A stretch of DNA of 64,000 nucleotides, taken from the NCBI GenBank assembly GCA_048885865.1, contig JBHLLF010000003.1:1-64000 (forward strand). The letters are read 5' to 3'. The notes beneath the pieces were generated by a model. The model did no database searches and was not told the origin of the DNA. It worked only from the letters and a program-made list of their open reading frames with translations. Source of the stretch: Candidatus Hermodarchaeota archaeon. Its GTDB lineage: Archaea > Asgardarchaeota > Thorarchaeia > Thorarchaeales > Thorarchaeaceae. Shown one piece after another: positions 1-64,000 of this stretch. The translations under genes and the position numbers were made by a program. Positions within the stretch are counted from its first letter, which is position 1, and each line of letters begins with the position of its first letter.

Positions 1-2345
1 TCTGCGTCATCGTGGTGCTCTGCAAGCTCCATGCTTTCCCATGCTTTGCAGAGGTTGTATACAGCTTCTAATTCCATTCGTTCCGCCTTGATTTTGAATA
101 GAATGAGAACATTCTTGAACTCAGAAGCCGCTGAAGCAAATTTCTCTGAAGCCGCTATGTGTTCACCTTCTTTTCCTAGGATTCTTGCTCTTTCGATATT
201 AGCTCTGCCTGAACAATAATTGATCCTCACCTTGGCAACTTTTTTGAGTTTCTCGATTCGTTCTCGTTCCCATTTCTTCTCCAAAGAAGTGGAGGTTTCT
301 TCTAGTGATATTATCGCGCTATTGAATCTCCTACGGGTTGCTTCATATCTTTCCAAAGCCTGCTCATGATTTTCCTGTTTACTGAGTTGTTCAGCTTCTT
401 CCTGAAGAGCCCAGGCCGTGAAGTAGGATGCTTCATAATCATAACTTGGTAGTTCTCTCAGAATTTCACAAGCTTTCTCATAATTCTCCTTAGCCTTTTG
501 GTAATCTGACATCCTATGATAGGCCTTAGCCTTCTCAATCATGTTCCATGCACAAGCGTAGTTTATTTTTTCCTTAACTCTCTCTTTCAAAGGCTTGAAG
601 TCAATTGTTTTCAACGACTCTGTATGGGCCTCCTGAGCTTTTTCGTAGTGTTCAGCAGAGGCAATATGGTTGCCGAGTCGATCATCTATGTGTGCAGTAT
701 ATTCGTGACCAGCAGCGGCATAGAAATGGTATCCTCTCTCATTGCTCTCCTTGATTACTCCTAGGAATGTTTCCTTCGCCTTTCTAAGCGGTTCGACCCT
801 TGTCGTTAAAATGCCAAGCTCTTCGTAGAGAAGTCCTAATCGCACCTGAGCCGCCACGATACCTGTACGACTTTCCACTGAATGCTGATTGTATTTTCCA
901 GCGGCATCGATTGCAGCTGACAGATGTTTGATTCTGTCTTTCTCGTTTTCTGCAATGTCTGCAAGAGTCTTGTACGCTCTATATGCGGAAGAATACCCAG
1001 CAGCTCGGGCAAATCCTCCTTCGTATTCTTCTGCTATTTTTCCAGCCTGTTGGGCATATTGCAGCATCTTCTGAGCGTTTTGATTTCGTTCTTCCTTAGT
1101 TCTAGCGATGACAGCAAGCTGTGAGTGCGACCAAGTTAATATCTGATATCCCCAAGGAGAATATGGCCCGGAACCCGACTTCTTCAAATACTCGCTGGCA
1201 TATTCAACTGCCTTCTCAGCAAAGGATTTTCTCTGAGTAGTTGTGTAAGAACTCCTATGAGCAAGGTTTGCATAAATGAGCGCAGGCATTCCCTCTCCAA
1301 CATGAAACCAAAAGCTGTTTGATTCTGCGTATATTATTCCAATCTCTTCCATAAGCCGGATATCTTCAAATATCTGTTTCTGGAGGTATTCGTGTCTTGC
1401 TGTAGATAGGGCGTTCCAGTTCAACCACCATAGCGACGCTAATATCAGAATTTTATTATCTGCCCTCTTTGCGAACACCAGAGCCTTTTCCGAAAACTGA
1501 AATCCCTTCTCGACGTATTCTCTCTGCTCTCTTTCATCTTTAATGAAATGAAATCCAAAAAGGTAATACAAGGCACCGGTCACAAGGTGAACCATACTTA
1601 TGAATAGAGGATTGTGACAATCCTCAGTAGCCTTTATACTTTCATCACTCTTCAATAGGAGTTTCCTAATGTACTCCTTCCAATTCTCATCCCACCTAAA
1701 AGGTGCAATAATCATATGAGTATAACAAATCCATATTTCAGCAAATAATGATTCAGCAAGAGATTGAACATTTCCAACGTTCTTTGAAAGCTCCCAAGAG
1801 TCTCCTGCAATGGTTATGCCCTCCTGAATAAGCTGTTCAATCTCTGGCTTGTCACTACATTGAGTAACTAGGTGGAATGAAACCATTGCAGCACGACTCA
1901 GAGTCCGCGCTTGACCCTCTTGATCATTCTCTTTAGAATAGAGTTCGCTTGATTCAATGAAGTGTTCATGAGATTTGGTAAGCGCCTTCTTACTTTCCAA
2001 ATTTGATCCAGCTGCAGACCCTTTGAAGAAGAAGGCTTCTCCAATGCATTCCAATTCCTCCTGCTTGTCGCCTATCTGTTTATAGAGAGTCGCAGCTTTT
2101 CTATAGGCATGTATAGCATTTCTGGTATGTTTCATGTTTTCTGCTGCAGTTTCAACCGTATCTGCCAACTGTGCATGAACATATCCAAGCTTCATGTATG
2201 CCCCCGCGGCCCCCTTCACGTCTTTCTTATCTAAATGGGACTCTGCCGCTTGCTTGTAAACCTCTACCATTTGTATCCAGTTATAACTTGTCTTCTCAAC
2301 GCTCTTCCCTGCAGATAGATTCTCGCTTTCTTCCTTCTTCATCAT
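1..2345 (-). CDS. Large TPR/SNAP-like alpha-solenoid protein, truncated at the window edge (>781 aa; absent from the ORF track)
   Basis: Hand translation from ATG 2345 gives MMKKEESENLSAGKSVEKTSYNWIQMVEVYKQAAESHLDKKDVKGAAGAYMKLGYVHAQLA...AIHAYRKAATLYKQIGD. The same frame is open at spot checks near 1200 (ASEYLKKSG), 540 (IEKAKAYHRMSDYQKAKEN) and the edge (YNLCKAWESMELAEHHDDA). Repeated TPR-like A/Y helical pattern. Confidence 0.85.
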   Translation of the reverse strand, partial: MMKKEESENLSAGKSVEKTSYNWIQMVEVYKQAAESHLDKKDVKGAAGAYMKLGYVHAQLADTVETAAENMKHTRNAIHAYRKAATLYKQIGDKQEELECIGEAFFFKGSAAGSNLESKKALTKSHEHFIESSELYSKENDQEGQARTLSRAAMVSFHLVTQCSDKPEIEQLIQEGITIAGDSWELSKNVGNVQSLAESLFAEIWICYTHMIIAPFRWDENWKEYIRKLLLKSDESIKATEDCHNPLFISMVHLVTGALYYLFGFHFIKDEREQREYVEKGFQFSEKALVFAKRADNKILILASLWWLNWNALSTARHEYLQKQIFEDIRLMEEIGIIYAESNSFWFHVGEGMPALIYANLAHRSSYTTTQRKSFAEKAVEYASEYLKKSGSGPYSPWGYQILTWSHSQLAVIARTKEERNQNAQKMLQYAQQAGKIAEEYEGGFARAAGYSSAYRAYKTLADIAENEKDRIKHLSAAIDAAGKYNQHSVESRTGIVAAQVRLGLLYEELGILTTRVEPLRKAKETFLGVIKESNERGYHFYAAAGHEYTAHIDDRLGNHIASAEHYEKAQEAHTESLKTIDFKPLKERVKEKINYACAWNMIEKAKAYHRMSDYQKAKENYEKACEILRELPSYDYEASYFTAWALQEEAEQLSKQENHEQALERYEATRRRFNSAIISLEETSTSLEKKWERERIEKLKKVAKVRINYCSGRANIERARILGKEGEHIAASEKFASAASEFKNVLILFKIKAERMELEAVYNLCKAWESMELAEHHDDA

Positions 2346-2629
2346 CTATCGAACCTTACATACTCGTCTGGAAGAATGTAAGAAATGCGGTAGGTCTGCG
2401 TTATTCTATCTCCATTCCTACCTGTGGAATCGTTAATATTCTTATAATATGAAATGAGGTTTTAAGACTTGGCGTTTCTTTCTGTGATAGTTGTGAAGCA
2501 GGTTTGTCTTTCACCATGGTATTATGAGGCCCATTTGGACACCATGTATTTATGAAATCTTCATCCTTTGAATGCTTTTTGTATTTCCTGCATAAAAGAT
2601 ATCAGACGATGCAGTTACACCTAGAGTGA

Positions 2630-2699
2630 GCAGGTCAATGAGGCGGTTACCCCTGTCTGAGCTATCGCGATGACGACCCAAGAGCATGCTGAGATCTGC
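2630..2699 (+). ncRNA. Archaeal double-guide C/D box sRNA
   Basis: Terminal stem GCAGGUC/GAUCUGC; C box AUGAGGC 2638-2644; 12-nt guide; D' CUGA 2657-2660; C' AUGACGA 2670-2676; 12-nt guide; D CUGA 2689-2692. Confidence 0.82.
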
Positions 2700-2749
2700 C
2701 ACTCACTAGAAGTAAAGAAGTGTAGGCTGAGACCAAGTATCGGCTGATT

Positions 2750-2923
2750 CTAATTCCCCGTCACAGGACTGATCAATAGCCTATTTCGCTGAAGTGTAAC
2801 TCCGTAAGATTGTCCCTCTACATCTTCAACCGATACTGTTTCCCCTTGCAAAAATACACGGACCCTTTTTCGCAATTTCCGTCCTGGTAGATCGCGGATA
2901 TTTATTACGCAGGTCTCAGCCAT
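2750..2923 (-). CDS. Putative 57-aa small protein
   Basis: MAETCVINIRDLPGRKLRKRVRVFLQGETVSVEDVEGQSYGVTLQRNRLLISPVTGN; GGAG upstream of the ATG; too short for the ORF track. Confidence 0.4.
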   Translation of the reverse strand: MAETCVINIRDLPGRKLRKRVRVFLQGETVSVEDVEGQSYGVTLQRNRLLISPVTGN

Positions 2924-3168
2924 TTTTTGGAACTCCGACGGATGGATGTGGTGGTCGCGGCAGCCTGATAGGGATGCAAGACTTACTCTTATCTAGGAAA
3001 TCAAGTATATAACCGAGATTTGCATCTTCAATCCTGTAGAACATTCCAAAACTTAAGCTAGAAGCCATTTCTTGAAGGGACTACGAAATGCGACTTCGAC
3101 AATCGGAGTAGGTTCTACAGAAGTAATACCCGAAACTATACAAACTTAACATTCGGCCAATCTGATTT

Positions 3169-3366
3169 TCATGCTTGCTTCAGGCCCTTGTCTAACGATA
3201 GAAGCTTTGTGTAGAGATTTCCGTTTCGTCGAGAAATAGCTATGAACCTTGATTCGACCTCAACAACAATCTCTTCATCCTCTTTGATCAGTGTGTATAG
3301 GTTTGGATTATCCATGTCTCGCAGGATTCTCTGCAGGTCTTCCGAGTAATCCTTCTCCATTTGCAT
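3169..3366 (-). CDS. Small hypothetical protein
   Basis: 65-aa ORF with protein-like composition, co-oriented with upstream genes. Confidence 0.45.
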   Translation of the reverse strand: MQMEKDYSEDLQRILRDMDNPNLYTLIKEDEEIVVEVESRFIAISRRNGNLYTKLLSLDKGLKQA

Positions 3367-3469
3367 TCCGCCATTGTTTCATGTATAGTGAATTCTAGGG
3401 GATGGAACGGTGCAACCCTCAGGGGATAACCCATTATTAACTCCTTTGCTGAAAACCAATCTATAGATT

Positions 3470-4963
3470 TCATGGATTATATGCAAATGGATGACGTGCA
3501 GACTCCTTTCGCTGAATAATCTCCTCCACAGTTTGTCGCCCCTCAACTGCTCTTCGAATCGCAAAGCGAACAGCTCGGAAGTTGTTTATGTGTACTCTCT
3601 TTGGATTAACAGCATTTGGATGCACAAATGTATTAACTGCGATAACAAGGTCAGGAATGAGTTCCTCCGGGATTACTCCATCTGTGACCGTGCGTCTAAC
3701 AGCATCGGCTACAGCTCTCTGCGCGACTTCCATGACCATCTTCTTTTGCTTCTCACTCGTTATAGTTACAGTTGGTGCAAACACAGTGAGCGGTTCTAGG
3801 TCCTTGATGATGTTCGATGAATGGACTCCTTCGACAATCTTTCCAGCATTCTTCAACGCAGCACCAAGCGGTCCATCTCTAACTCCCATAACTAGATCGA
3901 CATGCGCCACCTCTTGCCCTTCTCCTGCCAATGCCTCGCCATGCAGTAATGTCAAATCTTCTACAACATTCGGTACTAGCCCCACCGCCTTTGGATAGCT
4001 TTCAGCAAGAAGCTCTCTTTCACCCAATTTAAAGGTCACAAGTCCACGCTCAATCAATTGAAGGTCTTCCAAACATGTCCTGAGTTCATCTATGTCTTCG
4101 TATCTCAAAGAATCACTCTCCTGTAGAGGGCGACGAGCCGATCCCACAGGGATTCCCATCATGTTCAATCCAGCCTTGATGGCTAGACCTCCACCTCGAT
4201 TGACAAAAATCCGGACTGTCTTCTGAATGCTTCTTTGAATTATCAGAGCCTCCTTGAGGTCACCTGTGGCGAGGGCAGCCTGCATCTTTAGATAGCGATC
4301 CGGAAAGATGTTTGCGCTGGCCAGGATTGCACCATCACATCCTGAGGCAAGTGCAGGAAGAGCTACCTCATCGTGCCCAATCATAACCTGAAACTCCTCT
4401 GGTTTGCGGACAAGAACTGTGGTTAGATGAACAAGATTCCCGCTTGAATCCTTCAAACCAATTATATTCTCAATCTCTCGCAATCCATCAATGACCCACC
4501 AATCAAGCATGACCCCGGTTACCTGAGGAATGTTATACACGATGATTGGTATTTCTGATGAATTCGCTATCTTCTCGAAGTGCTCATAGATCTCTTTTGT
4601 AGATGGTTTGAGGAAGTATGGAGTTACAACAAGAGCTGCGGAGGCTCCAAATTCTGCAGCCCTTCTTGTCAACTTAATCACATCATTTGTATATGAGGCT
4701 CCAGTACCTGCCACTACTGGCACTCGTCCAGCAGCAGCTTCGCAGGCTATTCGAATAGCATCCGCCTTCTCCTCGAATCGCATGCTGGTGAACTCGCCAG
4801 TTGTACCGCATGGAACCAATCCAGTAGCACCCTTTCCAATAGTATAATCAATCAGGCGTCGATACTGTTTCTCATTGACACCATGTTCATCAAACGGAGT
4901 AACCAGGGCAGGATAGACACCTTTGAATCGATAGGTATGACTCGCCATTTTCATCAACTCCAC
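3470..4963 (-). CDS. DapA/NAL-family class I aldolase fused to a C-terminal formaldehyde-activating enzyme (Fae) domain
   Basis: Aldolase motifs GTTGE, PYF, YNIPQ and Schiff-base GLKDSSG. The C-terminal GEALAGEGQEVAHVDL...VAQRAVADAV...FVHP...AIRRAVEG...SARHPF matches Fae. Real start is probably ATG 4954, overlapping the upstream TGA. Confidence 0.9.
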   Translation of the reverse strand: MELMKMASHTYRFKGVYPALVTPFDEHGVNEKQYRRLIDYTIGKGATGLVPCGTTGEFTSMRFEEKADAIRIACEAAAGRVPVVAGTGASYTNDVIKLTRRAAEFGASAALVVTPYFLKPSTKEIYEHFEKIANSSEIPIIVYNIPQVTGVMLDWWVIDGLREIENIIGLKDSSGNLVHLTTVLVRKPEEFQVMIGHDEVALPALASGCDGAILASANIFPDRYLKMQAALATGDLKEALIIQRSIQKTVRIFVNRGGGLAIKAGLNMMGIPVGSARRPLQESDSLRYEDIDELRTCLEDLQLIERGLVTFKLGERELLAESYPKAVGLVPNVVEDLTLLHGEALAGEGQEVAHVDLVMGVRDGPLGAALKNAGKIVEGVHSSNIIKDLEPLTVFAPTVTITSEKQKKMVMEVAQRAVADAVRRTVTDGVIPEELIPDLVIAVNTFVHPNAVNPKRVHINNFRAVRFAIRRAVEGRQTVEEIIQRKESARHPFAYNP

Positions 4964-6381
4964 ATCTGACCTAGAGCGGCACTTACTGCATTTTGAGTAG
5001 CAGCTCTAATCTCTCTGCGTTCACGCGTGTTCAAGTCTATGTCCAAAGCCATCAAAATTACATTATTCGATAGGACTTCTTTGGGGATTAGGTTCTTCTC
5101 AAGATGGTCTGCAACCGCTCGTGCAGCACCAGCCTGAACTGGTCCATAGAAGAGAGACGCCTGTCTCATAGATTCAATCTTGCTGATGGGAAACATCAAG
5201 CTTGAAGGTTTGACTGGCAAGTTTGGCTCAAGAATAACCGTGAGTGCTTCTCGGCCGACGTGCGGAGTGGTTAGTAGTGTCACAAATGCTCTACCAACTG
5301 AGCCTCTTTTTGAACCAGTTAGAATGCTCACTGTGACCTTTTCGTTGGAGCCCGTACCGTAATTGGTATCTGCCTCATTAATTTCCAAATCCATTTCTTG
5401 AAGAATATCTTTAATCGCAGTCAGTCCAGGAGCGGGATGAGTCAATGACTCGATCACTCCCAATTTCTCTAATTCTAGGCGGATTTCCTCTTTGAGTTCG
5501 AGTGTCAATGTCCCACCCGTATCAAGGGGCATTCTGCTCCTACCAGCTTTGATACCCATCATCTTCAGCGCAGCTTTTACTGGAGGTCCGCCACCATTCC
5601 TTGTGACAATCCTTGCCAGAGTCTGTGCATTCTGTTGCAGTTGAGCAGCCTTCGCATAATCGCCAGATTTCACAGACTCCATGATCTCCAGCCAGATGTG
5701 TGGGATTATGTTCGCAGATGCCATAATGGCAGCACTTGCACCAGCTGCTATGGCGGAGAGGAAGCATTCGTCATGACCAATCAGTACAGGCATCTTCCCC
5801 TTCAATTTCTGGATCAGTTCAACGGTGTGTCCGATGTTTCCACCGCTATCTTTGATTCCGACTATATTGTCAAGCTCAGCCAAATCCTCAACAACATTTG
5901 AGTTGAGGATACCTAGTGTGCATTGAGGGATATTGTACATTATTACGGGCAAATCTGCTTTTCTGGCAACTTCTGCGTAGTGGTCATAATATCCCTTGTC
6001 AGCAGGCCGTAGATAATAGGGAGAGATAATCAGTGCGGCATCACAGCCAATATCAGCCGCATATTGGCTTAGCGCTAAAGTGGCTCTAGTGCTATTCTGA
6101 CCAGTGCCAGCAATGACAGGCACTCTTCCATCAACATACTCTACAGCAAGCTTGAGAAGCTTCTTCCGCTCTTCTGTTCTCAAATATGAGAACTCGCCAG
6201 TTGTCCCGGCTGGTACGACTCCAGTCACTCCTTTTCCTATGGTGAAATCAATCACCTGTTTGAATCCGTCTTCAAGGATGTCTCCATCCTTTGTAAACGG
6301 TGTGACCAGTGCAGGCATTACCCCTTTTGGAACGAATCTCTTGCCCAACAGTTTCACCCTTGAGTGATGCGTGGCTGGCAT
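4954..6381 (-). CDS. Second DapA-family aldolase-Fae fusion (degenerate Fae N-terminus)
   Basis: GTTGE, PYY, YNIPQC, GIKDSGG; C-terminal LTVILEPNLPVKP...QASLFYGPVQAGAARAVAD is Fae-like. Confidence 0.88.
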   Translation of the reverse strand: MPATHHSRVKLLGKRFVPKGVMPALVTPFTKDGDILEDGFKQVIDFTIGKGVTGVVPAGTTGEFSYLRTEERKKLLKLAVEYVDGRVPVIAGTGQNSTRATLALSQYAADIGCDAALIISPYYLRPADKGYYDHYAEVARKADLPVIMYNIPQCTLGILNSNVVEDLAELDNIVGIKDSGGNIGHTVELIQKLKGKMPVLIGHDECFLSAIAAGASAAIMASANIIPHIWLEIMESVKSGDYAKAAQLQQNAQTLARIVTRNGGGPPVKAALKMMGIKAGRSRMPLDTGGTLTLELKEEIRLELEKLGVIESLTHPAPGLTAIKDILQEMDLEINEADTNYGTGSNEKVTVSILTGSKRGSVGRAFVTLLTTPHVGREALTVILEPNLPVKPSSLMFPISKIESMRQASLFYGPVQAGAARAVADHLEKNLIPKEVLSNNVILMALDIDLNTRERREIRAATQNAVSAALGQMWS

Positions 6382-6428
6382 CTCGCATATAAACTAGGGG
6401 TTACAAAGTGAAGCATACCATGAATATG

Positions 6429-6902
6429 TCATGTAGAGGTTCTTGCAGCCCAAGAGGAATGCGGCGATCTGATTATTACTGGTGTCAAGAATATCGCCAA
6501 AATTGTAACTAATGGAATGGGAGTTATCAAGATAGGAGGGCCACTAGTAGTGAGGAAACCAATGACAAGGAAATATGCAAGTTGCATTAGCAATAGTATG
6601 CACATGACAATAACATATCCCAGCTTGGTCAGATCCTCTCTAGTTAGGGAGAAGAATGTAACACCGGATACTATGAGCCCCATTCCCCAGAATGGGAGGT
6701 AGTCCATGGTGAGTCCCAGGGGAAACTCAAACATGAATGACGCACCGGAGTAGGATACAAGTGACCATAGTGGTGCAGTGATCCTGAAGGTTGTTCCACC
6801 AAGCAGATTCTGCTCAATAATGAAATATGGTGCTAGCAGAGTTGTAGCAAGCATTAGGGAAACAATTCTTCGGGAAAATCCCATGTTCATCTTCCAAACC
6901 AT
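6429..6902 (-). CDS. Hypothetical membrane protein
   Basis: About 4 hydrophobic segments. Confidence 0.7.
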   Translation of the reverse strand: MVWKMNMGFSRRIVSLMLATTLLAPYFIIEQNLLGGTTFRITAPLWSLVSYSGASFMFEFPLGLTMDYLPFWGMGLIVSGVTFFSLTREDLTKLGYVIVMCILLLMQLAYFLVIGFLTTSGPPILITPIPLVTILAIFLTPVIIRSPHSSWAARTST

Positions 6903-6995
6903 CCATACAATGGGATTTTCAGGATAATAACATTCGTTTCTAGCTCGATAGGATATTGCATATGATTTATGGCTTGGTAAAGCTAACGAAAAACT

Positions 6996-7313
6996 ATGAC
7001 AGAGTACATTTTGGCGATCACTACTTGCCCAAATAGCGACGCTACCGCTCTGGCAAAACGACTCGTCGAGGCGAGGGTTTGTGCTTGTGTGAACATTGTC
7101 CCTTCAATAAGGAGCATCTACCGGTGGAAGGGTAAAGTTGTGGATGATGAGGAAAGCATCCTGTTCATCAAGACCGAACGCACTTTTCAGGAAAGCCTAT
7201 GGAACGAGCTGAGAGCCCATCACTCGTATGATGTACCGGAGTTCATTAGCATCCCAATACAGGGAGGCTCTCAGGACTACTTGAAATGGATAACCGAAAA
7301 TATAACAGGATAG
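6996..7313 (+). CDS. cutA: Divalent-cation tolerance protein CutA
   Basis: CACVNIVP.I.SIY.W.GKV..DEE and HSYDVPE motifs. Confidence 0.95.
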   Translation: MTEYILAITTCPNSDATALAKRLVEARVCACVNIVPSIRSIYRWKGKVVDDEESILFIKTERTFQESLWNELRAHHSYDVPEFISIPIQGGSQDYLKWITENITG

Positions 7314-7315
7314 CT

Positions 7316-9775
7316 TTAGGCTAGACTCACGCTTCTAGCCGCATACTGCAACGATTCATTGAAGTATTTTCCAATGATTTTGGCTATTGCAGGGCCAATA
7401 ACATAATTGATATCTCCTGGCATCAGCTGCTTCAGATTTGTCTTTGCAGTTATCCTACCGTTCCTACGGAGAGTTCTAATCTCCCGGTCCACTATCGATC
7501 TTGCTTCTGTCAGGGTCACTGGTTTGGCTGTTGAACCAATAAGACCTTGTTTAATGTCAGTTATAGACCTCATTACAAATATCGCTAGGTTCTCAATGTC
7601 GTTGCTCGGAATCATGTTGGTTGCCTTATGTGTTGGACACGTGTTATCTGGAGGCGTTTCGCCGCAGACTGAACATAGCTTTCGACCTCTACTAGTTCGG
7701 ATATAGAATGCAAGGAGATTGGCGCATTTCGAATCATCGTTTGTATTCCATTCAAGACCCTTGACACCTACTCTCCCAATAGCTCTAAACACAGTCTGAC
7801 TCTTAGTATAGATCCAAGTCAAGACATCAAGTGAGGCTTTCATACTCTCTGCCACTTTCTGTTCCTCAAGCTTGGCCTCGAGCACCAATTCCTCCTTGGC
7901 AAGCTTCTTTCTGCGCTCAGTTCTAAGAAACCGATGCATGATATCGTATGCAATTGCATAGTTATCAAAGTCCAACTGATCTGTCACGAGTTCGGTATCT
8001 ATCACGCCTTCAAAGACAGGACTTGGGGTGCTATCAAGTTCTGCTTTCGCAGCAGTCATATCCTTGTTGGATAGCCGAGCGTGCATCCATGAAGTGATGT
8101 CTGGGGCTTGTAGGTCAGGATAGGCCGTCTTCAGTTCATAGATTCTCTTGGAAGCTAAATCGATGAGGATTTCCTCTCGAAGAGCCTGAAGGTCAGTTTC
8201 GGGACTCTCATAGATACTCTTGAGAAGAGCCTTGATGCGCAAGAGATCCTGTTTGGAGCGGATATATGTTTCAACCACACGTGAGAGATTTGTAAGTATA
8301 CCTGATGTAAGATGCCATACTAGGTCGAACTTGAGAGCCGCAATGGTTTCACCATGGCGACGATGTCGAACTATATCTGAGGAGGAGGACACGCCAATAG
8401 AGCTGAGTGCACCCTGCTTCACTTTCTCACGCGCCTCAAGAAGTCGCTTGACATCTTCTGGAGAGGGGACTCTGGTTTTCTGCTTGAGAGCCTCCAGAAC
8501 TGTGACCTCAAAACCAATGAGCGAGTCCCGGTCCTTGGCTAGAGTTTCGATTGTGAACTTATCAAGCTCTGATGCCCTGAGACCCTGAGCCTTCAACGCT
8601 CCTTTTACAGGTCGTTCCAAAATGTTCTCAAGCTTGTCTATTGCTTTAAGCGATCGCTCCAAGTAATCCATCTCTACTTCGCTGATGGCAGAACCCTCTG
8701 CTTCGGTTTTCTCAGTCTTTGCTTCCTCCGCAATTCTGAAGCCCTTGACCAAGTCAGATGGGTCTGACAGACCCTTGCGCCTTAATGCTGCAGCGATATC
8801 CGTGGACGGTATTTGCAAGAGATGGGAGAGTAGGTCGAAAGCCTGTGCTGGGTTGGCCTCAATTGCTGATGCGACATCCTCAGACACTCTATCGACAAGT
8901 TGCTTCTCGTAGTCGTCAAGTGTGGTAGAGCTTGTCAATTGCATTTCAACTGCTGACAGAAAGTTTAGACGAATCTCATGAGCACGCTTGATGGTGGCCA
9001 GTTCATCAGCTGGTTTGCAGTATCTATTTGCCACATCCTTTGCGATTTCGCTCATTGTTGCTGGATATGTCATGGACTCAGCGATATGTGCACTGGCATA
9101 GCGTGGCTCACCCCAAATTCGCCTTAGGCCTTCTTTCAGGACTGTAATCTCAATTACTTCTGCATCGTGTTCTCGAAGGACCTCCTCCCGTAGAGACATT
9201 GCGGTTTCTTTGAGACCAGATGCTTTGGCATATAGCTCGTCTCTCAGATTTGAATCATATCTCGTCAACTGATTGAGAAAGTCAACATCATGATTCTGTG
9301 AGAATTCATTCGGAATCATTCCTAGAAATTCCTTGAGGATTTCCCCGGTTCTTGTGACTGTTTCATCATCAGCAGGATTTCTGCTACCAAGTTCATCGCA
9401 AAAGCGTATAACGAATTGACTGAGTATTTTCCCGACTGCGACTTCTTCTCGTTGTTTCGATCCAAGGAGTTTGCGGACTTCATTTTCCAACTGGACTCTT
9501 GTCTCTACACCAATCTTCTCCTGTTCTTCAATGGTGAGATTCTGAGCATCTTCAATAGTATGCAGACGGACTCCTTGATAGCTCTGCAAATAGAACGATG
9601 CAAAAGCTGCAAAGACTTCATCCAGAGGCCGGGGTTCAGGAATCATTTCATGGAATATCTGTCGAGCTCTTGTGCTTCTTAGATGAGTAGCTAAAGCCTC
9701 CCGAAGGATAAGTTCCTTGCCAGCCTCACTCATCTGACGTGTCTTAATGATCCAAGAACTTGACAAATCAGACAC
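7316..9775 (-). CDS. Large helical hypothetical protein with a C-terminal Zn finger
   Basis: 819-aa ORF with CSVCGETPPDNTCPTH; overlaps the upstream gene by 8 nt. Confidence 0.85.
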   Translation of the reverse strand: MSDLSSSWIIKTRQMSEAGKELILREALATHLRSTRARQIFHEMIPEPRPLDEVFAAFASFYLQSYQGVRLHTIEDAQNLTIEEQEKIGVETRVQLENEVRKLLGSKQREEVAVGKILSQFVIRFCDELGSRNPADDETVTRTGEILKEFLGMIPNEFSQNHDVDFLNQLTRYDSNLRDELYAKASGLKETAMSLREEVLREHDAEVIEITVLKEGLRRIWGEPRYASAHIAESMTYPATMSEIAKDVANRYCKPADELATIKRAHEIRLNFLSAVEMQLTSSTTLDDYEKQLVDRVSEDVASAIEANPAQAFDLLSHLLQIPSTDIAAALRRKGLSDPSDLVKGFRIAEEAKTEKTEAEGSAISEVEMDYLERSLKAIDKLENILERPVKGALKAQGLRASELDKFTIETLAKDRDSLIGFEVTVLEALKQKTRVPSPEDVKRLLEAREKVKQGALSSIGVSSSSDIVRHRRHGETIAALKFDLVWHLTSGILTNLSRVVETYIRSKQDLLRIKALLKSIYESPETDLQALREEILIDLASKRIYELKTAYPDLQAPDITSWMHARLSNKDMTAAKAELDSTPSPVFEGVIDTELVTDQLDFDNYAIAYDIMHRFLRTERRKKLAKEELVLEAKLEEQKVAESMKASLDVLTWIYTKSQTVFRAIGRVGVKGLEWNTNDDSKCANLLAFYIRTSRGRKLCSVCGETPPDNTCPTHKATNMIPSNDIENLAIFVMRSITDIKQGLIGSTAKPVTLTEARSIVDREIRTLRRNGRITAKTNLKQLMPGDINYVIGPAIAKIIGKYFNESLQYAARSVSLA

Positions 9776-12437
9776 CTCCTATGTTGCGAAGGTGAGTATC
9801 ACCTACGGCTACGGTGAGTTCATTGCCCGTCTGTTCATATGTCACCAGATAGATGATTTCCGGATTCTTAGGATCTCTTAGATATGCTCGGGTCGCACGT
9901 GGCAGCAATTTGCCTAGACTCCGAATCTCCGTGTTACGCAGGTATTCCAGAAAGTCTTCCCCAATCTCAATCGTCAATTCAGATGACACAGCTGATGCCT
10001 CCGAGAGCATTTGCTTCAGACTCTCTGCGAAGACTTGCTTCATTTTGTCTTGAGCTGCATCCATACTGTCTAACTGCTTGGTAAGCAGGTCTCGAAGACC
10101 AATATAGTGGTGCATTTCTGGCGGCGGAATGGGCTTCTCTGGAACTGGAATCTCCTCCATCTCAGGGAACTGATTATTCACCTCAACGATTCTCACGTCG
10201 AGAGATTGTGGACGTGTCGGCTCAGTTGGTAACGGAGGTGGTTCAATAACTGCGGGAGAAGTTTCACTTAGTGCTGGAGGAGGTACTTCCTCAGCCAATG
10301 CCTTTGCAGCCTCCAATGCTCTGCGATACTTCTCCATATCAATGGCATATTGGGCTTTCTCCTCATTATACTGAGATTCAGCTAGAGCAATAGCCTCTGC
10401 ACGTTTTCTGTTATTCTCACGAATGGGTTGATTTTCTGACTCAATGCGTTCGCAGGTTTGTTCCCAATCTTCTACAATTAGCTGGTATGCCCTTTCCTGC
10501 TGATTGGCTTCGAAAGTAACCTTATCTACAATGGCTTGCGCGGTTGAACCCAAACCTACTTTGTTATGGACATATCTAAGAAGTGCCAAGAATTTCTCAG
10601 GTGTTTTCATCTGAGGCTCAACCGTTTCCAGATACCCTCTGACCCATAGCCTAGCCTCACCTCTCCATTCATCGGGTTTTTGGGTCATGTTTTCTATGAA
10701 CTCGCCAATTTCTTTTGTTAGATCTGCGCCTTCACCAAGGACTTTGTCAATGACCTTTCTTATCAAGGTCTTTGATAGCAGAGTATCGGCGACACTGGGA
10801 ATGATATTCAGAACGAGGTCCTCAAAGGTTCCCAATATTGCCAAGATGGCCTGTCCATCCTGAGAGACTTCTTGGCTTTCTGACTCACTGGCATACTTGG
10901 AGGTAATCTCCGATTTCGTTATTTCAGCTACATCACTAAATCCGACAAGATCCCATATCTCAAAGCGTTCGAAGGCCTCCAGCATGTCCTTGTTGATGAT
11001 GGCCAGAATTTCATCCAAGTTCCGGTAAACTGAGCCTTCGTAGGACACCCTATCGAAAATGGCATTCATTTGAGAATGCAATTCGACATAGAACTTGTCG
11101 AAGAGCATCTTATCTATGGCTTCATCAGTGAACCTTTTCATCTCATCTTGGAATCTGTTCAAGGCAGTCATGAAAGCCTGGCGGGCAGCGGTAACGACTA
11201 GAAACTGATTCATTGCATCTGAGAAATAGCGGGTTGTGCGTTTCGCATAGAGGTTAAAGTATGATACAGTGCTGCCGAGCCTCCATGCTCGTACTTCTGG
11301 AATATCATAGAAGCCGCGCTGTGCAGATTTCACCAGCTCTTCTGTGAGTGCCTCTGCGATTATCTTTCTGAATCCAACGAATAAGTCAGCATTCATGTCA
11401 ATTTGATTCAATATCTCCGTCTTATGATCAGATAAAGAGAGTGTCTTTCCTGACGTGACATGTTGCTCCGTTATCTTCTCAAAAGACTCAACAGAATCGG
11501 CGACTAATGATACAAACTCGTCCAACTCCCTCTTGAATGAGTGCAGATCACGGAGTGCCACCTCACTTTTACCAAGAAATTCGGTGAACTTCCCAGTGAT
11601 AGCATTTGCAATATCGACTTCTTCTATGCTATAGGCGTACATATTTAGCTCACTAAGAATTGCCCGTCCAGCTTCTGGAACCTTGACAGCAATTGCATCT
11701 AGACCGCGGGGAGTGAGTATTCTATGCTTGAAATGCCTGAGAACCTTGTCTTCACTCTCCCGTGGCAGGAAAAATTCGAGAAGAGTACGGTCCATGACTT
11801 TTACCCCAGGCGGAAGAAGCGTGAAGTCTTCTCGGAAGTTCATGGTCACTTCAATCTCTTTGTCCACATGCTCAGATTTGAGCTGAAGAGAGTCCCAAGA
11901 TGCTTGAAAACGTCTGTCCAGCATCTCGACGAAGATAACGCGATTGAGGCGGTCATTGAACCTTCTGAGCACGGGCAGGCCATGAGTTTCGTAGCTCATT
12001 CCATTGCTGATAATTGCACTCTCTATATCGGACATCTTCTTGGAGAGCGTCTGCATGTGTTCGTCAATCTTGAATGGATCAACTGCGCCCTTTTCCCAAC
12101 TTAGGATGACAACATGAGATCCAATACCTTCGGAAGTACCTCCGGCAACAACAAGTTGCTCAGGAAGAACTCCAGGACCTGGTTTTCGTTCCAAGTCCCA
12201 TTCAAGTGATAGAAGTTCGAGACCCTCAGCGTCCAGGAGAGCATCACGTATCGTGAAAACAAGAGGGGCGATATTCATCGCTACCACATCCGAGTTCTCC
12301 TCCATCATGCTCCCTGAACCCACAGCACTTCCTAAAGGATAGCCTAGATTCGTGGTAGTACCAAGAACTGAAGCAGATGCCATTCTAATGGCCTCCACTG
12401 TGCTCGGAGTGTCGACTTTCTTTTCGGTCCGACTCAT
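9768..12437 (-). CDS. Large hypothetical protein: possible N-terminal longin/roadblock-like domain, helical body, coiled coil with Pro-rich loop
   Basis: 889-aa ORF; N-terminal beta-beta-alpha-beta-beta-beta-alpha pattern; coiled coil flanking PPPALSETSPAVIEPPPLP. Confidence 0.8.
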   Translation of the reverse strand: MSRTEKKVDTPSTVEAIRMASASVLGTTTNLGYPLGSAVGSGSMMEENSDVVAMNIAPLVFTIRDALLDAEGLELLSLEWDLERKPGPGVLPEQLVVAGGTSEGIGSHVVILSWEKGAVDPFKIDEHMQTLSKKMSDIESAIISNGMSYETHGLPVLRRFNDRLNRVIFVEMLDRRFQASWDSLQLKSEHVDKEIEVTMNFREDFTLLPPGVKVMDRTLLEFFLPRESEDKVLRHFKHRILTPRGLDAIAVKVPEAGRAILSELNMYAYSIEEVDIANAITGKFTEFLGKSEVALRDLHSFKRELDEFVSLVADSVESFEKITEQHVTSGKTLSLSDHKTEILNQIDMNADLFVGFRKIIAEALTEELVKSAQRGFYDIPEVRAWRLGSTVSYFNLYAKRTTRYFSDAMNQFLVVTAARQAFMTALNRFQDEMKRFTDEAIDKMLFDKFYVELHSQMNAIFDRVSYEGSVYRNLDEILAIINKDMLEAFERFEIWDLVGFSDVAEITKSEITSKYASESESQEVSQDGQAILAILGTFEDLVLNIIPSVADTLLSKTLIRKVIDKVLGEGADLTKEIGEFIENMTQKPDEWRGEARLWVRGYLETVEPQMKTPEKFLALLRYVHNKVGLGSTAQAIVDKVTFEANQQERAYQLIVEDWEQTCERIESENQPIRENNRKRAEAIALAESQYNEEKAQYAIDMEKYRRALEAAKALAEEVPPPALSETSPAVIEPPPLPTEPTRPQSLDVRIVEVNNQFPEMEEIPVPEKPIPPPEMHHYIGLRDLLTKQLDSMDAAQDKMKQVFAESLKQMLSEASAVSSELTIEIGEDFLEYLRNTEIRSLGKLLPRATRAYLRDPKNPEIIYLVTYEQTGNELTVAVGDTHLRNIGGV

Positions 12438-12531
12438 CTTAAAACCGCCTAGTGGTAAATCGAAATATCTAGGATAGAATGAGAGGATAGTGCAAGGCTA
12501 ATTATTGAATGTAGCTCGAATGGCCTCAAAT

Positions 12532-13539
12532 CTAAATCCGAGTCCAAACTCCTCTTTCATCGACTCTTACCAATCCGGCCCCTTGAAGTCCCTGCAACAC
12601 GACCGTTATTGTTGTAACTAGCAGGAATTCGTAGGTCTGTGGAATGGGTATGCTACGCGACTCTCTTATGTCGAACACAAGTTGTTCCACATCTGCATCA
12701 TCTCGGGCTTCGAGATGATGCAATATGCTGTCTTGAAAATGGATGATGCCATCTCCAACTTGCTCAAGTAATAATCGGACATCCTCAAAGAGGTGCGGGA
12801 TATCATGTCCAGGCAATAGATAATCAGCTCCAAGGGACTTCATGTAAGAAATGGCGTTACTTCGTGCAGCCATACTCCCACTCAGGTCGATGTAGAACTT
12901 CCTGGGATCATTTGGGAAGTTGCTAGCCTCATCCCCTGTGAAAAGAATCTTCTTTGCTCTATCATGAAATACACAATGACCTGCACTATGACCCCCCGTA
13001 TGAATGACGTGTAATGTAATATCTCCAACATTCACTGTGTCTCCATTTCGGAGTTTCCTGAATGGTTCCACTCCTTTGTAGTTCACTCTAAGCGGCCCTC
13101 TGTCTACCTTCATTGTCATGCGCTCTGCAACATCAAGAGACATTCGCTCTTTTAGGAAAAGCTGAGGGTCCTCAAGGATAGGAGCATCCTCCTCTCCAAT
13201 TAGTACAGGAGCGCCGGTTTTCTTCTTCAATCTGTGTGCGCCTCCTACATGGTCTGGATGCCCATGTGTACAAAGAATTCCCACAACATCACCGGAACCA
13301 AGGCCAAGATTGCGTATCAGGTCAATAGTGTTATCTCCAGGGTCTCCAGCAGTGCCAGGATCTATAACCAGCACGCTTTCCCCACTCACAACTATATAAG
13401 ATGAAATGAAACCAAACTCATCCGCGAATTTTCCTCTAATCATATAGACTCCCGGGATAATCTCTGAGGCTGCCATTGCTATGCTTTTGATAAATGACCA
13501 ATCCTTATGATGATATCGTAGGTTAGTGATGCTTATCAA
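12532..13539 (-). CDS. MBL-fold metallo-hydrolase with C-terminal wHTH-like extension
   Basis: THGHPDHVGG, GGHSAGH, FTGD and PGH motifs; true start probably MAASE. Confidence 0.9.
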   Translation of the reverse strand: MISITNLRYHHKDWSFIKSIAMAASEIIPGVYMIRGKFADEFGFISSYIVVSGESVLVIDPGTAGDPGDNTIDLIRNLGLGSGDVVGILCTHGHPDHVGGAHRLKKKTGAPVLIGEEDAPILEDPQLFLKERMSLDVAERMTMKVDRGPLRVNYKGVEPFRKLRNGDTVNVGDITLHVIHTGGHSAGHCVFHDRAKKILFTGDEASNFPNDPRKFYIDLSGSMAARSNAISYMKSLGADYLLPGHDIPHLFEDVRLLLEQVGDGIIHFQDSILHHLEARDDADVEQLVFDIRESRSIPIPQTYEFLLVTTITVVLQGLQGAGLVRVDERGVWTRI

Positions 13540-13591
13540 CTCCCGAGCTAAGACTCATGCAACGAAACAGATCAGTCGAGGACGCTGCTGA

Positions 13592-14044
13592 ATGAAAGGA
13601 GTCTACGTGCTCATCATCTCTATTTCAGATGATATTGAGTTGCGAATCGGCGCAATTGGACAACAGAAGTTTAAACCTGGCACATGGGTCTACATTGGCT
13701 CGGCGTTCGGGAATGCATCAACAAATCTTGAGCATCGAATTCGAAGGCACTTCTCCAACGAAAAAAAGCCTCACTGGCACATTGACCTGCTACTAAAGGT
13801 CACAGGCCCACCCAAGCAGGTGATTTGGTCGGAATCTGAGAGAAAAAGGGAGTGCGAGATTGCCAGCATCCTAAAACAGCATGAGAAGTTCATTGCAGGG
13901 CCGAAAGGATTTGGCTCGTCTGACTGCAAAGCGAAATGTGGTACTCATCTGTTTAGGCATAGCGGGAACGGGACGGAGGAAACCATACAGAAACTGTTTC
14001 AGGGGATTGGTCTTGAGCCTCGTTCGTTAGAAGCCCTACAATGA
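13592..14044 (+). CDS. GIY-YIG nuclease, DUF123 type
   Basis: KGVY...YIGSA...RIRRH...HWHID.L...GFGSSDC..C..HL. Confidence 0.9.
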   Translation: MKGVYVLIISISDDIELRIGAIGQQKFKPGTWVYIGSAFGNASTNLEHRIRRHFSNEKKPHWHIDLLLKVTGPPKQVIWSESERKRECEIASILKQHEKFIAGPKGFGSSDCKAKCGTHLFRHSGNGTEETIQKLFQGIGLEPRSLEALQ

Positions 14045-14110
14045 AATATGGCACAGGTGGCAAGTGTTAAATGGCTGACATGATGAACTGCATCCACTGG
14101 AGAACTTGCC

Positions 14111-14323
14111 ATGCCAAACTGGAAGGAGATATTCACGGATCTCAATGAAACTCAACAGACCTTCACGGTGTATCTGCGATATACACAGAAAGACACTCTG
14201 GCGAAGATCTTGAATGTTCGAGTCTTTGAAGTACATGATGACTATGTCAAGCTTGAGAATCCAAGTGGGTTTGGGATACTTGCCTACGAAGATGTGCTCT
14301 ATATAGTGATACCTAAAACATAG
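14111..14323 (+). CDS. Small Sm/LSm-like beta-barrel protein
   Basis: 70 aa; N-terminal helix followed by VFEVHDDYVKLE...ILAYEDVLYI strands. Confidence 0.6.
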   Translation: MPNWKEIFTDLNETQQTFTVYLRYTQKDTLAKILNVRVFEVHDDYVKLENPSGFGILAYEDVLYIVIPKT

Positions 14324-14413
14324 CCAGTTCTGGCGGTGCATAAATCCTTATACGGTGAACCTTTTTAACATCGCATCTCAGAAGAGGTTCAGACAAGATA
14401 TTGCGTCTGATAG

Positions 14414-15382
14414 GTGATTGTTCCAATGTCCGCTCCGGTCTATATACCAATTGAAGGAGAGCGTGTTGTAGCACAAGCTGCTGAGTCAGTTATCAGCAAC
14501 TACAGATTGGCTCAGTTCGATAGAGGCTCCAACACTACTGTCAGTGTTCCACTTCACATCATAAAGGAGTACAAACTCACACCCAGGTCCGCTATGTTCA
14601 AGGTTGTGAATGGAATAATCAATGTAATGGGAGCCTTGCCCCGAAGGGAGGAATTACGAGGCGCCTTGGGGCTTCGCGAGTTTGAAGGTCTAAACGCAGG
14701 CGACCAGAGAAAGCTCTGTGAGGTCTGCGGAGTTCCATTCGTTCACCCTGATCATCCATACAATCGATGGACTACCATTGGTTATCACCGAAGGTTCTCA
14801 AGGCATTTCTATTCGACATTTGCATGGCTAAGAGGAGAGGCGGTATTCACCTATTGGCCTGACGCGTTTATTCTGACCAACTATCGCCTCTACATCTTTG
14901 ATGATAGGAAGAAGAAGATGTACATGTTTCCACTCCATATGGTTGAAACCTTTGAGGCTCGGAAGAATAGATTGAAGATTAAAGCAACTTCTGGCGAGTT
15001 TGACATTAGAGGAAGAGTACCGCGACAGGACCACCTCTTGCAGATGTGGCAGCAACGAGAATGGGACGACCTTGGCAAGGACCATCTTGACTGGCTAATC
15101 AGACCATTCAATTATATCAATCCCAGACATCCACTTTCCCAATACACCTATAGTGATTTAGCTTCTGTAGCAACTCCAGTGGCACAGGAAACAAAAGCAG
15201 AAATGGAAGTCAGCTCTGCACAAGCTGGCGCAGGAACTGTATTTGTCAAGCCTGTAATTAAGAATCGCTGTGACCATTGCAATGCTCCTATGTCATGGGA
15301 ATCTATAGATTGGGTCGGTCCTGATCAATATGCCTGCCCAAGCTGTGGTAATAGTCACCGAGTGGACTACGTTCGCATGTAA
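14414..15382 (+). CDS. Tandem PH-like domain protein with Zn ribbons
   Basis: Repeats GERVV...VISNYRL and GEAVF...ILTNYRL; CEVC; C-terminal CDHC...CPSC. Confidence 0.75.
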   Translation: MIVPMSAPVYIPIEGERVVAQAAESVISNYRLAQFDRGSNTTVSVPLHIIKEYKLTPRSAMFKVVNGIINVMGALPRREELRGALGLREFEGLNAGDQRKLCEVCGVPFVHPDHPYNRWTTIGYHRRFSRHFYSTFAWLRGEAVFTYWPDAFILTNYRLYIFDDRKKKMYMFPLHMVETFEARKNRLKIKATSGEFDIRGRVPRQDHLLQMWQQREWDDLGKDHLDWLIRPFNYINPRHPLSQYTYSDLASVATPVAQETKAEMEVSSAQAGAGTVFVKPVIKNRCDHCNAPMSWESIDWVGPDQYACPSCGNSHRVDYVRM

Positions 15383-15385
15383 TGA

Positions 15386-17308
15386 CTATGGATACTTGGC
15401 TGTCCACTCCAGCGATAGCCTGCGAATTGTTTCCTTAGTGGGCAGTCCTGTTTCCAAGTCCCACCCCCTAAGCCTGTAGTAGTCATTAAGCATCGGTTCA
15501 AGATCCACCACTTGGCCTTTGCCAGGGCCTTCAGGCATCGGTTCATCAGTGAAGCGAGCGGGAAGGTTGTCATCCTTACGCGAAATGCCTTCTCTCGCAT
15601 TGAATAGTCGCTTTAAGTTGACCTGTCTCTCCGCTATCTCAATGAGCGTGTCTACGTTGCCAAACTCCTTGACACCCGTTGCCAAAGGCAACATATCTGC
15701 GAAATCCTGCATCCAGAATATTGGTGGCCACGAAACCGAGTACCAACAGACAATCAACGTATCACGGATGCAATAGCTATTCTCAGACTCGAATACTGCA
15801 GTTGCCTTGTATTTCTCTGTGTACGGGTCCACAATCTCTGGGAGCTTGTCGGCGCCCCAGCGCTCAGCAGCTATATCTTCATAACCCAGTTGGTCAACGA
15901 CAACAAGGCTTCTAAGATGGTCGGCTCCTCGAGCGCCAGTCGCATGCCCTAGACCAATGCTCCGATGAGTTCTTCCATCTTGGCCTGATATCTCCATTCC
16001 CTTTACATGAAGCGCGTATTGCTCTGCGCCTTTGCCTATCTTCTGTGCGGCTTTAGCACTCCCTTCTGCGAGAATATCACCGAATCCTTCGCGCCTCCCC
16101 ATCATCTCCAAAAGACGAATGGTCATCGCACGGTCTCCCCATTCTAGGCGAAGGCCGCCAGTGTCCTTCTCATCTATTATCCCGTTCTCAAATGCCTCCA
16201 TAGCAAAACCAATTGTCGCGCCAGCTGAAATGATGTCCATTCCATATCTATTGCATATCTGATTGGCCTTAAGCGTGGTTGGATAATCGTCTATACCTAG
16301 CGAGCTGCCAAAAGCCATGAGACCCTCGTACTCAGGACCTTCTTCAAGTGTCCCAGCAAAAAGGCCCTCACGTACATAATTGACTTTCTTGCAGCCAAGG
16401 CTGCAGCCAAAGCAGGCTCGGTCAGAAATAGTATATCGAGGACGAATATAATCGGCTGCCAGCTTTTCCCAGCCTGAGAATACACCTGTTCTATGGTTAT
16501 ATGTAGGCAGCTCTCCAATCTCTTGTTTCACTGCAGTTAGAATCCATGTTCCCCAACGACCCATCTCCTGAGCTTGGGGATTATCTCTGACTCTTTGATG
16601 AGCTTTCTTCGCTAGATCAGTAAAGCCTTCATGGTCATACACCTCGACAGACCCGTGACCACGAATCGCAATAGCTTTCACGTTCTTTGAACCAAGGACT
16701 GCACCCATCCCGGTCCGTCCTGCGGCTCTGGCATTATTAATTATCACTGCAGAGAAGCGAACTTTATTCTCCCCTGCAGGACCAATCGCCGCAACCTGCA
16801 TATCAGGGTCCTTGTGTTTGGCCTTTATTGCAGCCGTAACATCATTTGTCGTCATTCCCCAGAAATCGCTTGCATCAATAATCTGGAGGTCATCGTCTTC
16901 GATGAGAATATAGACAGGCTTCTCAGCTGCACCTTCGACAACTAGCATATCATATCCAGCATATTTCAACTCTGCTCCAAGAAAACCACCAACATGAGAC
17001 TCGCCCCATATTCCTGTCAAAGCAGCCTTTGATACAAACACAGTTCTCCCGCTCATGGGCCATAGTGTGCCAGTGATGGGGCCTGTGGCGATTAGCAATT
17101 TGTTCATAGGACTAAGTGCGTCTGTCCGCCCAGGCACTTCTTGGTAGAGGAGTTTGGCTGCAAAGCCATCACCCCCAATGTAGTCACGAATCCATTCGGC
17201 TGGAAGGGGTTCAGACTTGAACTCACCATCATTTAGAAGCACACGGAGTATCTTTCCCTTATAGCCGCCATACTTCAAGTCAGCTCTCTCCGCTAGAACT
17301 AGTTGCAT
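15386..17308 (-). CDS. aor: Tungsten aldehyde:ferredoxin oxidoreductase
   Basis: IGPAGE, AAGRTGMGAVLGSKNVKA, C..C...C, EGPEYE, YY.LRGWD motifs. Confidence 0.95.
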   Translation of the reverse strand: MQLVLAERADLKYGGYKGKILRVLLNDGEFKSEPLPAEWIRDYIGGDGFAAKLLYQEVPGRTDALSPMNKLLIATGPITGTLWPMSGRTVFVSKAALTGIWGESHVGGFLGAELKYAGYDMLVVEGAAEKPVYILIEDDDLQIIDASDFWGMTTNDVTAAIKAKHKDPDMQVAAIGPAGENKVRFSAVIINNARAAGRTGMGAVLGSKNVKAIAIRGHGSVEVYDHEGFTDLAKKAHQRVRDNPQAQEMGRWGTWILTAVKQEIGELPTYNHRTGVFSGWEKLAADYIRPRYTISDRACFGCSLGCKKVNYVREGLFAGTLEEGPEYEGLMAFGSSLGIDDYPTTLKANQICNRYGMDIISAGATIGFAMEAFENGIIDEKDTGGLRLEWGDRAMTIRLLEMMGRREGFGDILAEGSAKAAQKIGKGAEQYALHVKGMEISGQDGRTHRSIGLGHATGARGADHLRSLVVVDQLGYEDIAAERWGADKLPEIVDPYTEKYKATAVFESENSYCIRDTLIVCWYSVSWPPIFWMQDFADMLPLATGVKEFGNVDTLIEIAERQVNLKRLFNAREGISRKDDNLPARFTDEPMPEGPGKGQVVDLEPMLNDYYRLRGWDLETGLPTKETIRRLSLEWTAKYP

Positions 17309-17876
17309 CAGCAGTGCGCTGTATCTCTTTGAGGTAGCTTACAATCTTGGAGTGACGGTCAACTGTCCGTACTTTAGATACAGGCCCATAGACTATGGCG
17401 CTAGTAGGACAAACCTTGGCGCACTCAGGGTCTCCATCACAATGGTCACACTTGATAATCCTCATCCGCTCGTTGTCTAGAAGAATCACACCATTGACAC
17501 AAGCACCAACACAGGACTTGCATAGGATGCATTTTTCCTCAACAAGGAATGTCATCTTTGATATTGGGTCCCGTCGCATGGCATAGACTGGGCAAATATC
17601 AATACAAGGTGCCGTTTCGCAAGGTGCACAGACATTTGGGATGTCCACGCCAAGATCGTCATACTTTATTATCTTCAGACGTGCCAGGCTTGGCTGGAAT
17701 TTGCCTTCATGTTTTGCAGAGCAGGCCAATTCACATATTCGACAACCAGTACATTTGGTGAAATCAACAGACAATTGCGATATCAGATGGGCCACCTCAG
17801 GAGTCAACATGATTGCATTGCTGCGGAAAAAGCTTCCTGAACGACAGTTTGCATCTATTCCACTTCCATAACCCAT
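17280..17876 (-). CDS. 4Fe-4S dicluster protein (AOR electron-transfer subunit)
   Basis: CTGCRICELAC, CAPCETAPC...CP, CILCKSC...C, KCDHC...C...CP; real start near 17790. Confidence 0.93.
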   Translation of the reverse strand: MGYGSGIDANCRSGSFFRSNAIMLTPEVAHLISQLSVDFTKCTGCRICELACSAKHEGKFQPSLARLKIIKYDDLGVDIPNVCAPCETAPCIDICPVYAMRRDPISKMTFLVEEKCILCKSCVGACVNGVILLDNERMRIIKCDHCDGDPECAKVCPTSAIVYGPVSKVRTVDRHSKIVSYLKEIQRTADATSSSGES

Positions 17877-18940
17877 CCATGCGGGTCTTCTCGCTCTCCT
17901 GATTGGATACCCACTATCTCATCATAGAGCTTCTGAGTTATTGGACCAATTCCTCCATCGCCAACAGAATGAGGAGTGTCCTTATAGTGAAGAGTGCCGA
18001 CAGGAGCGATTATTGCTGCAGTACCACATCCAAAGATCTCTTTGACCTTTCCATCTTTGAGGCCGCTCATGACTTCATCAATCGATATCTTTCGTTCCTT
18101 GACATTCAAGCCCCAGTCCGCGGCAAGCTGCAACACGGAGTCCCGTGTAATTCCAGGAAGAATCGTGCCTGCTAGTGGAGGCGTCGCCAATTCATCATCA
18201 AACACCACACAGATGTTCATTGTGCCAACTTCCTCGAGATACTTCCTATCATGTGCATCAAGCCACAGGACTTGTGAGTAGCCAGCCCGATTGGCCTCCG
18301 TACCTGCCAAAAGTCCGGCAGCATAGTTACCCATGGTCTTAGCTGAACCTATGCCACCATCTGCGGCTCTTACATGCTGTTCAGCAATCATGATCCCAAC
18401 AGGATTGAATCCTTCTTTGAAATAGGGCCCAACAGGACTTAGAATGACATAATACAGGTATTCCGTGGAAGGTCTAACACCGAGCTTTGGTTCAGTGCCA
18501 ATCAATGTTGGGCGTATATACAATGAGCTACCAGGAACTTGTGGAACCCAGTCACGCTCAATATGAATGAGTTTCTTCAGCGACTCCAAAGCAAATTCGT
18601 TATCCAGAGTAGGCATCACCATTCTCTCTGCCGAAGCATTCAACCGCTCTATGTTCTTGTCAGGTCTAAAGAGAAATACTCGGTCTTCACGTCGATAGGC
18701 CTTCAATCCTTCGAAGATTCCTTGGCCATAGTGTAGTACAAGAGCCGCAGGATTCAATGAGAGGGATTGGAATGGTCCGATTAGAGGGTTTTTCCACTTC
18801 CCGTCTGAGTAAGTCATTGAGAACATGTGGTCGGTGAATATTGTGCCAAAAGCGACACTCATAACATCTGTCGGCTTAGGTTTTCGATTCTCCTCCGGAA
18901 CAAGATCAATCCTCAAATCCATCGTTGTTCCCTCGAACAA
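17855..18940 (-). CDS. ilvE: Branched-chain amino acid aminotransferase
   Basis: LHYGQGIFEGLKAY, LYIRP, AKTMGNY, EEVGTMN, ILPGITRDS, GTAA. Confidence 0.96.
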   Translation of the reverse strand: MFEGTTMDLRIDLVPEENRKPKPTDVMSVAFGTIFTDHMFSMTYSDGKWKNPLIGPFQSLSLNPAALVLHYGQGIFEGLKAYRREDRVFLFRPDKNIERLNASAERMVMPTLDNEFALESLKKLIHIERDWVPQVPGSSLYIRPTLIGTEPKLGVRPSTEYLYYVILSPVGPYFKEGFNPVGIMIAEQHVRAADGGIGSAKTMGNYAAGLLAGTEANRAGYSQVLWLDAHDRKYLEEVGTMNICVVFDDELATPPLAGTILPGITRDSVLQLAADWGLNVKERKISIDEVMSGLKDGKVKEIFGCGTAAIIAPVGTLHYKDTPHSVGDGGIGPITQKLYDEIVGIQSGEREDPHGWVMEVE

Positions 18941-19025
18941 TGGTCTATTCTACCTCCTCATAAAGTCTGGGTATTATCCGGATTTGTGAATCATTTATTA
19001 GTAGAACTCGGAATGAGCCAATTAG

Positions 19026-19421
19026 GTGCATCCAATGGGTGAGGATGAGGAGAAGACCGAGAAATCGAAAAAGAAGAAAGCGGCTGATTACACTGAGCTC
19101 GAATTTGAGCTTGGAGAATTAGAATTTGAAGCTAAGGGCAAATCGAAGGTTGTAGAGCGCATGTTTTACACACTTCTGGAGAAGCTCGAAACAGGAAAGC
19201 TGAAAGCAATCACAGCAGCAGTCAAGGAGCTTGAGGATGCTGTGGATCTGGAGGAAGAAGAGGAAGAGGAGGAGGAGGAGGAGGAGGAAGAGGAAGAGGA
19301 GGAGATGGAGGAGGAAGAGGAATCATACAGTGAACCACCTCCAAAATGGGATTTTCTTGATACAGAAACGCCTCCTGAGTCAGAACCTGAGAAAGAAGCC
19401 CGCGAAGCAGAATCTGAGTAG
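19026..19421 (+). CDS. Acidic hypothetical protein with poly-Glu tract
   Basis: 131 aa; GAG/GAA run at about 19250-19322. Confidence 0.75.
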   Translation: MHPMGEDEEKTEKSKKKKAADYTELEFELGELEFEAKGKSKVVERMFYTLLEKLETGKLKAITAAVKELEDAVDLEEEEEEEEEEEEEEEEEEMEEEEESYSEPPPKWDFLDTETPPESEPEKEAREAESE

Positions 19422-19470
19422 AGTCCGACACTGTTCGCATGTGCTTAAGAAAACCCTTAAGCCTGGATGA

Positions 19471-20109
19471 ATGATACGTGAAATGCGATTATATGGAGAG
19501 CTGCCCATGAGTCACCACACGGGAGGTCCAAGGGATGATTATTACCTTGACCCCAAAGACGTACTAGCTCAATATAGTGTTGAATGGGTCTCTCTCCGGA
19601 AATCCTACGAAGAACTCAAGGCTCAGCTAGACCAAGTGAAGGCTGAGCTCTCTGAACTTGACAGTAAATTAGAGAAAGGGGAGATATCTGAAAAAGAGCA
19701 CATTCAGGAATATAGAGAGAAATGGCGTGTTTCGACACAAATGGTCCAGGTCAAAAGAGAAGTGGAAGGTCGCCTCTATGAGATCCAGAAAGAAATACGC
19801 ACGGCAAATAGACAGCTGAAACAACTTGAAGAAGAGAAGCATCGAAGAGAACGCCTGGAACAGGAAAAGAGCAATGCTATGATTGAATGGATGTCGTTGA
19901 AGCAGGGCTTCGAGTTGGTGGAGCAGAAACGGCGAGAAATCACAGGCGAAATGGACAAGCTGGAGGTTCAGAGAAGGCAAGGTTCAATTTCAGAACAGAA
20001 TTATAGAGGTCAGCGAGTTGAGCAAATTAAAGAGCTGGCCCAGTTGTCAACTGTTGAATCAGATGTGAAGAGGAGACTAGCCGAGCTTCTTGAGATAATA
20101 AGAAAATGA
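19471..20109 (+). CDS. CdvA-like coiled-coil protein
   Basis: Long heptads with two L..G(E/S)IS..(H/Y) hairpin turns typical of CdvA-type coiled coils. Confidence 0.65.
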   Translation: MIREMRLYGELPMSHHTGGPRDDYYLDPKDVLAQYSVEWVSLRKSYEELKAQLDQVKAELSELDSKLEKGEISEKEHIQEYREKWRVSTQMVQVKREVEGRLYEIQKEIRTANRQLKQLEEEKHRRERLEQEKSNAMIEWMSLKQGFELVEQKRREITGEMDKLEVQRRQGSISEQNYRGQRVEQIKELAQLSTVESDVKRRLAELLEIIRK

Positions 20110-20113
20110 GAAG

Positions 20114-20137
20114 GCAGACCCCTATGACGGGGCCTGC
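20114..20137. terminator. GC-rich hairpin between convergent genes
   Basis: GCAG-A-CCCC...GGGG-C-CTGC. Confidence 0.45.
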
Positions 20138-20148
20138 GGAACTAGGAG

Positions 20149-21495
20149 TTATGCGTAGAATCCTTGAGCAATCATTGCATCAGCCACTTTCAGGAAGCCT
20201 GCAATGTTTGCACCTAGGACGTAATTGCCTTTTTCGCCGAATTTCTCGGAGGTCTTGTAGGCATTTTCATGGATGGCAACCATGATGCCATGCAATCTCT
20301 TGTCGACTTCCTCTCGGGTCCAGAAGTATCGCTGACTGTTCTGAGCCATCTCAAGTCCAGAAACCGAAACGCCACCAGCGTTAGCTGCTTTTCCAGGACC
20401 ATAGAGCACCTTAGCCTCATGGAATATCTCGACGGCTTCCGGTATGCATGGCATATTTGCTCCCTCACCGACAGCTAAAACGCCATTATCTACAAGTGCC
20501 TGTGCCTCTTTGGCATCTACCTCGTTCTGAGTAGCACTTGGGAGTGCGATATCACACTTCAATTCCCATGGGCTCCCACCAGCAGTATAGTCTACCTTGA
20601 AGTGTTCACCGTACTCTTTGATGCGTCCTCTCCGAACATTCTTCAACTCCATGATCCATGCAAGCTTCTCTCTGTCGATACCATCTGGATCATGAATCCA
20701 GCCGCTTGAGTCGCTTAGAGCAATAACCTTGGCACCTAGATCAATGCATTTCTCAGTGGCATATTGAGCAACATTACCGGAACCTGAAACGACAGCTTTC
20801 TTGCCCTTGATGTCTTCGCCTCTTGTCTTCAACATTTCCTCAACAAAGTAGACACAGCCATAGCCAGTTGCCTCAGGACGAATAAGGGACCCGCCATAGG
20901 TGGGGCCTTTTCCAGTAAGGACGCAGGTACCATGAACGTTTGTGGCTTTTCTAAAAGCGCCGTAGAGATATCCAATCTCCCGCGCTCCAACGCCAATGTC
21001 ACCAGCTGGAACATCTATGAATTGGCCGATATGCCTGTAGAGCTCAAGCATGAAGCTAGTACAGAAATTCTCAACCTCAGCATCAGTCTTGCCCTTTGGA
21101 TCGAAGTCAGAGCCACCTTTTCCACCCCCCATAGGCAGCGTTGTCAGGCTGTTCTTGAAGACCTGCTCGAACCCTAGAAATTTCAAAATCCCTTGGGTCA
21201 CAGTTGGATGGAAGCGAAGGCCTCCCTTGTACGGGCCAATTGCGCTATTGAATTGGATTCGGAAACCTCTGTTGACCTGAATCTTGCCATCTCGATCTTT
21301 CCAAGGAATCCTGAATTGAATTATGCGCTCCGGTTCAGTTATTCTTTCCAGAATCGAGAACTCCTTATATTTTGGATACTTCTTTACTGCAGGTTCCAGA
21401 GATTCCAATACCTCGAGAACTGCCTGATGAAAGACTTTCTGATGTGGGTCCTTCTCAACGACCTTGTTGTATACACTCTCTATGTAGTTATCCAA
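20149..21495 (-). CDS. gdhA: NADP-type glutamate dehydrogenase
   Basis: GPYKGGLRFHP, GGGKGGSDFDP, DVPAGDIGVG, RPEATGYG, SGSGNV, EGANMP. Confidence 0.97.
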   Translation of the reverse strand: MDNYIESVYNKVVEKDPHQKVFHQAVLEVLESLEPAVKKYPKYKEFSILERITEPERIIQFRIPWKDRDGKIQVNRGFRIQFNSAIGPYKGGLRFHPTVTQGILKFLGFEQVFKNSLTTLPMGGGKGGSDFDPKGKTDAEVENFCTSFMLELYRHIGQFIDVPAGDIGVGAREIGYLYGAFRKATNVHGTCVLTGKGPTYGGSLIRPEATGYGCVYFVEEMLKTRGEDIKGKKAVVSGSGNVAQYATEKCIDLGAKVIALSDSSGWIHDPDGIDREKLAWIMELKNVRRGRIKEYGEHFKVDYTAGGSPWELKCDIALPSATQNEVDAKEAQALVDNGVLAVGEGANMPCIPEAVEIFHEAKVLYGPGKAANAGGVSVSGLEMAQNSQRYFWTREEVDKRLHGIMVAIHENAYKTSEKFGEKGNYVLGANIAGFLKVADAMIAQGFYA

Positions 21496-21669
21496 CAGAC
21501 CTCACTCACCTGTAGTGATTAACGAGGCGGGTCGCGTCGGGACTTGCACATAAATGAATCGATAATGGCTCAATCACTAGAAATTGCACTAACAGCGGGA
21601 TTCATTGAATTCTCATGCTCCATGCAATGACAAGAACAGTCATTAGCCAAAGATTACCGGATTAGGAAC

Positions 21670-22338
21670 ATGGTTGATTTCGAGCAGGAATGGATATCAC
21701 CAATTCTTGAGGTCTACAAGAAGGATACTAGGTTTGAAGAAGTGAGTATAATCCTTGGCTTGAACCCGATAGGACAGTCAATTTGCCGACGGCTCTATGA
21801 ACACAACACGTTTGAAACCGTTCTTGTCTTCAATTCCCCTTCGTTCTCAACCTGGACAAGATATCCAACAGAGATGAAAGCTCCTGTTGTCCCGGTCCAT
21901 GCAATGATTTCGGGTGACCTAATGCTAATTTTCGGCGACATCCTGATACGGGAATATGAATGGGTCACCGATATGTTGTTTTACCTTCGGGGGAAAGTTC
22001 CAACAAGATTCGTCATTGCCCTCATGACTCACGATGGGGCAACATGTGGACAAGTGATGTCATCAAAAGGCGACCGCCTTCTAAAAAGGATAGAAGTGCC
22101 CCTTGGCAAATCCGATTTCTATGATGGTCTAACTGCCCCGCTCCTTAGCATTGGACCTGTTGCGGGATTGGATCCAGTTGTGTTGTTTCTTGAGAGAGCT
22201 GTTGAAACAGACCATATCCTACAGGTCGATGACATAACAGTTCATCAGGGGGATGTAGAAAAGGGACTCAGTCTCCTTGACAAGGGACTCGGTCTAAATA
22301 TGCCGGGCGTTCCGGGATATGGATCTAGCTCCGACTAA
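21670..22338 (+). CDS. Divergent PAC2/proteasome-assembly-chaperone-like protein
   Basis: G...IGQ.I...L, GLTAPLL and terminal L..L.K.LGL patterns of the PAC2 fold. Confidence 0.55.
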   Translation: MVDFEQEWISPILEVYKKDTRFEEVSIILGLNPIGQSICRRLYEHNTFETVLVFNSPSFSTWTRYPTEMKAPVVPVHAMISGDLMLIFGDILIREYEWVTDMLFYLRGKVPTRFVIALMTHDGATCGQVMSSKGDRLLKRIEVPLGKSDFYDGLTAPLLSIGPVAGLDPVVLFLERAVETDHILQVDDITVHQGDVEKGLSLLDKGLGLNMPGVPGYGSSSD

Positions 22339-23075
22339 CTAAGCTCCTCTGACTTCCTTGTCTGGCCAAAGCCCGTTCGATCTCGTGTTTGCCTAGAAGA
22401 GTCACTAAGATCTGTTGAATCATCACTCATCTTGATGTCACACTCCTCGCACATCAATGCCCTTGTACTCTTCACATCTACAATTCTTCCACACGAGATG
22501 CATGCCCATAGTCCCGATTGAAGCATCATTGTCTTACGAAAGACGAGTCGGGCCAGCTCCTTCAAATCTGTTGGACAGTCCTTTGCCACCCCAATTACTC
22601 CTTCCTGTGACCACTCACAAATCACTGAAACTAGTGTAGTTGTTAGTTCGATTATCTGGGTTGTAAGTTCTTCAATCTCGGTGGATGTTTCTGATTTCAC
22701 ATCGCTTGGTGCCTGAGGAACAGAAGAAAGAACCTCGAGATAAGCAAAGAAAGCAGGAGCTGGAAATCGATCCTTTCCTTTTGCTTCTACCATTTGGCCG
22801 AGAACTGCGGAAATCATTAGTGTTTGTGTGTAGTCTTCCTTCAAGATCTTCTCTATCTCTTTGATAGTCTTGAGGGCGTCGATTTGATATTTCTTCGCAT
22901 CAAGACCATGCTTCTTTGCTAGTGCTTGAACTGCCTGAAGTAGCCCCTTTCCCTCATTCATAGCCTCATTGATATTCCTAGCCACATGCTTGTAAGGCAA
23001 CCCAGTGTCACGGGCAATCTTCTGGAGAAGGTCTCTTGCTGTCAGACTCAATAAACACACACCTGATGATGACAA
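22335..23075 (-). CDS. Hypothetical protein with C-terminal Zn finger
   Basis: CISCG...CEEC. Confidence 0.75.
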   Translation of the reverse strand: MSSSGVCLLSLTARDLLQKIARDTGLPYKHVARNINEAMNEGKGLLQAVQALAKKHGLDAKKYQIDALKTIKEIEKILKEDYTQTLMISAVLGQMVEAKGKDRFPAPAFFAYLEVLSSVPQAPSDVKSETSTEIEELTTQIIELTTTLVSVICEWSQEGVIGVAKDCPTDLKELARLVFRKTMMLQSGLWACISCGRIVDVKSTRALMCEECDIKMSDDSTDLSDSSRQTRDRTGFGQTRKSEELS

Positions 23076-23139
23076 AGATTAGCGAGCGTACAATCTTTTA
23101 GTGACTTTGTAAGACATTACTCTGGCGAGTGACATATAG

Positions 23140-23703
23140 ATGATGCTATCGGATGTCGATATTGAGAAGGCGATAAAGGAGGGGTCTATCCTCATAGATC
23201 CATTCTCTCTTGATTCACTTGGTCCATGTAGTATAGACCTCAGGCTAGACAGTGTATTTCGAATCTACAATCCTGGCACACCTATTGATATAGAGAATCG
23301 AGAAGAGTTGGACAAGGACACGAAACTCGTTGATACAGAAGGGAAGCCCTTCATGATTCTCCCAGGACAATTCATTCTTGGCCAGACAATTGAACGAATC
23401 AGAATTAGCTCTAGCTATGCGGCGCTCTTGGAGGGAAAGTCCAGCATAGCCCGATTGGGTATTATTGTACACGCCGCTGGCTTGGTAAACCCTGGAACGG
23501 GATTGAAAATGCCTGGCAAGCTGACATTGGAGATCTATTGTGAGAATCTCAGTCCAGTTCTACTCCGACCAGGGATGTCAATAGTTCAGATTATGTTTGT
23601 ACCTCTAAGCAGTCCAGCGAAACGCGGATATGACGACCGAGATGAGAGCCACTATGTTGGACAAGACAGCCCAGATGTGGCGTATAAAGGCAAAGTATCT
23701 TAA
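23140..23703 (+). CDS. dcd: dCTP deaminase
   Basis: SIDLRL, EGKSSIARLG, LTLEI, Q+MF, Y.GQ motifs. Confidence 0.92.
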   Translation: MMLSDVDIEKAIKEGSILIDPFSLDSLGPCSIDLRLDSVFRIYNPGTPIDIENREELDKDTKLVDTEGKPFMILPGQFILGQTIERIRISSSYAALLEGKSSIARLGIIVHAAGLVNPGTGLKMPGKLTLEIYCENLSPVLLRPGMSIVQIMFVPLSSPAKRGYDDRDESHYVGQDSPDVAYKGKVS

Positions 23704-23735
23704 AGGGACGAAGACCGCCACAAACTCAGCGGTGG

Positions 23736-24728
23736 TTGAAGATGAAGGATTACGATGTGGTCCTTGCAAGCGGTGCAGAGCATCTTAGGGAGCGATTCGA
23801 AGAACATGGCTTTCGTGTTTTCACATCGAATCTTAATTATGACAGCAGGCGTCTTTTCCCAAACACGGACATTTATGCTAGGCTGGGAAGAGTTTCTGAG
23901 CTGTCAGGCCGGAAAGTGATTGTAATCCAAAGCTGCACTGGTGCTGGTCCCGCTGAATTTGAGCGCTATACAACTTCTGATAGAGTTCTTGAGCTACTCC
24001 TTCTTCTTGACATCCTAGCAAATCCCGTGGCTGTTGAGAAAATCGGACACAAGCAATTCAAGGAAACTCCTATTGAACCGCCATCTAGAATAGAAGTGGT
24101 TCTAACGTTTCAACCATTTGCGCTCCAAGACAAATCATTCTTAACTGGTGAGGCTTCAGCCGGAAGATGGGCTACAAACCAAATCGCCAAAGCATGCGAC
24201 AAAATATGGGTTGTGAACCCGCATGCACCTGATGACCTACCTTGGGTGAAAGATTTCACTGAAAAAGGAATATATCAGGAAATAGACGTCATCCCGGACC
24301 TCATCGATTTTGGTCGAGAGAAATTCGGTTTTTCAGATTGCCTGGTTGTCACTCCAGATGAAGGTGCCAAGCAACGCTATGATATTGAGGGATTTGGAAA
24401 AAGCCGAGCAAATTCATATTGTGTTGAATTACATGGAGACCTTGATGTTAAGGGAAGGCAAGTCATTATAATTGATGACCTCACTAAGAGTGGCAGTACA
24501 TTATTGAAAGCTGCTGAACGACTATATTCACTCGGCGCGTCTGATGTAGGCATGGCTGTAGCACATGTCCTACCAATAAGCGACCGAGGAGAGAAGCTCT
24601 TGGAAGCTTTAATTGAGAAGAGCAAGGAGAGAATAGTGACGACTAATACAGTTCGAACTCATGCATTTTGCGAGGATGAGCCTGACCTGACCTATAACAT
24701 AGTAGACACACTTGTGAAAGAGCTATAA
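23736..24728 (+). CDS. Divergent ribose-phosphate pyrophosphokinase-like / PRTase protein
   Basis: FPNTDIY, VVTPDEGA, PRPP loop VIIIDDLTKSGSTL, IVTTNT. Confidence 0.75.
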   Translation: MKMKDYDVVLASGAEHLRERFEEHGFRVFTSNLNYDSRRLFPNTDIYARLGRVSELSGRKVIVIQSCTGAGPAEFERYTTSDRVLELLLLLDILANPVAVEKIGHKQFKETPIEPPSRIEVVLTFQPFALQDKSFLTGEASAGRWATNQIAKACDKIWVVNPHAPDDLPWVKDFTEKGIYQEIDVIPDLIDFGREKFGFSDCLVVTPDEGAKQRYDIEGFGKSRANSYCVELHGDLDVKGRQVIIIDDLTKSGSTLLKAAERLYSLGASDVGMAVAHVLPISDRGEKLLEALIEKSKERIVTTNTVRTHAFCEDEPDLTYNIVDTLVKEL

Positions 24729-24748
24729 AAGGAATTTAGCAATCAGGC

Positions 24749-24973
24749 CTAGTCAAGATAGTCTTCCGCTTTGGATTTCGCAGCCCAAGCCTTTTCAGTG
24801 GCTCGCTCAACCAAATCTCGCTTCTCCAAATCATTAAGAGCCATAACAACCTCGTTTTTATTGCACTCAATGTGTCGCTTTTGAAGAGTTCTCGTGATGG
24901 CTCCTGCTCTGCGGTTGTCCTCCAAAATGAGGGCAAGTATTTCGCGCTGCAGTTCAGTAATCTCTTCGCTCAT
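24749..24973 (-). CDS. Small winged-helix protein
   Basis: MSEEITELQREILALI...EVVMALNDLEKRDLVER; start taken at ATG 24973. Confidence 0.7.
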   Translation of the reverse strand: MSEEITELQREILALILEDNRRAGAITRTLQKRHIECNKNEVVMALNDLEKRDLVERATEKAWAAKSKAEDYLD

Positions 24974-25097
24974 ATTCAACACTGCACCACGGCCTCTGCA
25001 GGGCGCTTTTAAGGCTATCTCCAAATGAATCCAGATAACCATTCCATCGAAACGCTTTTCTTATAGCCAGACTCGGCGCCCGTGGGTTGGCTACTAA

Positions 25098-25838
25098 ATG
25101 GGAAGTGACAAGGAATACCACATTGACATTGCGCCTGGAGAGATACCCGAACTCGTCCTGCTTCCTGGAGACCCTGATAGAGCTCGACTTATAGCTGAGC
25201 GATTTTTCGACAATCCGGTAGAGGTTGGGAAGAAACGTGAATATTGGAGCTTCAAAGGGACTTACAAGGGCGTACCAGTTGGCGTCTGCTCAACTGGAAT
25301 TGGCTGCCCATCTGCGGCCATTGCAATTGAAGAACTCGTAAAGGTGGGCTGCAAAGTCTTCGTCCGAGTCGGAACAGCTGGTGCAATACATCCACACCTG
25401 ATCGCAGGAAATGTTATCATATTCACCGGCGCGGTTAGAGATGATGGAACCTCTAGACAATATGTTCCGCTTGAGTTTCCGGCTGTTGCCGACCCGGAGG
25501 TAGTGGTGGCACTTATACATGCTGCAGAAATGCGGGGAGCAGAATACTATGTTGGTATTGGCCACAGCAAAGATGCGTTCTATAGTGAGTATCCAGACCT
25601 CGTGACAAATTCCAAGGCCATGAGAGAACATTGGGAGTTCATGAAAAGAGCGAATGTGCTTGCAACAGAGATGGAATCAGCTGCATTGTTTGTCATTGGA
25701 CACCTTCGTGGAGTCAAAGTTGGGACAATTTGCGTAATCGTGGGTGAGAATATCGAGAAGGAAGCAAAGATTGTTGGAAAGCCGCCTCTTGATGATCTGG
25801 TAACGATCGCACTTGATGCTATGATTGCGTTGAAGTAG
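25098..25838 (+). CDS. udp: Uridine/nucleoside phosphorylase
   Basis: YHI, LPGDP.R, STGIGCPS, RVGTAG, TEMES. Confidence 0.9.
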   Translation: MGSDKEYHIDIAPGEIPELVLLPGDPDRARLIAERFFDNPVEVGKKREYWSFKGTYKGVPVGVCSTGIGCPSAAIAIEELVKVGCKVFVRVGTAGAIHPHLIAGNVIIFTGAVRDDGTSRQYVPLEFPAVADPEVVVALIHAAEMRGAEYYVGIGHSKDAFYSEYPDLVTNSKAMREHWEFMKRANVLATEMESAALFVIGHLRGVKVGTICVIVGENIEKEAKIVGKPPLDDLVTIALDAMIALK

Positions 25839-25863
25839 AAGATTTGAACTGGAAACCTCTGGC

Positions 25864-26703
25864 TTAGATTCCACCAAACCACACTTTCTTCTGTACTGCC
25901 ATATGGAGATTCTCAGCTGTGGTTTTATCTAGCCCTGTTGTCAGTGCGAGCTGCTCAGCGCTGGTAGCTACTATGTCAGTCACATTTGCATAGCCAGCAT
26001 TGAATATCGCGGTTATTGTAGGATCTGGAATTCCCAACTCCATGAGAAGGCTACGAAGTTCCACTTTGCTGGTTTCATCTGCAGCAGGAGGTTTGACTCC
26101 AGGCAGCTCTTGCTCCAGTGGGTCTTCTGTGACAGGCGTAGCAGGAGCTCCAGGTGGTCCACCTGGTGCTGGAGCTCCAGGTGGTCCAGCTGGTGCAGGT
26201 TCAGTAGGAGCCTTGGACGGCTTCTTGACTGGAGCACCTCCATGCTCTGCAATAAAGGAGGGTCGCAACATCACGAGGCCGGTAATCACCATTGCAATTA
26301 ACAGCGGGACCATGAAGATGTTACTTATGTCTATTCCAATCAATGTCCCACCTGGGCCAGGTGCCAGTAATCCATTCTCGATTCCATTGAAAATGATGTC
26401 AGTCCAAGAATCTCCGGACAAATCAGTCGCAAGAAAGAGCCAGAAGGGAGAGAAGAGAGCAAATCCTCCTGCCTCGAAGATGATGAATTCGCGGAAACTA
26501 TCCCTACGGTTGGCATACACAATAATGACTGGAAATATCGCAATACAAAGCGAGATAAAGAACCACAGTATATACAATGACCATATCGATGCGAGGACTT
26601 GTGGGTCAGTCACACCCTGGCCTGCTATTTTAGGAAAAATGCTGCCGACGAATATTATACCTGGAAGAAGTGCGCCGATGAAGATACCTTGGCCATATCG
26701 CAT
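25864..26703 (-). CDS. Membrane protein with Pro-rich linker and C-terminal helix-hairpin-helix domain
   Basis: 4 TM segments; PAPAGPPGAP linker; GI...I..AGY..V.DI....EQL...GL....A..L. Confidence 0.8.
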   Translation of the reverse strand: MRYGQGIFIGALLPGIIFVGSIFPKIAGQGVTDPQVLASIWSLYILWFFISLCIAIFPVIIVYANRRDSFREFIIFEAGGFALFSPFWLFLATDLSGDSWTDIIFNGIENGLLAPGPGGTLIGIDISNIFMVPLLIAMVITGLVMLRPSFIAEHGGAPVKKPSKAPTEPAPAGPPGAPAPGGPPGAPATPVTEDPLEQELPGVKPPAADETSKVELRSLLMELGIPDPTITAIFNAGYANVTDIVATSAEQLALTTGLDKTTAENLHMAVQKKVWFGGI

Positions 26704-26851
26704 GCTCCAAACTCACCTCAGACACGCTGGAACGAATCAGAATAGTGCCCACATTCTTTTAGATGTTTTCAGAATGTATGCCCTTGCATGATGGGCTTCA
26801 GAGCATCATGCTTATGAGCCTTCGAAAGAGGTCATAGGCTGGATGATTTGA

Positions 26852-27937
26852 TTGAGGCCCTTCATCATAGTGGGGACGAGACCAGAGATTGTAAAGATGG
26901 CCCCCATCGTTTATGAATGTGAAAATAGAGGCATCGAATATTATTTCCTCCATACCGGGCAACATTATTCAGAGTCCATGAGCAGCTCGATTTTCGAAGA
27001 TATGGGATTGCGCACGCCCGACAAGAATCTGAATGTTGGATCAGGAACACAGTCAGAGCAAACTGCTAAAGCTCTCGTAGGCATTGAGAAAGAACTCATT
27101 CATGAGAAACCTGATGTAGTTCTAGTCCAGGGTGACACCAACGCAGTTCTTTCAGCAGCTCTCGCTAGTGCAAAGCTTCGGATACCATTGGCTCATGTTG
27201 AAGCAGGCCTCAGGAGCTATGACCGACGAATGCCTGAGGAACACAACAGACGACTAACAGACCATGTTTCCGACTTTCTGTTTGCCCCCACAGAGAATTC
27301 AGCCGAGATACTCAGAAAGGAGAATGTATGGGGCAAGGTATTCGTCACCGGAAACACCGTGATAGATGCAGTCGAGAATCGTCTACCACTCGCCCTAGAG
27401 CAAGCAGATCCAACTATCACCGCCGGATTCGACTCCTTCGCATTATTGACTCTCCATCGATCAGAAAACGTGGATAATGAGGCATTACTGAAGGGACTTG
27501 TAGAGGGCCTTTTGGAACTTGAAATCTCGATTCTATTCCCTGCGCATCCGAGAACTGTGAAACAGCTGACCAAGTTTGGACTTATGTCTATGATCAAAAG
27601 CGCCGACTGGATTCGAGTAATAGAACCCGTGGCATATCTCGACTTCCTTTCATTGATGAAGAGATGCTACTTCATTTTGACTGACTCTGGAGGTATTCAG
27701 GAGGAGGCAACCGCACCTTCAATCAACAAGAGAGTCTTTGTTCTAAGGACCTCAACAGAAAGACCAGAAGCGGTGAAGTCAGGGCATGCCGAAGTTGTAG
27801 GCGTGAATCCTAGGGAGTTCCCCAGTTTGGTTTCTCAAAGCGTTCAAGAGGGATTGAATAATGTGAGACATTGCCCGTACGGACAAGGCGATGCCTCAAG
27901 GAAAATCATAGACATCCTTAGCAAGGAGTTTGAGTAA
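26852..27937 (+). CDS. wecB: UDP-N-acetylglucosamine 2-epimerase
   Basis: GTRPE, HTGQH, VQGDT, HVEAGLRS, PEE.NR, TDSGG.QEEA. Confidence 0.96.
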   Translation: MRPFIIVGTRPEIVKMAPIVYECENRGIEYYFLHTGQHYSESMSSSIFEDMGLRTPDKNLNVGSGTQSEQTAKALVGIEKELIHEKPDVVLVQGDTNAVLSAALASAKLRIPLAHVEAGLRSYDRRMPEEHNRRLTDHVSDFLFAPTENSAEILRKENVWGKVFVTGNTVIDAVENRLPLALEQADPTITAGFDSFALLTLHRSENVDNEALLKGLVEGLLELEISILFPAHPRTVKQLTKFGLMSMIKSADWIRVIEPVAYLDFLSLMKRCYFILTDSGGIQEEATAPSINKRVFVLRTSTERPEAVKSGHAEVVGVNPREFPSLVSQSVQEGLNNVRHCPYGQGDASRKIIDILSKEFE

Positions 27938-28012
27938 CAAGGATGTGTTTATTCCGTCATTCTTATCTTCAAACAGAGTTACGGCAGTCGGACATCCTAG
28001 GAGAGAAATGGA

Positions 28013-28792
28013 TTGCACAGAGTCTGTATAACAAATGATGATGGCCCATTCAGTAGCGGTCTGTTGAAGCTGGCTGAAACCCTGTCTCCGCATGTCGACA
28101 TTTCCATTGTGGTCCCAGATGGTGAACGTAGCGCCTCTGGCAAGACATTGACTTTGAATAGGCCTTTGCGCATTAAGAGAATGAAGAGCGTAAATGGGTT
28201 TGAGATGATCACACACGATGGTTCACCAGCAGACTCCGTTGTGCTTGCTAGATGTCTTATTGATGACATTGACCTTTTTGTATCTGGGATAAATGCTGGA
28301 GGCAATCTTGGGTATCAAAGCATGTTTACGAGTGGAACTGTCGGCGCTGCGATGGAGGCGGCTCTGATGGGATTTCCGGCCATTGCAGCCTCACTCATTG
28401 TTGAGCCTAATGAATGGTTTAACAGCGCTGAGAAGGAGAGGGATTATACCGAAATTTGTGAAGTGATACGTGATGTAGTTCTGAGAGTGTTGCGCAAAGG
28501 GCTTCCAAAAGGAATCGATGCCATCAATCTGAATTTCCCATCGACCTTATCAGGAGAAAGCAAAGTTGTAGTCACTAAGCCTGCACGAGTACGCATAAGC
28601 AACGAGCTGGATGAGAGAGTTGATCCCAATCAGAGTCCATACTATTGGCTGAAGGGCATTCATAATGCTCCATCAAAAGGAACTGATGCAGATATAGTAT
28701 TGAACAGTGGGAATATCTCGCTATCACCCATAATCATTGAAGCAGCCACGGATCAGCATATCGATTCGCTAAAGGAATTCATGTCTGATTGA
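28013..28792 (+). CDS. surE: 5'/3'-nucleotidase SurE
   Basis: ITNDDG, GSPAD, SGIN.G.N.G, SGTVGAA.EA. Confidence 0.95.
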   Translation: MHRVCITNDDGPFSSGLLKLAETLSPHVDISIVVPDGERSASGKTLTLNRPLRIKRMKSVNGFEMITHDGSPADSVVLARCLIDDIDLFVSGINAGGNLGYQSMFTSGTVGAAMEAALMGFPAIAASLIVEPNEWFNSAEKERDYTEICEVIRDVVLRVLRKGLPKGIDAINLNFPSTLSGESKVVVTKPARVRISNELDERVDPNQSPYYWLKGIHNAPSKGTDADIVLNSGNISLSPIIIEAATDQHIDSLKEFMSD

Positions 28793-29822
28793 GTTTCTTG
28801 AGAGCCTCCCAGATAGCATCGTTCCTCGGACGAGGCATTTGAATAGACTCTCCGTTCTTTACACCCGTTCTTACAGAGGCATCTGAGGAAACAGTTCCGA
28901 GGACAGTTGCTTTTATCCCCTTGGCCTTCAAGGCCGCGGTCACCGAATCAGCACCTTCGGGCTTACATGTCATCAACATGCTGCCACTACTGATTAGCTC
29001 AAGCACATTCACTGACAGAAAGTCACAGATAGATTTGGTGACATCATGTATCGGAATAGAATCCAAATCAATCTCGAATCCGACCTTACTCGCATCACAA
29101 ATCTCATGCAGCCCCCCTATTAGACCACCCTCGGTTGGATCATGCATTGATGTGATATTGCCTGTGTTAAATGCGACAGTACCATCCTCTACAACGCTAA
29201 TCTGACTTCGAAGACTGAGAGCATCATCGACTGTCTTCTCACCTAACATCTTGACGAGATGAGGTACGCCTTCGGCTGCAAGGATTGCTGTACCTTCGAT
29301 TGCGGCGGTCTTTGTCATTATTATAGTATCACCAGGTTTTGCACCTGCAGATGTCACGTATCCATTTTCAGTTGTCATTCCCATCATAAAACCGGCAACA
29401 ATTGGCCGGTCGATGCCTTCAGTTATCTCGGTGTGACCACCAGCCACGGAGATGTCAAGTGACAAGGCTGCCTCGTGAATTTGCGTCATTATGCGTTCTA
29501 ACTCAGGCTCTTGAAATCCTGATGGGAGCATGATTGATGCCAAAAACCAGCGAGGCTGAACTCCAAAAGTTGCAATATCATTTGCATTGATATGAACTGC
29601 AAGCCATCCTATGTCTTCAACCGATCCTGTGATTGGATCAGTCGCTGCGACAATAACTGAATTGCCTACACGAATCAATGAGGCATCCTCACCAATGCCG
29701 GGACCAAGAATGAGATCCTTGTCCGCCTTGCCAAGATGAGAGAAGACAATCCGACTCAATACATCCGGAGGGACTTTCCCTGGTAGCAATATCAAATACT
29801 CCTCTGCATTCAAGGTGCGCAT
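28779..29822 (-). CDS. AIR synthase/HypE-like family protein
   Basis: GPGIGEDA, NANDIA, GGHTE, MHDPTEGG. Confidence 0.9.
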   Translation of the reverse strand: MRTLNAEEYLILLPGKVPPDVLSRIVFSHLGKADKDLILGPGIGEDASLIRVGNSVIVAATDPITGSVEDIGWLAVHINANDIATFGVQPRWFLASIMLPSGFQEPELERIMTQIHEAALSLDISVAGGHTEITEGIDRPIVAGFMMGMTTENGYVTSAGAKPGDTIIMTKTAAIEGTAILAAEGVPHLVKMLGEKTVDDALSLRSQISVVEDGTVAFNTGNITSMHDPTEGGLIGGLHEICDASKVGFEIDLDSIPIHDVTKSICDFLSVNVLELISSGSMLMTCKPEGADSVTAALKAKGIKATVLGTVSSDASVRTGVKNGESIQMPRPRNDAIWEALKKLNQT

Positions 29823-29965
29823 CAGTCCTGTGCCTATTGCATGAAAAGGAAATTCATCGAAACCCCGTTCGGGGCTCTCCTAACTCACTATGACAACAGA
29901 CTTTTCTCAGACTGGATGCGCAACACATGAAGGGAGCGGTATCGGTATAAACTAATCGAGAGGTG

Positions 29966-31396
29966 CTAGTCTGGAAGATATGCTTCTGCCTCTCGGAGAT
30001 CCTCAGACCTAAGGCGTGATTTAATCGTGCTACCACGCAAGAAGTTTCCAATAATCGACCGCTCTCGCAGCAGTTCTTTCCACAGAAACGCCCTACCGCC
30101 TCCGGTACGAGCCACTAGGAATGCGCCAAATGTCTTTCTAAACTCCGGTACCTCAAGAACCGTCTCTATCGGATCATTGTGCCCCTCTTTTCTCATTCGA
30201 AGATTGGCTGCAAGCTCCAAGGCCTCATGATATGGACGTCGCAAAAACTTGGACCAATTTGCATGCTCTGTATTCACATCAACAGCTGCGATTCGGACTT
30301 TTGCTTTTCGGACAAGACGGGCGGCCTTAACAAGATCTTTAATGGGAGTGTATTTAGTGTGGCCAGGGCCCACGGATTGAGCCAAGGGTATATTCGGCGC
30401 GAAGTCAGATATCAAGACGATCAATGGTTCTATGTCCGGGTTTCTCATTCTCTCTCTGCGAACAGTTTCCAATGCTTTCATCAAAGCTTCTGCAAGAGGA
30501 GTCAAGCCTGATACGCGCAGCTTGCCAAGAGCCCTATAGATCTTATTCCAGTTACTTGTAGGGGCTTGAACTTCAATAGCTCCGCTGTCCTTGAATGCGA
30601 TAATCCCAGTTCGATCCTTTGAACCTCTGGTTTCACGCTCAATTGCTTCAAGGATATCACGTACTTCCTTCATTGATCCCTTCATTGACATACTCACATC
30701 AATGACAAGCAGCACTGTCAGAGGCGTTCTCCCACTAAAAACCGACTCGCGGATATCTTCCTCTGAGATTTCGATTCTCTCAGAGCGACGATGCTTTCCG
30801 ATTCGTGAAACTGAAGCTATAATTGTGGCAGGAATGTTGATGCTCCTCACTTCACCTCTGGGTTTCCGCGACCTAACAGGCCGTCCGTATTGACTTGAGT
30901 CGGATGTCTTTAGAGAGCCCATGGAGCGGGAGCTTACTCGTTTCTGGATCCATCCCCCAGAAGACACAACCGACTTCCTCATAATCTTGCTCTGAAGCTC
31001 CTCAATATCAAATAGCACTTCTCCAGTGTCCAGGTCCGGGAGCTTGATAAAGAAGCCTGCATCGATACCAAGAGGCTCTCTGACCTCTGACTTTGAACCG
31101 ATGACCTTTGTTTCCTTCTTGGCACTATAGGGTCTCCTGGCAACTCCCCATTCATCCCCAGGTTCTGGAACTCCCATTCCTCCCTCGACTGTATCAATGC
31201 CTGCTGCTGGTCCACTCTGACGTCTTGTCATGATGCTGAGCCATTTTCTGACTAGGATGTAGATTATTGGCACAAACACGATGGTGTCAACTACGATCGC
31301 AGGCAAAGTTGGAAACTCACCGGGGAAGAGTCCAAAAAGAAGATTGATGGGAGACCAGTAAATCCATGCAAAGTAAGCAAAGACAGTAATCATCAT
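29966..31396 (-). CDS. ChlD-like vWA protein with N-terminal TM hairpin; probably the 3' part of a frameshifted chlD-type gene
   Basis: MIDAS DVSMS, GLTPL, LISD; ChlD-like linker DIRE...LVIDVS; reading frame stays open upstream to the A10 run. Confidence 0.85.
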   Translation of the reverse strand: MMITVFAYFAWIYWSPINLLFGLFPGEFPTLPAIVVDTIVFVPIIYILVRKWLSIMTRRQSGPAAGIDTVEGGMGVPEPGDEWGVARRPYSAKKETKVIGSKSEVREPLGIDAGFFIKLPDLDTGEVLFDIEELQSKIMRKSVVSSGGWIQKRVSSRSMGSLKTSDSSQYGRPVRSRKPRGEVRSINIPATIIASVSRIGKHRRSERIEISEEDIRESVFSGRTPLTVLLVIDVSMSMKGSMKEVRDILEAIERETRGSKDRTGIIAFKDSGAIEVQAPTSNWNKIYRALGKLRVSGLTPLAEALMKALETVRRERMRNPDIEPLIVLISDFAPNIPLAQSVGPGHTKYTPIKDLVKAARLVRKAKVRIAAVDVNTEHANWSKFLRRPYHEALELAANLRMRKEGHNDPIETVLEVPEFRKTFGAFLVARTGGGRAFLWKELLRERSIIGNFLRGSTIKSRLRSEDLREAEAYLPD

Positions 31397-31440
31397 TATG
31401 GCACAGATTGTCCCCTTGATTGAATCTCCCCAGGGATTTC

Positions 31441-32634
31441 TTACACCTTCAGCTTTTTTTTTTGACCTTCCTGCTGGCCGCCAGCGGCGAACCTATCACC
31501 TCGACCAAACCGACCCCCACCCTTGCGTTTGCCAGACTCATCATCTTCTGATGTCGGCACTTCAGTAGGCGAGGCTCGTTTGTCGCTCCTCTTGGTTATC
31601 TCTGCGGCCTTTGTTATTGCCATATCAATATCATTTGATGAGGGCGGCTCCAAAAGGCCGCCTCTCCGAGTCCTATGACTTAAGGTAAGCTGGGCGGCTA
31701 GCTTCATGTCGTCCAGTGTAACCTCGGTGCGGCCTTCGTAAGCCGCGTTTGTTATAGCCGCCTTACTGATTATGATATCCGGTCGGACACCATCCACTTC
31801 AAGTGCATCCGTAGCCATAGCAATCGCTCGAAGACTGCTGTCTGGCAGACGAACCTCGTGGAGTATTGCTTTCGCTTTGATGATTCTCTCTCTTAGCTCT
31901 GACTGACTGTGGGACCAGTCTTCCTCAAACTGTTCAGGATTACTCTCAAATGCTAGGTTCCTTCTAACAAGTTGCATACGTTCCTCTACAGTATGATCAG
32001 CACCTACTGCGATGTGGAGCGGAAACCGGTCCAAGAGCTGGGGTCTAAGTTCCCCTTCCTCCGGATTCATGGTGCCTATCAGAACGAAATTAGAAGGATG
32101 AGCAATGGAGATTCCTTCTCGCTCTATAACATTGATTTTAGTTGCAGCCGCATCCAACAAGTCATCTACTAGATGATCGGGGAGAAGGTTCACCTCATCG
32201 ACATATAGCACATTCTGATGGGCTTCAGCTAGGATTCCAGGTTTAAGAGCTTGAATACCTTCCTGAAGGACGCGCTCAATATCAAGTGCTCCAATCAATC
32301 GATCTTCTGTTGTGGAGAGTGGGAGGTTTACCACACGCATCTTCCGTGTAACGCCCTTCAGAGGCTTATTACTGGCTAATAGGTCCATGCAATCCTGACA
32401 GAGAAACTCCTCGCGATGAGGATTGCACCCAAATCGACATCCTTCTATAACATCAACTTCAGGTAGAAGGTCGGCTAGCGCCCTAACCACGGTTGTTTTT
32501 CCAGTTCCCTTGGGGCCAGATATCAGAACTCCACCAATCTGCGGATTTACTCCATTTAGAATCAGAGCTAGTTTCAGGTTGGTCAATCCAACTATTGATG
32601 TGAATGGCAACACAGACCGTTTCAGTTCGCCCAA
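31441..32634 (-). CDS. chlI: Mg/Co-chelatase subunit I-like AAA+ ATPase
   Basis: PFTSIVG, GPKGTGKT, YVDEVNLL, GTMNPEEGELRPQLLDRF. Confidence 0.92.
   Translation of the reverse strand: MGELKRSVLPFTSIVGLTNLKLALILNGVNPQIGGVLISGPKGTGKTTVVRALADLLPEVDVIEGCRFGCNPHREEFLCQDCMDLLASNKPLKGVTRKMRVVNLPLSTTEDRLIGALDIERVLQEGIQALKPGILAEAHQNVLYVDEVNLLPDHLVDDLLDAAATKINVIEREGISIAHPSNFVLIGTMNPEEGELRPQLLDRFPLHIAVGADHTVEERMQLVRRNLAFESNPEQFEEDWSHSQSELRERIIKAKAILHEVRLPDSSLRAIAMATDALEVDGVRPDIIISKAAITNAAYEGRTEVTLDDMKLAAQLTLSHRTRRGGLLEPPSSNDIDMAITKAAEITKRSDKRASPTEVPTSEDDESGKRKGGGRFGRGDRFAAGGQQEGQKKKLKV
31454..31463 (-). other. A10 slippery site (candidate -1 frameshift)
   Basis: GGT CAA AAA AAA AAG CTG AAG GTG TAA; the -1 frame reads AEGVRNPWGDSIKGTICAI into MMITVF of the vWA ORF. 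Confidence 0.75.
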
Positions 32635-32678
32635 GTGAGGTTCATCCCACTCAGAAAAAGTAACACACTCAAATAAGG

Positions 32679-33905
32679 GTGCGCGTCTATGTAAGTGTGG
32701 GAGTAATTATGATATCTCACCTTCTCCACTTGGAATGTCCACAGTGTAGCAGAAGTCATTCGGCTGAGGCACATGCAACATTCTGTGTGTGCGGTTCACC
32801 TCTCTTTGCTGTTTACGATCTATTCAGTGTAATCGAGGATATTCAAAGAGAGCAATTTCCATCAAAAGTCAATTCAATGTGGAGATATTCTCAGCTTTTG
32901 CCTGTCAAATCACCATCCTATATTTTCAGCTTAGGAGAAGGATGGACTCCGCTCATCAATACGCGACGTCTCGGAAAACATCTGGGCTTGAGGTTTCTTA
33001 GTATTAAGGATGAGGCTCAGAATCCAACTGGTTCCTTCAAGGACCGTGGCCTGTGTGCCGCAGTATCCAAACACATGGAACTTGGCTCTACATCATTTGC
33101 GTTGCCATCAGCGGGGAATGCAGCAGTGTCCGCAAGCGCCTATAGTGCTGCGGGAGGAGCTGAATGCCACATCTTCATGCCTTCAGACACACCTGAACCC
33201 TTTTTCCAAGATTGCGTTGCCTATGGTGCTGAAACTGTTCATGTTGATGGCAATATTACTGATTGCGCGAAAAGCATGAAGCAAACCGCAGGCGAATGGA
33301 CAGATCTCTCAACCACAAAAGAACCCTATAGAGTGGAGGGTAAGAAAACTCTTGCATTCGAAATTGCAGAACAGCTCGGATGGAGGGTTCCTGATGCGAT
33401 AATCTGTCCAACAGGAGGTGGCACAGCTCTCATTGGCATTTGGAAGGGCTTCGATGAATTGGAGGCATTGGGTCTAATAGAGAGCAATAGACCCAGAATG
33501 TATGCGGCTCAGAGTGCAGGATGTGCACCAATCGTTAGGGCTGTTGAACAGGGGAGCGATGAAATTCAACCGTGGCTAAATAGTGAAACCGAAGCATTGG
33601 GGCTGAGAGTGCCAAGTCCTTTTGCTGGAAGACTGATTCTTGCTGCAATTCGCCAGTCAGGAGGTGGCGCTGTAGCAGTAGCTGAACAGGAAATTGAGCC
33701 TTGCCATAGAATTGCGGCCCGAATGGAAGGAATGGACTTTTGTCCGGAAGCAGCTGTTGGACTTGCAGGCGTTCGGAATCTGGTTGAGATGGGAGAAATT
33801 GATTTTGATGAAGAGGTTGTGCTATTGAATACGGGCTCTGGGGCCAGATATTACTATGTTCAACAGAGGCAAGGAAAAACTGGAAAAGCCAAAGGCACGC
33901 CATAG
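32679..33905 (+). CDS. thrC: Threonine synthase (PLP fold II)
   Basis: SLGEG.TPL, NPTGSFKDRG, SAGNA, PTGGG, N-terminal Cys Zn ribbon. Confidence 0.88.
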   Translation: MRVYVSVGVIMISHLLHLECPQCSRSHSAEAHATFCVCGSPLFAVYDLFSVIEDIQREQFPSKVNSMWRYSQLLPVKSPSYIFSLGEGWTPLINTRRLGKHLGLRFLSIKDEAQNPTGSFKDRGLCAAVSKHMELGSTSFALPSAGNAAVSASAYSAAGGAECHIFMPSDTPEPFFQDCVAYGAETVHVDGNITDCAKSMKQTAGEWTDLSTTKEPYRVEGKKTLAFEIAEQLGWRVPDAIICPTGGGTALIGIWKGFDELEALGLIESNRPRMYAAQSAGCAPIVRAVEQGSDEIQPWLNSETEALGLRVPSPFAGRLILAAIRQSGGGAVAVAEQEIEPCHRIAARMEGMDFCPEAAVGLAGVRNLVEMGEIDFDEEVVLLNTGSGARYYYVQQRQGKTGKAKGTP

Positions 33906-33983
33906 CGTTAATAGCATAGTATTATTGGGTATAATCCAAGTCTCCAACAAGATTGGAGCCCCTCTTGCTCCGGAGGACAACAT

Positions 33984-35144
33984 TTGAGTTCAATGAGCAA
34001 AGATGAAAATGAACAATCTCATTTTCGTGGAGTCAAAGATTCCTTGCATGCAGGCAAATTCGAGATTGCGATAGCAATTCTGATAGTTGTTGCATTCTTC
34101 TGGGCTGAATACACACATGCCGATCCATTGTACATCGTTTTTCTAGGAATCACAGGTGGAATTTGGCTTGCATTTCGACCTTCAGAGTGGGCAGTAGAAG
34201 GTGTTGAGAGCGTTTCTGGCCACCTAGGATATACCACATATATTGCGGGCCTTCTATCAAGTCTTGCCAGCAATATGCCAGAAGCTGTTGTTAGCGGGAT
34301 GACTGCTTTAGATGGTTTCCTTCAGGAAAGGCCTGAACTTCTGACAATAGCTATACTCTCGGTTCTAATAGCTGGCGGTTTCAATATGCTATTACTCGGG
34401 ATTACTATTGTAATCTCAACTCGAAAAAAGGACGATATGGCTGTACCCGAGGAGGCTATCAAGAAAGACTCTGTTCTCATTCGTTGGACAATTGTTGCCC
34501 TTACCAGCATGTTTGCGCTGGGGATTGTTGATGTGACATTTTTGGGAGGTACTGAGGATTTCCTCTTCCCATGGGAGGCGTCCCTCATTCTGTTCCTCTC
34601 CTATATCCTCTATTCTATTGATTTAATGCGAGGAGAAGAAGTTCAGAATGCCGATATTGCAAAGCCGGATCACTCGATGAAAACGGCATCAATCCTCTGT
34701 GTGATGGGATTCATAGGAATCTTCTTTGCAGGTGAACTACTCACTTCATCGGTCGATGTCTTGCTAACAACATATGATGCTCAGATTAGCGCTGTGGTTA
34801 ATCCAATAGCAGTAGCCGCCCTTATCCTGGGTGCTGCAGGTGCGATTCCAGAACACGGAATTGCAATCGTTGCTGCAATGAGGGGAAAGGTTGGCATCGC
34901 AGTTGGAAACCTGATGGGAGGGGTTCTTCAGATCCTGCTTCTCGTTATGGGGGGCATTGGAATCTTTGTGCCAATACCAATGAATCGCTACGTTCTATTC
35001 CAGATAGTCGTGATTGCAGGCAGCTTATGGTTCCTAAAGCAGGCCATAACTGATGACCATAAGCTCGATACATTCGAGGGCATGATGATAATACTGTTAC
35101 AAGCGTATGTATTTGCACTCCTAATCTGGGGTACGCCTATATGA
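33984..35144 (+). CDS. CaCA-family Ca2+/H+ or Na+/Ca2+ antiporter
   Basis: SNMPE and GAIPEH alpha-repeats; many TM segments. Confidence 0.85.
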   Translation: MSSMSKDENEQSHFRGVKDSLHAGKFEIAIAILIVVAFFWAEYTHADPLYIVFLGITGGIWLAFRPSEWAVEGVESVSGHLGYTTYIAGLLSSLASNMPEAVVSGMTALDGFLQERPELLTIAILSVLIAGGFNMLLLGITIVISTRKKDDMAVPEEAIKKDSVLIRWTIVALTSMFALGIVDVTFLGGTEDFLFPWEASLILFLSYILYSIDLMRGEEVQNADIAKPDHSMKTASILCVMGFIGIFFAGELLTSSVDVLLTTYDAQISAVVNPIAVAALILGAAGAIPEHGIAIVAAMRGKVGIAVGNLMGGVLQILLLVMGGIGIFVPIPMNRYVLFQIVVIAGSLWFLKQAITDDHKLDTFEGMMIILLQAYVFALLIWGTPI

Positions 35145-35769
35145 CGTGGGGGAGAATTGACCGCAGGTCGTTCTCCTTGATTGTCAACATGGCAGAATCT
35201 GCGACCTCTTCATCCTCAGGCCTGAACGCAATCGAGAGACCCACCACACCAAAAACAGAGATGTCGTTCCTGCCGTCGCCTACAAATGCGGTTTCTGAGA
35301 GTTGGATATTGAAGTGATTGCAGATGTGCTTAAGCTCCTGCACCTTTTCACCCCAGCCAACATGAACCTCAACTTCCCCCGTTAAAATCCCATTTTTGTG
35401 AATTAAGCGATTGGTGAGAACGTACTCAATTCCAAGACGTTTGGCAACATTCTCAGCAAGTATATCCAGCCCTCCTGAGAGGATAGCGACATGAATGCCA
35501 TGCTCCTTGAGATTGGTCACAGTTTCAGCCGCTCCAGGCACCAATTTAGTGGCATTTACCAGGTTCATAACTTCATCAAGAGATTGACCTTTCCAAAGGC
35601 CTGCATCCAAGTAGGCCCATTCATTATATGATATCTCACCTGAGAAATACTGGTCATAATAGAGCTTACCCTCCCTTTCTGTATTGAAATACTCGTGAAG
35701 CCTCCACCAAATAGATGAATGACTTGTTAGCGTCCCATCAACATCAAAGACAACGAGTTTTACAACCAT
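35137..35769 (-). CDS. HAD phosphatase, SerB-like
   Basis: FDVDGT, LSGG, VGDGRND. Confidence 0.88.
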   Translation of the reverse strand: MVVKLVVFDVDGTLTSHSSIWWRLHEYFNTEREGKLYYDQYFSGEISYNEWAYLDAGLWKGQSLDEVMNLVNATKLVPGAAETVTNLKEHGIHVAILSGGLDILAENVAKRLGIEYVLTNRLIHKNGILTGEVEVHVGWGEKVQELKHICNHFNIQLSETAFVGDGRNDISVFGVVGLSIAFRPEDEEVADSAMLTIKENDLRSILPHVI

Positions 35770-35802
35770 CTAAGGATAACTCCGGTGGGGGAATGAATAC
35801 TG

Positions 35803-36468
35803 TCACCGTTGAGCCTCACGCTCACGCTCTTCCTGAGCCTCCTTCTCAAGGTCAGCTAGGAGTTCGTCAATTCTCTTTTCTTCGGACTTGACTTGCTCTG
35901 CAGGTTTTGCAGTTGTAGTAGCGGGGGTCTGCAGGGAAGGAAGAACTCCCTCCTTCTCAAGAAGAACCTCTGCTTCCATAGCCTCTAGCTGGCGTTCAAT
36001 CCGCTCATCAGACTCTACAGTCGATTCACCTGTTGAGAGGTCCTCAGAAAGCAACTCTCCAGCAATAGTGATGTGCTCAAATGACTCAGAGAGCTTATCT
36101 AGTTGCATCTGAATCTCTGTTGGGCTCAGCATTGCGCGGGCATCTGTCAGGGCGTCGTTTGCAATGGTGAAAGCCCTCAATACCTCGGCCTGATCCTTTG
36201 CCTCCTCTATGTTAAGGAGCGCGGTTTCAAGGGTCAGATACTGCTGCTGGTATCGTCCACGTCTACTTTCCAATTCAACAACGATTGAAAGGTGTGAACG
36301 GGCTGTATCTCGATCTCCTTGCGACATGGCCTCCTTGGCCTTCTTCTGCTCCTCTGATCTTCGTGTATCTAGTCTTCTAATTCGCAAAGTCAGAGCATTC
36401 ATAGTACCTTTGATTTCGAGCATGCCTCGTTCGGCATCTACCTTTTTCTTTCCACTCAGGAAGCCCAT
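35803..36468 (-). CDS. ESCRT-III (Snf7/Vps20/32/60-like) protein
   Basis: Start at MGFLSGKKK; basic helical hairpin KAKEAM.QGD...A..HL; acidic C-half; MIM1-like RIDELLADLE. Confidence 0.85.
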   Translation of the reverse strand: MGFLSGKKKVDAERGMLEIKGTMNALTLRIRRLDTRRSEEQKKAKEAMSQGDRDTARSHLSIVVELESRRGRYQQQYLTLETALLNIEEAKDQAEVLRAFTIANDALTDARAMLSPTEIQMQLDKLSESFEHITIAGELLSEDLSTGESTVESDERIERQLEAMEAEVLLEKEGVLPSLQTPATTTAKPAEQVKSEEKRIDELLADLEKEAQEEREREAQR

Positions 36469-36559
36469 AACGTCCACCGAGGATAGGCCTTGTTGTATTG
36501 TGATGTCATCACTTTGCCCATTTAAACGATTGGAATACAGTCCTTGACATCCAACACCT

Positions 36560-37438
36560 ATGTTTCTCAAGGACAATAGGGTTTTAGAGCCGTTTACTTG
36601 GAATGAAGATGAGGCTCAATTCATGACACTAACAAGAGACCTTGCCAAGGCTGTAGATGCTGCAAAAGACGCGATACTGAACAATCTTGAAGAATCAGCT
36701 AGGCTAACAGGTGAAACTAATCAGTATGGGGACAAGACACTGCTTCTGGATCTGAAAGCTGAAGATGCAATCCTCGAAGTCATTCAACAGGTAGATACTC
36801 CAATGATGATTCTTAGTGAAGAGCAAGGTCTCATTATGCCCGAAGATAGACCAGAATATGCTGCAATCATTGATCCGATAGATGGTTCAGCTAACATTGA
36901 GAGAGGGTTACCCCTTTGCTCCATTGGCATATCTGCAGTCCGCTTTTCGGAGAAGATGACTACTGATGATGCCGAGATTAGCATTATTGAGTCTGTCTTC
37001 TCAGATGAAACCTTCATTGCTGAGAAGGGACAAGGAGTCAGAAGAAATGGAAAGACCGTAAAAGTCTCAGACTCAATACCGTTGGACAGAGCCATCATCT
37101 CCTATGATACAAAGAAATCAGGCGATGAATCATTCTTAATGAGTTCCTTGAGGGTGATACGGGGAGTCCATGATATAAGAAGGTCTGCGACCAATCTACT
37201 GGATCTATGTTGGGTAGCGTCGGGCGCTCTCAATGCGATGGTGGATTTGAGGGGCATGCTCCCAATTGTCCACCTATCAGGTACACACATGGTATTCGAA
37301 GCAGGAGGTTATGTGGCTGAAGCGGGTGGTAATAGACTCAATCTGCCTCTTGTGGAAGATCAGATGATGAGCTTTGTAGCAGCATCAGATGAAGCTACAG
37401 CAAATGAGATACTTGCACTCTTTAGGGGCGAATTATGA
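36560..37438 (+). CDS. Inositol monophosphatase / FBPase (SuhB family)
   Basis: D..AE, SEE.G, IDPIDGS.N; lacks the usual WD (VH in its place). Confidence 0.88.
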   Translation: MFLKDNRVLEPFTWNEDEAQFMTLTRDLAKAVDAAKDAILNNLEESARLTGETNQYGDKTLLLDLKAEDAILEVIQQVDTPMMILSEEQGLIMPEDRPEYAAIIDPIDGSANIERGLPLCSIGISAVRFSEKMTTDDAEISIIESVFSDETFIAEKGQGVRRNGKTVKVSDSIPLDRAIISYDTKKSGDESFLMSSLRVIRGVHDIRRSATNLLDLCWVASGALNAMVDLRGMLPIVHLSGTHMVFEAGGYVAEAGGNRLNLPLVEDQMMSFVAASDEATANEILALFRGEL

Positions 37439-37448
37439 AAGGCAAATT

Positions 37449-37886
37449 CTAGTCAAACTCTTCCTCTTCGGAATCTGAGGCGACCTCGTCAATGGTTTCT
37501 TCAATTTCCGCTTCATCCTCGTCTGCGTCCTCTTCCTCCTCGGGCTCTGCTTCATCAAACTCTTCCTCCTCTTCTTCCTCCTCTTCTTCCTCACCTGTAT
37601 CAGCAGAGGGGATAAGTCGGTTGACATAGAAATAGCCAATGAAGACGCTTACCAATGATAGCGCAAGTGTTACCCAGAAAGCACCTGCAGTACCAAACCA
37701 CGCAATAGGGTTGATTACTAGCTCATTGCCTGCGGCCCCAAGGACAACAGACTGGAACCATATTGGAAGTCCAAAAGCTAGCGGAATGCAAATTACCACC
37801 AGCAGGATAATAGACATGATGATTTCGGCTGTATAGATCAGGATTCTCCGTAGTGTGCTATCTACCGCTTTCCTCGCAGTCGACAT
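37449..37886 (-). CDS. Membrane protein with acidic tail
   Basis: 2 TM segments plus a poly-Glu/Asp C-terminus. Confidence 0.75.
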   Translation of the reverse strand: MSTARKAVDSTLRRILIYTAEIIMSIILLVVICIPLAFGLPIWFQSVVLGAAGNELVINPIAWFGTAGAFWVTLALSLVSVFIGYFYVNRLIPSADTGEEEEEEEEEEEFDEAEPEEEEDADEDEAEIEETIDEVASDSEEEEFD

Positions 37887-37949
37887 TTCGCTCGCCTTGG
37901 ATTGCCGACTTGGGCTTGCCTTTAAAACCTGCCGTCATTCGAGTTGATT

Positions 37950-38070
37950 GAAGAAGAAGGGGATTCGCACAGGGAGTCCGAGAAAGAGTTTGTCAGCGCG
38001 TGTATTCGTTGACAGATGATTGAGAGGAGGGAGAGGGAGGAGAGGAGAGGGTGTCGGACTCCCTGTTCAC
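37950..38070 (-). ncRNA. Candidate small RNA A (13-bp closing stem, CU-rich loop)
   Basis: Perfect inverted repeat ACAGGGAGTCCGA 37969-37981 / TCGGACTCCCTGT 38054-38066; TATA-like TTATATAC 38097-38090 (minus). Confidence 0.6.
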
Positions 38071-38089
38071 TTTAGGTATTGCATAACTA

Positions 38090-38105
38090 GTATATAAGTG
38101 TTTAT
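38090..38105 (-). promoter_or_regulatory. BRE/TATA promoter for RNA A
   Basis: Minus strand reads ATAAACACTTATATAC; TATA centre about 24 nt before GTGAA at 38070. Confidence 0.55.
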
Positions 38106-38182
38106 CATATTGTATATTATCATATATGCATGACCGTAAAGCCAACTCAAACGTTCAAAAGCGATCAATGACTTCTCCTGTC

Positions 38183-38272
38183 AGAAAATTAAGCAGAAGG
38201 GAAAAGCGGGGCCGGAGAACGCTTGAAGGAGGAGAGAGAGATATGAGAGAGAACGGCCCCTAAGCCCTTCAC
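38183..38272 (-). ncRNA. Candidate small RNA B (bipartite closing stem, CU-rich loop)
   Basis: GAAGGG/CCCTTC (38196-38201/38265-38270) plus GGGGCCG/CGGCCCC (38208-38214/38254-38260); TATA-like CTTAAATA 38300-38293 (minus). Confidence 0.58.
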
Positions 38273-38387
38273 AATTAGTAGCCATTAATACATATTTAAG
38301 CAAATCTTGTTTGAGGATAAATTTACCAGATATAGCGCGCTTTTTCATAAATGAATTCTAAGCCGAAAGCCTATTTCTATGAGCATT

Positions 38388-39062
38388 CTACGCAATTCTA
38401 GATTTTACCTCTTTAACTATCTCATGTAGTGAGTTGAATACTTGAGAGGCCCCCGCCTTAATCAAGTCCTCCTCTGGTGTTTCGCCAGTGGTTACTCCCC
38501 AGAACTCAATTCCAGCGTTTTTTGCAGCAGCTGCATCGATTCTGGCATCACCGACATATACTACCTCATTGGCTTGTACTCCGACATCACTCATCAGTTT
38601 CCGGAGACCTTCAGGAAATGGCTTGGGACTGGGAGATTCGTTTCTGGTCTGAATTACATCAAAAAGGTCCTTTAGTGGAAGCTGTTTTAGAATGAGATCA
38701 ACAGCAGTTCGTCCATTGTTTGTGAGGATTGCAGTCTTTAGTCCGAGGGCTTTAAGCTCATGTACAACATCCATTGACCCATCGATAAGCTCCGCGTTTG
38801 TGGCGGCCCATCCTTCATGCCCACTGAGTGTCTTGTCAATCTCTTGCTCCATGCGCTCCCACTCAACCTCTGACACGCCTTGTGAGAAGAAATAATCCCG
38901 TGCCTTCACCCTGGAGCTTGAGATTCCATCAGCTGGATCGAATATATCATCTGGTGCACCCTGACCCCTATAGTACTCCTTTGTATCTCTCCTCATGGCA
39001 TCAAGTGGCAGAGCTAGGACTGTGAGAGTGCCGTCAAGATCAAAGAAGACCGCCTTCAACAT
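38388..39062 (-). CDS. HAD hydrolase (phosphoglycolate phosphatase-like)
   Basis: FDLDGT, LTNN, KPFP, VGDA..D. Confidence 0.9.
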   Translation of the reverse strand: MLKAVFFDLDGTLTVLALPLDAMRRDTKEYYRGQGAPDDIFDPADGISSSRVKARDYFFSQGVSEVEWERMEQEIDKTLSGHEGWAATNAELIDGSMDVVHELKALGLKTAILTNNGRTAVDLILKQLPLKDLFDVIQTRNESPSPKPFPEGLRKLMSDVGVQANEVVYVGDARIDAAAAKNAGIEFWGVTTGETPEEDLIKAGASQVFNSLHEIVKEVKSRIA

Positions 39063-39105
39063 AATCGAACCGCCGACTCTCTCCCCTCGCGTCAGCCTCT
39101 TAAGG

Positions 39106-39828
39106 TTAGTCCTCCGTAGATTCCTTCAGAAACTCACGAAGGTAGGTACCAGCGGAGTCAAGATGTATCAGATAGAAATGCCCCTCCCCCTTGAGCGCAA
39201 CAGTCTGTACTTTACTTCTTTCTAAAATCTTGGCCAAAGTCAACATGTCATCAAATGGAACCATGTTGTCGTTGGTGCCATGAAACATTAACGCTGGACA
39301 TTGAATATCAGATAGAGGCTCTAGTCCACTTGTAGTTTCTTTGGCCAAATCGAGAGATGCACTGAATGTCACTAGGAAGTCTGCCTTGGTGCTTGATGCT
39401 AGATGAAGAGCAACAGATCCGCCAAATGAATAGCCAACAATTGCTAGGGAATCCTTCTCTGTTTTATCAAGGAGTGCTTTTGAAGCATCTCTTGCGTCTT
39501 GAATGGCACCTGAGAATCCCCTGTAATCTGCTTGTGAGTCGACACCTCTGAAATTAAACCTAAATGTCGTATATCCCAGATCAAGGAGGATATCATCGGC
39601 AAATCTGATGACTCGATCATCTCGACTACCCCCATATAGAGGATGAGGATGAAGGAGTAGGGCAACGTCTTTGGATGGCAAATCGGGAGTACTCAAAATC
39701 CCTTCTATCTTGTCATCACCAACAGAGAATTCTACCGTCTGTAAATTCATGCTGACCTCTCCGCCCGAGAAGTGTTTGGCACCTATGACATAACTAGCTG
39801 TATTATTGTATTGTGCTATTTGGAGCAA
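39106..39828 (-). CDS. Alpha/beta hydrolase
   Basis: HPHP.YGG, FNFRGV, GYSFGG, HG..D, GEGH. Confidence 0.9.
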   Translation of the reverse strand: MLQIAQYNNTASYVIGAKHFSGGEVSMNLQTVEFSVGDDKIEGILSTPDLPSKDVALLLHPHPLYGGSRDDRVIRFADDILLDLGYTTFRFNFRGVDSQADYRGFSGAIQDARDASKALLDKTEKDSLAIVGYSFGGSVALHLASSTKADFLVTFSASLDLAKETTSGLEPLSDIQCPALMFHGTNDNMVPFDDMLTLAKILERSKVQTVALKGEGHFYLIHLDSAGTYLREFLKESTED

Positions 39829-39872
39829 TCAGATTTAAGGAAAGAAGCAAAATCGCTGAATGAGGCTTCCAG

Positions 39873-40898
39873 TTGAATGAGCTTGAAAATATTGATACCA
39901 CTGATATGAAAGCAATGGTTGCGTCGTTCCCCCTAATGTTAAGATCAGGCAGCCCAAGTGATGATTTTCTGAGCAAAGCAGAGAGAATTCAAAAACGGGG
40001 AATTGATGGCATTTGTCTTATTGGCATGGGAGGCAGTGCTATAGCTGGAGAGATTGTCAAGGATCTATTGGCTGATAGAGCCGAGAAACCGATTCTAACT
40101 AGCAGAGATTATATCTTGCCCAAGACAGTGAAAAGCGGTTGGGTCGTGGTCGCAGTTAGCTACTCTGGAAATACTGAAGAAACGATAGCAGGCTATAAGG
40201 AATCAGAATCCCGTAGATGCTCAACCTTCGTCCTAGCAACAGGGGGCGTCCTAATGGAGGTTTCTAATGAAACACCAGCGCATATAATGCCAGCAGGATT
40301 CCAACCAAGAGCGGCACTACCAGTCATCTTCGGAGGCGTTCTTCCTCTTGTTGAAACTCTACTGAACCTGGAACTTACCGACCTAGGAGAGGTTTCAAGG
40401 AAGCTGGAGCTGGCGTCGACCAAGTGGAATTCATCTGATCTCAGGCCGGGAAGGCTTGCCGGGTTACTCAAAGACAAAATTCCAGTCTTCATAGGATGGA
40501 GGCATCTGATTCCAGTTGCCTATCGGGCTAAATGCCAGTTTAATGAGAACGCAAAGGTATTTGCCTCCAGCGTTCAGATTCCAGAGATGTATCACAATGA
40601 AATCGAAGGCACACTCTCCTGTAGGGACCATCCCATTTCGCCAGTTTTCCTAAGAAGCAGAGAGGAGGATGAGAAAACCAGCATAGGAATCGAATCCGCA
40701 GCCGCCATCTTCGAGGAGAATGGCTGTCATCCAGAGCAGCTGGACTTGAGGTTTGACTCGAGAATCGAGGAAGCCCTTGGATTCACCTTTTACTTGGACA
40801 GCGTGTCAGTGAAGCTAGCAGAAGTCCTTGGAGTTGACCCTATAACTGTTGGGAGGATTGCACAGCTGAAAAAGAAGCTAAGGATTAGGGAAGAGTGA
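39873..40898 (+). CDS. Bifunctional phosphoglucose/phosphomannose isomerase
   Basis: GMGGS, SYSGNTEET, QPRAA, ENAK, PE..HNE. Confidence 0.92.
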   Translation: MNELENIDTTDMKAMVASFPLMLRSGSPSDDFLSKAERIQKRGIDGICLIGMGGSAIAGEIVKDLLADRAEKPILTSRDYILPKTVKSGWVVVAVSYSGNTEETIAGYKESESRRCSTFVLATGGVLMEVSNETPAHIMPAGFQPRAALPVIFGGVLPLVETLLNLELTDLGEVSRKLELASTKWNSSDLRPGRLAGLLKDKIPVFIGWRHLIPVAYRAKCQFNENAKVFASSVQIPEMYHNEIEGTLSCRDHPISPVFLRSREEDEKTSIGIESAAAIFEENGCHPEQLDLRFDSRIEEALGFTFYLDSVSVKLAEVLGVDPITVGRIAQLKKKLRIREE

Positions 40899-41487
40899 CT
40901 CCTTCATAGAAGAATCCGATTGTGCGCCTATACTGATTGGTGGACCTCATCACTAAATAGTTGTATCTTACAGTAAGACTCCAAGTCCAGTTCACTGAGT
41001 TGTATGCACTATATAGCACATCTTTATCCTTGTCATCCATGACATCACTTCTAATATTATGATTCTCATCATAGCCTGCATACAAAGGCTCTTGTTGAAA
41101 ACCAAACTCCCTTAGGAATGTAGCGTATATTATTGCTTGTTCGTTCAAGTGTGCTAGTATTCGAATATGAGAAAGATATGCTTCCCCAACTATGTCAGCG
41201 GGTGCTTTGAAATTGAGGACAAAGGAAATGGTGGGATTCACGCTATAATTAGTCGGATCAAGATTGGAAACGCTGATATCAGCAACATCGACTTCTAGGA
41301 ATTCTGCAACTGCAACACTGTTGCTATAATAACTTGCATTGCCAGCCAGAAGAGCCGCGCTTATGAGGCCTGAAGCGATTAATATGATTATAATCAAGTC
41401 TTGGATTCTTCTACCCTCGAACATCTGGCTGCACCGTTCCTCCTGAATGTTCAGCTCAATATCTCCCTTGCGCTTCAGGCATGTCAA
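40885..41487 (-). CDS. Membrane-anchored hypothetical protein
   Basis: N-terminal TM segment followed by a beta-rich domain. Confidence 0.7.
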   Translation of the reverse strand: MTCLKRKGDIELNIQEERCSQMFEGRRIQDLIIIILIASGLISAALLAGNASYYSNSVAVAEFLEVDVADISVSNLDPTNYSVNPTISFVLNFKAPADIVGEAYLSHIRILAHLNEQAIIYATFLREFGFQQEPLYAGYDENHNIRSDVMDDKDKDVLYSAYNSVNWTWSLTVRYNYLVMRSTNQYRRTIGFFYEGVTLP

Positions 41488-41505
41488 ATCGAGCCAACAG
41501 ACAGA

Positions 41506-42369
41506 TTAGAGATATGCGATTAATTGAATCAACCAAGGATAGATAGCCAGCAGCGAAGGAATCGGAATACCGGGGAGGGGCTCGTGCTCCCTTAGGAGAA
41601 AAGCGACATTAATGATAACGCCGATAACAGCAAGAACCATGGACGCAGCCCACACATATATCGGGAGATACAGCAACGCATGAGTGGATATCATAGAAAA
41701 AGCAACAAAGTCACCTGCTCCTACTGCTATGCTTTGAGATTGGATTCTGGTATAGTCGAAAGGATCTGAACCTGCTTTCTCATCCATCCTGTCGGCTTTG
41801 GCAGCAGGCGAGTACCGTATAAGCAGGTAGTCCTCGACCACCAGAGTCAAAATCAATACTATCATGCTTGAGGTTATGAAAGAAACTCCAAGGAAGGTTC
41901 CGAAGACGCTTCCATAGAATGCAGCAAAGAGACTCTTCATGAGTGGAGGTATTGCATCCATCATGATGAACACAATGGAAAACATGAACATGCCAAGAGA
42001 GCCTAATGAGATCAGGGATGGAAAGATTGTGTTTGATGTGCCTTTAAAGAGGATGAGAAGCAGAGACTGCCCGAGGACGAAGAACACCAGTGAGAGAATG
42101 GGAGAAACAATGAAGGCCACCATGATTCTGCGACCACGTGCGGATCTCCTTTCTAGTATCCAGAAAAGTGATAGAACTATTACAGACCCCAAACAAGCCG
42201 AGATTAATGCCTGGATAGCTAGTTCAGCTAATGTATAGGTTCTCGCGGGACTCGAGAAAACCTCATTGAAGAGAGGGTTCCCAAGTATTGCAAAGCCCAT
42301 TATGGATCCGATTAGGAAAGGTAGAATCGAGACTATTATGAGGATTCTTCGAGGCCTGTCTAGCTCCAT
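41506..42369 (-). CDS. Presenilin/SPP-like GxGD intramembrane protease
   Basis: About 9 TM; VEDY (YD equivalent), VGAGDF, LPGIP (PAL equivalent). Confidence 0.75.
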   Translation of the reverse strand: MELDRPRRILIIVSILPFLIGSIMGFAILGNPLFNEVFSSPARTYTLAELAIQALISACLGSVIVLSLFWILERRSARGRRIMVAFIVSPILSLVFFVLGQSLLLILFKGTSNTIFPSLISLGSLGMFMFSIVFIMMDAIPPLMKSLFAAFYGSVFGTFLGVSFITSSMIVLILTLVVEDYLLIRYSPAAKADRMDEKAGSDPFDYTRIQSQSIAVGAGDFVAFSMISTHALLYLPIYVWAASMVLAVIGVIINVAFLLREHEPLPGIPIPSLLAIYPWLIQLIAYL

Positions 42370-42452
42370 TAGTAACTCTAGTCAGGCAAGGATTTCTCTT
42401 TTAAAGAGAGTCTGATTCACGCAAATCAATAGATGTGAGTACTAAAGCATCC

Positions 42453-42484
42453 AAAAAAAGAAGGGGGAGGGGACAGTTGTCCCC
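42453..42484 (-). terminator. Hairpin plus U-tract terminator after the SBP gene
   Basis: Minus strand GGGGAC-AACT-GTCCCC followed by TCCCCCTTCTTTTTTT. Confidence 0.65.
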
Positions 42485-42495
42485 AAATGATAGAA

Positions 42496-44442
42496 CTACT
42501 TTTGTCTGAGAAGCACAAAGCCACCAACTAGGATGACCACTGCAGCACCCACAGCACCACCAATGATCGCAAGTGTGGGATCAAATGGCGGCGGAGGTGG
42601 AGGTGTCGTCGGGCCAGTTGTTGGCGGAGTCGTTGTCGTTGGCTCAGGATGCTCAATCGCATATGCCCAGTTTCTACGGGTTAACTCAGTGAACTCGTTG
42701 TCGATGTATTCCGTAACAATGAACGGACCCTGCACGACGTAGGGATCACCACCCTTGATTGGGTCCCAATCATTCCATCCTTCCAAGCCATACGGCTCGA
42801 TGATGTGCTTTGGTAGTGGGAATGTCCTGAATGCCACATTCTCGAAGTTCCAGAATGACTCTCGGTTCAGTTCAACTACAAACTGGAATGGTGTAGCCGC
42901 ATATGCAGCTGTCATAGACTGAATAGTGGCACTAGCACCATTGGGATTCCCGTATGCCAGCCCATCCTTATAGTAGTTGAACGTGAATGCGAAGTCTTCA
43001 GCAGTCACCGGTTGGCCGTCGCTCCAAGTTGCATTCTGAATCAGGTTGAATACAAACCTGTGGTTACCTACAGGTACTATGTCAGGATGGGTATCGTGGG
43101 TTTGTATATCCCAAGACTCTGCCAGGACGCCGATATAATCGGCGTTCTCATCCTTTTCAACTAAGCCAGGCCACATCTCGAAGAGAATGGCCCAGGTGTA
43201 GTAACCAATACCAGACATCACGTTGAAGCTGTCGATGTCTATAGAGGAACTCACGTAGAATGTTCCGCCATAGGGTCCGCCCTCGGATTCCTTCAGGTGA
43301 ACCTTCATGCTTGTCCAGAAGTTTGGAACATTTGCGCCTAGCTGTGCCACGTGTCCCTCCCACTTGTCAGTTCTGATGGCAGAGAAAGCTTTGTTGTTGT
43401 AGGCAATGACTCTTGGACATTCGTAGTGTAGAACATCCTGCATTGGCCCAATGGCGGCACGTACTTCCTCCTCAGTCTTAGCATTCAGGAAAGCGTCCAT
43501 TAGGTCGTCGAAGGTTGAATTGACGAAGTTCGCTGAGTTGTAGTAGTCCACGCCATAGTATCCACCATAGAAGTCGCCATACATGTAGTATACAGCGTTG
43601 AAGAAGTCTTCCCTAAAGCTGTATCCGTAGAATGTGATCCACCAGTCTGGGTCATGGAAGTTCAGACGACTGACGTACTGGTAGAAGTCGGTCATGAAGG
43701 GTTCAGCCTCAAGGCCAATCGCATTGAGCGTGGCAGCACCGATAATTCCAGCCTGACTTGACTGGAAATCTTCGGCATGGGCAGCAACTTGAATCACACC
43801 AATCTCCGAACCGTCAGGATTCTCACGCCAACCATCAGCATCGATGTCAAGAAGACCTGCATCATCTAGCAGTTGGTTCGCGATATCGAGATTCTGTTCA
43901 TAGTAGTAATATGTGAAGTCCTCTTCAGTGGTCCAGGGTCCCGGAGGAACAAGGGAGTCCCATGGTCGCGACTCACCAGCCCAGAGCACTTCAGAAACAT
44001 CATACTTGTCCAACGCGTATGCATAGGCCCTTCTCACTGCTGTTATGTTGAGTGGATACCTATCACAGTTGAATTCATAGAAGCCAAAACCGTTTCTCCA
44101 GTCGCCAAATGCTTCCACGTTATCAGCGGCAGTAAGCTGCGGCAGATAAGTGGTGTCAATTGATGACTCCCATATCATATCTACCTCGCCATTGATAAGC
44201 GCCAACATCTGCTGTTCAGTGTTAGGTTGGACTCTGAACACCATCTTATCGATATATGGGCCATGTTTGGACTGACTTGGCAGTCCAGGATATGGCAATG
44301 TTTGCGCTGTTACAAAAATAGGCGAAATAGACATGAGAAGAAAGCCAGCGACGAGAAAGGTAGCTATGGCTACTCTTTTTCGATTACTTAGCATATTCTC
44401 TCTATCTCCTATCCCCGAGTCGAAATCGGATGGCACACTCAT
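42496..44442 (-). CDS. Peptide ABC transporter substrate-binding protein (family 5, domain-permuted order) with C-terminal TM anchor
   Basis: Signal peptide; VRRAYAYALD; LAESW...ATWSDGQPVTAEDFAFT in the C-terminal half; Thr/Pro linker plus TM. Confidence 0.9.
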   Translation of the reverse strand: MSVPSDFDSGIGDRENMLSNRKRVAIATFLVAGFLLMSISPIFVTAQTLPYPGLPSQSKHGPYIDKMVFRVQPNTEQQMLALINGEVDMIWESSIDTTYLPQLTAADNVEAFGDWRNGFGFYEFNCDRYPLNITAVRRAYAYALDKYDVSEVLWAGESRPWDSLVPPGPWTTEEDFTYYYYEQNLDIANQLLDDAGLLDIDADGWRENPDGSEIGVIQVAAHAEDFQSSQAGIIGAATLNAIGLEAEPFMTDFYQYVSRLNFHDPDWWITFYGYSFREDFFNAVYYMYGDFYGGYYGVDYYNSANFVNSTFDDLMDAFLNAKTEEEVRAAIGPMQDVLHYECPRVIAYNNKAFSAIRTDKWEGHVAQLGANVPNFWTSMKVHLKESEGGPYGGTFYVSSSIDIDSFNVMSGIGYYTWAILFEMWPGLVEKDENADYIGVLAESWDIQTHDTHPDIVPVGNHRFVFNLIQNATWSDGQPVTAEDFAFTFNYYKDGLAYGNPNGASATIQSMTAAYAATPFQFVVELNRESFWNFENVAFRTFPLPKHIIEPYGLEGWNDWDPIKGGDPYVVQGPFIVTEYIDNEFTELTRRNWAYAIEHPEPTTTTPPTTGPTTPPPPPPFDPTLAIIGGAVGAAVVILVGGFVLLRQK

Positions 44443-44582
44443 TCTAAAAGCCGATAAAAGTGTTATGATGTGATGAGAAACACACTATGCCTCAAATAGG
44501 AGAATTGATGGAAGAGGATGGAGAGAGGCGATGAATTAAGGGCCCATCCTCCATCCGTTTTGCTGATTCCCCGAATATGATG

Positions 44583-45665
44583 CTATCCGTACTTAATGCG
44601 CGGATCGAGGTACCCATACAAGAGGTCGGCGATAAAATTCGCCAATACAGCCGTAATTGCGACTATCATGAAGATAGCCTGAACGACTGGATAGTCCAAC
44701 AATAATAGACTGTCGAAGATATACCTGCCAAGGCCAAACCAATTGAAGACGGTTTCCGTCAGTGTTGCTCCATTAATCAGGAATCCGAAAGTAATTGCAA
44801 TCGCTGTTACCATAGGAAGCATTGCGTTCTTCATACCATGTTTGTACAAGACTTGGTTCTCGTCGAGTCCCTTTGCCCTAGCTGTCAGGATGTAGTCTTC
44901 AGTCATTACGTCGATCAGATTATTTCTCATGTAGAGGAAATATCCACCATAACCGCCTATTCCCAAGGCTATCATTGGTAGCAACAGATGGAGAAGAATA
45001 TCTCCAGCGATGACAAGCGCACCCAGCGGCTGGTCCTTAAAAGCGATCCATACCTCGTAGCTTATCGTTCCTCCCGAAGGTAGTCCTATACCGCCTTCGA
45101 CTAATCCAGATGTCAGTTCCGGCAGTGTATAGGAAAAGAACAGTAGCAGTATCATTCCCATCCAGAATATAGGAAGTGAATAGGTGAACAATGCAAGCGT
45201 GACAGCTCCAACATCTTTCCGTGAACCTGGATCTGAAGCTGCTTTCACACCAGTCCAAATCCCTAGGATAATGGCAACTATTGAGGACGTGCCCATCAGA
45301 AGCAGTGTGTTCGGTAGACGAGCCATAATTTCATCCATAACAGGCCTCTGACTTTGAAATGAGAATCCGAAATCTCCGCTGAACATATTCACAATATATC
45401 GCCAAAACATGTAGATCCAATCAAAGATGTCTGGATCCGGAACAAGCCCGTAGTTCTGATAGAGAAATTGGAGCGACTCATATGGCATTGTGGCCCTTTG
45501 CTCTGGGCCAATCATGAGGTCAAGTGGACTAACACCAAACAGAAAGGTTGGAAGTCTGAATATGAAGAAGTTGAAGCAGACAACAGCTACTATGAGAAGA
45601 AACATGTAGATGGTTCTTCTAATCACGTATTCTCGCAGTCCCATCTGTAAACTCTCCGTTGTCAT
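44583..45665 (-). CDS. dppB: Peptide ABC permease
   Basis: GDFGFS, RLPNT, EDYILTARAKGL, ETVFNW.GLG. Confidence 0.93.
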   Translation of the reverse strand: MTTESLQMGLREYVIRRTIYMFLLIVAVVCFNFFIFRLPTFLFGVSPLDLMIGPEQRATMPYESLQFLYQNYGLVPDPDIFDWIYMFWRYIVNMFSGDFGFSFQSQRPVMDEIMARLPNTLLLMGTSSIVAIILGIWTGVKAASDPGSRKDVGAVTLALFTYSLPIFWMGMILLLFFSYTLPELTSGLVEGGIGLPSGGTISYEVWIAFKDQPLGALVIAGDILLHLLLPMIALGIGGYGGYFLYMRNNLIDVMTEDYILTARAKGLDENQVLYKHGMKNAMLPMVTAIAITFGFLINGATLTETVFNWFGLGRYIFDSLLLLDYPVVQAIFMIVAITAVLANFIADLLYGYLDPRIKYG

Positions 45666-45841
45666 GATGAATAGTACCTAGCTTCACTAAGTACCTGGCT
45701 GAGTCGTAGTACAGAACTCACTTCCTAATAAGGATGATGTTCAAAGAGTTCTGAAAGAAACAGTTCTTGGTTATCACCTGGATTTACAGCAATAGGTCTG
45801 ATGAATGACGAGTCCATGATATTTTGGAAAAGAATGAGAGA

Positions 45842-45863
45842 GAAGAGGCATTAATGCCTCTTC
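45842..45863. repeat. Perfect 22-bp palindrome downstream of dppC
   Basis: GAAGAGGCATTAATGCCTCTTC. Confidence 0.8.
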
Positions 45864-45874
45864 CTCAATGTTGT

Positions 45875-47455
45875 CTATCTCTCTCGTAATCTTGGATTTA
45901 GCACTTGGTCAAGTGTGTGACCAATGAAGGTGAATGCCAGGCTGATTGCGGTTATCATCAGTCCCGGAAAGATCACCACCCACCATGCACCATTTCCAAA
46001 GGCACCGCCGATTTGAGCATCAGCCAGCATCCGGCCCCAGCTTGGTTCACTTGGATCAGTTAAGCCAAGGAACGAAAGCGCGGACTCGGAAAGAATCGCT
46101 GCAACCACGCCCAAAGTAATATCCGCGAATAGGAGCGGCGTTACATTAGGCATAATATGCCTGAAGATGATATAGGTATCAGTGGCTCCAATCGCACGTG
46201 CAGCCTCCACATAGCTTTTGTTCTTCTCAGCTAGCACCTGGGACCGGATAAGTCGCGAGGTGCCCGTCCATCCAAGAATTGCTATCACTATGATTATTGT
46301 ATCCACTGAAGGACCCATGAATGCCGCAAGAACCATTAGTAGCGGTAATCGCGGTATGACCAAGAGGAAGTCTACTACACGCATGACGAGTTCGTCAACC
46401 TTCCCACCAAAGTAACCTGATATCAGCCCTACAGCAACGCCTGCTGCAGTGGATAGAGAAGCCGCAATGAGACCTATGTATAGAGAGATTCTTGTGCCAT
46501 ATACCAATTGACTCCAAGCGTCAGCACCCTTGTCTGTTGTGCCCAGTATGCCAAAGTAATCTCCGAAAGCCACACATTCCAAGTGCGTGATTGTTGCTTT
46601 AACCGATCCGTTATAGTATGTCCAAGCTGCTGGACCGGTTGCGTTGCTTGCGAATGAATATGTGGGTGCGAGGCCTACAGCCACTGTCAGCCTGTCGAGT
46701 GGATCCTGCTGCCCTTCACCTTCATCTATCATGCCCTCCCAGCCTTCTAGTATCTCAAGGAAACCAAGATCAATGGGGCGATTGACGAGAACTCCAGTAT
46801 ATGGAGGCACAGATTGGAAGATTCTTGTCCAATTCCCGGACGAATCAATTATCCAGACCATTAACTCAAACATCTTGCCACCATACTGGTTAGTACGAAA
46901 GTCACCTGATGTTTCTATTCTGTAGCTCACGCTAATGTTGACATCTTTTGGAAGCCGATCATATTCCCAATCAAAAGTCTGTGCATAGTAGACAAAGTCC
47001 ATTGTATCGGGCAAATAGTCATCAGGGTCTGGCGGTGATCGGAATTCAATACTTGTGTTGGCAATATGTGTCCACTCGAATGTTACATTGCTCTTTTCAT
47101 CAGGCGATGTAGCAAAATTCCGTGTTCCAGTGAATTCACCTGAGCTGCCCTCAACGATGACCTCTCCAATCGATGCAGAATCCAAATCCGGATCCGGCAA
47201 ATAGTTCCTAGTAACTACCCCTGTGGGATCGAAGATTTCAGTCCATTGTGGTGCCATGAATCTTGGGCCAACCTTGACTGACGGGGATGGGTCATGAGTG
47301 GCAAAAACTGGAGCGCCAACTGCCATGACTAAGAATATCACTAGTGCAAGAACTCCAATTAATCCCATTCTGTGCTTGCGATATTCCCGCCAAAATCCCG
47401 TTATGCTAATGTACCAGCCGCTATCTTTCCAACTTGCTGTACTTGTATCAGACAA
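45875..47455 (-). CDS. dppC: Peptide ABC permease with large extracytoplasmic insertion
   Basis: LGT...G.D, G.RISL, YVEAARAIGA, LSFLGL, PSWG; about 230 extra aa after TM1. Confidence 0.92.
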   Translation of the reverse strand: MSDTSTASWKDSGWYISITGFWREYRKHRMGLIGVLALVIFLVMAVGAPVFATHDPSPSVKVGPRFMAPQWTEIFDPTGVVTRNYLPDPDLDSASIGEVIVEGSSGEFTGTRNFATSPDEKSNVTFEWTHIANTSIEFRSPPDPDDYLPDTMDFVYYAQTFDWEYDRLPKDVNISVSYRIETSGDFRTNQYGGKMFELMVWIIDSSGNWTRIFQSVPPYTGVLVNRPIDLGFLEILEGWEGMIDEGEGQQDPLDRLTVAVGLAPTYSFASNATGPAAWTYYNGSVKATITHLECVAFGDYFGILGTTDKGADAWSQLVYGTRISLYIGLIAASLSTAAGVAVGLISGYFGGKVDELVMRVVDFLLVIPRLPLLMVLAAFMGPSVDTIIIVIAILGWTGTSRLIRSQVLAEKNKSYVEAARAIGATDTYIIFRHIMPNVTPLLFADITLGVVAAILSESALSFLGLTDPSEPSWGRMLADAQIGGAFGNGAWWVVIFPGLMITAISLAFTFIGHTLDQVLNPRLRER

Positions 47456-47628
47456 TTGGCAACCTCCGTTGCACAGGCTCAGGAAACCAGCAATAGAGCT
47501 AGCATTCTTGAGTCATTTGATAACTTTGAGATGCGCTAGCGGACCTATAAAAAAGGCTTCGCCTTCTGGTAGTTGTTATTAGTTTAACGGAATCAGCAAT
47601 GCATAATTCGGATAGATGAATACAATTG

Positions 47629-47985
47629 CTAATTTGTCTCCTCAAAGGACTCTGTGAAAGGGTCAGGACCAGAAATGTCTTCATCTTCAATTCCCTCCTC
47701 AGACAATGTGACGTCCTGGTCGTTCATCCTTGCCTGTCGGTCCTTCATGAGTTGCCTTGTCCTTCTTGCAGAAACCCAGAGGTCAGCAAAGACCATTCCC
47801 ACGAGGAACACACTGAGTGAGCCAGCAAGAGCAATGACTGTCCCTACGAATCTGAAGTTAGGATGCGCCAAGTTGAGAAGTAGGCCCCCGATCATAAGGA
47901 CAATCGGAATCAATAGTATTCGCTTTTTGGGTTCCCTTTGAGTTCTTGGAAATGCTTTTACTCCCATAGCAACCGTTGGCTGCAA
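47629..47985 (-). CDS. Small membrane protein
   Basis: 2 TM segments, acidic tail. Confidence 0.6.
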   Translation of the reverse strand: MQPTVAMGVKAFPRTQREPKKRILLIPIVLMIGGLLLNLAHPNFRFVGTVIALAGSLSVFLVGMVFADLWVSARRTRQLMKDRQARMNDQDVTLSEEGIEDEDISGPDPFTESFEETN

Positions 47986-48266
47986 TCAATCTATCCCTTT
48001 TTACGGTTTCGAACTTGACTTCTTTATCCTTTCATTAGGAATCAATAGGCCCATTCTCCTTGCATAAATGAAAGCTATAGGAATAATGGAAATAATCAAT
48101 TTCCAGATGAGTCGTGCTGAATTGAAGCCTGTGAAAGTGAAATATCCAATTTCAATCAGTGCTATTTCCGTTAGGTATTTAAGATGTACACCTGACCTCC
48201 CTGATTTAGTGGGGACTGGATTAGGTATCCCAGAGAATTATCTCACTCCCTGCGGAGATAGGAATC

Positions 48267-49256
48267 ATGCCGCTTCTTGACGTTAGGAACCTGCGAATGT
48301 ATTATCAAACACAGAAAGGTCTTGTAAAGGCGGTAGACGACGTTTCTCTCACTTTGGAACTGGGTGAGTCTATTGGACTGGCAGGGGAGAGCGGCTGCGG
48401 AAAAAGCAGTCTTGCTTACTCCATAATGCAGCTTCTTCCTGCAGCAGCGAATATAGTGGGAGGCAACATTTACTTCAAAGGAGAAGACTTGTTGGGCATG
48501 AGCCCAAAGGAAATGCGAGACGTAAGGTGGAAGAATGTCGCCATCGTTTTCCAAGGCGCGATGAATGCACTGAATCCAGTGTTTGAGATAGGCGAACAGA
48601 TTGCAGAAGCTATTCTCATGCATGAGAACGTGACTGAGGAAGAAGCACTTGACCGGTGCGCCAAATTGTTTGAGATGGTTGGTCTTGATTCAGGCAGAAT
48701 TCATAACTATCCTCATGAGTTCTCAGGAGGAATGCGGCAAAGGGCGATGATTGCAATGGCTCTTGCTTGCAATCCGGATTTGGTGATTGCAGATGAGCCG
48801 ACTACGGCTTTGGACGTCACGATTCAGGCGCAGATTCTAAAATTGATGCAGAAACTGCAGAAGGACCTTGGACTCTCATTAATCCTAATCACTCACGATC
48901 TCAGTGTCATTGCGGAAACCTGTGATAAGACAGCCATAATGTATGCGGGTAAGATTGCGGAACTTGCAGATGTTGTTTCTGTTTTTAAAGAGCCAATTCA
49001 CCCATACGCCACAGGACTTGTAGGCGCAATTCCAAGTATGGTAAAAGCTGAGAAGAAGAAGCTAACATCTATTCCAGGATCACCGCCTAACCTGATAGTT
49101 CCACCTACGGGCTGCAGATTCCATCCACGTTGCCCCTATGCTCAGGACATCTGTTCCAGAGAGGAGCCAACATTTGAGGAGATCGACCCTGGTAGATTCG
49201 TTTCTTGCCACTTCGCTGAGCAGCTAAAGGGCGAGATTAGAGTAGATTTGGAGTAA
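48267..49256 (+). CDS. dppD: Peptide ABC ATPase
   Basis: [30 protein letters not shown]-terminal GCRFHPRC. Confidence 0.95.
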
Positions 49257-49263
49257 TGCAAAG

Positions 49264-50325
49264 ATGACAGCCAATGAATCAAGTGTGTTTCAGCATTCAG
49301 CCGACATACGAGAGGGCGAACCTCTAATCGAGGTTAGAAACCTGAGAAAATGGTTTCCGGTGAACACTGGATTTCTCTCATCTATTCTATACAAGCAGGA
49401 GTTGTTTGTGAAGGCAGTTGACGGCATCACCTTTGACATCGTTAAAGGAGAAATATTGGTATTAGCTGGCGAATCAGGCTGCGGGAAGACCACAACAGGA
49501 CGATGCATCCTCTATTTGGAAACTCCAAGTGATGGTAATGTGGTCTACGCCGGTCGCGACTTAGCAACGCTGGATAGAAACGAGATTAAAGAATTGCGCC
49601 GGAGGATGCAAATTACTTTTCAAGATCCTTATGAATCACTTAATCCAAAAAAGAGCATATACAGCATAGTCTCAGAACCCTTGACGGTACACAAGATTCC
49701 GCTTACTCCTAGTCAAAAGAGACAGCGTGTATTGGAAGCAATGGAAAGTGTTGCACTTGTCCCTGCAGAAGACTACATTGATAGATATCCACACGAGCTA
49801 TCTGGTGGACAACGTCAGAGGATATCGGTAGCACGAGCGCTCATTCTTCATCCTGAGTTCATGGTAGCAGATGAGCCGGTATCAATGCTTGATGTGTCTA
49901 TCCGAGCGGACATCCTGAATCTTCTGCTGGATATTAGGGAGGAATATGCTCTCACATACTTATTCATCACACACGACTTGGCCGTTGCCACATATATTGC
50001 TGATAGAATAGGAATCATGTATCTCGGGAAAGTCATGGAGATTGGACCTGCTCACGAGGTTGCGTTCAATCCAATGCACCCTTACACCCGGGCGCTCATC
50101 TCAGCAGTGCCCTCTGGTGACCCCACAGTGAAACGGCGAGTCGAATCACTGAAGGGCGAACCGCCAAGTCCCATTAATGTTCCTCCTGGCTGTCGGTTTC
50201 ATCCCAGATGCCCGTATGCACAGGAGATATGTGTGCGCGAGTTGCCCGAAGACAGAGATATGGGAGAGGGCCATTTTGTTGCCTGTCACTTCGCCGGTGA
50301 ATTGGGTGATGCTCCTTCATTCTAA
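49264..50325 (+). CDS. dppF: Peptide ABC ATPase
   Basis: [37 protein letters not shown]. Confidence 0.95.
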   Translation: MTANESSVFQHSADIREGEPLIEVRNLRKWFPVNTGFLSSILYKQELFVKAVDGITFDIVKGEILVLAGESGCGKTTTGRCILYLETPSDGNVVYAGRDLATLDRNEIKELRRRMQITFQDPYESLNPKKSIYSIVSEPLTVHKIPLTPSQKRQRVLEAMESVALVPAEDYIDRYPHELSGGQRQRISVARALILHPEFMVADEPVSMLDVSIRADILNLLLDIREEYALTYLFITHDLAVATYIADRIGIMYLGKVMEIGPAHEVAFNPMHPYTRALISAVPSGDPTVKRRVESLKGEPPSPINVPPGCRFHPRCPYAQEICVRELPEDRDMGEGHFVACHFAGELGDAPSF

Positions 50326-50416
50326 TGCCAACTAGATAGCAAGCAATTAGCATCCGAGTCATACTCAATGCTCAAAACACATAAGCAATCAAGAAATTGC
50401 TACTAGAGGAGATGAA

Positions 50417-50857
50417 ATGGGAGAAGATACAACCGATAGATCCAAGTTTCTCAAGGCAATCAAGAAATGTCTCTCAGATGCTTCTGGGTTCTTCCAGGAT
50501 GCGATGGACGCTCTTGATGAAATAGGGAAAGCTTCAACTCGCACAGCTATGACTGGAATCTTTGGTGGTGTCATACTAAAGAATTCAGAGGGCAACTATA
50601 GAACCGCTATAATCAGTCTAGATGCTGGTGAGAAAGCTCTGCATCCTCTGGCAAAAAGGGTCCGTGATGGCAGAGTAAATGAATCCCACTTCGACAACCC
50701 CGAGGCCCTTCTGCTACTAAGAGATATTATAGACTTCGACTATGGGATTTTGATAAAGATTCTTTCAGAGCGGAGAGGACGTGATTCTGTTTGGTATCGT
50801 CTTCGTGAAATCAGTGAAAAGACTGAAAACGTCCTAAACCTCGTGTTAGAGAATTAG
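50417..50857 (+). CDS. Hypothetical helical protein
   Basis: 146-aa ORF with GAGGAG SD. Confidence 0.75.
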   Translation: MGEDTTDRSKFLKAIKKCLSDASGFFQDAMDALDEIGKASTRTAMTGIFGGVILKNSEGNYRTAIISLDAGEKALHPLAKRVRDGRVNESHFDNPEALLLLRDIIDFDYGILIKILSERRGRDSVWYRLREISEKTENVLNLVLEN

Positions 50858-51063
50858 AGATTGGGAAAGCGACTAGCTAAGATAAGATAGCAAAACCATT
50901 AATCTCAAGTGAATCATCTCTAACCGGCTAAAGACTACTAATCGTTGGTAGATCATTCCACCACACCCGAGTTATGGGCAGCAAGAATAATAACAAATCA
51001 TGAGCTTTCTATATCACACGGCAAAGACCCGAGAGCTGTCAAATTCCCGCGAAGGTAGCACAT

Positions 51064-51765
51064 GTGAAGGTAAGTATATCGGACGAACTGGATAGAACGA
51101 ATGAAGTTCTTCAAAAGGTCTTGAGAAGGGTTGTTGACCTTAACAAAGAGTTGGAACCATTGGAGAGTGAGCTTGGAGCGATGGACTTCGCCAAGAGCGG
51201 AATCTATGTTCTTGGCGCGTCCGCTGGGGTGGTCTGTTTCCCTACTGCACTTGTTGAGGGAGACCCCATGAAGCCAATCCTTGATGGTGCAAGGGCAAGT
51301 GATGCGAAGATGCCCTCAATTGTTGAAGCGGCGGATCCTGAAGAGTCAATGAGCACCTGCAATCGTGTTATAATGATGATGAAGAGAGAAATATGGAATA
51401 AGAGAGAGGCCATCCTTAAACCCAGTTTTTTGCTTGTTATACGATGGGACCACATGTTTGAAGACTTTGAAAGAAGCAATACAGTTGCTGTTGGTAAACG
51501 CTATATCTCCGGGTCAGAGGACAGCTTGAAGAAGTTGGCAAAGAATCTAAAGAAACTTGGATTCACAATTATCGAAGACTCAGGTCAATACGGCGGAGGA
51601 CCAATGACTTATGAACTGATACAGGAATTCTCCAAATCTAGGTCACTACTAGTTGTTCAGCTCACCTTCTCCTATAGTGCTGCAACAGACAAGGCAAAGA
51701 TATTGGCAATGCTAGATATGTTGTCATCATTTCAGGTGCAATTCTATGATAGATACGGGTCCTAG
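51064..51765 (+). CDS. Hypothetical protein, degenerate N-formylglutamate amidohydrolase-like fold
   Basis: C-half LKKLGF...QYGGGPMT...VVQLTF resembles the FGase N.PY.GG.IT...QIE motif. Confidence 0.6.
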   Translation: MKVSISDELDRTNEVLQKVLRRVVDLNKELEPLESELGAMDFAKSGIYVLGASAGVVCFPTALVEGDPMKPILDGARASDAKMPSIVEAADPEESMSTCNRVIMMMKREIWNKREAILKPSFLLVIRWDHMFEDFERSNTVAVGKRYISGSEDSLKKLAKNLKKLGFTIIEDSGQYGGGPMTYELIQEFSKSRSLLVVQLTFSYSAATDKAKILAMLDMLSSFQVQFYDRYGS

Positions 51766-54700
51766 AGAAAGTGAGATGCACCTGCCCTTTGTCCACGGAA
51801 TCGAAGTGGAACTTCAAGTAATCAAAAAGGATGGGTCGTGGATTCGAGGTGAAGAAATACTCACCATCTTTGATAAGCTAATCTCGAATGCCAAGGCATT
51901 GCTTGACAAGAGGATCCAAACAGCTAGAGTGGATTCTGTGAAAAAGAAGTATAGGCGTTCCAGTCAGACAGAGGAAGGAGAACGCGGCTCAAGAGTTGTA
52001 GTTGTATATGATAATCCAAAGGGAGAGCCGACTGAATTTACACTTCTTGGACATGATCCCAATGTTACGAGTCTGACTTGGATACTGGAGATTGCAACTC
52101 CTCCCTGCACCTCGATCGAAGAGCTGGCATGGTGGATACAAACACTCATTGCCATCTCCTACGAATCCCTCCCCAAGGAAGCTCGTGCAATTCTCATATC
52201 AACTGGATTGAATCCTGCTCAGGAGTATCTCAAGAATCTCTCATTTGGAGAGCATCATCATATTCTGGGACCAGATGTAGATGACAAGGTAAGAATAGCT
52301 GTTTACAATATGCTTCGAAATTTCATCCCACATCTCATTGCCCTCTCCGTAAACTCCCCATTTGAGAATAAGAAACCGACTGATGTTGTTGAAATTGATG
52401 ATGAGGGGCGGACAAGGGCACCGAGATGCAAGAGGTCAATTAGACTCGTTAAAAATACGACCCAGCTTGGACCTACAAATGAGTTTGAACTCATTCCATA
52501 TATGGTACAACCTGATAAGGAAGCCTTTGCCAGGCACGTGAATCGTAGTTATTCCAGAATGGTCGATATGTATCCATTTCATAGGCTGGGAACGGTCGAG
52601 CTTCGAGTCTTTGACACACAATTGTCAATACCTCGTAGGATTGGCATTGCGTTATTGCTTCAAGCTCTTGCGTTAAAGGCCAAGAGAATGGTGGAACGGG
52701 GAGAAAAAATCCCTAATGCAGGAGCGAAATCACTTGCAGCCAACCGTGAATCAGCTGTTTCGGCGGGGCTATGGGGTCCATTCCGACCCGGCACTAAAAC
52801 CGATAATCCCGAGTTCATGCACATATACAACCACATGATTGACGATGAAGGTGCCATTGAGGATCGAAGAAGAAACCGCTTCATGGGTGATGCTGTAATA
52901 TCAATGCTCTATCTGATTCAAAACGAGTTGGAAGAGCTAGATATCGTTGATAACCCGTTTATGCAGTCAATTCTTATTTCGGTGTTTGGGAGCGAGGTTG
53001 TACCACCGAGGACTACTAGTGCAGACTTCCAGCTTGACATCTATGCAAAATCCGAGATGAATATGGTAGTATTACTGAAGAGCCTCGCTGACATCACTAG
53101 GGAATGCTGTACTAACTGGGTATATGATCCACTTGAAGGTACACCGAAATTGCCTACATGGTTGTGCTGGTGGACTGGTCTCGAGCCAGAAATTCTGACG
53201 GACATAGAACAGCTTTTTGCGGGGCAGGAAGCTGAATTCGTCGTTTCGCTCAGGAATACTGGCGATCGTCCTCTCCTTAGCCTTGGCGTGGATTTTGCAA
53301 TCGAAGATTCAGACAGAAATGTGGTACATGAGGGTACACGTACTGTTCAAGAGATCAGCTCAGGGCAGATTCATACCGAACGAATTGCTTTCCAGACCGC
53401 TAAGGATGTTACTGCGTACAACATTATTGTTACTATCGCTCTAGGCGGGAAACAAATACACCTAACTGGAACATTGACCACATACTGGATGAAGGCTAGT
53501 ATCAGACCAGGCACAACAACACAATTCTCTGATGGGAAGACCCCCGTTCTTTATGTAGGCGACATTGAAACCAACTTCCCAGAAGCAACTGATGTAACAG
53601 TAGACATAGCTGTCATTTCTCCCCGCAAAGAGCGAGTCCTTGCTATAGTAACGGATAAGCTTCGAGTAGAGAGTCTGGACACATTGCTTTTCGACCAATC
53701 AAGCCTTCCAGACCTCATAGTCCCGACTGATGCTTCACACGGCGTTGAACGATGTACACTGCGACTTAATCTCGTAGATGCAGAAGAGGAGCTAATTACC
53801 TCAGTGATGTCAAAGCCATTCTATATTGGATTCGCTAGGAAAGGCCCTCAACTTCTGTTTGATGCAGACATTAAGGGAGTCTATTATCCTGGAGATTTAG
53901 TGGTTGGAGAGATTGAACTCGCGTCAAAGAAACATTCTATGAGCAAATCTGCTTTTCTTATAGTCGAGTTTCGCTCAGATTCAGGCGAGCACAATGAAAT
54001 TACTCGATTTGGCATTGAAGAGGTTGCTGAGGGCCCTGTCAGATTTACGTGGCGAGTGCCACAAATTGAATCAGATGAGTTGTCACACCGTGCAGGTGTA
54101 ATTGTATCCTCATTGGTGGACAAGGGGAAGGAAGTTACTTCCATAGAAACCGCTCGCTTCAGAATTGATCGCCTTGGGGTTCTGCTCAATATTGACTCAC
54201 TCCGCGCTCCAGATACGGCTCACATTGGAGGCAAGATTGCTGGATGGTTGAGGGTGCGACGCAACACAGAACTAGGTGGACCAGCTAGATTGGTAATTTC
54301 ACTGAAGTTCCCGGACGAGGGTGAACAAGTAATCCTTGAGCAGGGAGTAAAGCAAAGTAAGAATCTCTCATTGGCATTTGGTCCCGTCACAATTCCAGAG
54401 CCAAAAGGGAAGAAGAAACAGTCTAGTGTGACCCTGACTGCAAAGCTGACATATGATGGCATTGTCATTGATCAGAGATCCACTGAGATAGCCCTGTCCG
54501 ATGGTCCTGAAGGACAAATCGCAAGCATGAGCTTTGCAGGAGTCCCTGCGTTTGTTTTGCCAGATGAGGAAATCAGCCCAGTCCTTCATTTGACTAATAT
54601 CACAGGAAAGAAGCTGAAATATGATGTCAGAATAGAATTGGAGTCTATCGGAGGTACTGATCAACTGCTTAGGAGCTCTCGAACTCTGGAGTCGGGTAAG

Positions 54701-55186
54701 AGCAAGATTCTGCCCATAAAGCTGCGCGTGCCACTTAGTGCAGAGATGAGTACAGCACATCTAAAGGCCATCGTGAAGTGCGGCAGACTCACTATGGAGA
54801 GAAAGGAGCGATTTAAGGTCAAAGCTATTGAGAGTCCTGTGTTTGATGTCGATCTCTGGATTCGAAAGAAATCAGGTGAGGATGTACCCGGACTTGTCGC
54901 GAGGCTTACAAAGGTAGACCTCGGAGCCAAGATATGTGGTCTGAAAGAAGGGATGAAAGACCTAGGGATAATTCTCAGGGTTATGTCAAGAAGAGAGATA
55001 GTGAAACAGTTCAAAGCTTCGCTTTCCAATTTTGATGCAGGCGAAGAGGAAATCACCTTCCATTGGACTACACCTCCTGTTGATATGGTTACTGGATTCT
55101 ACTTGGATGCTGTTATCACTCAGGATGGAAAGACCCTTCCAGACAGAGCGGTTCGGCAGGACCAGAAGCAATTCACAGTGTACTGA
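51746..55186 (+). CDS. GCS2-family carboxylate-amine ligase fused to multiple Ig-like beta-sandwich domains
   Basis: HGIEVELQ, LEIATPP, FGEHHHI, LIALSVNSPF, GTVELRVFD in the first ~310 aa; beta-rich repeats after ~aa 480. Confidence 0.85.
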   Translation: MIDTGPRESEMHLPFVHGIEVELQVIKKDGSWIRGEEILTIFDKLISNAKALLDKRIQTARVDSVKKKYRRSSQTEEGERGSRVVVVYDNPKGEPTEFTLLGHDPNVTSLTWILEIATPPCTSIEELAWWIQTLIAISYESLPKEARAILISTGLNPAQEYLKNLSFGEHHHILGPDVDDKVRIAVYNMLRNFIPHLIALSVNSPFENKKPTDVVEIDDEGRTRAPRCKRSIRLVKNTTQLGPTNEFELIPYMVQPDKEAFARHVNRSYSRMVDMYPFHRLGTVELRVFDTQLSIPRRIGIALLLQALALKAKRMVERGEKIPNAGAKSLAANRESAVSAGLWGPFRPGTKTDNPEFMHIYNHMIDDEGAIEDRRRNRFMGDAVISMLYLIQNELEELDIVDNPFMQSILISVFGSEVVPPRTTSADFQLDIYAKSEMNMVVLLKSLADITRECCTNWVYDPLEGTPKLPTWLCWWTGLEPEILTDIEQLFAGQEAEFVVSLRNTGDRPLLSLGVDFAIEDSDRNVVHEGTRTVQEISSGQIHTERIAFQTAKDVTAYNIIVTIALGGKQIHLTGTLTTYWMKASIRPGTTTQFSDGKTPVLYVGDIETNFPEATDVTVDIAVISPRKERVLAIVTDKLRVESLDTLLFDQSSLPDLIVPTDASHGVERCTLRLNLVDAEEELITSVMSKPFYIGFARKGPQLLFDADIKGVYYPGDLVVGEIELASKKHSMSKSAFLIVEFRSDSGEHNEITRFGIEEVAEGPVRFTWRVPQIESDELSHRAGVIVSSLVDKGKEVTSIETARFRIDRLGVLLNIDSLRAPDTAHIGGKIAGWLRVRRNTELGGPARLVISLKFPDEGEQVILEQGVKQSKNLSLAFGPVTIPEPKGKKKQSSVTLTAKLTYDGIVIDQRSTEIALSDGPEGQIASMSFAGVPAFVLPDEEISPVLHLTNITGKKLKYDVRIELESIGGTDQLLRSSRTLESGKSKILPIKLRVPLSAEMSTAHLKAIVKCGRLTMERKERFKVKAIESPVFDVDLWIRKKSGEDVPGLVARLTKVDLGAKICGLKEGMKDLGIILRVMSRREIVKQFKASLSNFDAGEEEITFHWTTPPVDMVTGFYLDAVITQDGKTLPDRAVRQDQKQFTVY

Positions 55187-55433
55187 TTGATTGGTATAAT
55201 ATATCATACAGATGTCTAAGAGTTCTAGGACCATAAAACAATCCTAGAAGAAAAACGATGTAGAGTTCGACATTTGTCTGTTCAGTTTGCAAAGGTATAA
55301 TAGGGACAGCACGGCCGCCATTTGTTAATCGGAGTAGTTCGCTGAAAGCAGGTATATGGTCATAGAACTGTATTAACATGGTGATTGTTGGAGTCAACAA
55401 ATGAATCAATGACTGAAGTAATGTAGTGCGGAT

Positions 55434-56372
55434 GTGAATCTGATGCAGGAGCTATTGACCCACCCGGTAGTGTCCGGGCTTCTTGTGATGGCGCTAGTTG
55501 GCGTCCTCGCGTATAAGGCAGGATTTCTTGACATCTCAGGAATGATTAGCGCCTTTGTAGTGGGTTTTGCAGTTTGGTATACTGGAGGCCCACCTGCATT
55601 CACAATTCTGCTTTTCTTCTTCTTCACTTCTGGCCTAGCTACTAAATTCAAATACAAAGCCAAAGCGAAGCAAGGACTTGCTCAGGAGGCAAAGGGAAAG
55701 AGGTCTTACAGGAATGTACTAGCTAGTGGGATAATCCCGCTATTCTTCTCAACTGCCTGGTACATTGCTAGGGCAAATCCATCTTTGGGAATCGACCCCT
55801 TCTGGATGTTTGGAGGCTTTGTTGGAGCTGTCGCAACAACTGCAGCCGACACATTGGCTTCTGAAATAGGTGTGTTTAGCAAAACCAAGCCTCGACTAAT
55901 CACCAATCTAAGGAGAAGAGTCCCAAGAGGCACAATTGGAGCTGTGTCGCTTCTGGGCGAGGCTGTAGCCGCTGCAGCTGGTTTGGCGATCGGCATAATC
56001 GCCGTTGTCTTTGCACTGATATCTTCTGGATCAGAGTGGGGTTCTGTCCCAGTTGCTAATGCCACACAGTTCATGTTCATAATCCCATTATCTATCCTTA
56101 CAGGGTTCATAGGATGCAACCTCGATAGTCTCATTGGCGCCGTTGCCCAGAATAGATACGTTTGCGAGATTTGTGGGGCCATCACAGACAGAGAATTTCA
56201 TTGCAGCTATGAAACAAAGTATGTGGGTGGATTCAAGCAATTTACTAATGTCCATGTCAATCTAGGGTCATCGACCATGGGGGCAACTCTGGGCATAGTA
56301 CTAGGTGCTGGATTGTTTGTATGGATTTTGGGTGGCCTGTTCTTCTGGATTGCTGCATCATCCAGCAGCTAA
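55434..56372 (+). CDS. DUF92/TMEM19 membrane protein
   Basis: R...NVLA.G, ADTLASEIG, P.LIT....VP.GT.GAVS..G, DS.IGA..Q, CEICG insertion. Confidence 0.92.
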   Translation: MNLMQELLTHPVVSGLLVMALVGVLAYKAGFLDISGMISAFVVGFAVWYTGGPPAFTILLFFFFTSGLATKFKYKAKAKQGLAQEAKGKRSYRNVLASGIIPLFFSTAWYIARANPSLGIDPFWMFGGFVGAVATTAADTLASEIGVFSKTKPRLITNLRRRVPRGTIGAVSLLGEAVAAAAGLAIGIIAVVFALISSGSEWGSVPVANATQFMFIIPLSILTGFIGCNLDSLIGAVAQNRYVCEICGAITDREFHCSYETKYVGGFKQFTNVHVNLGSSTMGATLGIVLGAGLFVWILGGLFFWIAASSSS

Positions 56373-57724
56373 GATTTCTGCATCTGTTTCTGCTCATGCT
56401 TCATTGCGGTTGCAAAAGCTTCTGATACACTTGCTCCTTTTGCCAACGATTGTAGGAATTTCGCCATGAACCATCTTGTGATATCCTCAGTTGAGTACTC
56501 GCGAACGTGCCAAATGGGCTTGGAGGCCTTATTGGTGAAGACCTTGAAAGTTTCCTTGCTTTGCATCACAATCAGAGCTGCATCTGTCACCCTCTGCAGC
56601 GTAGGAATGGGATTCGATCCCAGTTGTTTCTTGACCTCAGTCCATTCACGCTTCGAAATCACTAACACATCAATCTGACTCAGAACGGGCTCAATCTCGT
56701 GTACACCTCGCTTCCAGAAGTGCGGCGAACACCGATATACTGTAGGCACCCCATTCGCTTTTGCATATGCTGCAATTGAGACTGCAACCTCAAGGAATAT
56801 CTCGCCCAGATAGACCACTTTGGCAGTGCTAATGATATGCCAAGGCACTTGGGAAGGAGAAGTCAAGGAGAGTGCGGACATCTCTCCAATGCCAACCAGA
56901 GTTCGAGTACCTTCATCCTCATCAACTATGATAGTCTCGTTTGTGTGCTTTTCATCCTCGACTACAAAACGAGATACATCCACATTTTGGCTTGCAAGAT
57001 TCGATATCACAGACCAGCCATCCCGATCATTGCCTACGGAGGAAACCAAGGTAACGGGAAATCCTGCATCTGCAAGGGTGAGTGCTAGCTCCACAGTTGA
57101 GCCTCCAGGTTCGCGATGGGGAACACTACAGCCCATCTCTCCTCCCAGAGCAGGCATTTTCGAGCAGCTGATTGTCGTGAAATATGCGGAGGCGCCAAAC
57201 AAAATGTAATCAGGTTTCTCATAAACTTGTGACCCTTTTAGAATGGCTGCTGCCCGCGTTCGAGCAAACACATCGAAGATAGCGGACGAATCAAGACCGC
57301 GCTCACGATATAGAGAAACAAGACTCGAGAGATAGTCCTCAAGCAGAGATGCAGTAAGATCACCAAGGTCGGATGGAAGACTGGCGGAAAATAGACGGGC
57401 GATGCCCCATCCAATCTTCGTCAAAGTATGTATGACAACACGTTTTCCGCCTACCACTGAGGTATCTGTGACAATGAGATCGAACTCTTTGAGCGCTTTC
57501 AGGTAGGAGAGTATGCTCTTATTTGAATAGGGGAGACCCTGTACAAGATCACGCTGCAAGGCTCTTCCATTTTCATCGAAGGATGTGAGAACGCCTGATG
57601 CAACTTTTGAAGCAAGTACTTTTCTAATGAACAGCTGCTTGCGCTCCAAGTCCTCCGGTAAGAACATGACATAGGGCCAGATATGCTCCTTTGACGCCAT
57701 TTCACTTGTCTCCAACATGTTCAT
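56369..57724 (-). CDS. wHTH-PfkB fusion; kinase domain apparently inactive
   Basis: N-terminal wHTH; PGGS...LA..LA..G...VG.D..G PfkB signature 1; DTTGAGD replaced by YSTEDIT. Confidence 0.8.
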   Translation of the reverse strand: MNMLETSEMASKEHIWPYVMFLPEDLERKQLFIRKVLASKVASGVLTSFDENGRALQRDLVQGLPYSNKSILSYLKALKEFDLIVTDTSVVGGKRVVIHTLTKIGWGIARLFSASLPSDLGDLTASLLEDYLSSLVSLYRERGLDSSAIFDVFARTRAAAILKGSQVYEKPDYILFGASAYFTTISCSKMPALGGEMGCSVPHREPGGSTVELALTLADAGFPVTLVSSVGNDRDGWSVISNLASQNVDVSRFVVEDEKHTNETIIVDEDEGTRTLVGIGEMSALSLTSPSQVPWHIISTAKVVYLGEIFLEVAVSIAAYAKANGVPTVYRCSPHFWKRGVHEIEPVLSQIDVLVISKREWTEVKKQLGSNPIPTLQRVTDAALIVMQSKETFKVFTNKASKPIWHVREYSTEDITRWFMAKFLQSLAKGASVSEAFATAMKHEQKQMQKS

Positions 57725-57805
57725 ATACTCGTTTAGGGCAGCGGTCTAGTGTACAAAACTGCCTATGTAGTTTACTGAAGTACATTTAGTGATGGTGGAA
57801 AAGAG

Positions 57806-58597
57806 ATGTCGAATTTCTCGAAAACTGGCGCTTACCCTTGGGCTCTTGTGGGAATTTTCGCTGCAGTACAGCTAGTGATGACCATTTTTCCAATGACATT
57901 TGCAATAGGGACTGGAGGTGCTCTCACATTGGGCCTGATAGCAGCCCCAATAATTGGATATCTACTTGGACCAATTTACGGTATCATTTCAGTATTCATT
58001 GGTTCATTCCTTGGAGTGGCGATAGATGTCGCTGTACATCCTTTATTGTGGCTTACTCCAATAGCTCCAACAATTAGCGCATTTATTGCTGGGGCCTTGA
58101 GAGTGAGAAAAGCACTGATTGTCCCCCTTGTCTACATAATTGCAATTGCCCTCTTCATGATCAGCCCAATTGGACTTCTGTCATATTATTTCCTGTGGTT
58201 CCATATCATTGCATTCCTGATGTCATTTCTATTCATAATACCCAAAATCAGGACACCCATGTTGGATGGGCTTGATGGAACCAAAGGCACGAAGCCATAT
58301 GTTGGCTTCTTTGCCATCTGGATTTTCAGTCTGATTGCGGTTCTTGGTGATCAATTGGTCGGTTCAGCAGTTGGCTCGTTCCTATTCGTTGCTTTAGGAA
58401 CTGATGCGGCTACCGTGGCAGGATGGTATACGTTTATCATTTTCATCTACCCAGTTGAGAGGCTACTTGCATCAATTGCGGCTGCCTTTGTCATCTTTGC
58501 GCTTTCGATTACCCTAGCCAAGTCACTTCTGCCCTTGCCGACTCAACCATGGGGAGAGGGAGTCCTGGAACTTTCTGAACAAGAAATTGATGATTAA
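57806..58597 (+). CDS. ECF transporter S-component-like membrane protein
   Basis: IFAA...; APIIG.LLGP.YG....IG; YPVER; about 7 TM. Confidence 0.7.
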   Translation: MSNFSKTGAYPWALVGIFAAVQLVMTIFPMTFAIGTGGALTLGLIAAPIIGYLLGPIYGIISVFIGSFLGVAIDVAVHPLLWLTPIAPTISAFIAGALRVRKALIVPLVYIIAIALFMISPIGLLSYYFLWFHIIAFLMSFLFIIPKIRTPMLDGLDGTKGTKPYVGFFAIWIFSLIAVLGDQLVGSAVGSFLFVALGTDAATVAGWYTFIIFIYPVERLLASIAAAFVIFALSITLAKSLLPLPTQPWGEGVLELSEQEIDD

Positions 58598-58750
58598 CAA
58601 ATCTAGAGAGTCTTGTCAGATATCAATGGAAATTTGGCGGCATCGAGACGAAGCTTCATATGCGTTCCCGTGAATTGGCACACAGAACGGGGGTTTCACA
58701 TCCGTTTCGTTCAAGCTAAATGCTTGGACTAGGACAGGAGAAAATAGAGA

Positions 58751-59590
58751 TTGCAGTTTATTGATCCATATTGGGGAACGGTACTCCTCCTCGGATTTGT
58801 GTTCCTCTTCATACTGATGTTTATTGCTAGTGGAATCAAGGTCCTCAGAGAATGGGAACGCATTGCGATTCTTCGACTCGGAAAGTTTCAAGGCATCAAG
58901 GGTCCTGGTATAACTTGGGTCACGCCAATTCTTGACAAGATTGCGATGAAGGTCTCCCTCAGGCTATTGACCTATGCCTTCAAGACAGAGAGGTCTCTAA
59001 CGAAGGATAACGTCCCGGTAGTTGTAGACGCAGTTATGTACTTTCGAGTGATTGACCCGGAGAAAGCGATTCTCAGTGTCGAAAGGTACACTGTTGCTGT
59101 CGAACTCGCTGCTCAAACCACTCTGCGAGAAACTACTGGAAAGGTCACACTTGATGAACTTCTAGCAGAAAGAGACAAGATAGCGGAGCATTTACAGGAG
59201 CTTATCGATGAGAAAACTGAACACTGGGGTGTTAAGGTCACATCTGTGGAAATCCGTGACGTTGTAATTCCAGCAGCGCTACAAGACGCGATGAGCAGAG
59301 AGGCACAAGCTGAGAGAGAACGTCGTGCAAGAATCACTCTGGCAACTGCTGAACTTGAAGCTGCGGAGAATATGTTGAAAGCAGCTAAAAGGTACGAGGA
59401 ATCCAATGTTGGTTTTGTCCTCAGAACTTGGAATATAATGCAGGAGATATCAAAGAACGCGAATCTGATAATCATGGTGCCTACAAACATACCGGAAGTG
59501 GGCGTAACCACAGCCACAGCAGCTGCGATGTCTGCAGGTACTGGTGGGCTAAGGGTGCCCAAGAACAAGGGAATGGCAGATGAAGATTAG
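58751..59590 (+). CDS. SPFH/stomatin family protein
   Basis: RLGK...GPG, TKDNV.V.VDAV, AQTTLR, WGVKV..VEI.DV, AERERRA. Confidence 0.95.
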   Translation: MQFIDPYWGTVLLLGFVFLFILMFIASGIKVLREWERIAILRLGKFQGIKGPGITWVTPILDKIAMKVSLRLLTYAFKTERSLTKDNVPVVVDAVMYFRVIDPEKAILSVERYTVAVELAAQTTLRETTGKVTLDELLAERDKIAEHLQELIDEKTEHWGVKVTSVEIRDVVIPAALQDAMSREAQAERERRARITLATAELEAAENMLKAAKRYEESNVGFVLRTWNIMQEISKNANLIIMVPTNIPEVGVTTATAAAMSAGTGGLRVPKNKGMADED

Positions 59591-59610
59591 ATTAACACTG
59601 AGAGGTTGAC

Positions 59611-60312
59611 ATGATGGATGCATGGATTAAGGTCTTCGTCGTGCTATTGCTGATGTCACTGCTCAGTGTCCTCATAGGTTATGTCCTATTTGATCCATTT
59701 GTCGGATTGATTCTTGTGGCGATTGTGCTGACCCTGATGGTTGTGGCAGTTGAGCCAGCAAGTGGCAAGGCGATGGCTCAGGTCATAGTACCAATCGTGC
59801 TAATTCTCTTTGCCATGCAGGTCTTCTTCAGGCCAGAAACCTCATTTGATATCACACAGCTAATCGTCATAGCTGGATTGCTATTCCTGATGCTAGCTAT
59901 CTTCACAGGAGGAGGAGGATTCGTTGACGGCGGATTCATAGATGCAAAAGTGACATGCAAACTCTTTCCATTCTATGGAGTAGCGATTCTGCTATCAGTC
60001 CTCATTGATCCCACAAGGACAATTACCGTCTATCTCATGGTGGGAACGGTCATGGGATTGATGGTCCTCTATGGCATATTCCTTAGGGGCTATGACAAGT
60101 GGCCCGAATTCTCGGAGTATGACAAAATGCATGATGTTATTGCTATTTCAGACATCAATCCCACTGGCAAGGTAAAAGCAGGTGCAGCCATTTGGAGAGC
60201 CAGAACAGATGGTCCGCCCATTAGCAAGGGAGAGAGCGTATCTGTCCGTGGGATAACCGGCTTGACAATGATTGTGGGCCACGAGGTCCCTGGGGAGTCC
60301 AATCAGCGCTAG
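59611..60312 (+). CDS. NfeD-family membrane protein
   Basis: Multiple TM plus C-terminal P.GKV....WRA...I.KG..V.V....GLT OB domain. Confidence 0.85.
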   Translation: MMDAWIKVFVVLLLMSLLSVLIGYVLFDPFVGLILVAIVLTLMVVAVEPASGKAMAQVIVPIVLILFAMQVFFRPETSFDITQLIVIAGLLFLMLAIFTGGGGFVDGGFIDAKVTCKLFPFYGVAILLSVLIDPTRTITVYLMVGTVMGLMVLYGIFLRGYDKWPEFSEYDKMHDVIAISDINPTGKVKAGAAIWRARTDGPPISKGESVSVRGITGLTMIVGHEVPGESNQR

Positions 60313-60324
60313 ACTATTATAGTC

Positions 60325-60346
60325 AGGGTCGGGGAAACCCGACCCT
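60325..60346. terminator. 9-bp hairpin with GAAA loop between convergent genes
   Basis: AGGGTCGGG-GAAA-CCCGACCCT. Confidence 0.65.
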
Positions 60347-61176
60347 CACTTATTCTTCAAAATTTCTTTCAGAAGCACCCAGATTAGTGATAAGCCAAAT
60401 AGAAAACCAAAGACTGTGGTGATTCCCCATTCGATCTGAAATATCTCAACCATGTTCACGGGTTCTAGAGGGTAAACCGGAAACATGACGAATGCTACAA
60501 TATTCCAAGCGTAATGAAAAGCGATTGGAATCCAGAGCCGTTTGCCAGACCAGAAATAGCCGTAGCTGAGAACCACTCCACCCAAGAATAGGTTGAATGT
60601 GAATATCAAAATCAGATGTATTGGAATAGTACCCAATGGAAGCCACCATCCGAAATGGAGTAATGCAAACAAGAGCGAACTGCCTAGAATGGCAGCTGAA
60701 CGTCCGACAACTACCTCCATCCTAGTCAAAAGATAGCCGCGGTAGACTATCTCCTCGAAAAGAGCCACGGGAATTGTGAATATGATTTGGTTTGCTATAA
60801 GATCCCCAGTTATATCAATCGCAGGTCGGAGGTCACCTCCAGAGAATAACGCAATCAAATACACTAGCCCTGCTCCTATAGCCCCAGCAACCGCGCCTAC
60901 GATGAGTTGATGCAATGTTTTGCTGTCTGTTTGTAGGCCCAGACTGGTTACATCACCACCTCGCTCCCAACGCAAGAAAATTATCACTGCAAAATACATC
61001 AGTAGATACAGACCGAAGAATTGGACTGTGCTGATGAGACCTCTAGTTACCTCATCCAGTGATGCTGTGACAATCCCTATGGTTTCGTGAAGAAGATGAA
61101 TCAGTAAGAGTATCAAGGAGAATAATAAGATTCGATGCGGCCCTAAATCATCAGAGCGCAATTTGCTGGCTCCCAT
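60346..61176 (-). CDS. CPBP (CAAX/Abi) intramembrane metalloprotease
   Basis: EEIVYRG, FALLH, H..WN. Confidence 0.92.
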   Translation of the reverse strand: MGASKLRSDDLGPHRILLFSLILLLIHLLHETIGIVTASLDEVTRGLISTVQFFGLYLLMYFAVIIFLRWERGGDVTSLGLQTDSKTLHQLIVGAVAGAIGAGLVYLIALFSGGDLRPAIDITGDLIANQIIFTIPVALFEEIVYRGYLLTRMEVVVGRSAAILGSSLLFALLHFGWWLPLGTIPIHLILIFTFNLFLGGVVLSYGYFWSGKRLWIPIAFHYAWNIVAFVMFPVYPLEPVNMVEIFQIEWGITTVFGFLFGLSLIWVLLKEILKNK

Positions 61177-61353
61177 ATCTTGCCGGAGGCGTTTCGCACC
61201 TAAATCTCATCCGGTAAGGCGCGGTAGGACAGACAAGAAGGGTATACATATTGCCAAATTTAATAACTAGGCGTGGCTCTTCGAACTTAATGGGTGGATA
61301 CTAGGTAAGCAAATAACTAGTTCATCCCCTAGATTCACTCGCGCCACGGAGGA

Positions 61354-62637
61354 TTGCTCTTGTCTGAAACAAGACGTCTGCTACTGGAGTTCGAAACGGA
61401 AGAAGTCGGAATCCGCGCTTCAAAGGATAAGAGGGTGAAGAAGGCACTAGTTAGTGCATTTTCTGATGCCTCCGACGTTGTGAGGGAGCGGGCTCTTCTA
61501 GCAGCTATTGATGCTGGCGATCCCACTATTGTAACTGACATAATCAAGGCAATGACGGATGAGGATGACGATGTTAGAATTGCAGCCGCTCAGGCTCTAG
61601 CATTCTATCACCAGCCAAGAACAATCCCTGATTTACTGAAAGGACTCCAAGACATCAATACATGGGTCAGGTCGCACTGTGCTGCAGGCCTCTCCAAGCT
61701 CCTAAATGGGCCAATCTGGGCAAGACTTGATTCAGGTGAGATTGAAGACCTTATCGCTGGCTTTCCTGACATGCAGGACTCTGTTATTCGTTCAAGACTG
61801 AGTAAGATGAATGTAGAATCCGATGCCATTGGTAGATACTTAACCTGGCGAGCAAAGGACTTCGATATAGAAATCGATGTTACAGACTTTCTCAAGGGAT
61901 TGGAAGAAACGCCTATAGTATTGCCAGGAGTGGCCGAAGCCGCAGCAGCGGCTCCTTCTGATGAAATTCCGAGAAAGACCACAGGCGTTTCTTCAGAGGT
62001 CGAAGAGATTCTTAGCGAATTACCAGATGAGCTTCGCGAAACTCTACCGGAGGAGGACCTGAGAAGACTCACTCCCGATACAGCAAGAGAATTGGTCATC
62101 TCCTTGACAACAGCGATGCCCACCGCAAAGCCAAAAGAAATGCCGAAGAAGAAAGCAGTGAAGGTCAGGAAGGTCAAAAAGGTCCGCCGAAAGAAGAAAG
62201 GGCCAAGCAGGCAGGAACTCGTAGAGATGATTCCAGATGAAGTAAGGGAATCTGTTTCAGACGATGTTCTCAAGACATTGACATATGAGGAACTTGAGGC
62301 GCTGATTGCATCAACAACTGAAGCCGCAGCTCCTGAAGAGAAGTTATCGAAGAAAGAGGCAATAATCGAAACGCTTCCCGCGGAAGTGGTCGATTCAGTC
62401 GGCGATGGTAAACTGCAGCGAATGACTGTCAAGGAGTTAGAGGAGCTTGCTGCCACAGCTAGCATGAGTGATGATGAACGTCGACTTCAGGACTTCACCG
62501 AGAAATATGGCGAAGAGAAGGCAAAAGTTCTCGCAGGAGTGCCTGATGAAATGTTGGCCGGCATCCCAGAGGAGCAAATCCATGAGATGGACTTGGATAC
62601 TCTGAAGGCACTAGTTCAGGCTCTGGAACACACTTAG
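61354..62637 (+). CDS. HEAT-repeat protein with four C-terminal LPxE helical repeats
   Basis: D...VR..A..A HEAT units; repeats ILSELPDELRE, LVEMIPDEVRE, IIETLPAEVVD, VLAGVPDEMLA. Confidence 0.85.
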   Translation: MLLSETRRLLLEFETEEVGIRASKDKRVKKALVSAFSDASDVVRERALLAAIDAGDPTIVTDIIKAMTDEDDDVRIAAAQALAFYHQPRTIPDLLKGLQDINTWVRSHCAAGLSKLLNGPIWARLDSGEIEDLIAGFPDMQDSVIRSRLSKMNVESDAIGRYLTWRAKDFDIEIDVTDFLKGLEETPIVLPGVAEAAAAAPSDEIPRKTTGVSSEVEEILSELPDELRETLPEEDLRRLTPDTARELVISLTTAMPTAKPKEMPKKKAVKVRKVKKVRRKKKGPSRQELVEMIPDEVRESVSDDVLKTLTYEELEALIASTTEAAAPEEKLSKKEAIIETLPAEVVDSVGDGKLQRMTVKELEELAATASMSDDERRLQDFTEKYGEEKAKVLAGVPDEMLAGIPEEQIHEMDLDTLKALVQALEHT

Positions 62638-62644
62638 TTCATAA

Positions 62645-63925
62645 CTACTCCGATCCGCGTATGACGATTGCAAATTCACTTGCCAGCTTGCCATACCACT
62701 CTAGAAGATCTCTCATATTGTCAACATGGCGATATGTTCCGTTGCCATACTGGGCCATCGCAAGCATCAATTCCTCGTCAATCTCGCTGCGTTCGCCAAG
62801 TCCGATAGTGTAAATCACAAGACTGGTTGTATCTGCGAATCGATCCTTGAGAACCTTGAGTGGAGCGGGGCCTGATGTTGTCATTCCATCCGTCATCATG
62901 ATGACCATTGTCGGCTTGGATGGGTCTCCAAATGCTCTGATGATATCCGCAGCTCGTACGAGAGCTGTCCCCATGTCTGTTAGAGTGCCTCCTTCCTCAA
63001 TTTTGTCCACCACGTGAGTGCTTATGATTTGAAGACCGAGAGCCTTCTCTCTTCCCGTACACTCAACATAGGGTTGGACCTCTCCCGTTTCTGAACTCAA
63101 AAAGGTCATCTCAGTGACCTCTTTCTCGAAAGTCACAACCCCAACTTTCTCGCCATAGCCTCTCCCTACCTTTTCCGCAAGGTACAGGAGGACTGCCATC
63201 GCTGCAGCCTCACCTCTACTTACATTCGTTCCTTCCTTGAAACGATCTAGAAATGCTTGAACCTCTGGGTTGTCCCCGGCGAGATCCTTGAGGCCTTCAC
63301 GTGCATGAGCTATGTCCTGAACAGGCACATCAATTGTTTTCATCGAACCGCTAGTATCAATGCATAGAACTGCATTGAAAGGAGTAGCAATTCCTATAGT
63401 CTTAAACTGATATCCAGTTCGTTCCTTAAGAGCTTCAAAAGCGAGTTTAGCGAATCTCTTGCCAGAGAGAGATGGACGAGTTGTCATTATCTCGACTTTC
63501 ACGTTCAACTCTGGCCAAATGAATGACATTCCCGGGTATACTAGACGTCCACCAATGAGCTTCTCTAAAGATGCGACTTGTTCAGCAGCTCGCGTGACAA
63601 GATCTTCTGTACTGGCATCCTCAGTGAGGGGCTTGAGCCCGAATTCCACATATTCCAGGGCAATCATGTCCTCATCATACAGAGACACCTCAATGCCCGC
63701 GTCGCCTTCCATTAAGAGCGAGGCTTCAAGGACCAGAGTATCAATTCTGATTCTATCAGGTGGAACACCATCATTGATTCGTATCTGTGCAGCACCCCAG
63801 AATGATGAGGCTGGGTCCTCAAACACAACGATTGATCCCAGCTCAGCATTCAGCTTCTTAGCAGTCTTTGGGTTGAGAACGGCGTATCCTCGAAGGTCTC
63901 CGCCATCATCAATCTCCAGTTTCAC
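62645..63925 (-). CDS. CDC48 N-domain-vWA fusion protein (no ATPase)
   Basis: D.RGYA.LNP.TAKKL....G.IV...IRID double-psi barrel plus CDC48_2-like V..T.P; MIDAS DTSGS, GTLT, MTDG, YTIGLG. Confidence 0.82.
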   Translation of the reverse strand: MKLEIDDGGDLRGYAVLNPKTAKKLNAELGSIVVFEDPASSFWGAAQIRINDGVPPDRIRIDTLVLEASLLMEGDAGIEVSLYDEDMIALEYVEFGLKPLTEDASTEDLVTRAAEQVASLEKLIGGRLVYPGMSFIWPELNVKVEIMTTRPSLSGKRFAKLAFEALKERTGYQFKTIGIATPFNAVLCIDTSGSMKTIDVPVQDIAHAREGLKDLAGDNPEVQAFLDRFKEGTNVSRGEAAAMAVLLYLAEKVGRGYGEKVGVVTFEKEVTEMTFLSSETGEVQPYVECTGREKALGLQIISTHVVDKIEEGGTLTDMGTALVRAADIIRAFGDPSKPTMVIMMTDGMTTSGPAPLKVLKDRFADTTSLVIYTIGLGERSEIDEELMLAMAQYGNGTYRHVDNMRDLLEWYGKLASEFAIVIRGSE

Positions 63926-64000
63926 CGTCTTGGTGATGTCATTCTCCTCCTATTGTAAGTTGTTTAACTCTTCTTCAGATTCATTATAAAGAATTGTGCA

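Follow-up and report, generated by a model that had tools for sequence, protein, structure and literature searches.

Complementary Fae halves in a tandem pair of DapA-family aldolase fusions from Thorarchaeaceae: candidate subunits of a heteromeric pyruvate hydroxymethyltransferase

Two adjacent genes in the window (the whole 64,000-nucleotide stretch that was analysed), here called A and B, each fuse a DapA-family barrel to a Fae domain, and the two Fae domains were found to keep complementary sets of residues. The pair is real, conserved and misannotated, and a plausible mechanism can be put forward for it. A and B may be subunits of one heteromeric pyruvate hydroxymethyltransferase catalysing 4-hydroxy-2-oxobutyrate (HOB) + tetrahydropterin carrier = pyruvate + methylene-carrier, a reading to which we give about even chances. 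Each barrel would cleave HOB via a Lys Schiff base; the His/Asp/Thr/HPF face of A would, as modelled, pack on the loop/Gln face of B and rebuild one Fae site; and the freed formaldehyde would be caught at this composite site. The HOB itself would most likely be supplied by an unlinked gene, X, on contig C18.

Gene pair and gene boundaries

The basic observation of the initial annotation, two adjacent minus-strand ORFs that both encode a DapA-family barrel joined to Fae, was upheld, with PF00701 (E 4e-74 and 2e-76) and PF08714 (E 4e-34 and 1.5e-27) all above curated cut-offs. The stricter model TIGR03126 was passed by A (127 against 118 bits) and missed by B (87 bits), so that a Fae assignment for both C-terminal domains holds for PF08714 and only in part for TIGR03126. 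Gene B (4954..6381, minus strand) lies upstream; its longest ORF is 475 aa, and homologue N-termini indicate a likely start at TTG 6348, giving 464 aa. Gene A (3470..4948, minus strand) lies downstream and likely starts at ATG 4948, giving 492 aa. Alternative starts for A are found at 4963 and at ATG 4954, the latter overlapping the stop of B, and residue numbering in A is counted here from ATG 4954. The TGA/ATG overlap at 4956–4952 that had been described for the pair is present in the DNA but is probably not the one used, because homologue N-termini favour the starts at ATG 4948 and TTG 6348 and because a relative with a complete genome (locus L046) has a 5-nt gap between the two genes, as with the ATG 4948 start here.

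The nearest homologues were Thorarchaeota proteins labelled 4-hydroxy-tetrahydrodipicolinate synthase. A promoter and terminator scan gave results at chance level, and the gene neighbours of the pair in Thorarchaeota were little informative.

Reciprocal degeneration of the Fae domains

Fae is a homopentamer with its active site between neighbouring subunits and His22 acting as acid. We take His22, Asp24, Thr73, Gln88, the Leu53 loop and the C-terminal arm to be its functional residues. A-type, B-type and intact domains were set against intact fusions and Fae-Hps, and three classes of Fae were distinguished among the fusions: intact, A and B, with residues complementary between the last two. 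A-type copies keep G-E, His22, Asp24, Thr73, Phe119, His121, N-N and the HPF arm and are without G-P and the E-P-N-L loop. In B-type copies this loop, R-Q-A, Y-G-P and Gln88 persist, and all the positions kept by A-type copies are lost, from His22 and Thr73 to the HPF arm at the C-terminus. Relative to the intact Fae of single-gene fusions in Bathyarchaeia and Lokiarchaeia, the degeneration of A and B is thus reciprocal.

Within the pair analysed here, the A-type domain (3485..3940, minus strand) keeps G-E-A-L, His351, Asp353, Thr397, F-V-H-P, N-N and the HPF arm, the last encoded at 3493-3485; His351 (codon 3904-3902) aligns with His22 of Fae. The B-type domain (4972..5346, minus strand) keeps Glu378, the E385-P-N-L388 loop, R406-Q-A, Y-G-P and Gln416, which aligns with Gln88. 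The set comprising His22, Asp24, Thr73, Gln88, the Leu53 loop and the C-terminal arm is never complete in one polypeptide here and is divided between A and B. The initial reading of the pair as two independent bifunctional enzymes is not supported by this. At the position of Lys71 of Fae, every intact and A-type fusion (100 %) carries Thr and every Fae-Hps (100 %) Lys. The retention of His22 and the HPF arm in all classified intact (98–100 %) and A-type copies suggests catalysis.

The Fae of Methylorubrum extorquens (PDB 1Y5Y/1Y60) was matched at E 6e-23, the residues aligned in A being His22, Asp24, Thr73, Gln88 and the HPF arm. The known enzyme is a free homopentamer (10 chains in the two entries). 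The M. extorquens enzyme forms a ring, whereas A and B each keep one face, and a closed heterodimer is predicted for them instead. The split would be a clean case of an inter-subunit active site shared out between two paralogues.

Predicted A–B complex

Co-folding of the Fae domains of A and B gave a complex score of 0.89, against 0.02 for the best of three controls, although resemblance to the pentamer already solved for Fae may account for this pass. Among solved complexes 58 of 80 attain the score mark, and among mismatched pairs 2 of 110. Co-folding runs shared at least 93 % of contacts, with partner pLDDT of at least 88.

The orientation of the partners is the informative part of the model. 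Of the two orientations possible in a ring, the model places the His351/Asp353/Thr397/HPF face of A against the loop and Gln416 of B. Positions conserved only in A fall in the interface of A in 12 of 26 cases and in that of B in none of 26 (Fisher p 1e-4); for positions conserved only in B, the counts are 8 of 12 in the interface of B and 3 of 12 in that of A (Fisher p 0.1). The complete Fae residue set was found only at the modelled A–B interface, and one heteromeric Fae site formed by A and B is likely on this model. A closed heterodimeric site would also resolve the conflict between a five-fold Fae ring and a barrel assembly of four subunits.

Distribution and origin of the pair

The source genome has no Fae domains beyond the two of the pair. 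Among 85 other Thorarchaeaceae, 78 had a Fae match and 70 had exactly two, a conservation that argues against a chance pairing; none of these matches had a score resembling that of canonical Fae-Hps in other Asgard groups. The single-gene fusion with intact Fae is strongly conserved in Bathyarchaeia (85–90 % among many) and also occurs in Lokiarchaeia, and tandem pairs were also found in some Bathyarchaeia, Thermoplasmata and Anaerolineae. The whole fusion family comprises about a dozen clusters at 50 % identity.

The barrels of A and B share 43 % identity. A quick tree placed A-type and B-type barrels in separate clades (SH-aLRT 95 and 96), which span Thorarchaeota, Bathyarchaeia, Thermoplasmata and Anaerolineae with one A-type exception. 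With both clades present across four phyla, the split arose once on this tree, by a single old duplication, and travels as a pair.

A role for the fusion as replacement of Fae-Hps in pentose synthesis was considered and set aside: Hps and Phi were not found in the source genome, yet Lokiarchaeia hold both fusions, so the two are not alternatives.

Partner genes and the candidate substrate

Two genes recur beside the fusion. X, an unannotated gene of 427 aa, was present in 56 of the 83 loci with the fusion, and Y, of 315 aa, in 10 others; they were never found together, and one or the other flanks the fusion in 66 of the 83. X and Y show weak similarity to each other (hhalign E 6e-4, probability 28 %), and both fold as generic TIM barrels without a specific match (best Z 12 for X). 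Neither had a Pfam, NCBIfam or PDB sequence match, and Atlas labels were hypothetical or weak U32. The copy of X in the source genome (contig C18, 22711-24006), unlinked to the pair, shares 73 % identity with a Bathyarchaeia copy. X was present in 78 of 85 Thorarchaeaceae relatives, and in Thorarchaeota it does not adjoin the pair. In one family of Lokiarchaeia (f22), X occurred in 69 of 71 genomes with at least two Fae matches and in 10 of 57 with one, a tally made by hand over non-independent kin and on the assumption that a second Fae match is the fusion.

X was also found in Asgard families without Fae, where the five genomes tested had neither Mch nor the fusion. There it opens an operon whose other genes encode an aminotransferase of class I, a homoserine dehydrogenase lacking ACT, and AOR, and Asd was not found in two tested genomes with this operon; one bacterial contig carries the same four-gene set. 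In five other loci X adjoins a PanB-like gene, and in one of these FolD comes next. HOB is the one metabolite consistent with each of the three partner sets (the fusion; aminotransferase, homoserine dehydrogenase and AOR; PanB-like), because it is both the keto acid of homoserine and the sum of pyruvate and one carbon. PanB has been reported to partly rescue selection for HOB aldolase in P. putida (bioRxiv 10.1101/2025.02.17.638773). HOB had been named as an example substrate in the initial annotation, and gene order around X provides independent support for it as the likeliest one. A dapA gene beside X on a Polaromonas plasmid was found to be a canonical Arg-bearing DHDPS and so lends no support to this reading of the fusion.

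Were X a metal barrel, it could eliminate the C4 leaving group of a 2-oxo acid and then add water. Methionine keto acid is a tentative first guess for its substrate, because among the candidates it would be the most plentiful for organisms that degrade protein. Sulfur-amino-acid genes were found near X in two bacterial loci, and the one Met/Cys lyase homologue of the source genome was above no family cut-off. Taken more broadly, the partner sets may reflect an undescribed amino-acid catabolic route in which X or Y makes HOB from a C4 2-oxo acid and three interchangeable modules, including the DapA–Fae heteromer, dispose of it; we consider this possible but doubtful. Such a route would be hosted by archaea abundant in sediments and by some anaerobic bacteria, the C4 2-oxo acid would possibly be methionine keto acid, and the heteromer would act as a Schiff-base pyruvate hydroxymethyltransferase feeding methylene-pterin.

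One-carbon carrier

The strict coupling to H4MPT proposed at first was not supported, since many hosts of the pair have FolD and no Mch, and the Thorarchaeota and Bathyarchaeia tested are without RFAP synthase; the loss of Lys71 adds to the doubt. A condition that the initial annotation had named as refuting, host genomes lacking H4MPT metabolism, thus applies in part. Mch was present in the source genome. It was found in only 2 of 13 Anaerolineae and Thermoplasmata hosts and in all 17 other archaeal hosts; the 11 in which it was not detected include a 3.6-Mb single-contig chromosome, although many host genomes are incomplete. FolD was present in all six Mch-negative hosts tested. RFAP synthase was not found in three Thorarchaeota and four Bathyarchaeia (7 or 8 genomes for the two groups together) or in six other hosts, many of them incomplete, and was present in Lokiarchaeia. 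Candidates for the carrier are an H4MPT-like pterin, tetrahydrofolate or another pterin, and it may also be scavenged.

Direction of flux

The route is somewhat more probably catabolic than biosynthetic. Among 31 near-complete Thorarchaeaceae, Hom was found in one and ThrB and MetE-like genes in none, and the source genome was without Hom, MetA, the catalytic domains of MetH, and IlvD. Any HOB made here would thus lack a clear route into biosynthesis. The absence of ThrB is weak evidence, because ThrB is also missing from Hom-positive Lokiarchaeia.

The strongest alternative keeps the same heteromer and reverses it, so that pyruvate and methylene-carrier would yield HOB and then homoserine and threonine (or, via X, methionine). 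It would replace Ask/Asd/Hom and amount to a natural forward homoserine shunt. We consider it unlikely, if the least so of the alternatives. The scarcity of Hom noted above is in its favour, as is that of Asd, which was not found in the source genome (87 % complete) and was present in just 8 of the 31 relatives (absent from 23); these absences were rechecked with TIGR00978, as an E. coli Asd BLAST query may overlook archaeal Asd. Also compatible with synthesis are two ThrC-like genes with catalytic Lys in the source genome, a Lys-less ThrC-HTH gene near X and the high conservation of the fusion in Bathyarchaeia. However, the missing ThrB, MetE-like, MetA, MetH and IlvD functions count against it, and an ApgM-like candidate kinase fell below its cut-off (296 against 446 bits). 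Hom coexists with the fusion and X in many Lokiarchaeia; it lies beside X in about 22 of them, two tested ones also having Asd, so that a role in synthesis would be superfluous there. The alternative X module, without Asd, moreover ends in AOR, an enzyme that in peptide fermenters usually oxidises aldehydes.

Aldolase barrels and their acceptor

The barrels of A (4103..4927, minus strand; Schiff-base Lys168, codon 4453-4451) and B (5521..6327, minus strand; Lys177, codon 5853-5851) belong to the DapA/NAL superfamily, with PF00701 above cut-off and equivalents of the Thr44/45 loop, Tyr133 and Lys161 present. Both keep GTTGE and GHDE. GTTGE, the Tyr relay and the Schiff-base Lys had been described as intact in both; this was confirmed for GTTGE, Tyr133 and Lys161, but the Tyr107 position is Phe in A. 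The GxTG pyruvate loop, Tyr133 and the Schiff-base Lys are common to the fusions and the DapA/NAL aldolases (DHDPS, NanA, YagE, KDG aldolase, HOGA), and E. coli DapA, NanA and YagE share 30–37 % identity with the fusion barrels. Unlike these enzymes, the fusion barrels form their own clade, carry YNIP-x-x-TG, G-H/W-D-E and A-S-A-N, and have Fae attached. They scored below every cut-off of the NanA, KdgD, HpaI and KDG aldolase models.

Counting against the heteromeric hydroxymethyltransferase are a G-x-D-E plus Ser pattern in the barrels, the change of Lys71 to Thr, the dependence of the HOB link on X, itself a generic TIM barrel, and the separation of X from the pair in Thorarchaeota. NanA and YagE, which share the acceptor-side pattern, bind hydroxylated aldehydes bigger than formaldehyde, and the barrels may likewise act on a larger one, cleaving a 4-hydroxy-2-oxo acid of sugar-acid type while the Fae-like domains serve as a pterin-binding regulatory or dimerising module. 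Besides this pattern and the loss of Lys71, such a role would accommodate the persistence of the pair in hosts without Mch and without RFAP synthase and the Y homologues that adjoin sugar-acid and 4-hydroxy-2-oxovalerate aldolase genes. It is nonetheless improbable: His22 and the HPF arm are retained, the PanB-like and Hom partners of X indicate a C4/C1 substrate, sugar-acid genes do not recur near the fusion, and the source genome has no IlvD/YagF-type dehydratase.

A substitute for ketopantoate hydroxymethyltransferase (ketoisovalerate + C1, for CoA synthesis) would share the chemistry type, and PanB-like genes sometimes adjoin X, but it is very improbable and was dismissed since PanB is present in 76 of 86 Thorarchaeaceae, including the source genome. 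It would also need a Schiff-base barrel working on a tertiary-carbon donor, which would be unusual.

Least credible of all is the database label itself, a true DHDPS with an accessory Fae domain. The label arises because both proteins exceed the cut-off of the DHDPS model TIGR00674 (230 against 206 bits). As first noted from the sequence, Arg138 is missing from both, being Val in A and Cys in B, and it was found in none of the fusions examined (0 of 103 Bathyarchaeia-type copies); Asp187 and Asn248 of DHDPS are likewise replaced. In a quick tree the fusion barrels formed a single clade (SH-aLRT 83) that excluded E. coli DapA. DapB was not found in the source genome, and a search for it across five genomes returned weak Rossmann matches only. 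Together with the rarity of Asd, this supports the earlier conclusion that the pair is not the lysine-pathway enzyme.

Implications

If the heteromeric reading is true, the label DapA would be mistaken for hundreds of genes in Thorarchaeota, Bathyarchaeia, Lokiarchaeia and Anaerolineae, and lysine synthesis inferred from such labels would be wrong. HOB, so far regarded as an intermediate of synthetic biology, would be a natural metabolite in major subsurface lineages, connecting the turnover of amino acids with the pterin C1 pool. The HOB aldolase step of the homoserine cycle has been called non-native in the engineering literature. The pair would be a natural reverse of that engineered cycle and would offer a channelling HOB synthase ready for use, and an aldolase with a built-in formaldehyde trap would be the missing piece of homoserine-cycle engineering, above all if tetrahydrofolate is accepted.

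Comparison with known systems

Literature searches on the fusion, on Fae in Thorarchaeota or Bathyarchaeia and on natural HOB routes returned nothing relevant. The closest parallel in architecture is archaeal Fae-Hps (NF009833), in which Fae is likewise fused to a TIM barrel thought to make or use formaldehyde and which shares 36 % identity over Fae. Unlike in Fae-Hps, the partner here is a DapA-family barrel (PF00701), Fae is C-terminal, Lys71 is Thr and the site is split over two genes; the two proteins score 98 and 78 with NF009833, against a cut-off of 274. PanB has the same proposed net reaction, methylene-carrier + 2-oxo acid = hydroxymethyl 2-oxo acid, and PanB-like genes take the place of the fusion beside X, but PanB is single-domain and metal-dependent, unlike the fusion. 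The pair therefore resembles Fae-Hps in design and PanB in proposed net chemistry, and belongs to neither.

C1 pterin genes and other DapA-family proteins

Among the H4MPT-pathway genes, Mch was present in Thorarchaeota and Bathyarchaeia genomes (G000, the genome of the window, and G313, G387, G400, G401, G416 and G424), and no RFAP synthase was detectable in these seven Mch-bearing genomes. Proteins P0365 and P0369 form an A/B pair in which B is without the Schiff-base Lys and the pyruvate loop of A is degenerate; the Fae motifs are retained in this pair. The intact, single-gene fusion was followed by a TrmI-like tRNA methyltransferase gene in 35 loci (L043, L044 and many Bathyarchaeia loci), an adjacency that probably reflects operon packing. 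The third DapA-family gene of G000 (contig C10, L005:1459-2382) is very divergent, carries no Fae fusion and, by eye, is similar to KdgD-type dehydratases.

Amino-acid metabolism and other genes in the window

Genes for an AOR, for a branched-chain aminotransferase and for a protein resembling glutamate dehydrogenase are located 9-15 kb from the pair (15386-21495) and may constitute a general amino-acid catabolic block, of which the AOR is syntenic in the comparison locus L046. Synteny in L046 is also kept for two large overlapping ORFs of 819 and 889 aa (7316-12437, minus strand), neither of which had a Pfam match. A threonine-synthase family gene (32679-33905, plus strand) has the catalytic Lys, and homoserine dehydrogenase (Hom) and ThrB are both absent from the genome carrying it. 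Inspection by eye suggested an ESCRT-III/Snf7-like coiled-coil protein (35803-36576, minus strand) and a vWA-domain protein (62645-63925, minus strand). By the same means, the 1146-aa protein at 51746-55186 (plus strand) appears carboxylate-amine ligase-like at its N-terminus, followed by beta-rich repeats; a Pfam search at 1e-5 returned no match for it.

TIM-barrel genes X and Y

Gene X of G000, encoding a 426-aa TIM barrel (C18:22711-24006, equivalent to L135:8712-10007; minus strand), had no match in the family search. It is carried by 226 of 400 Asgard genomes, occurs in bacteria too, and keeps Glu, His and Lys-x-Glu at strand ends. Two genes from X, as in several Thorarchaeota, lies a threonine-synthase-like protein with a C-terminal HTH (L135:10830-12323, plus strand), in which Ile occupies the PLP Lys position and which is probably a regulator. 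One Y homologue, on an Enterobacter plasmid, is clustered with a phosphotransferase, a 2-hydroxyacid dehydrogenase, an aminotransferase and iron redox enzymes (L145:8901-16686), an arrangement that looks like a small-molecule biosynthetic cluster.
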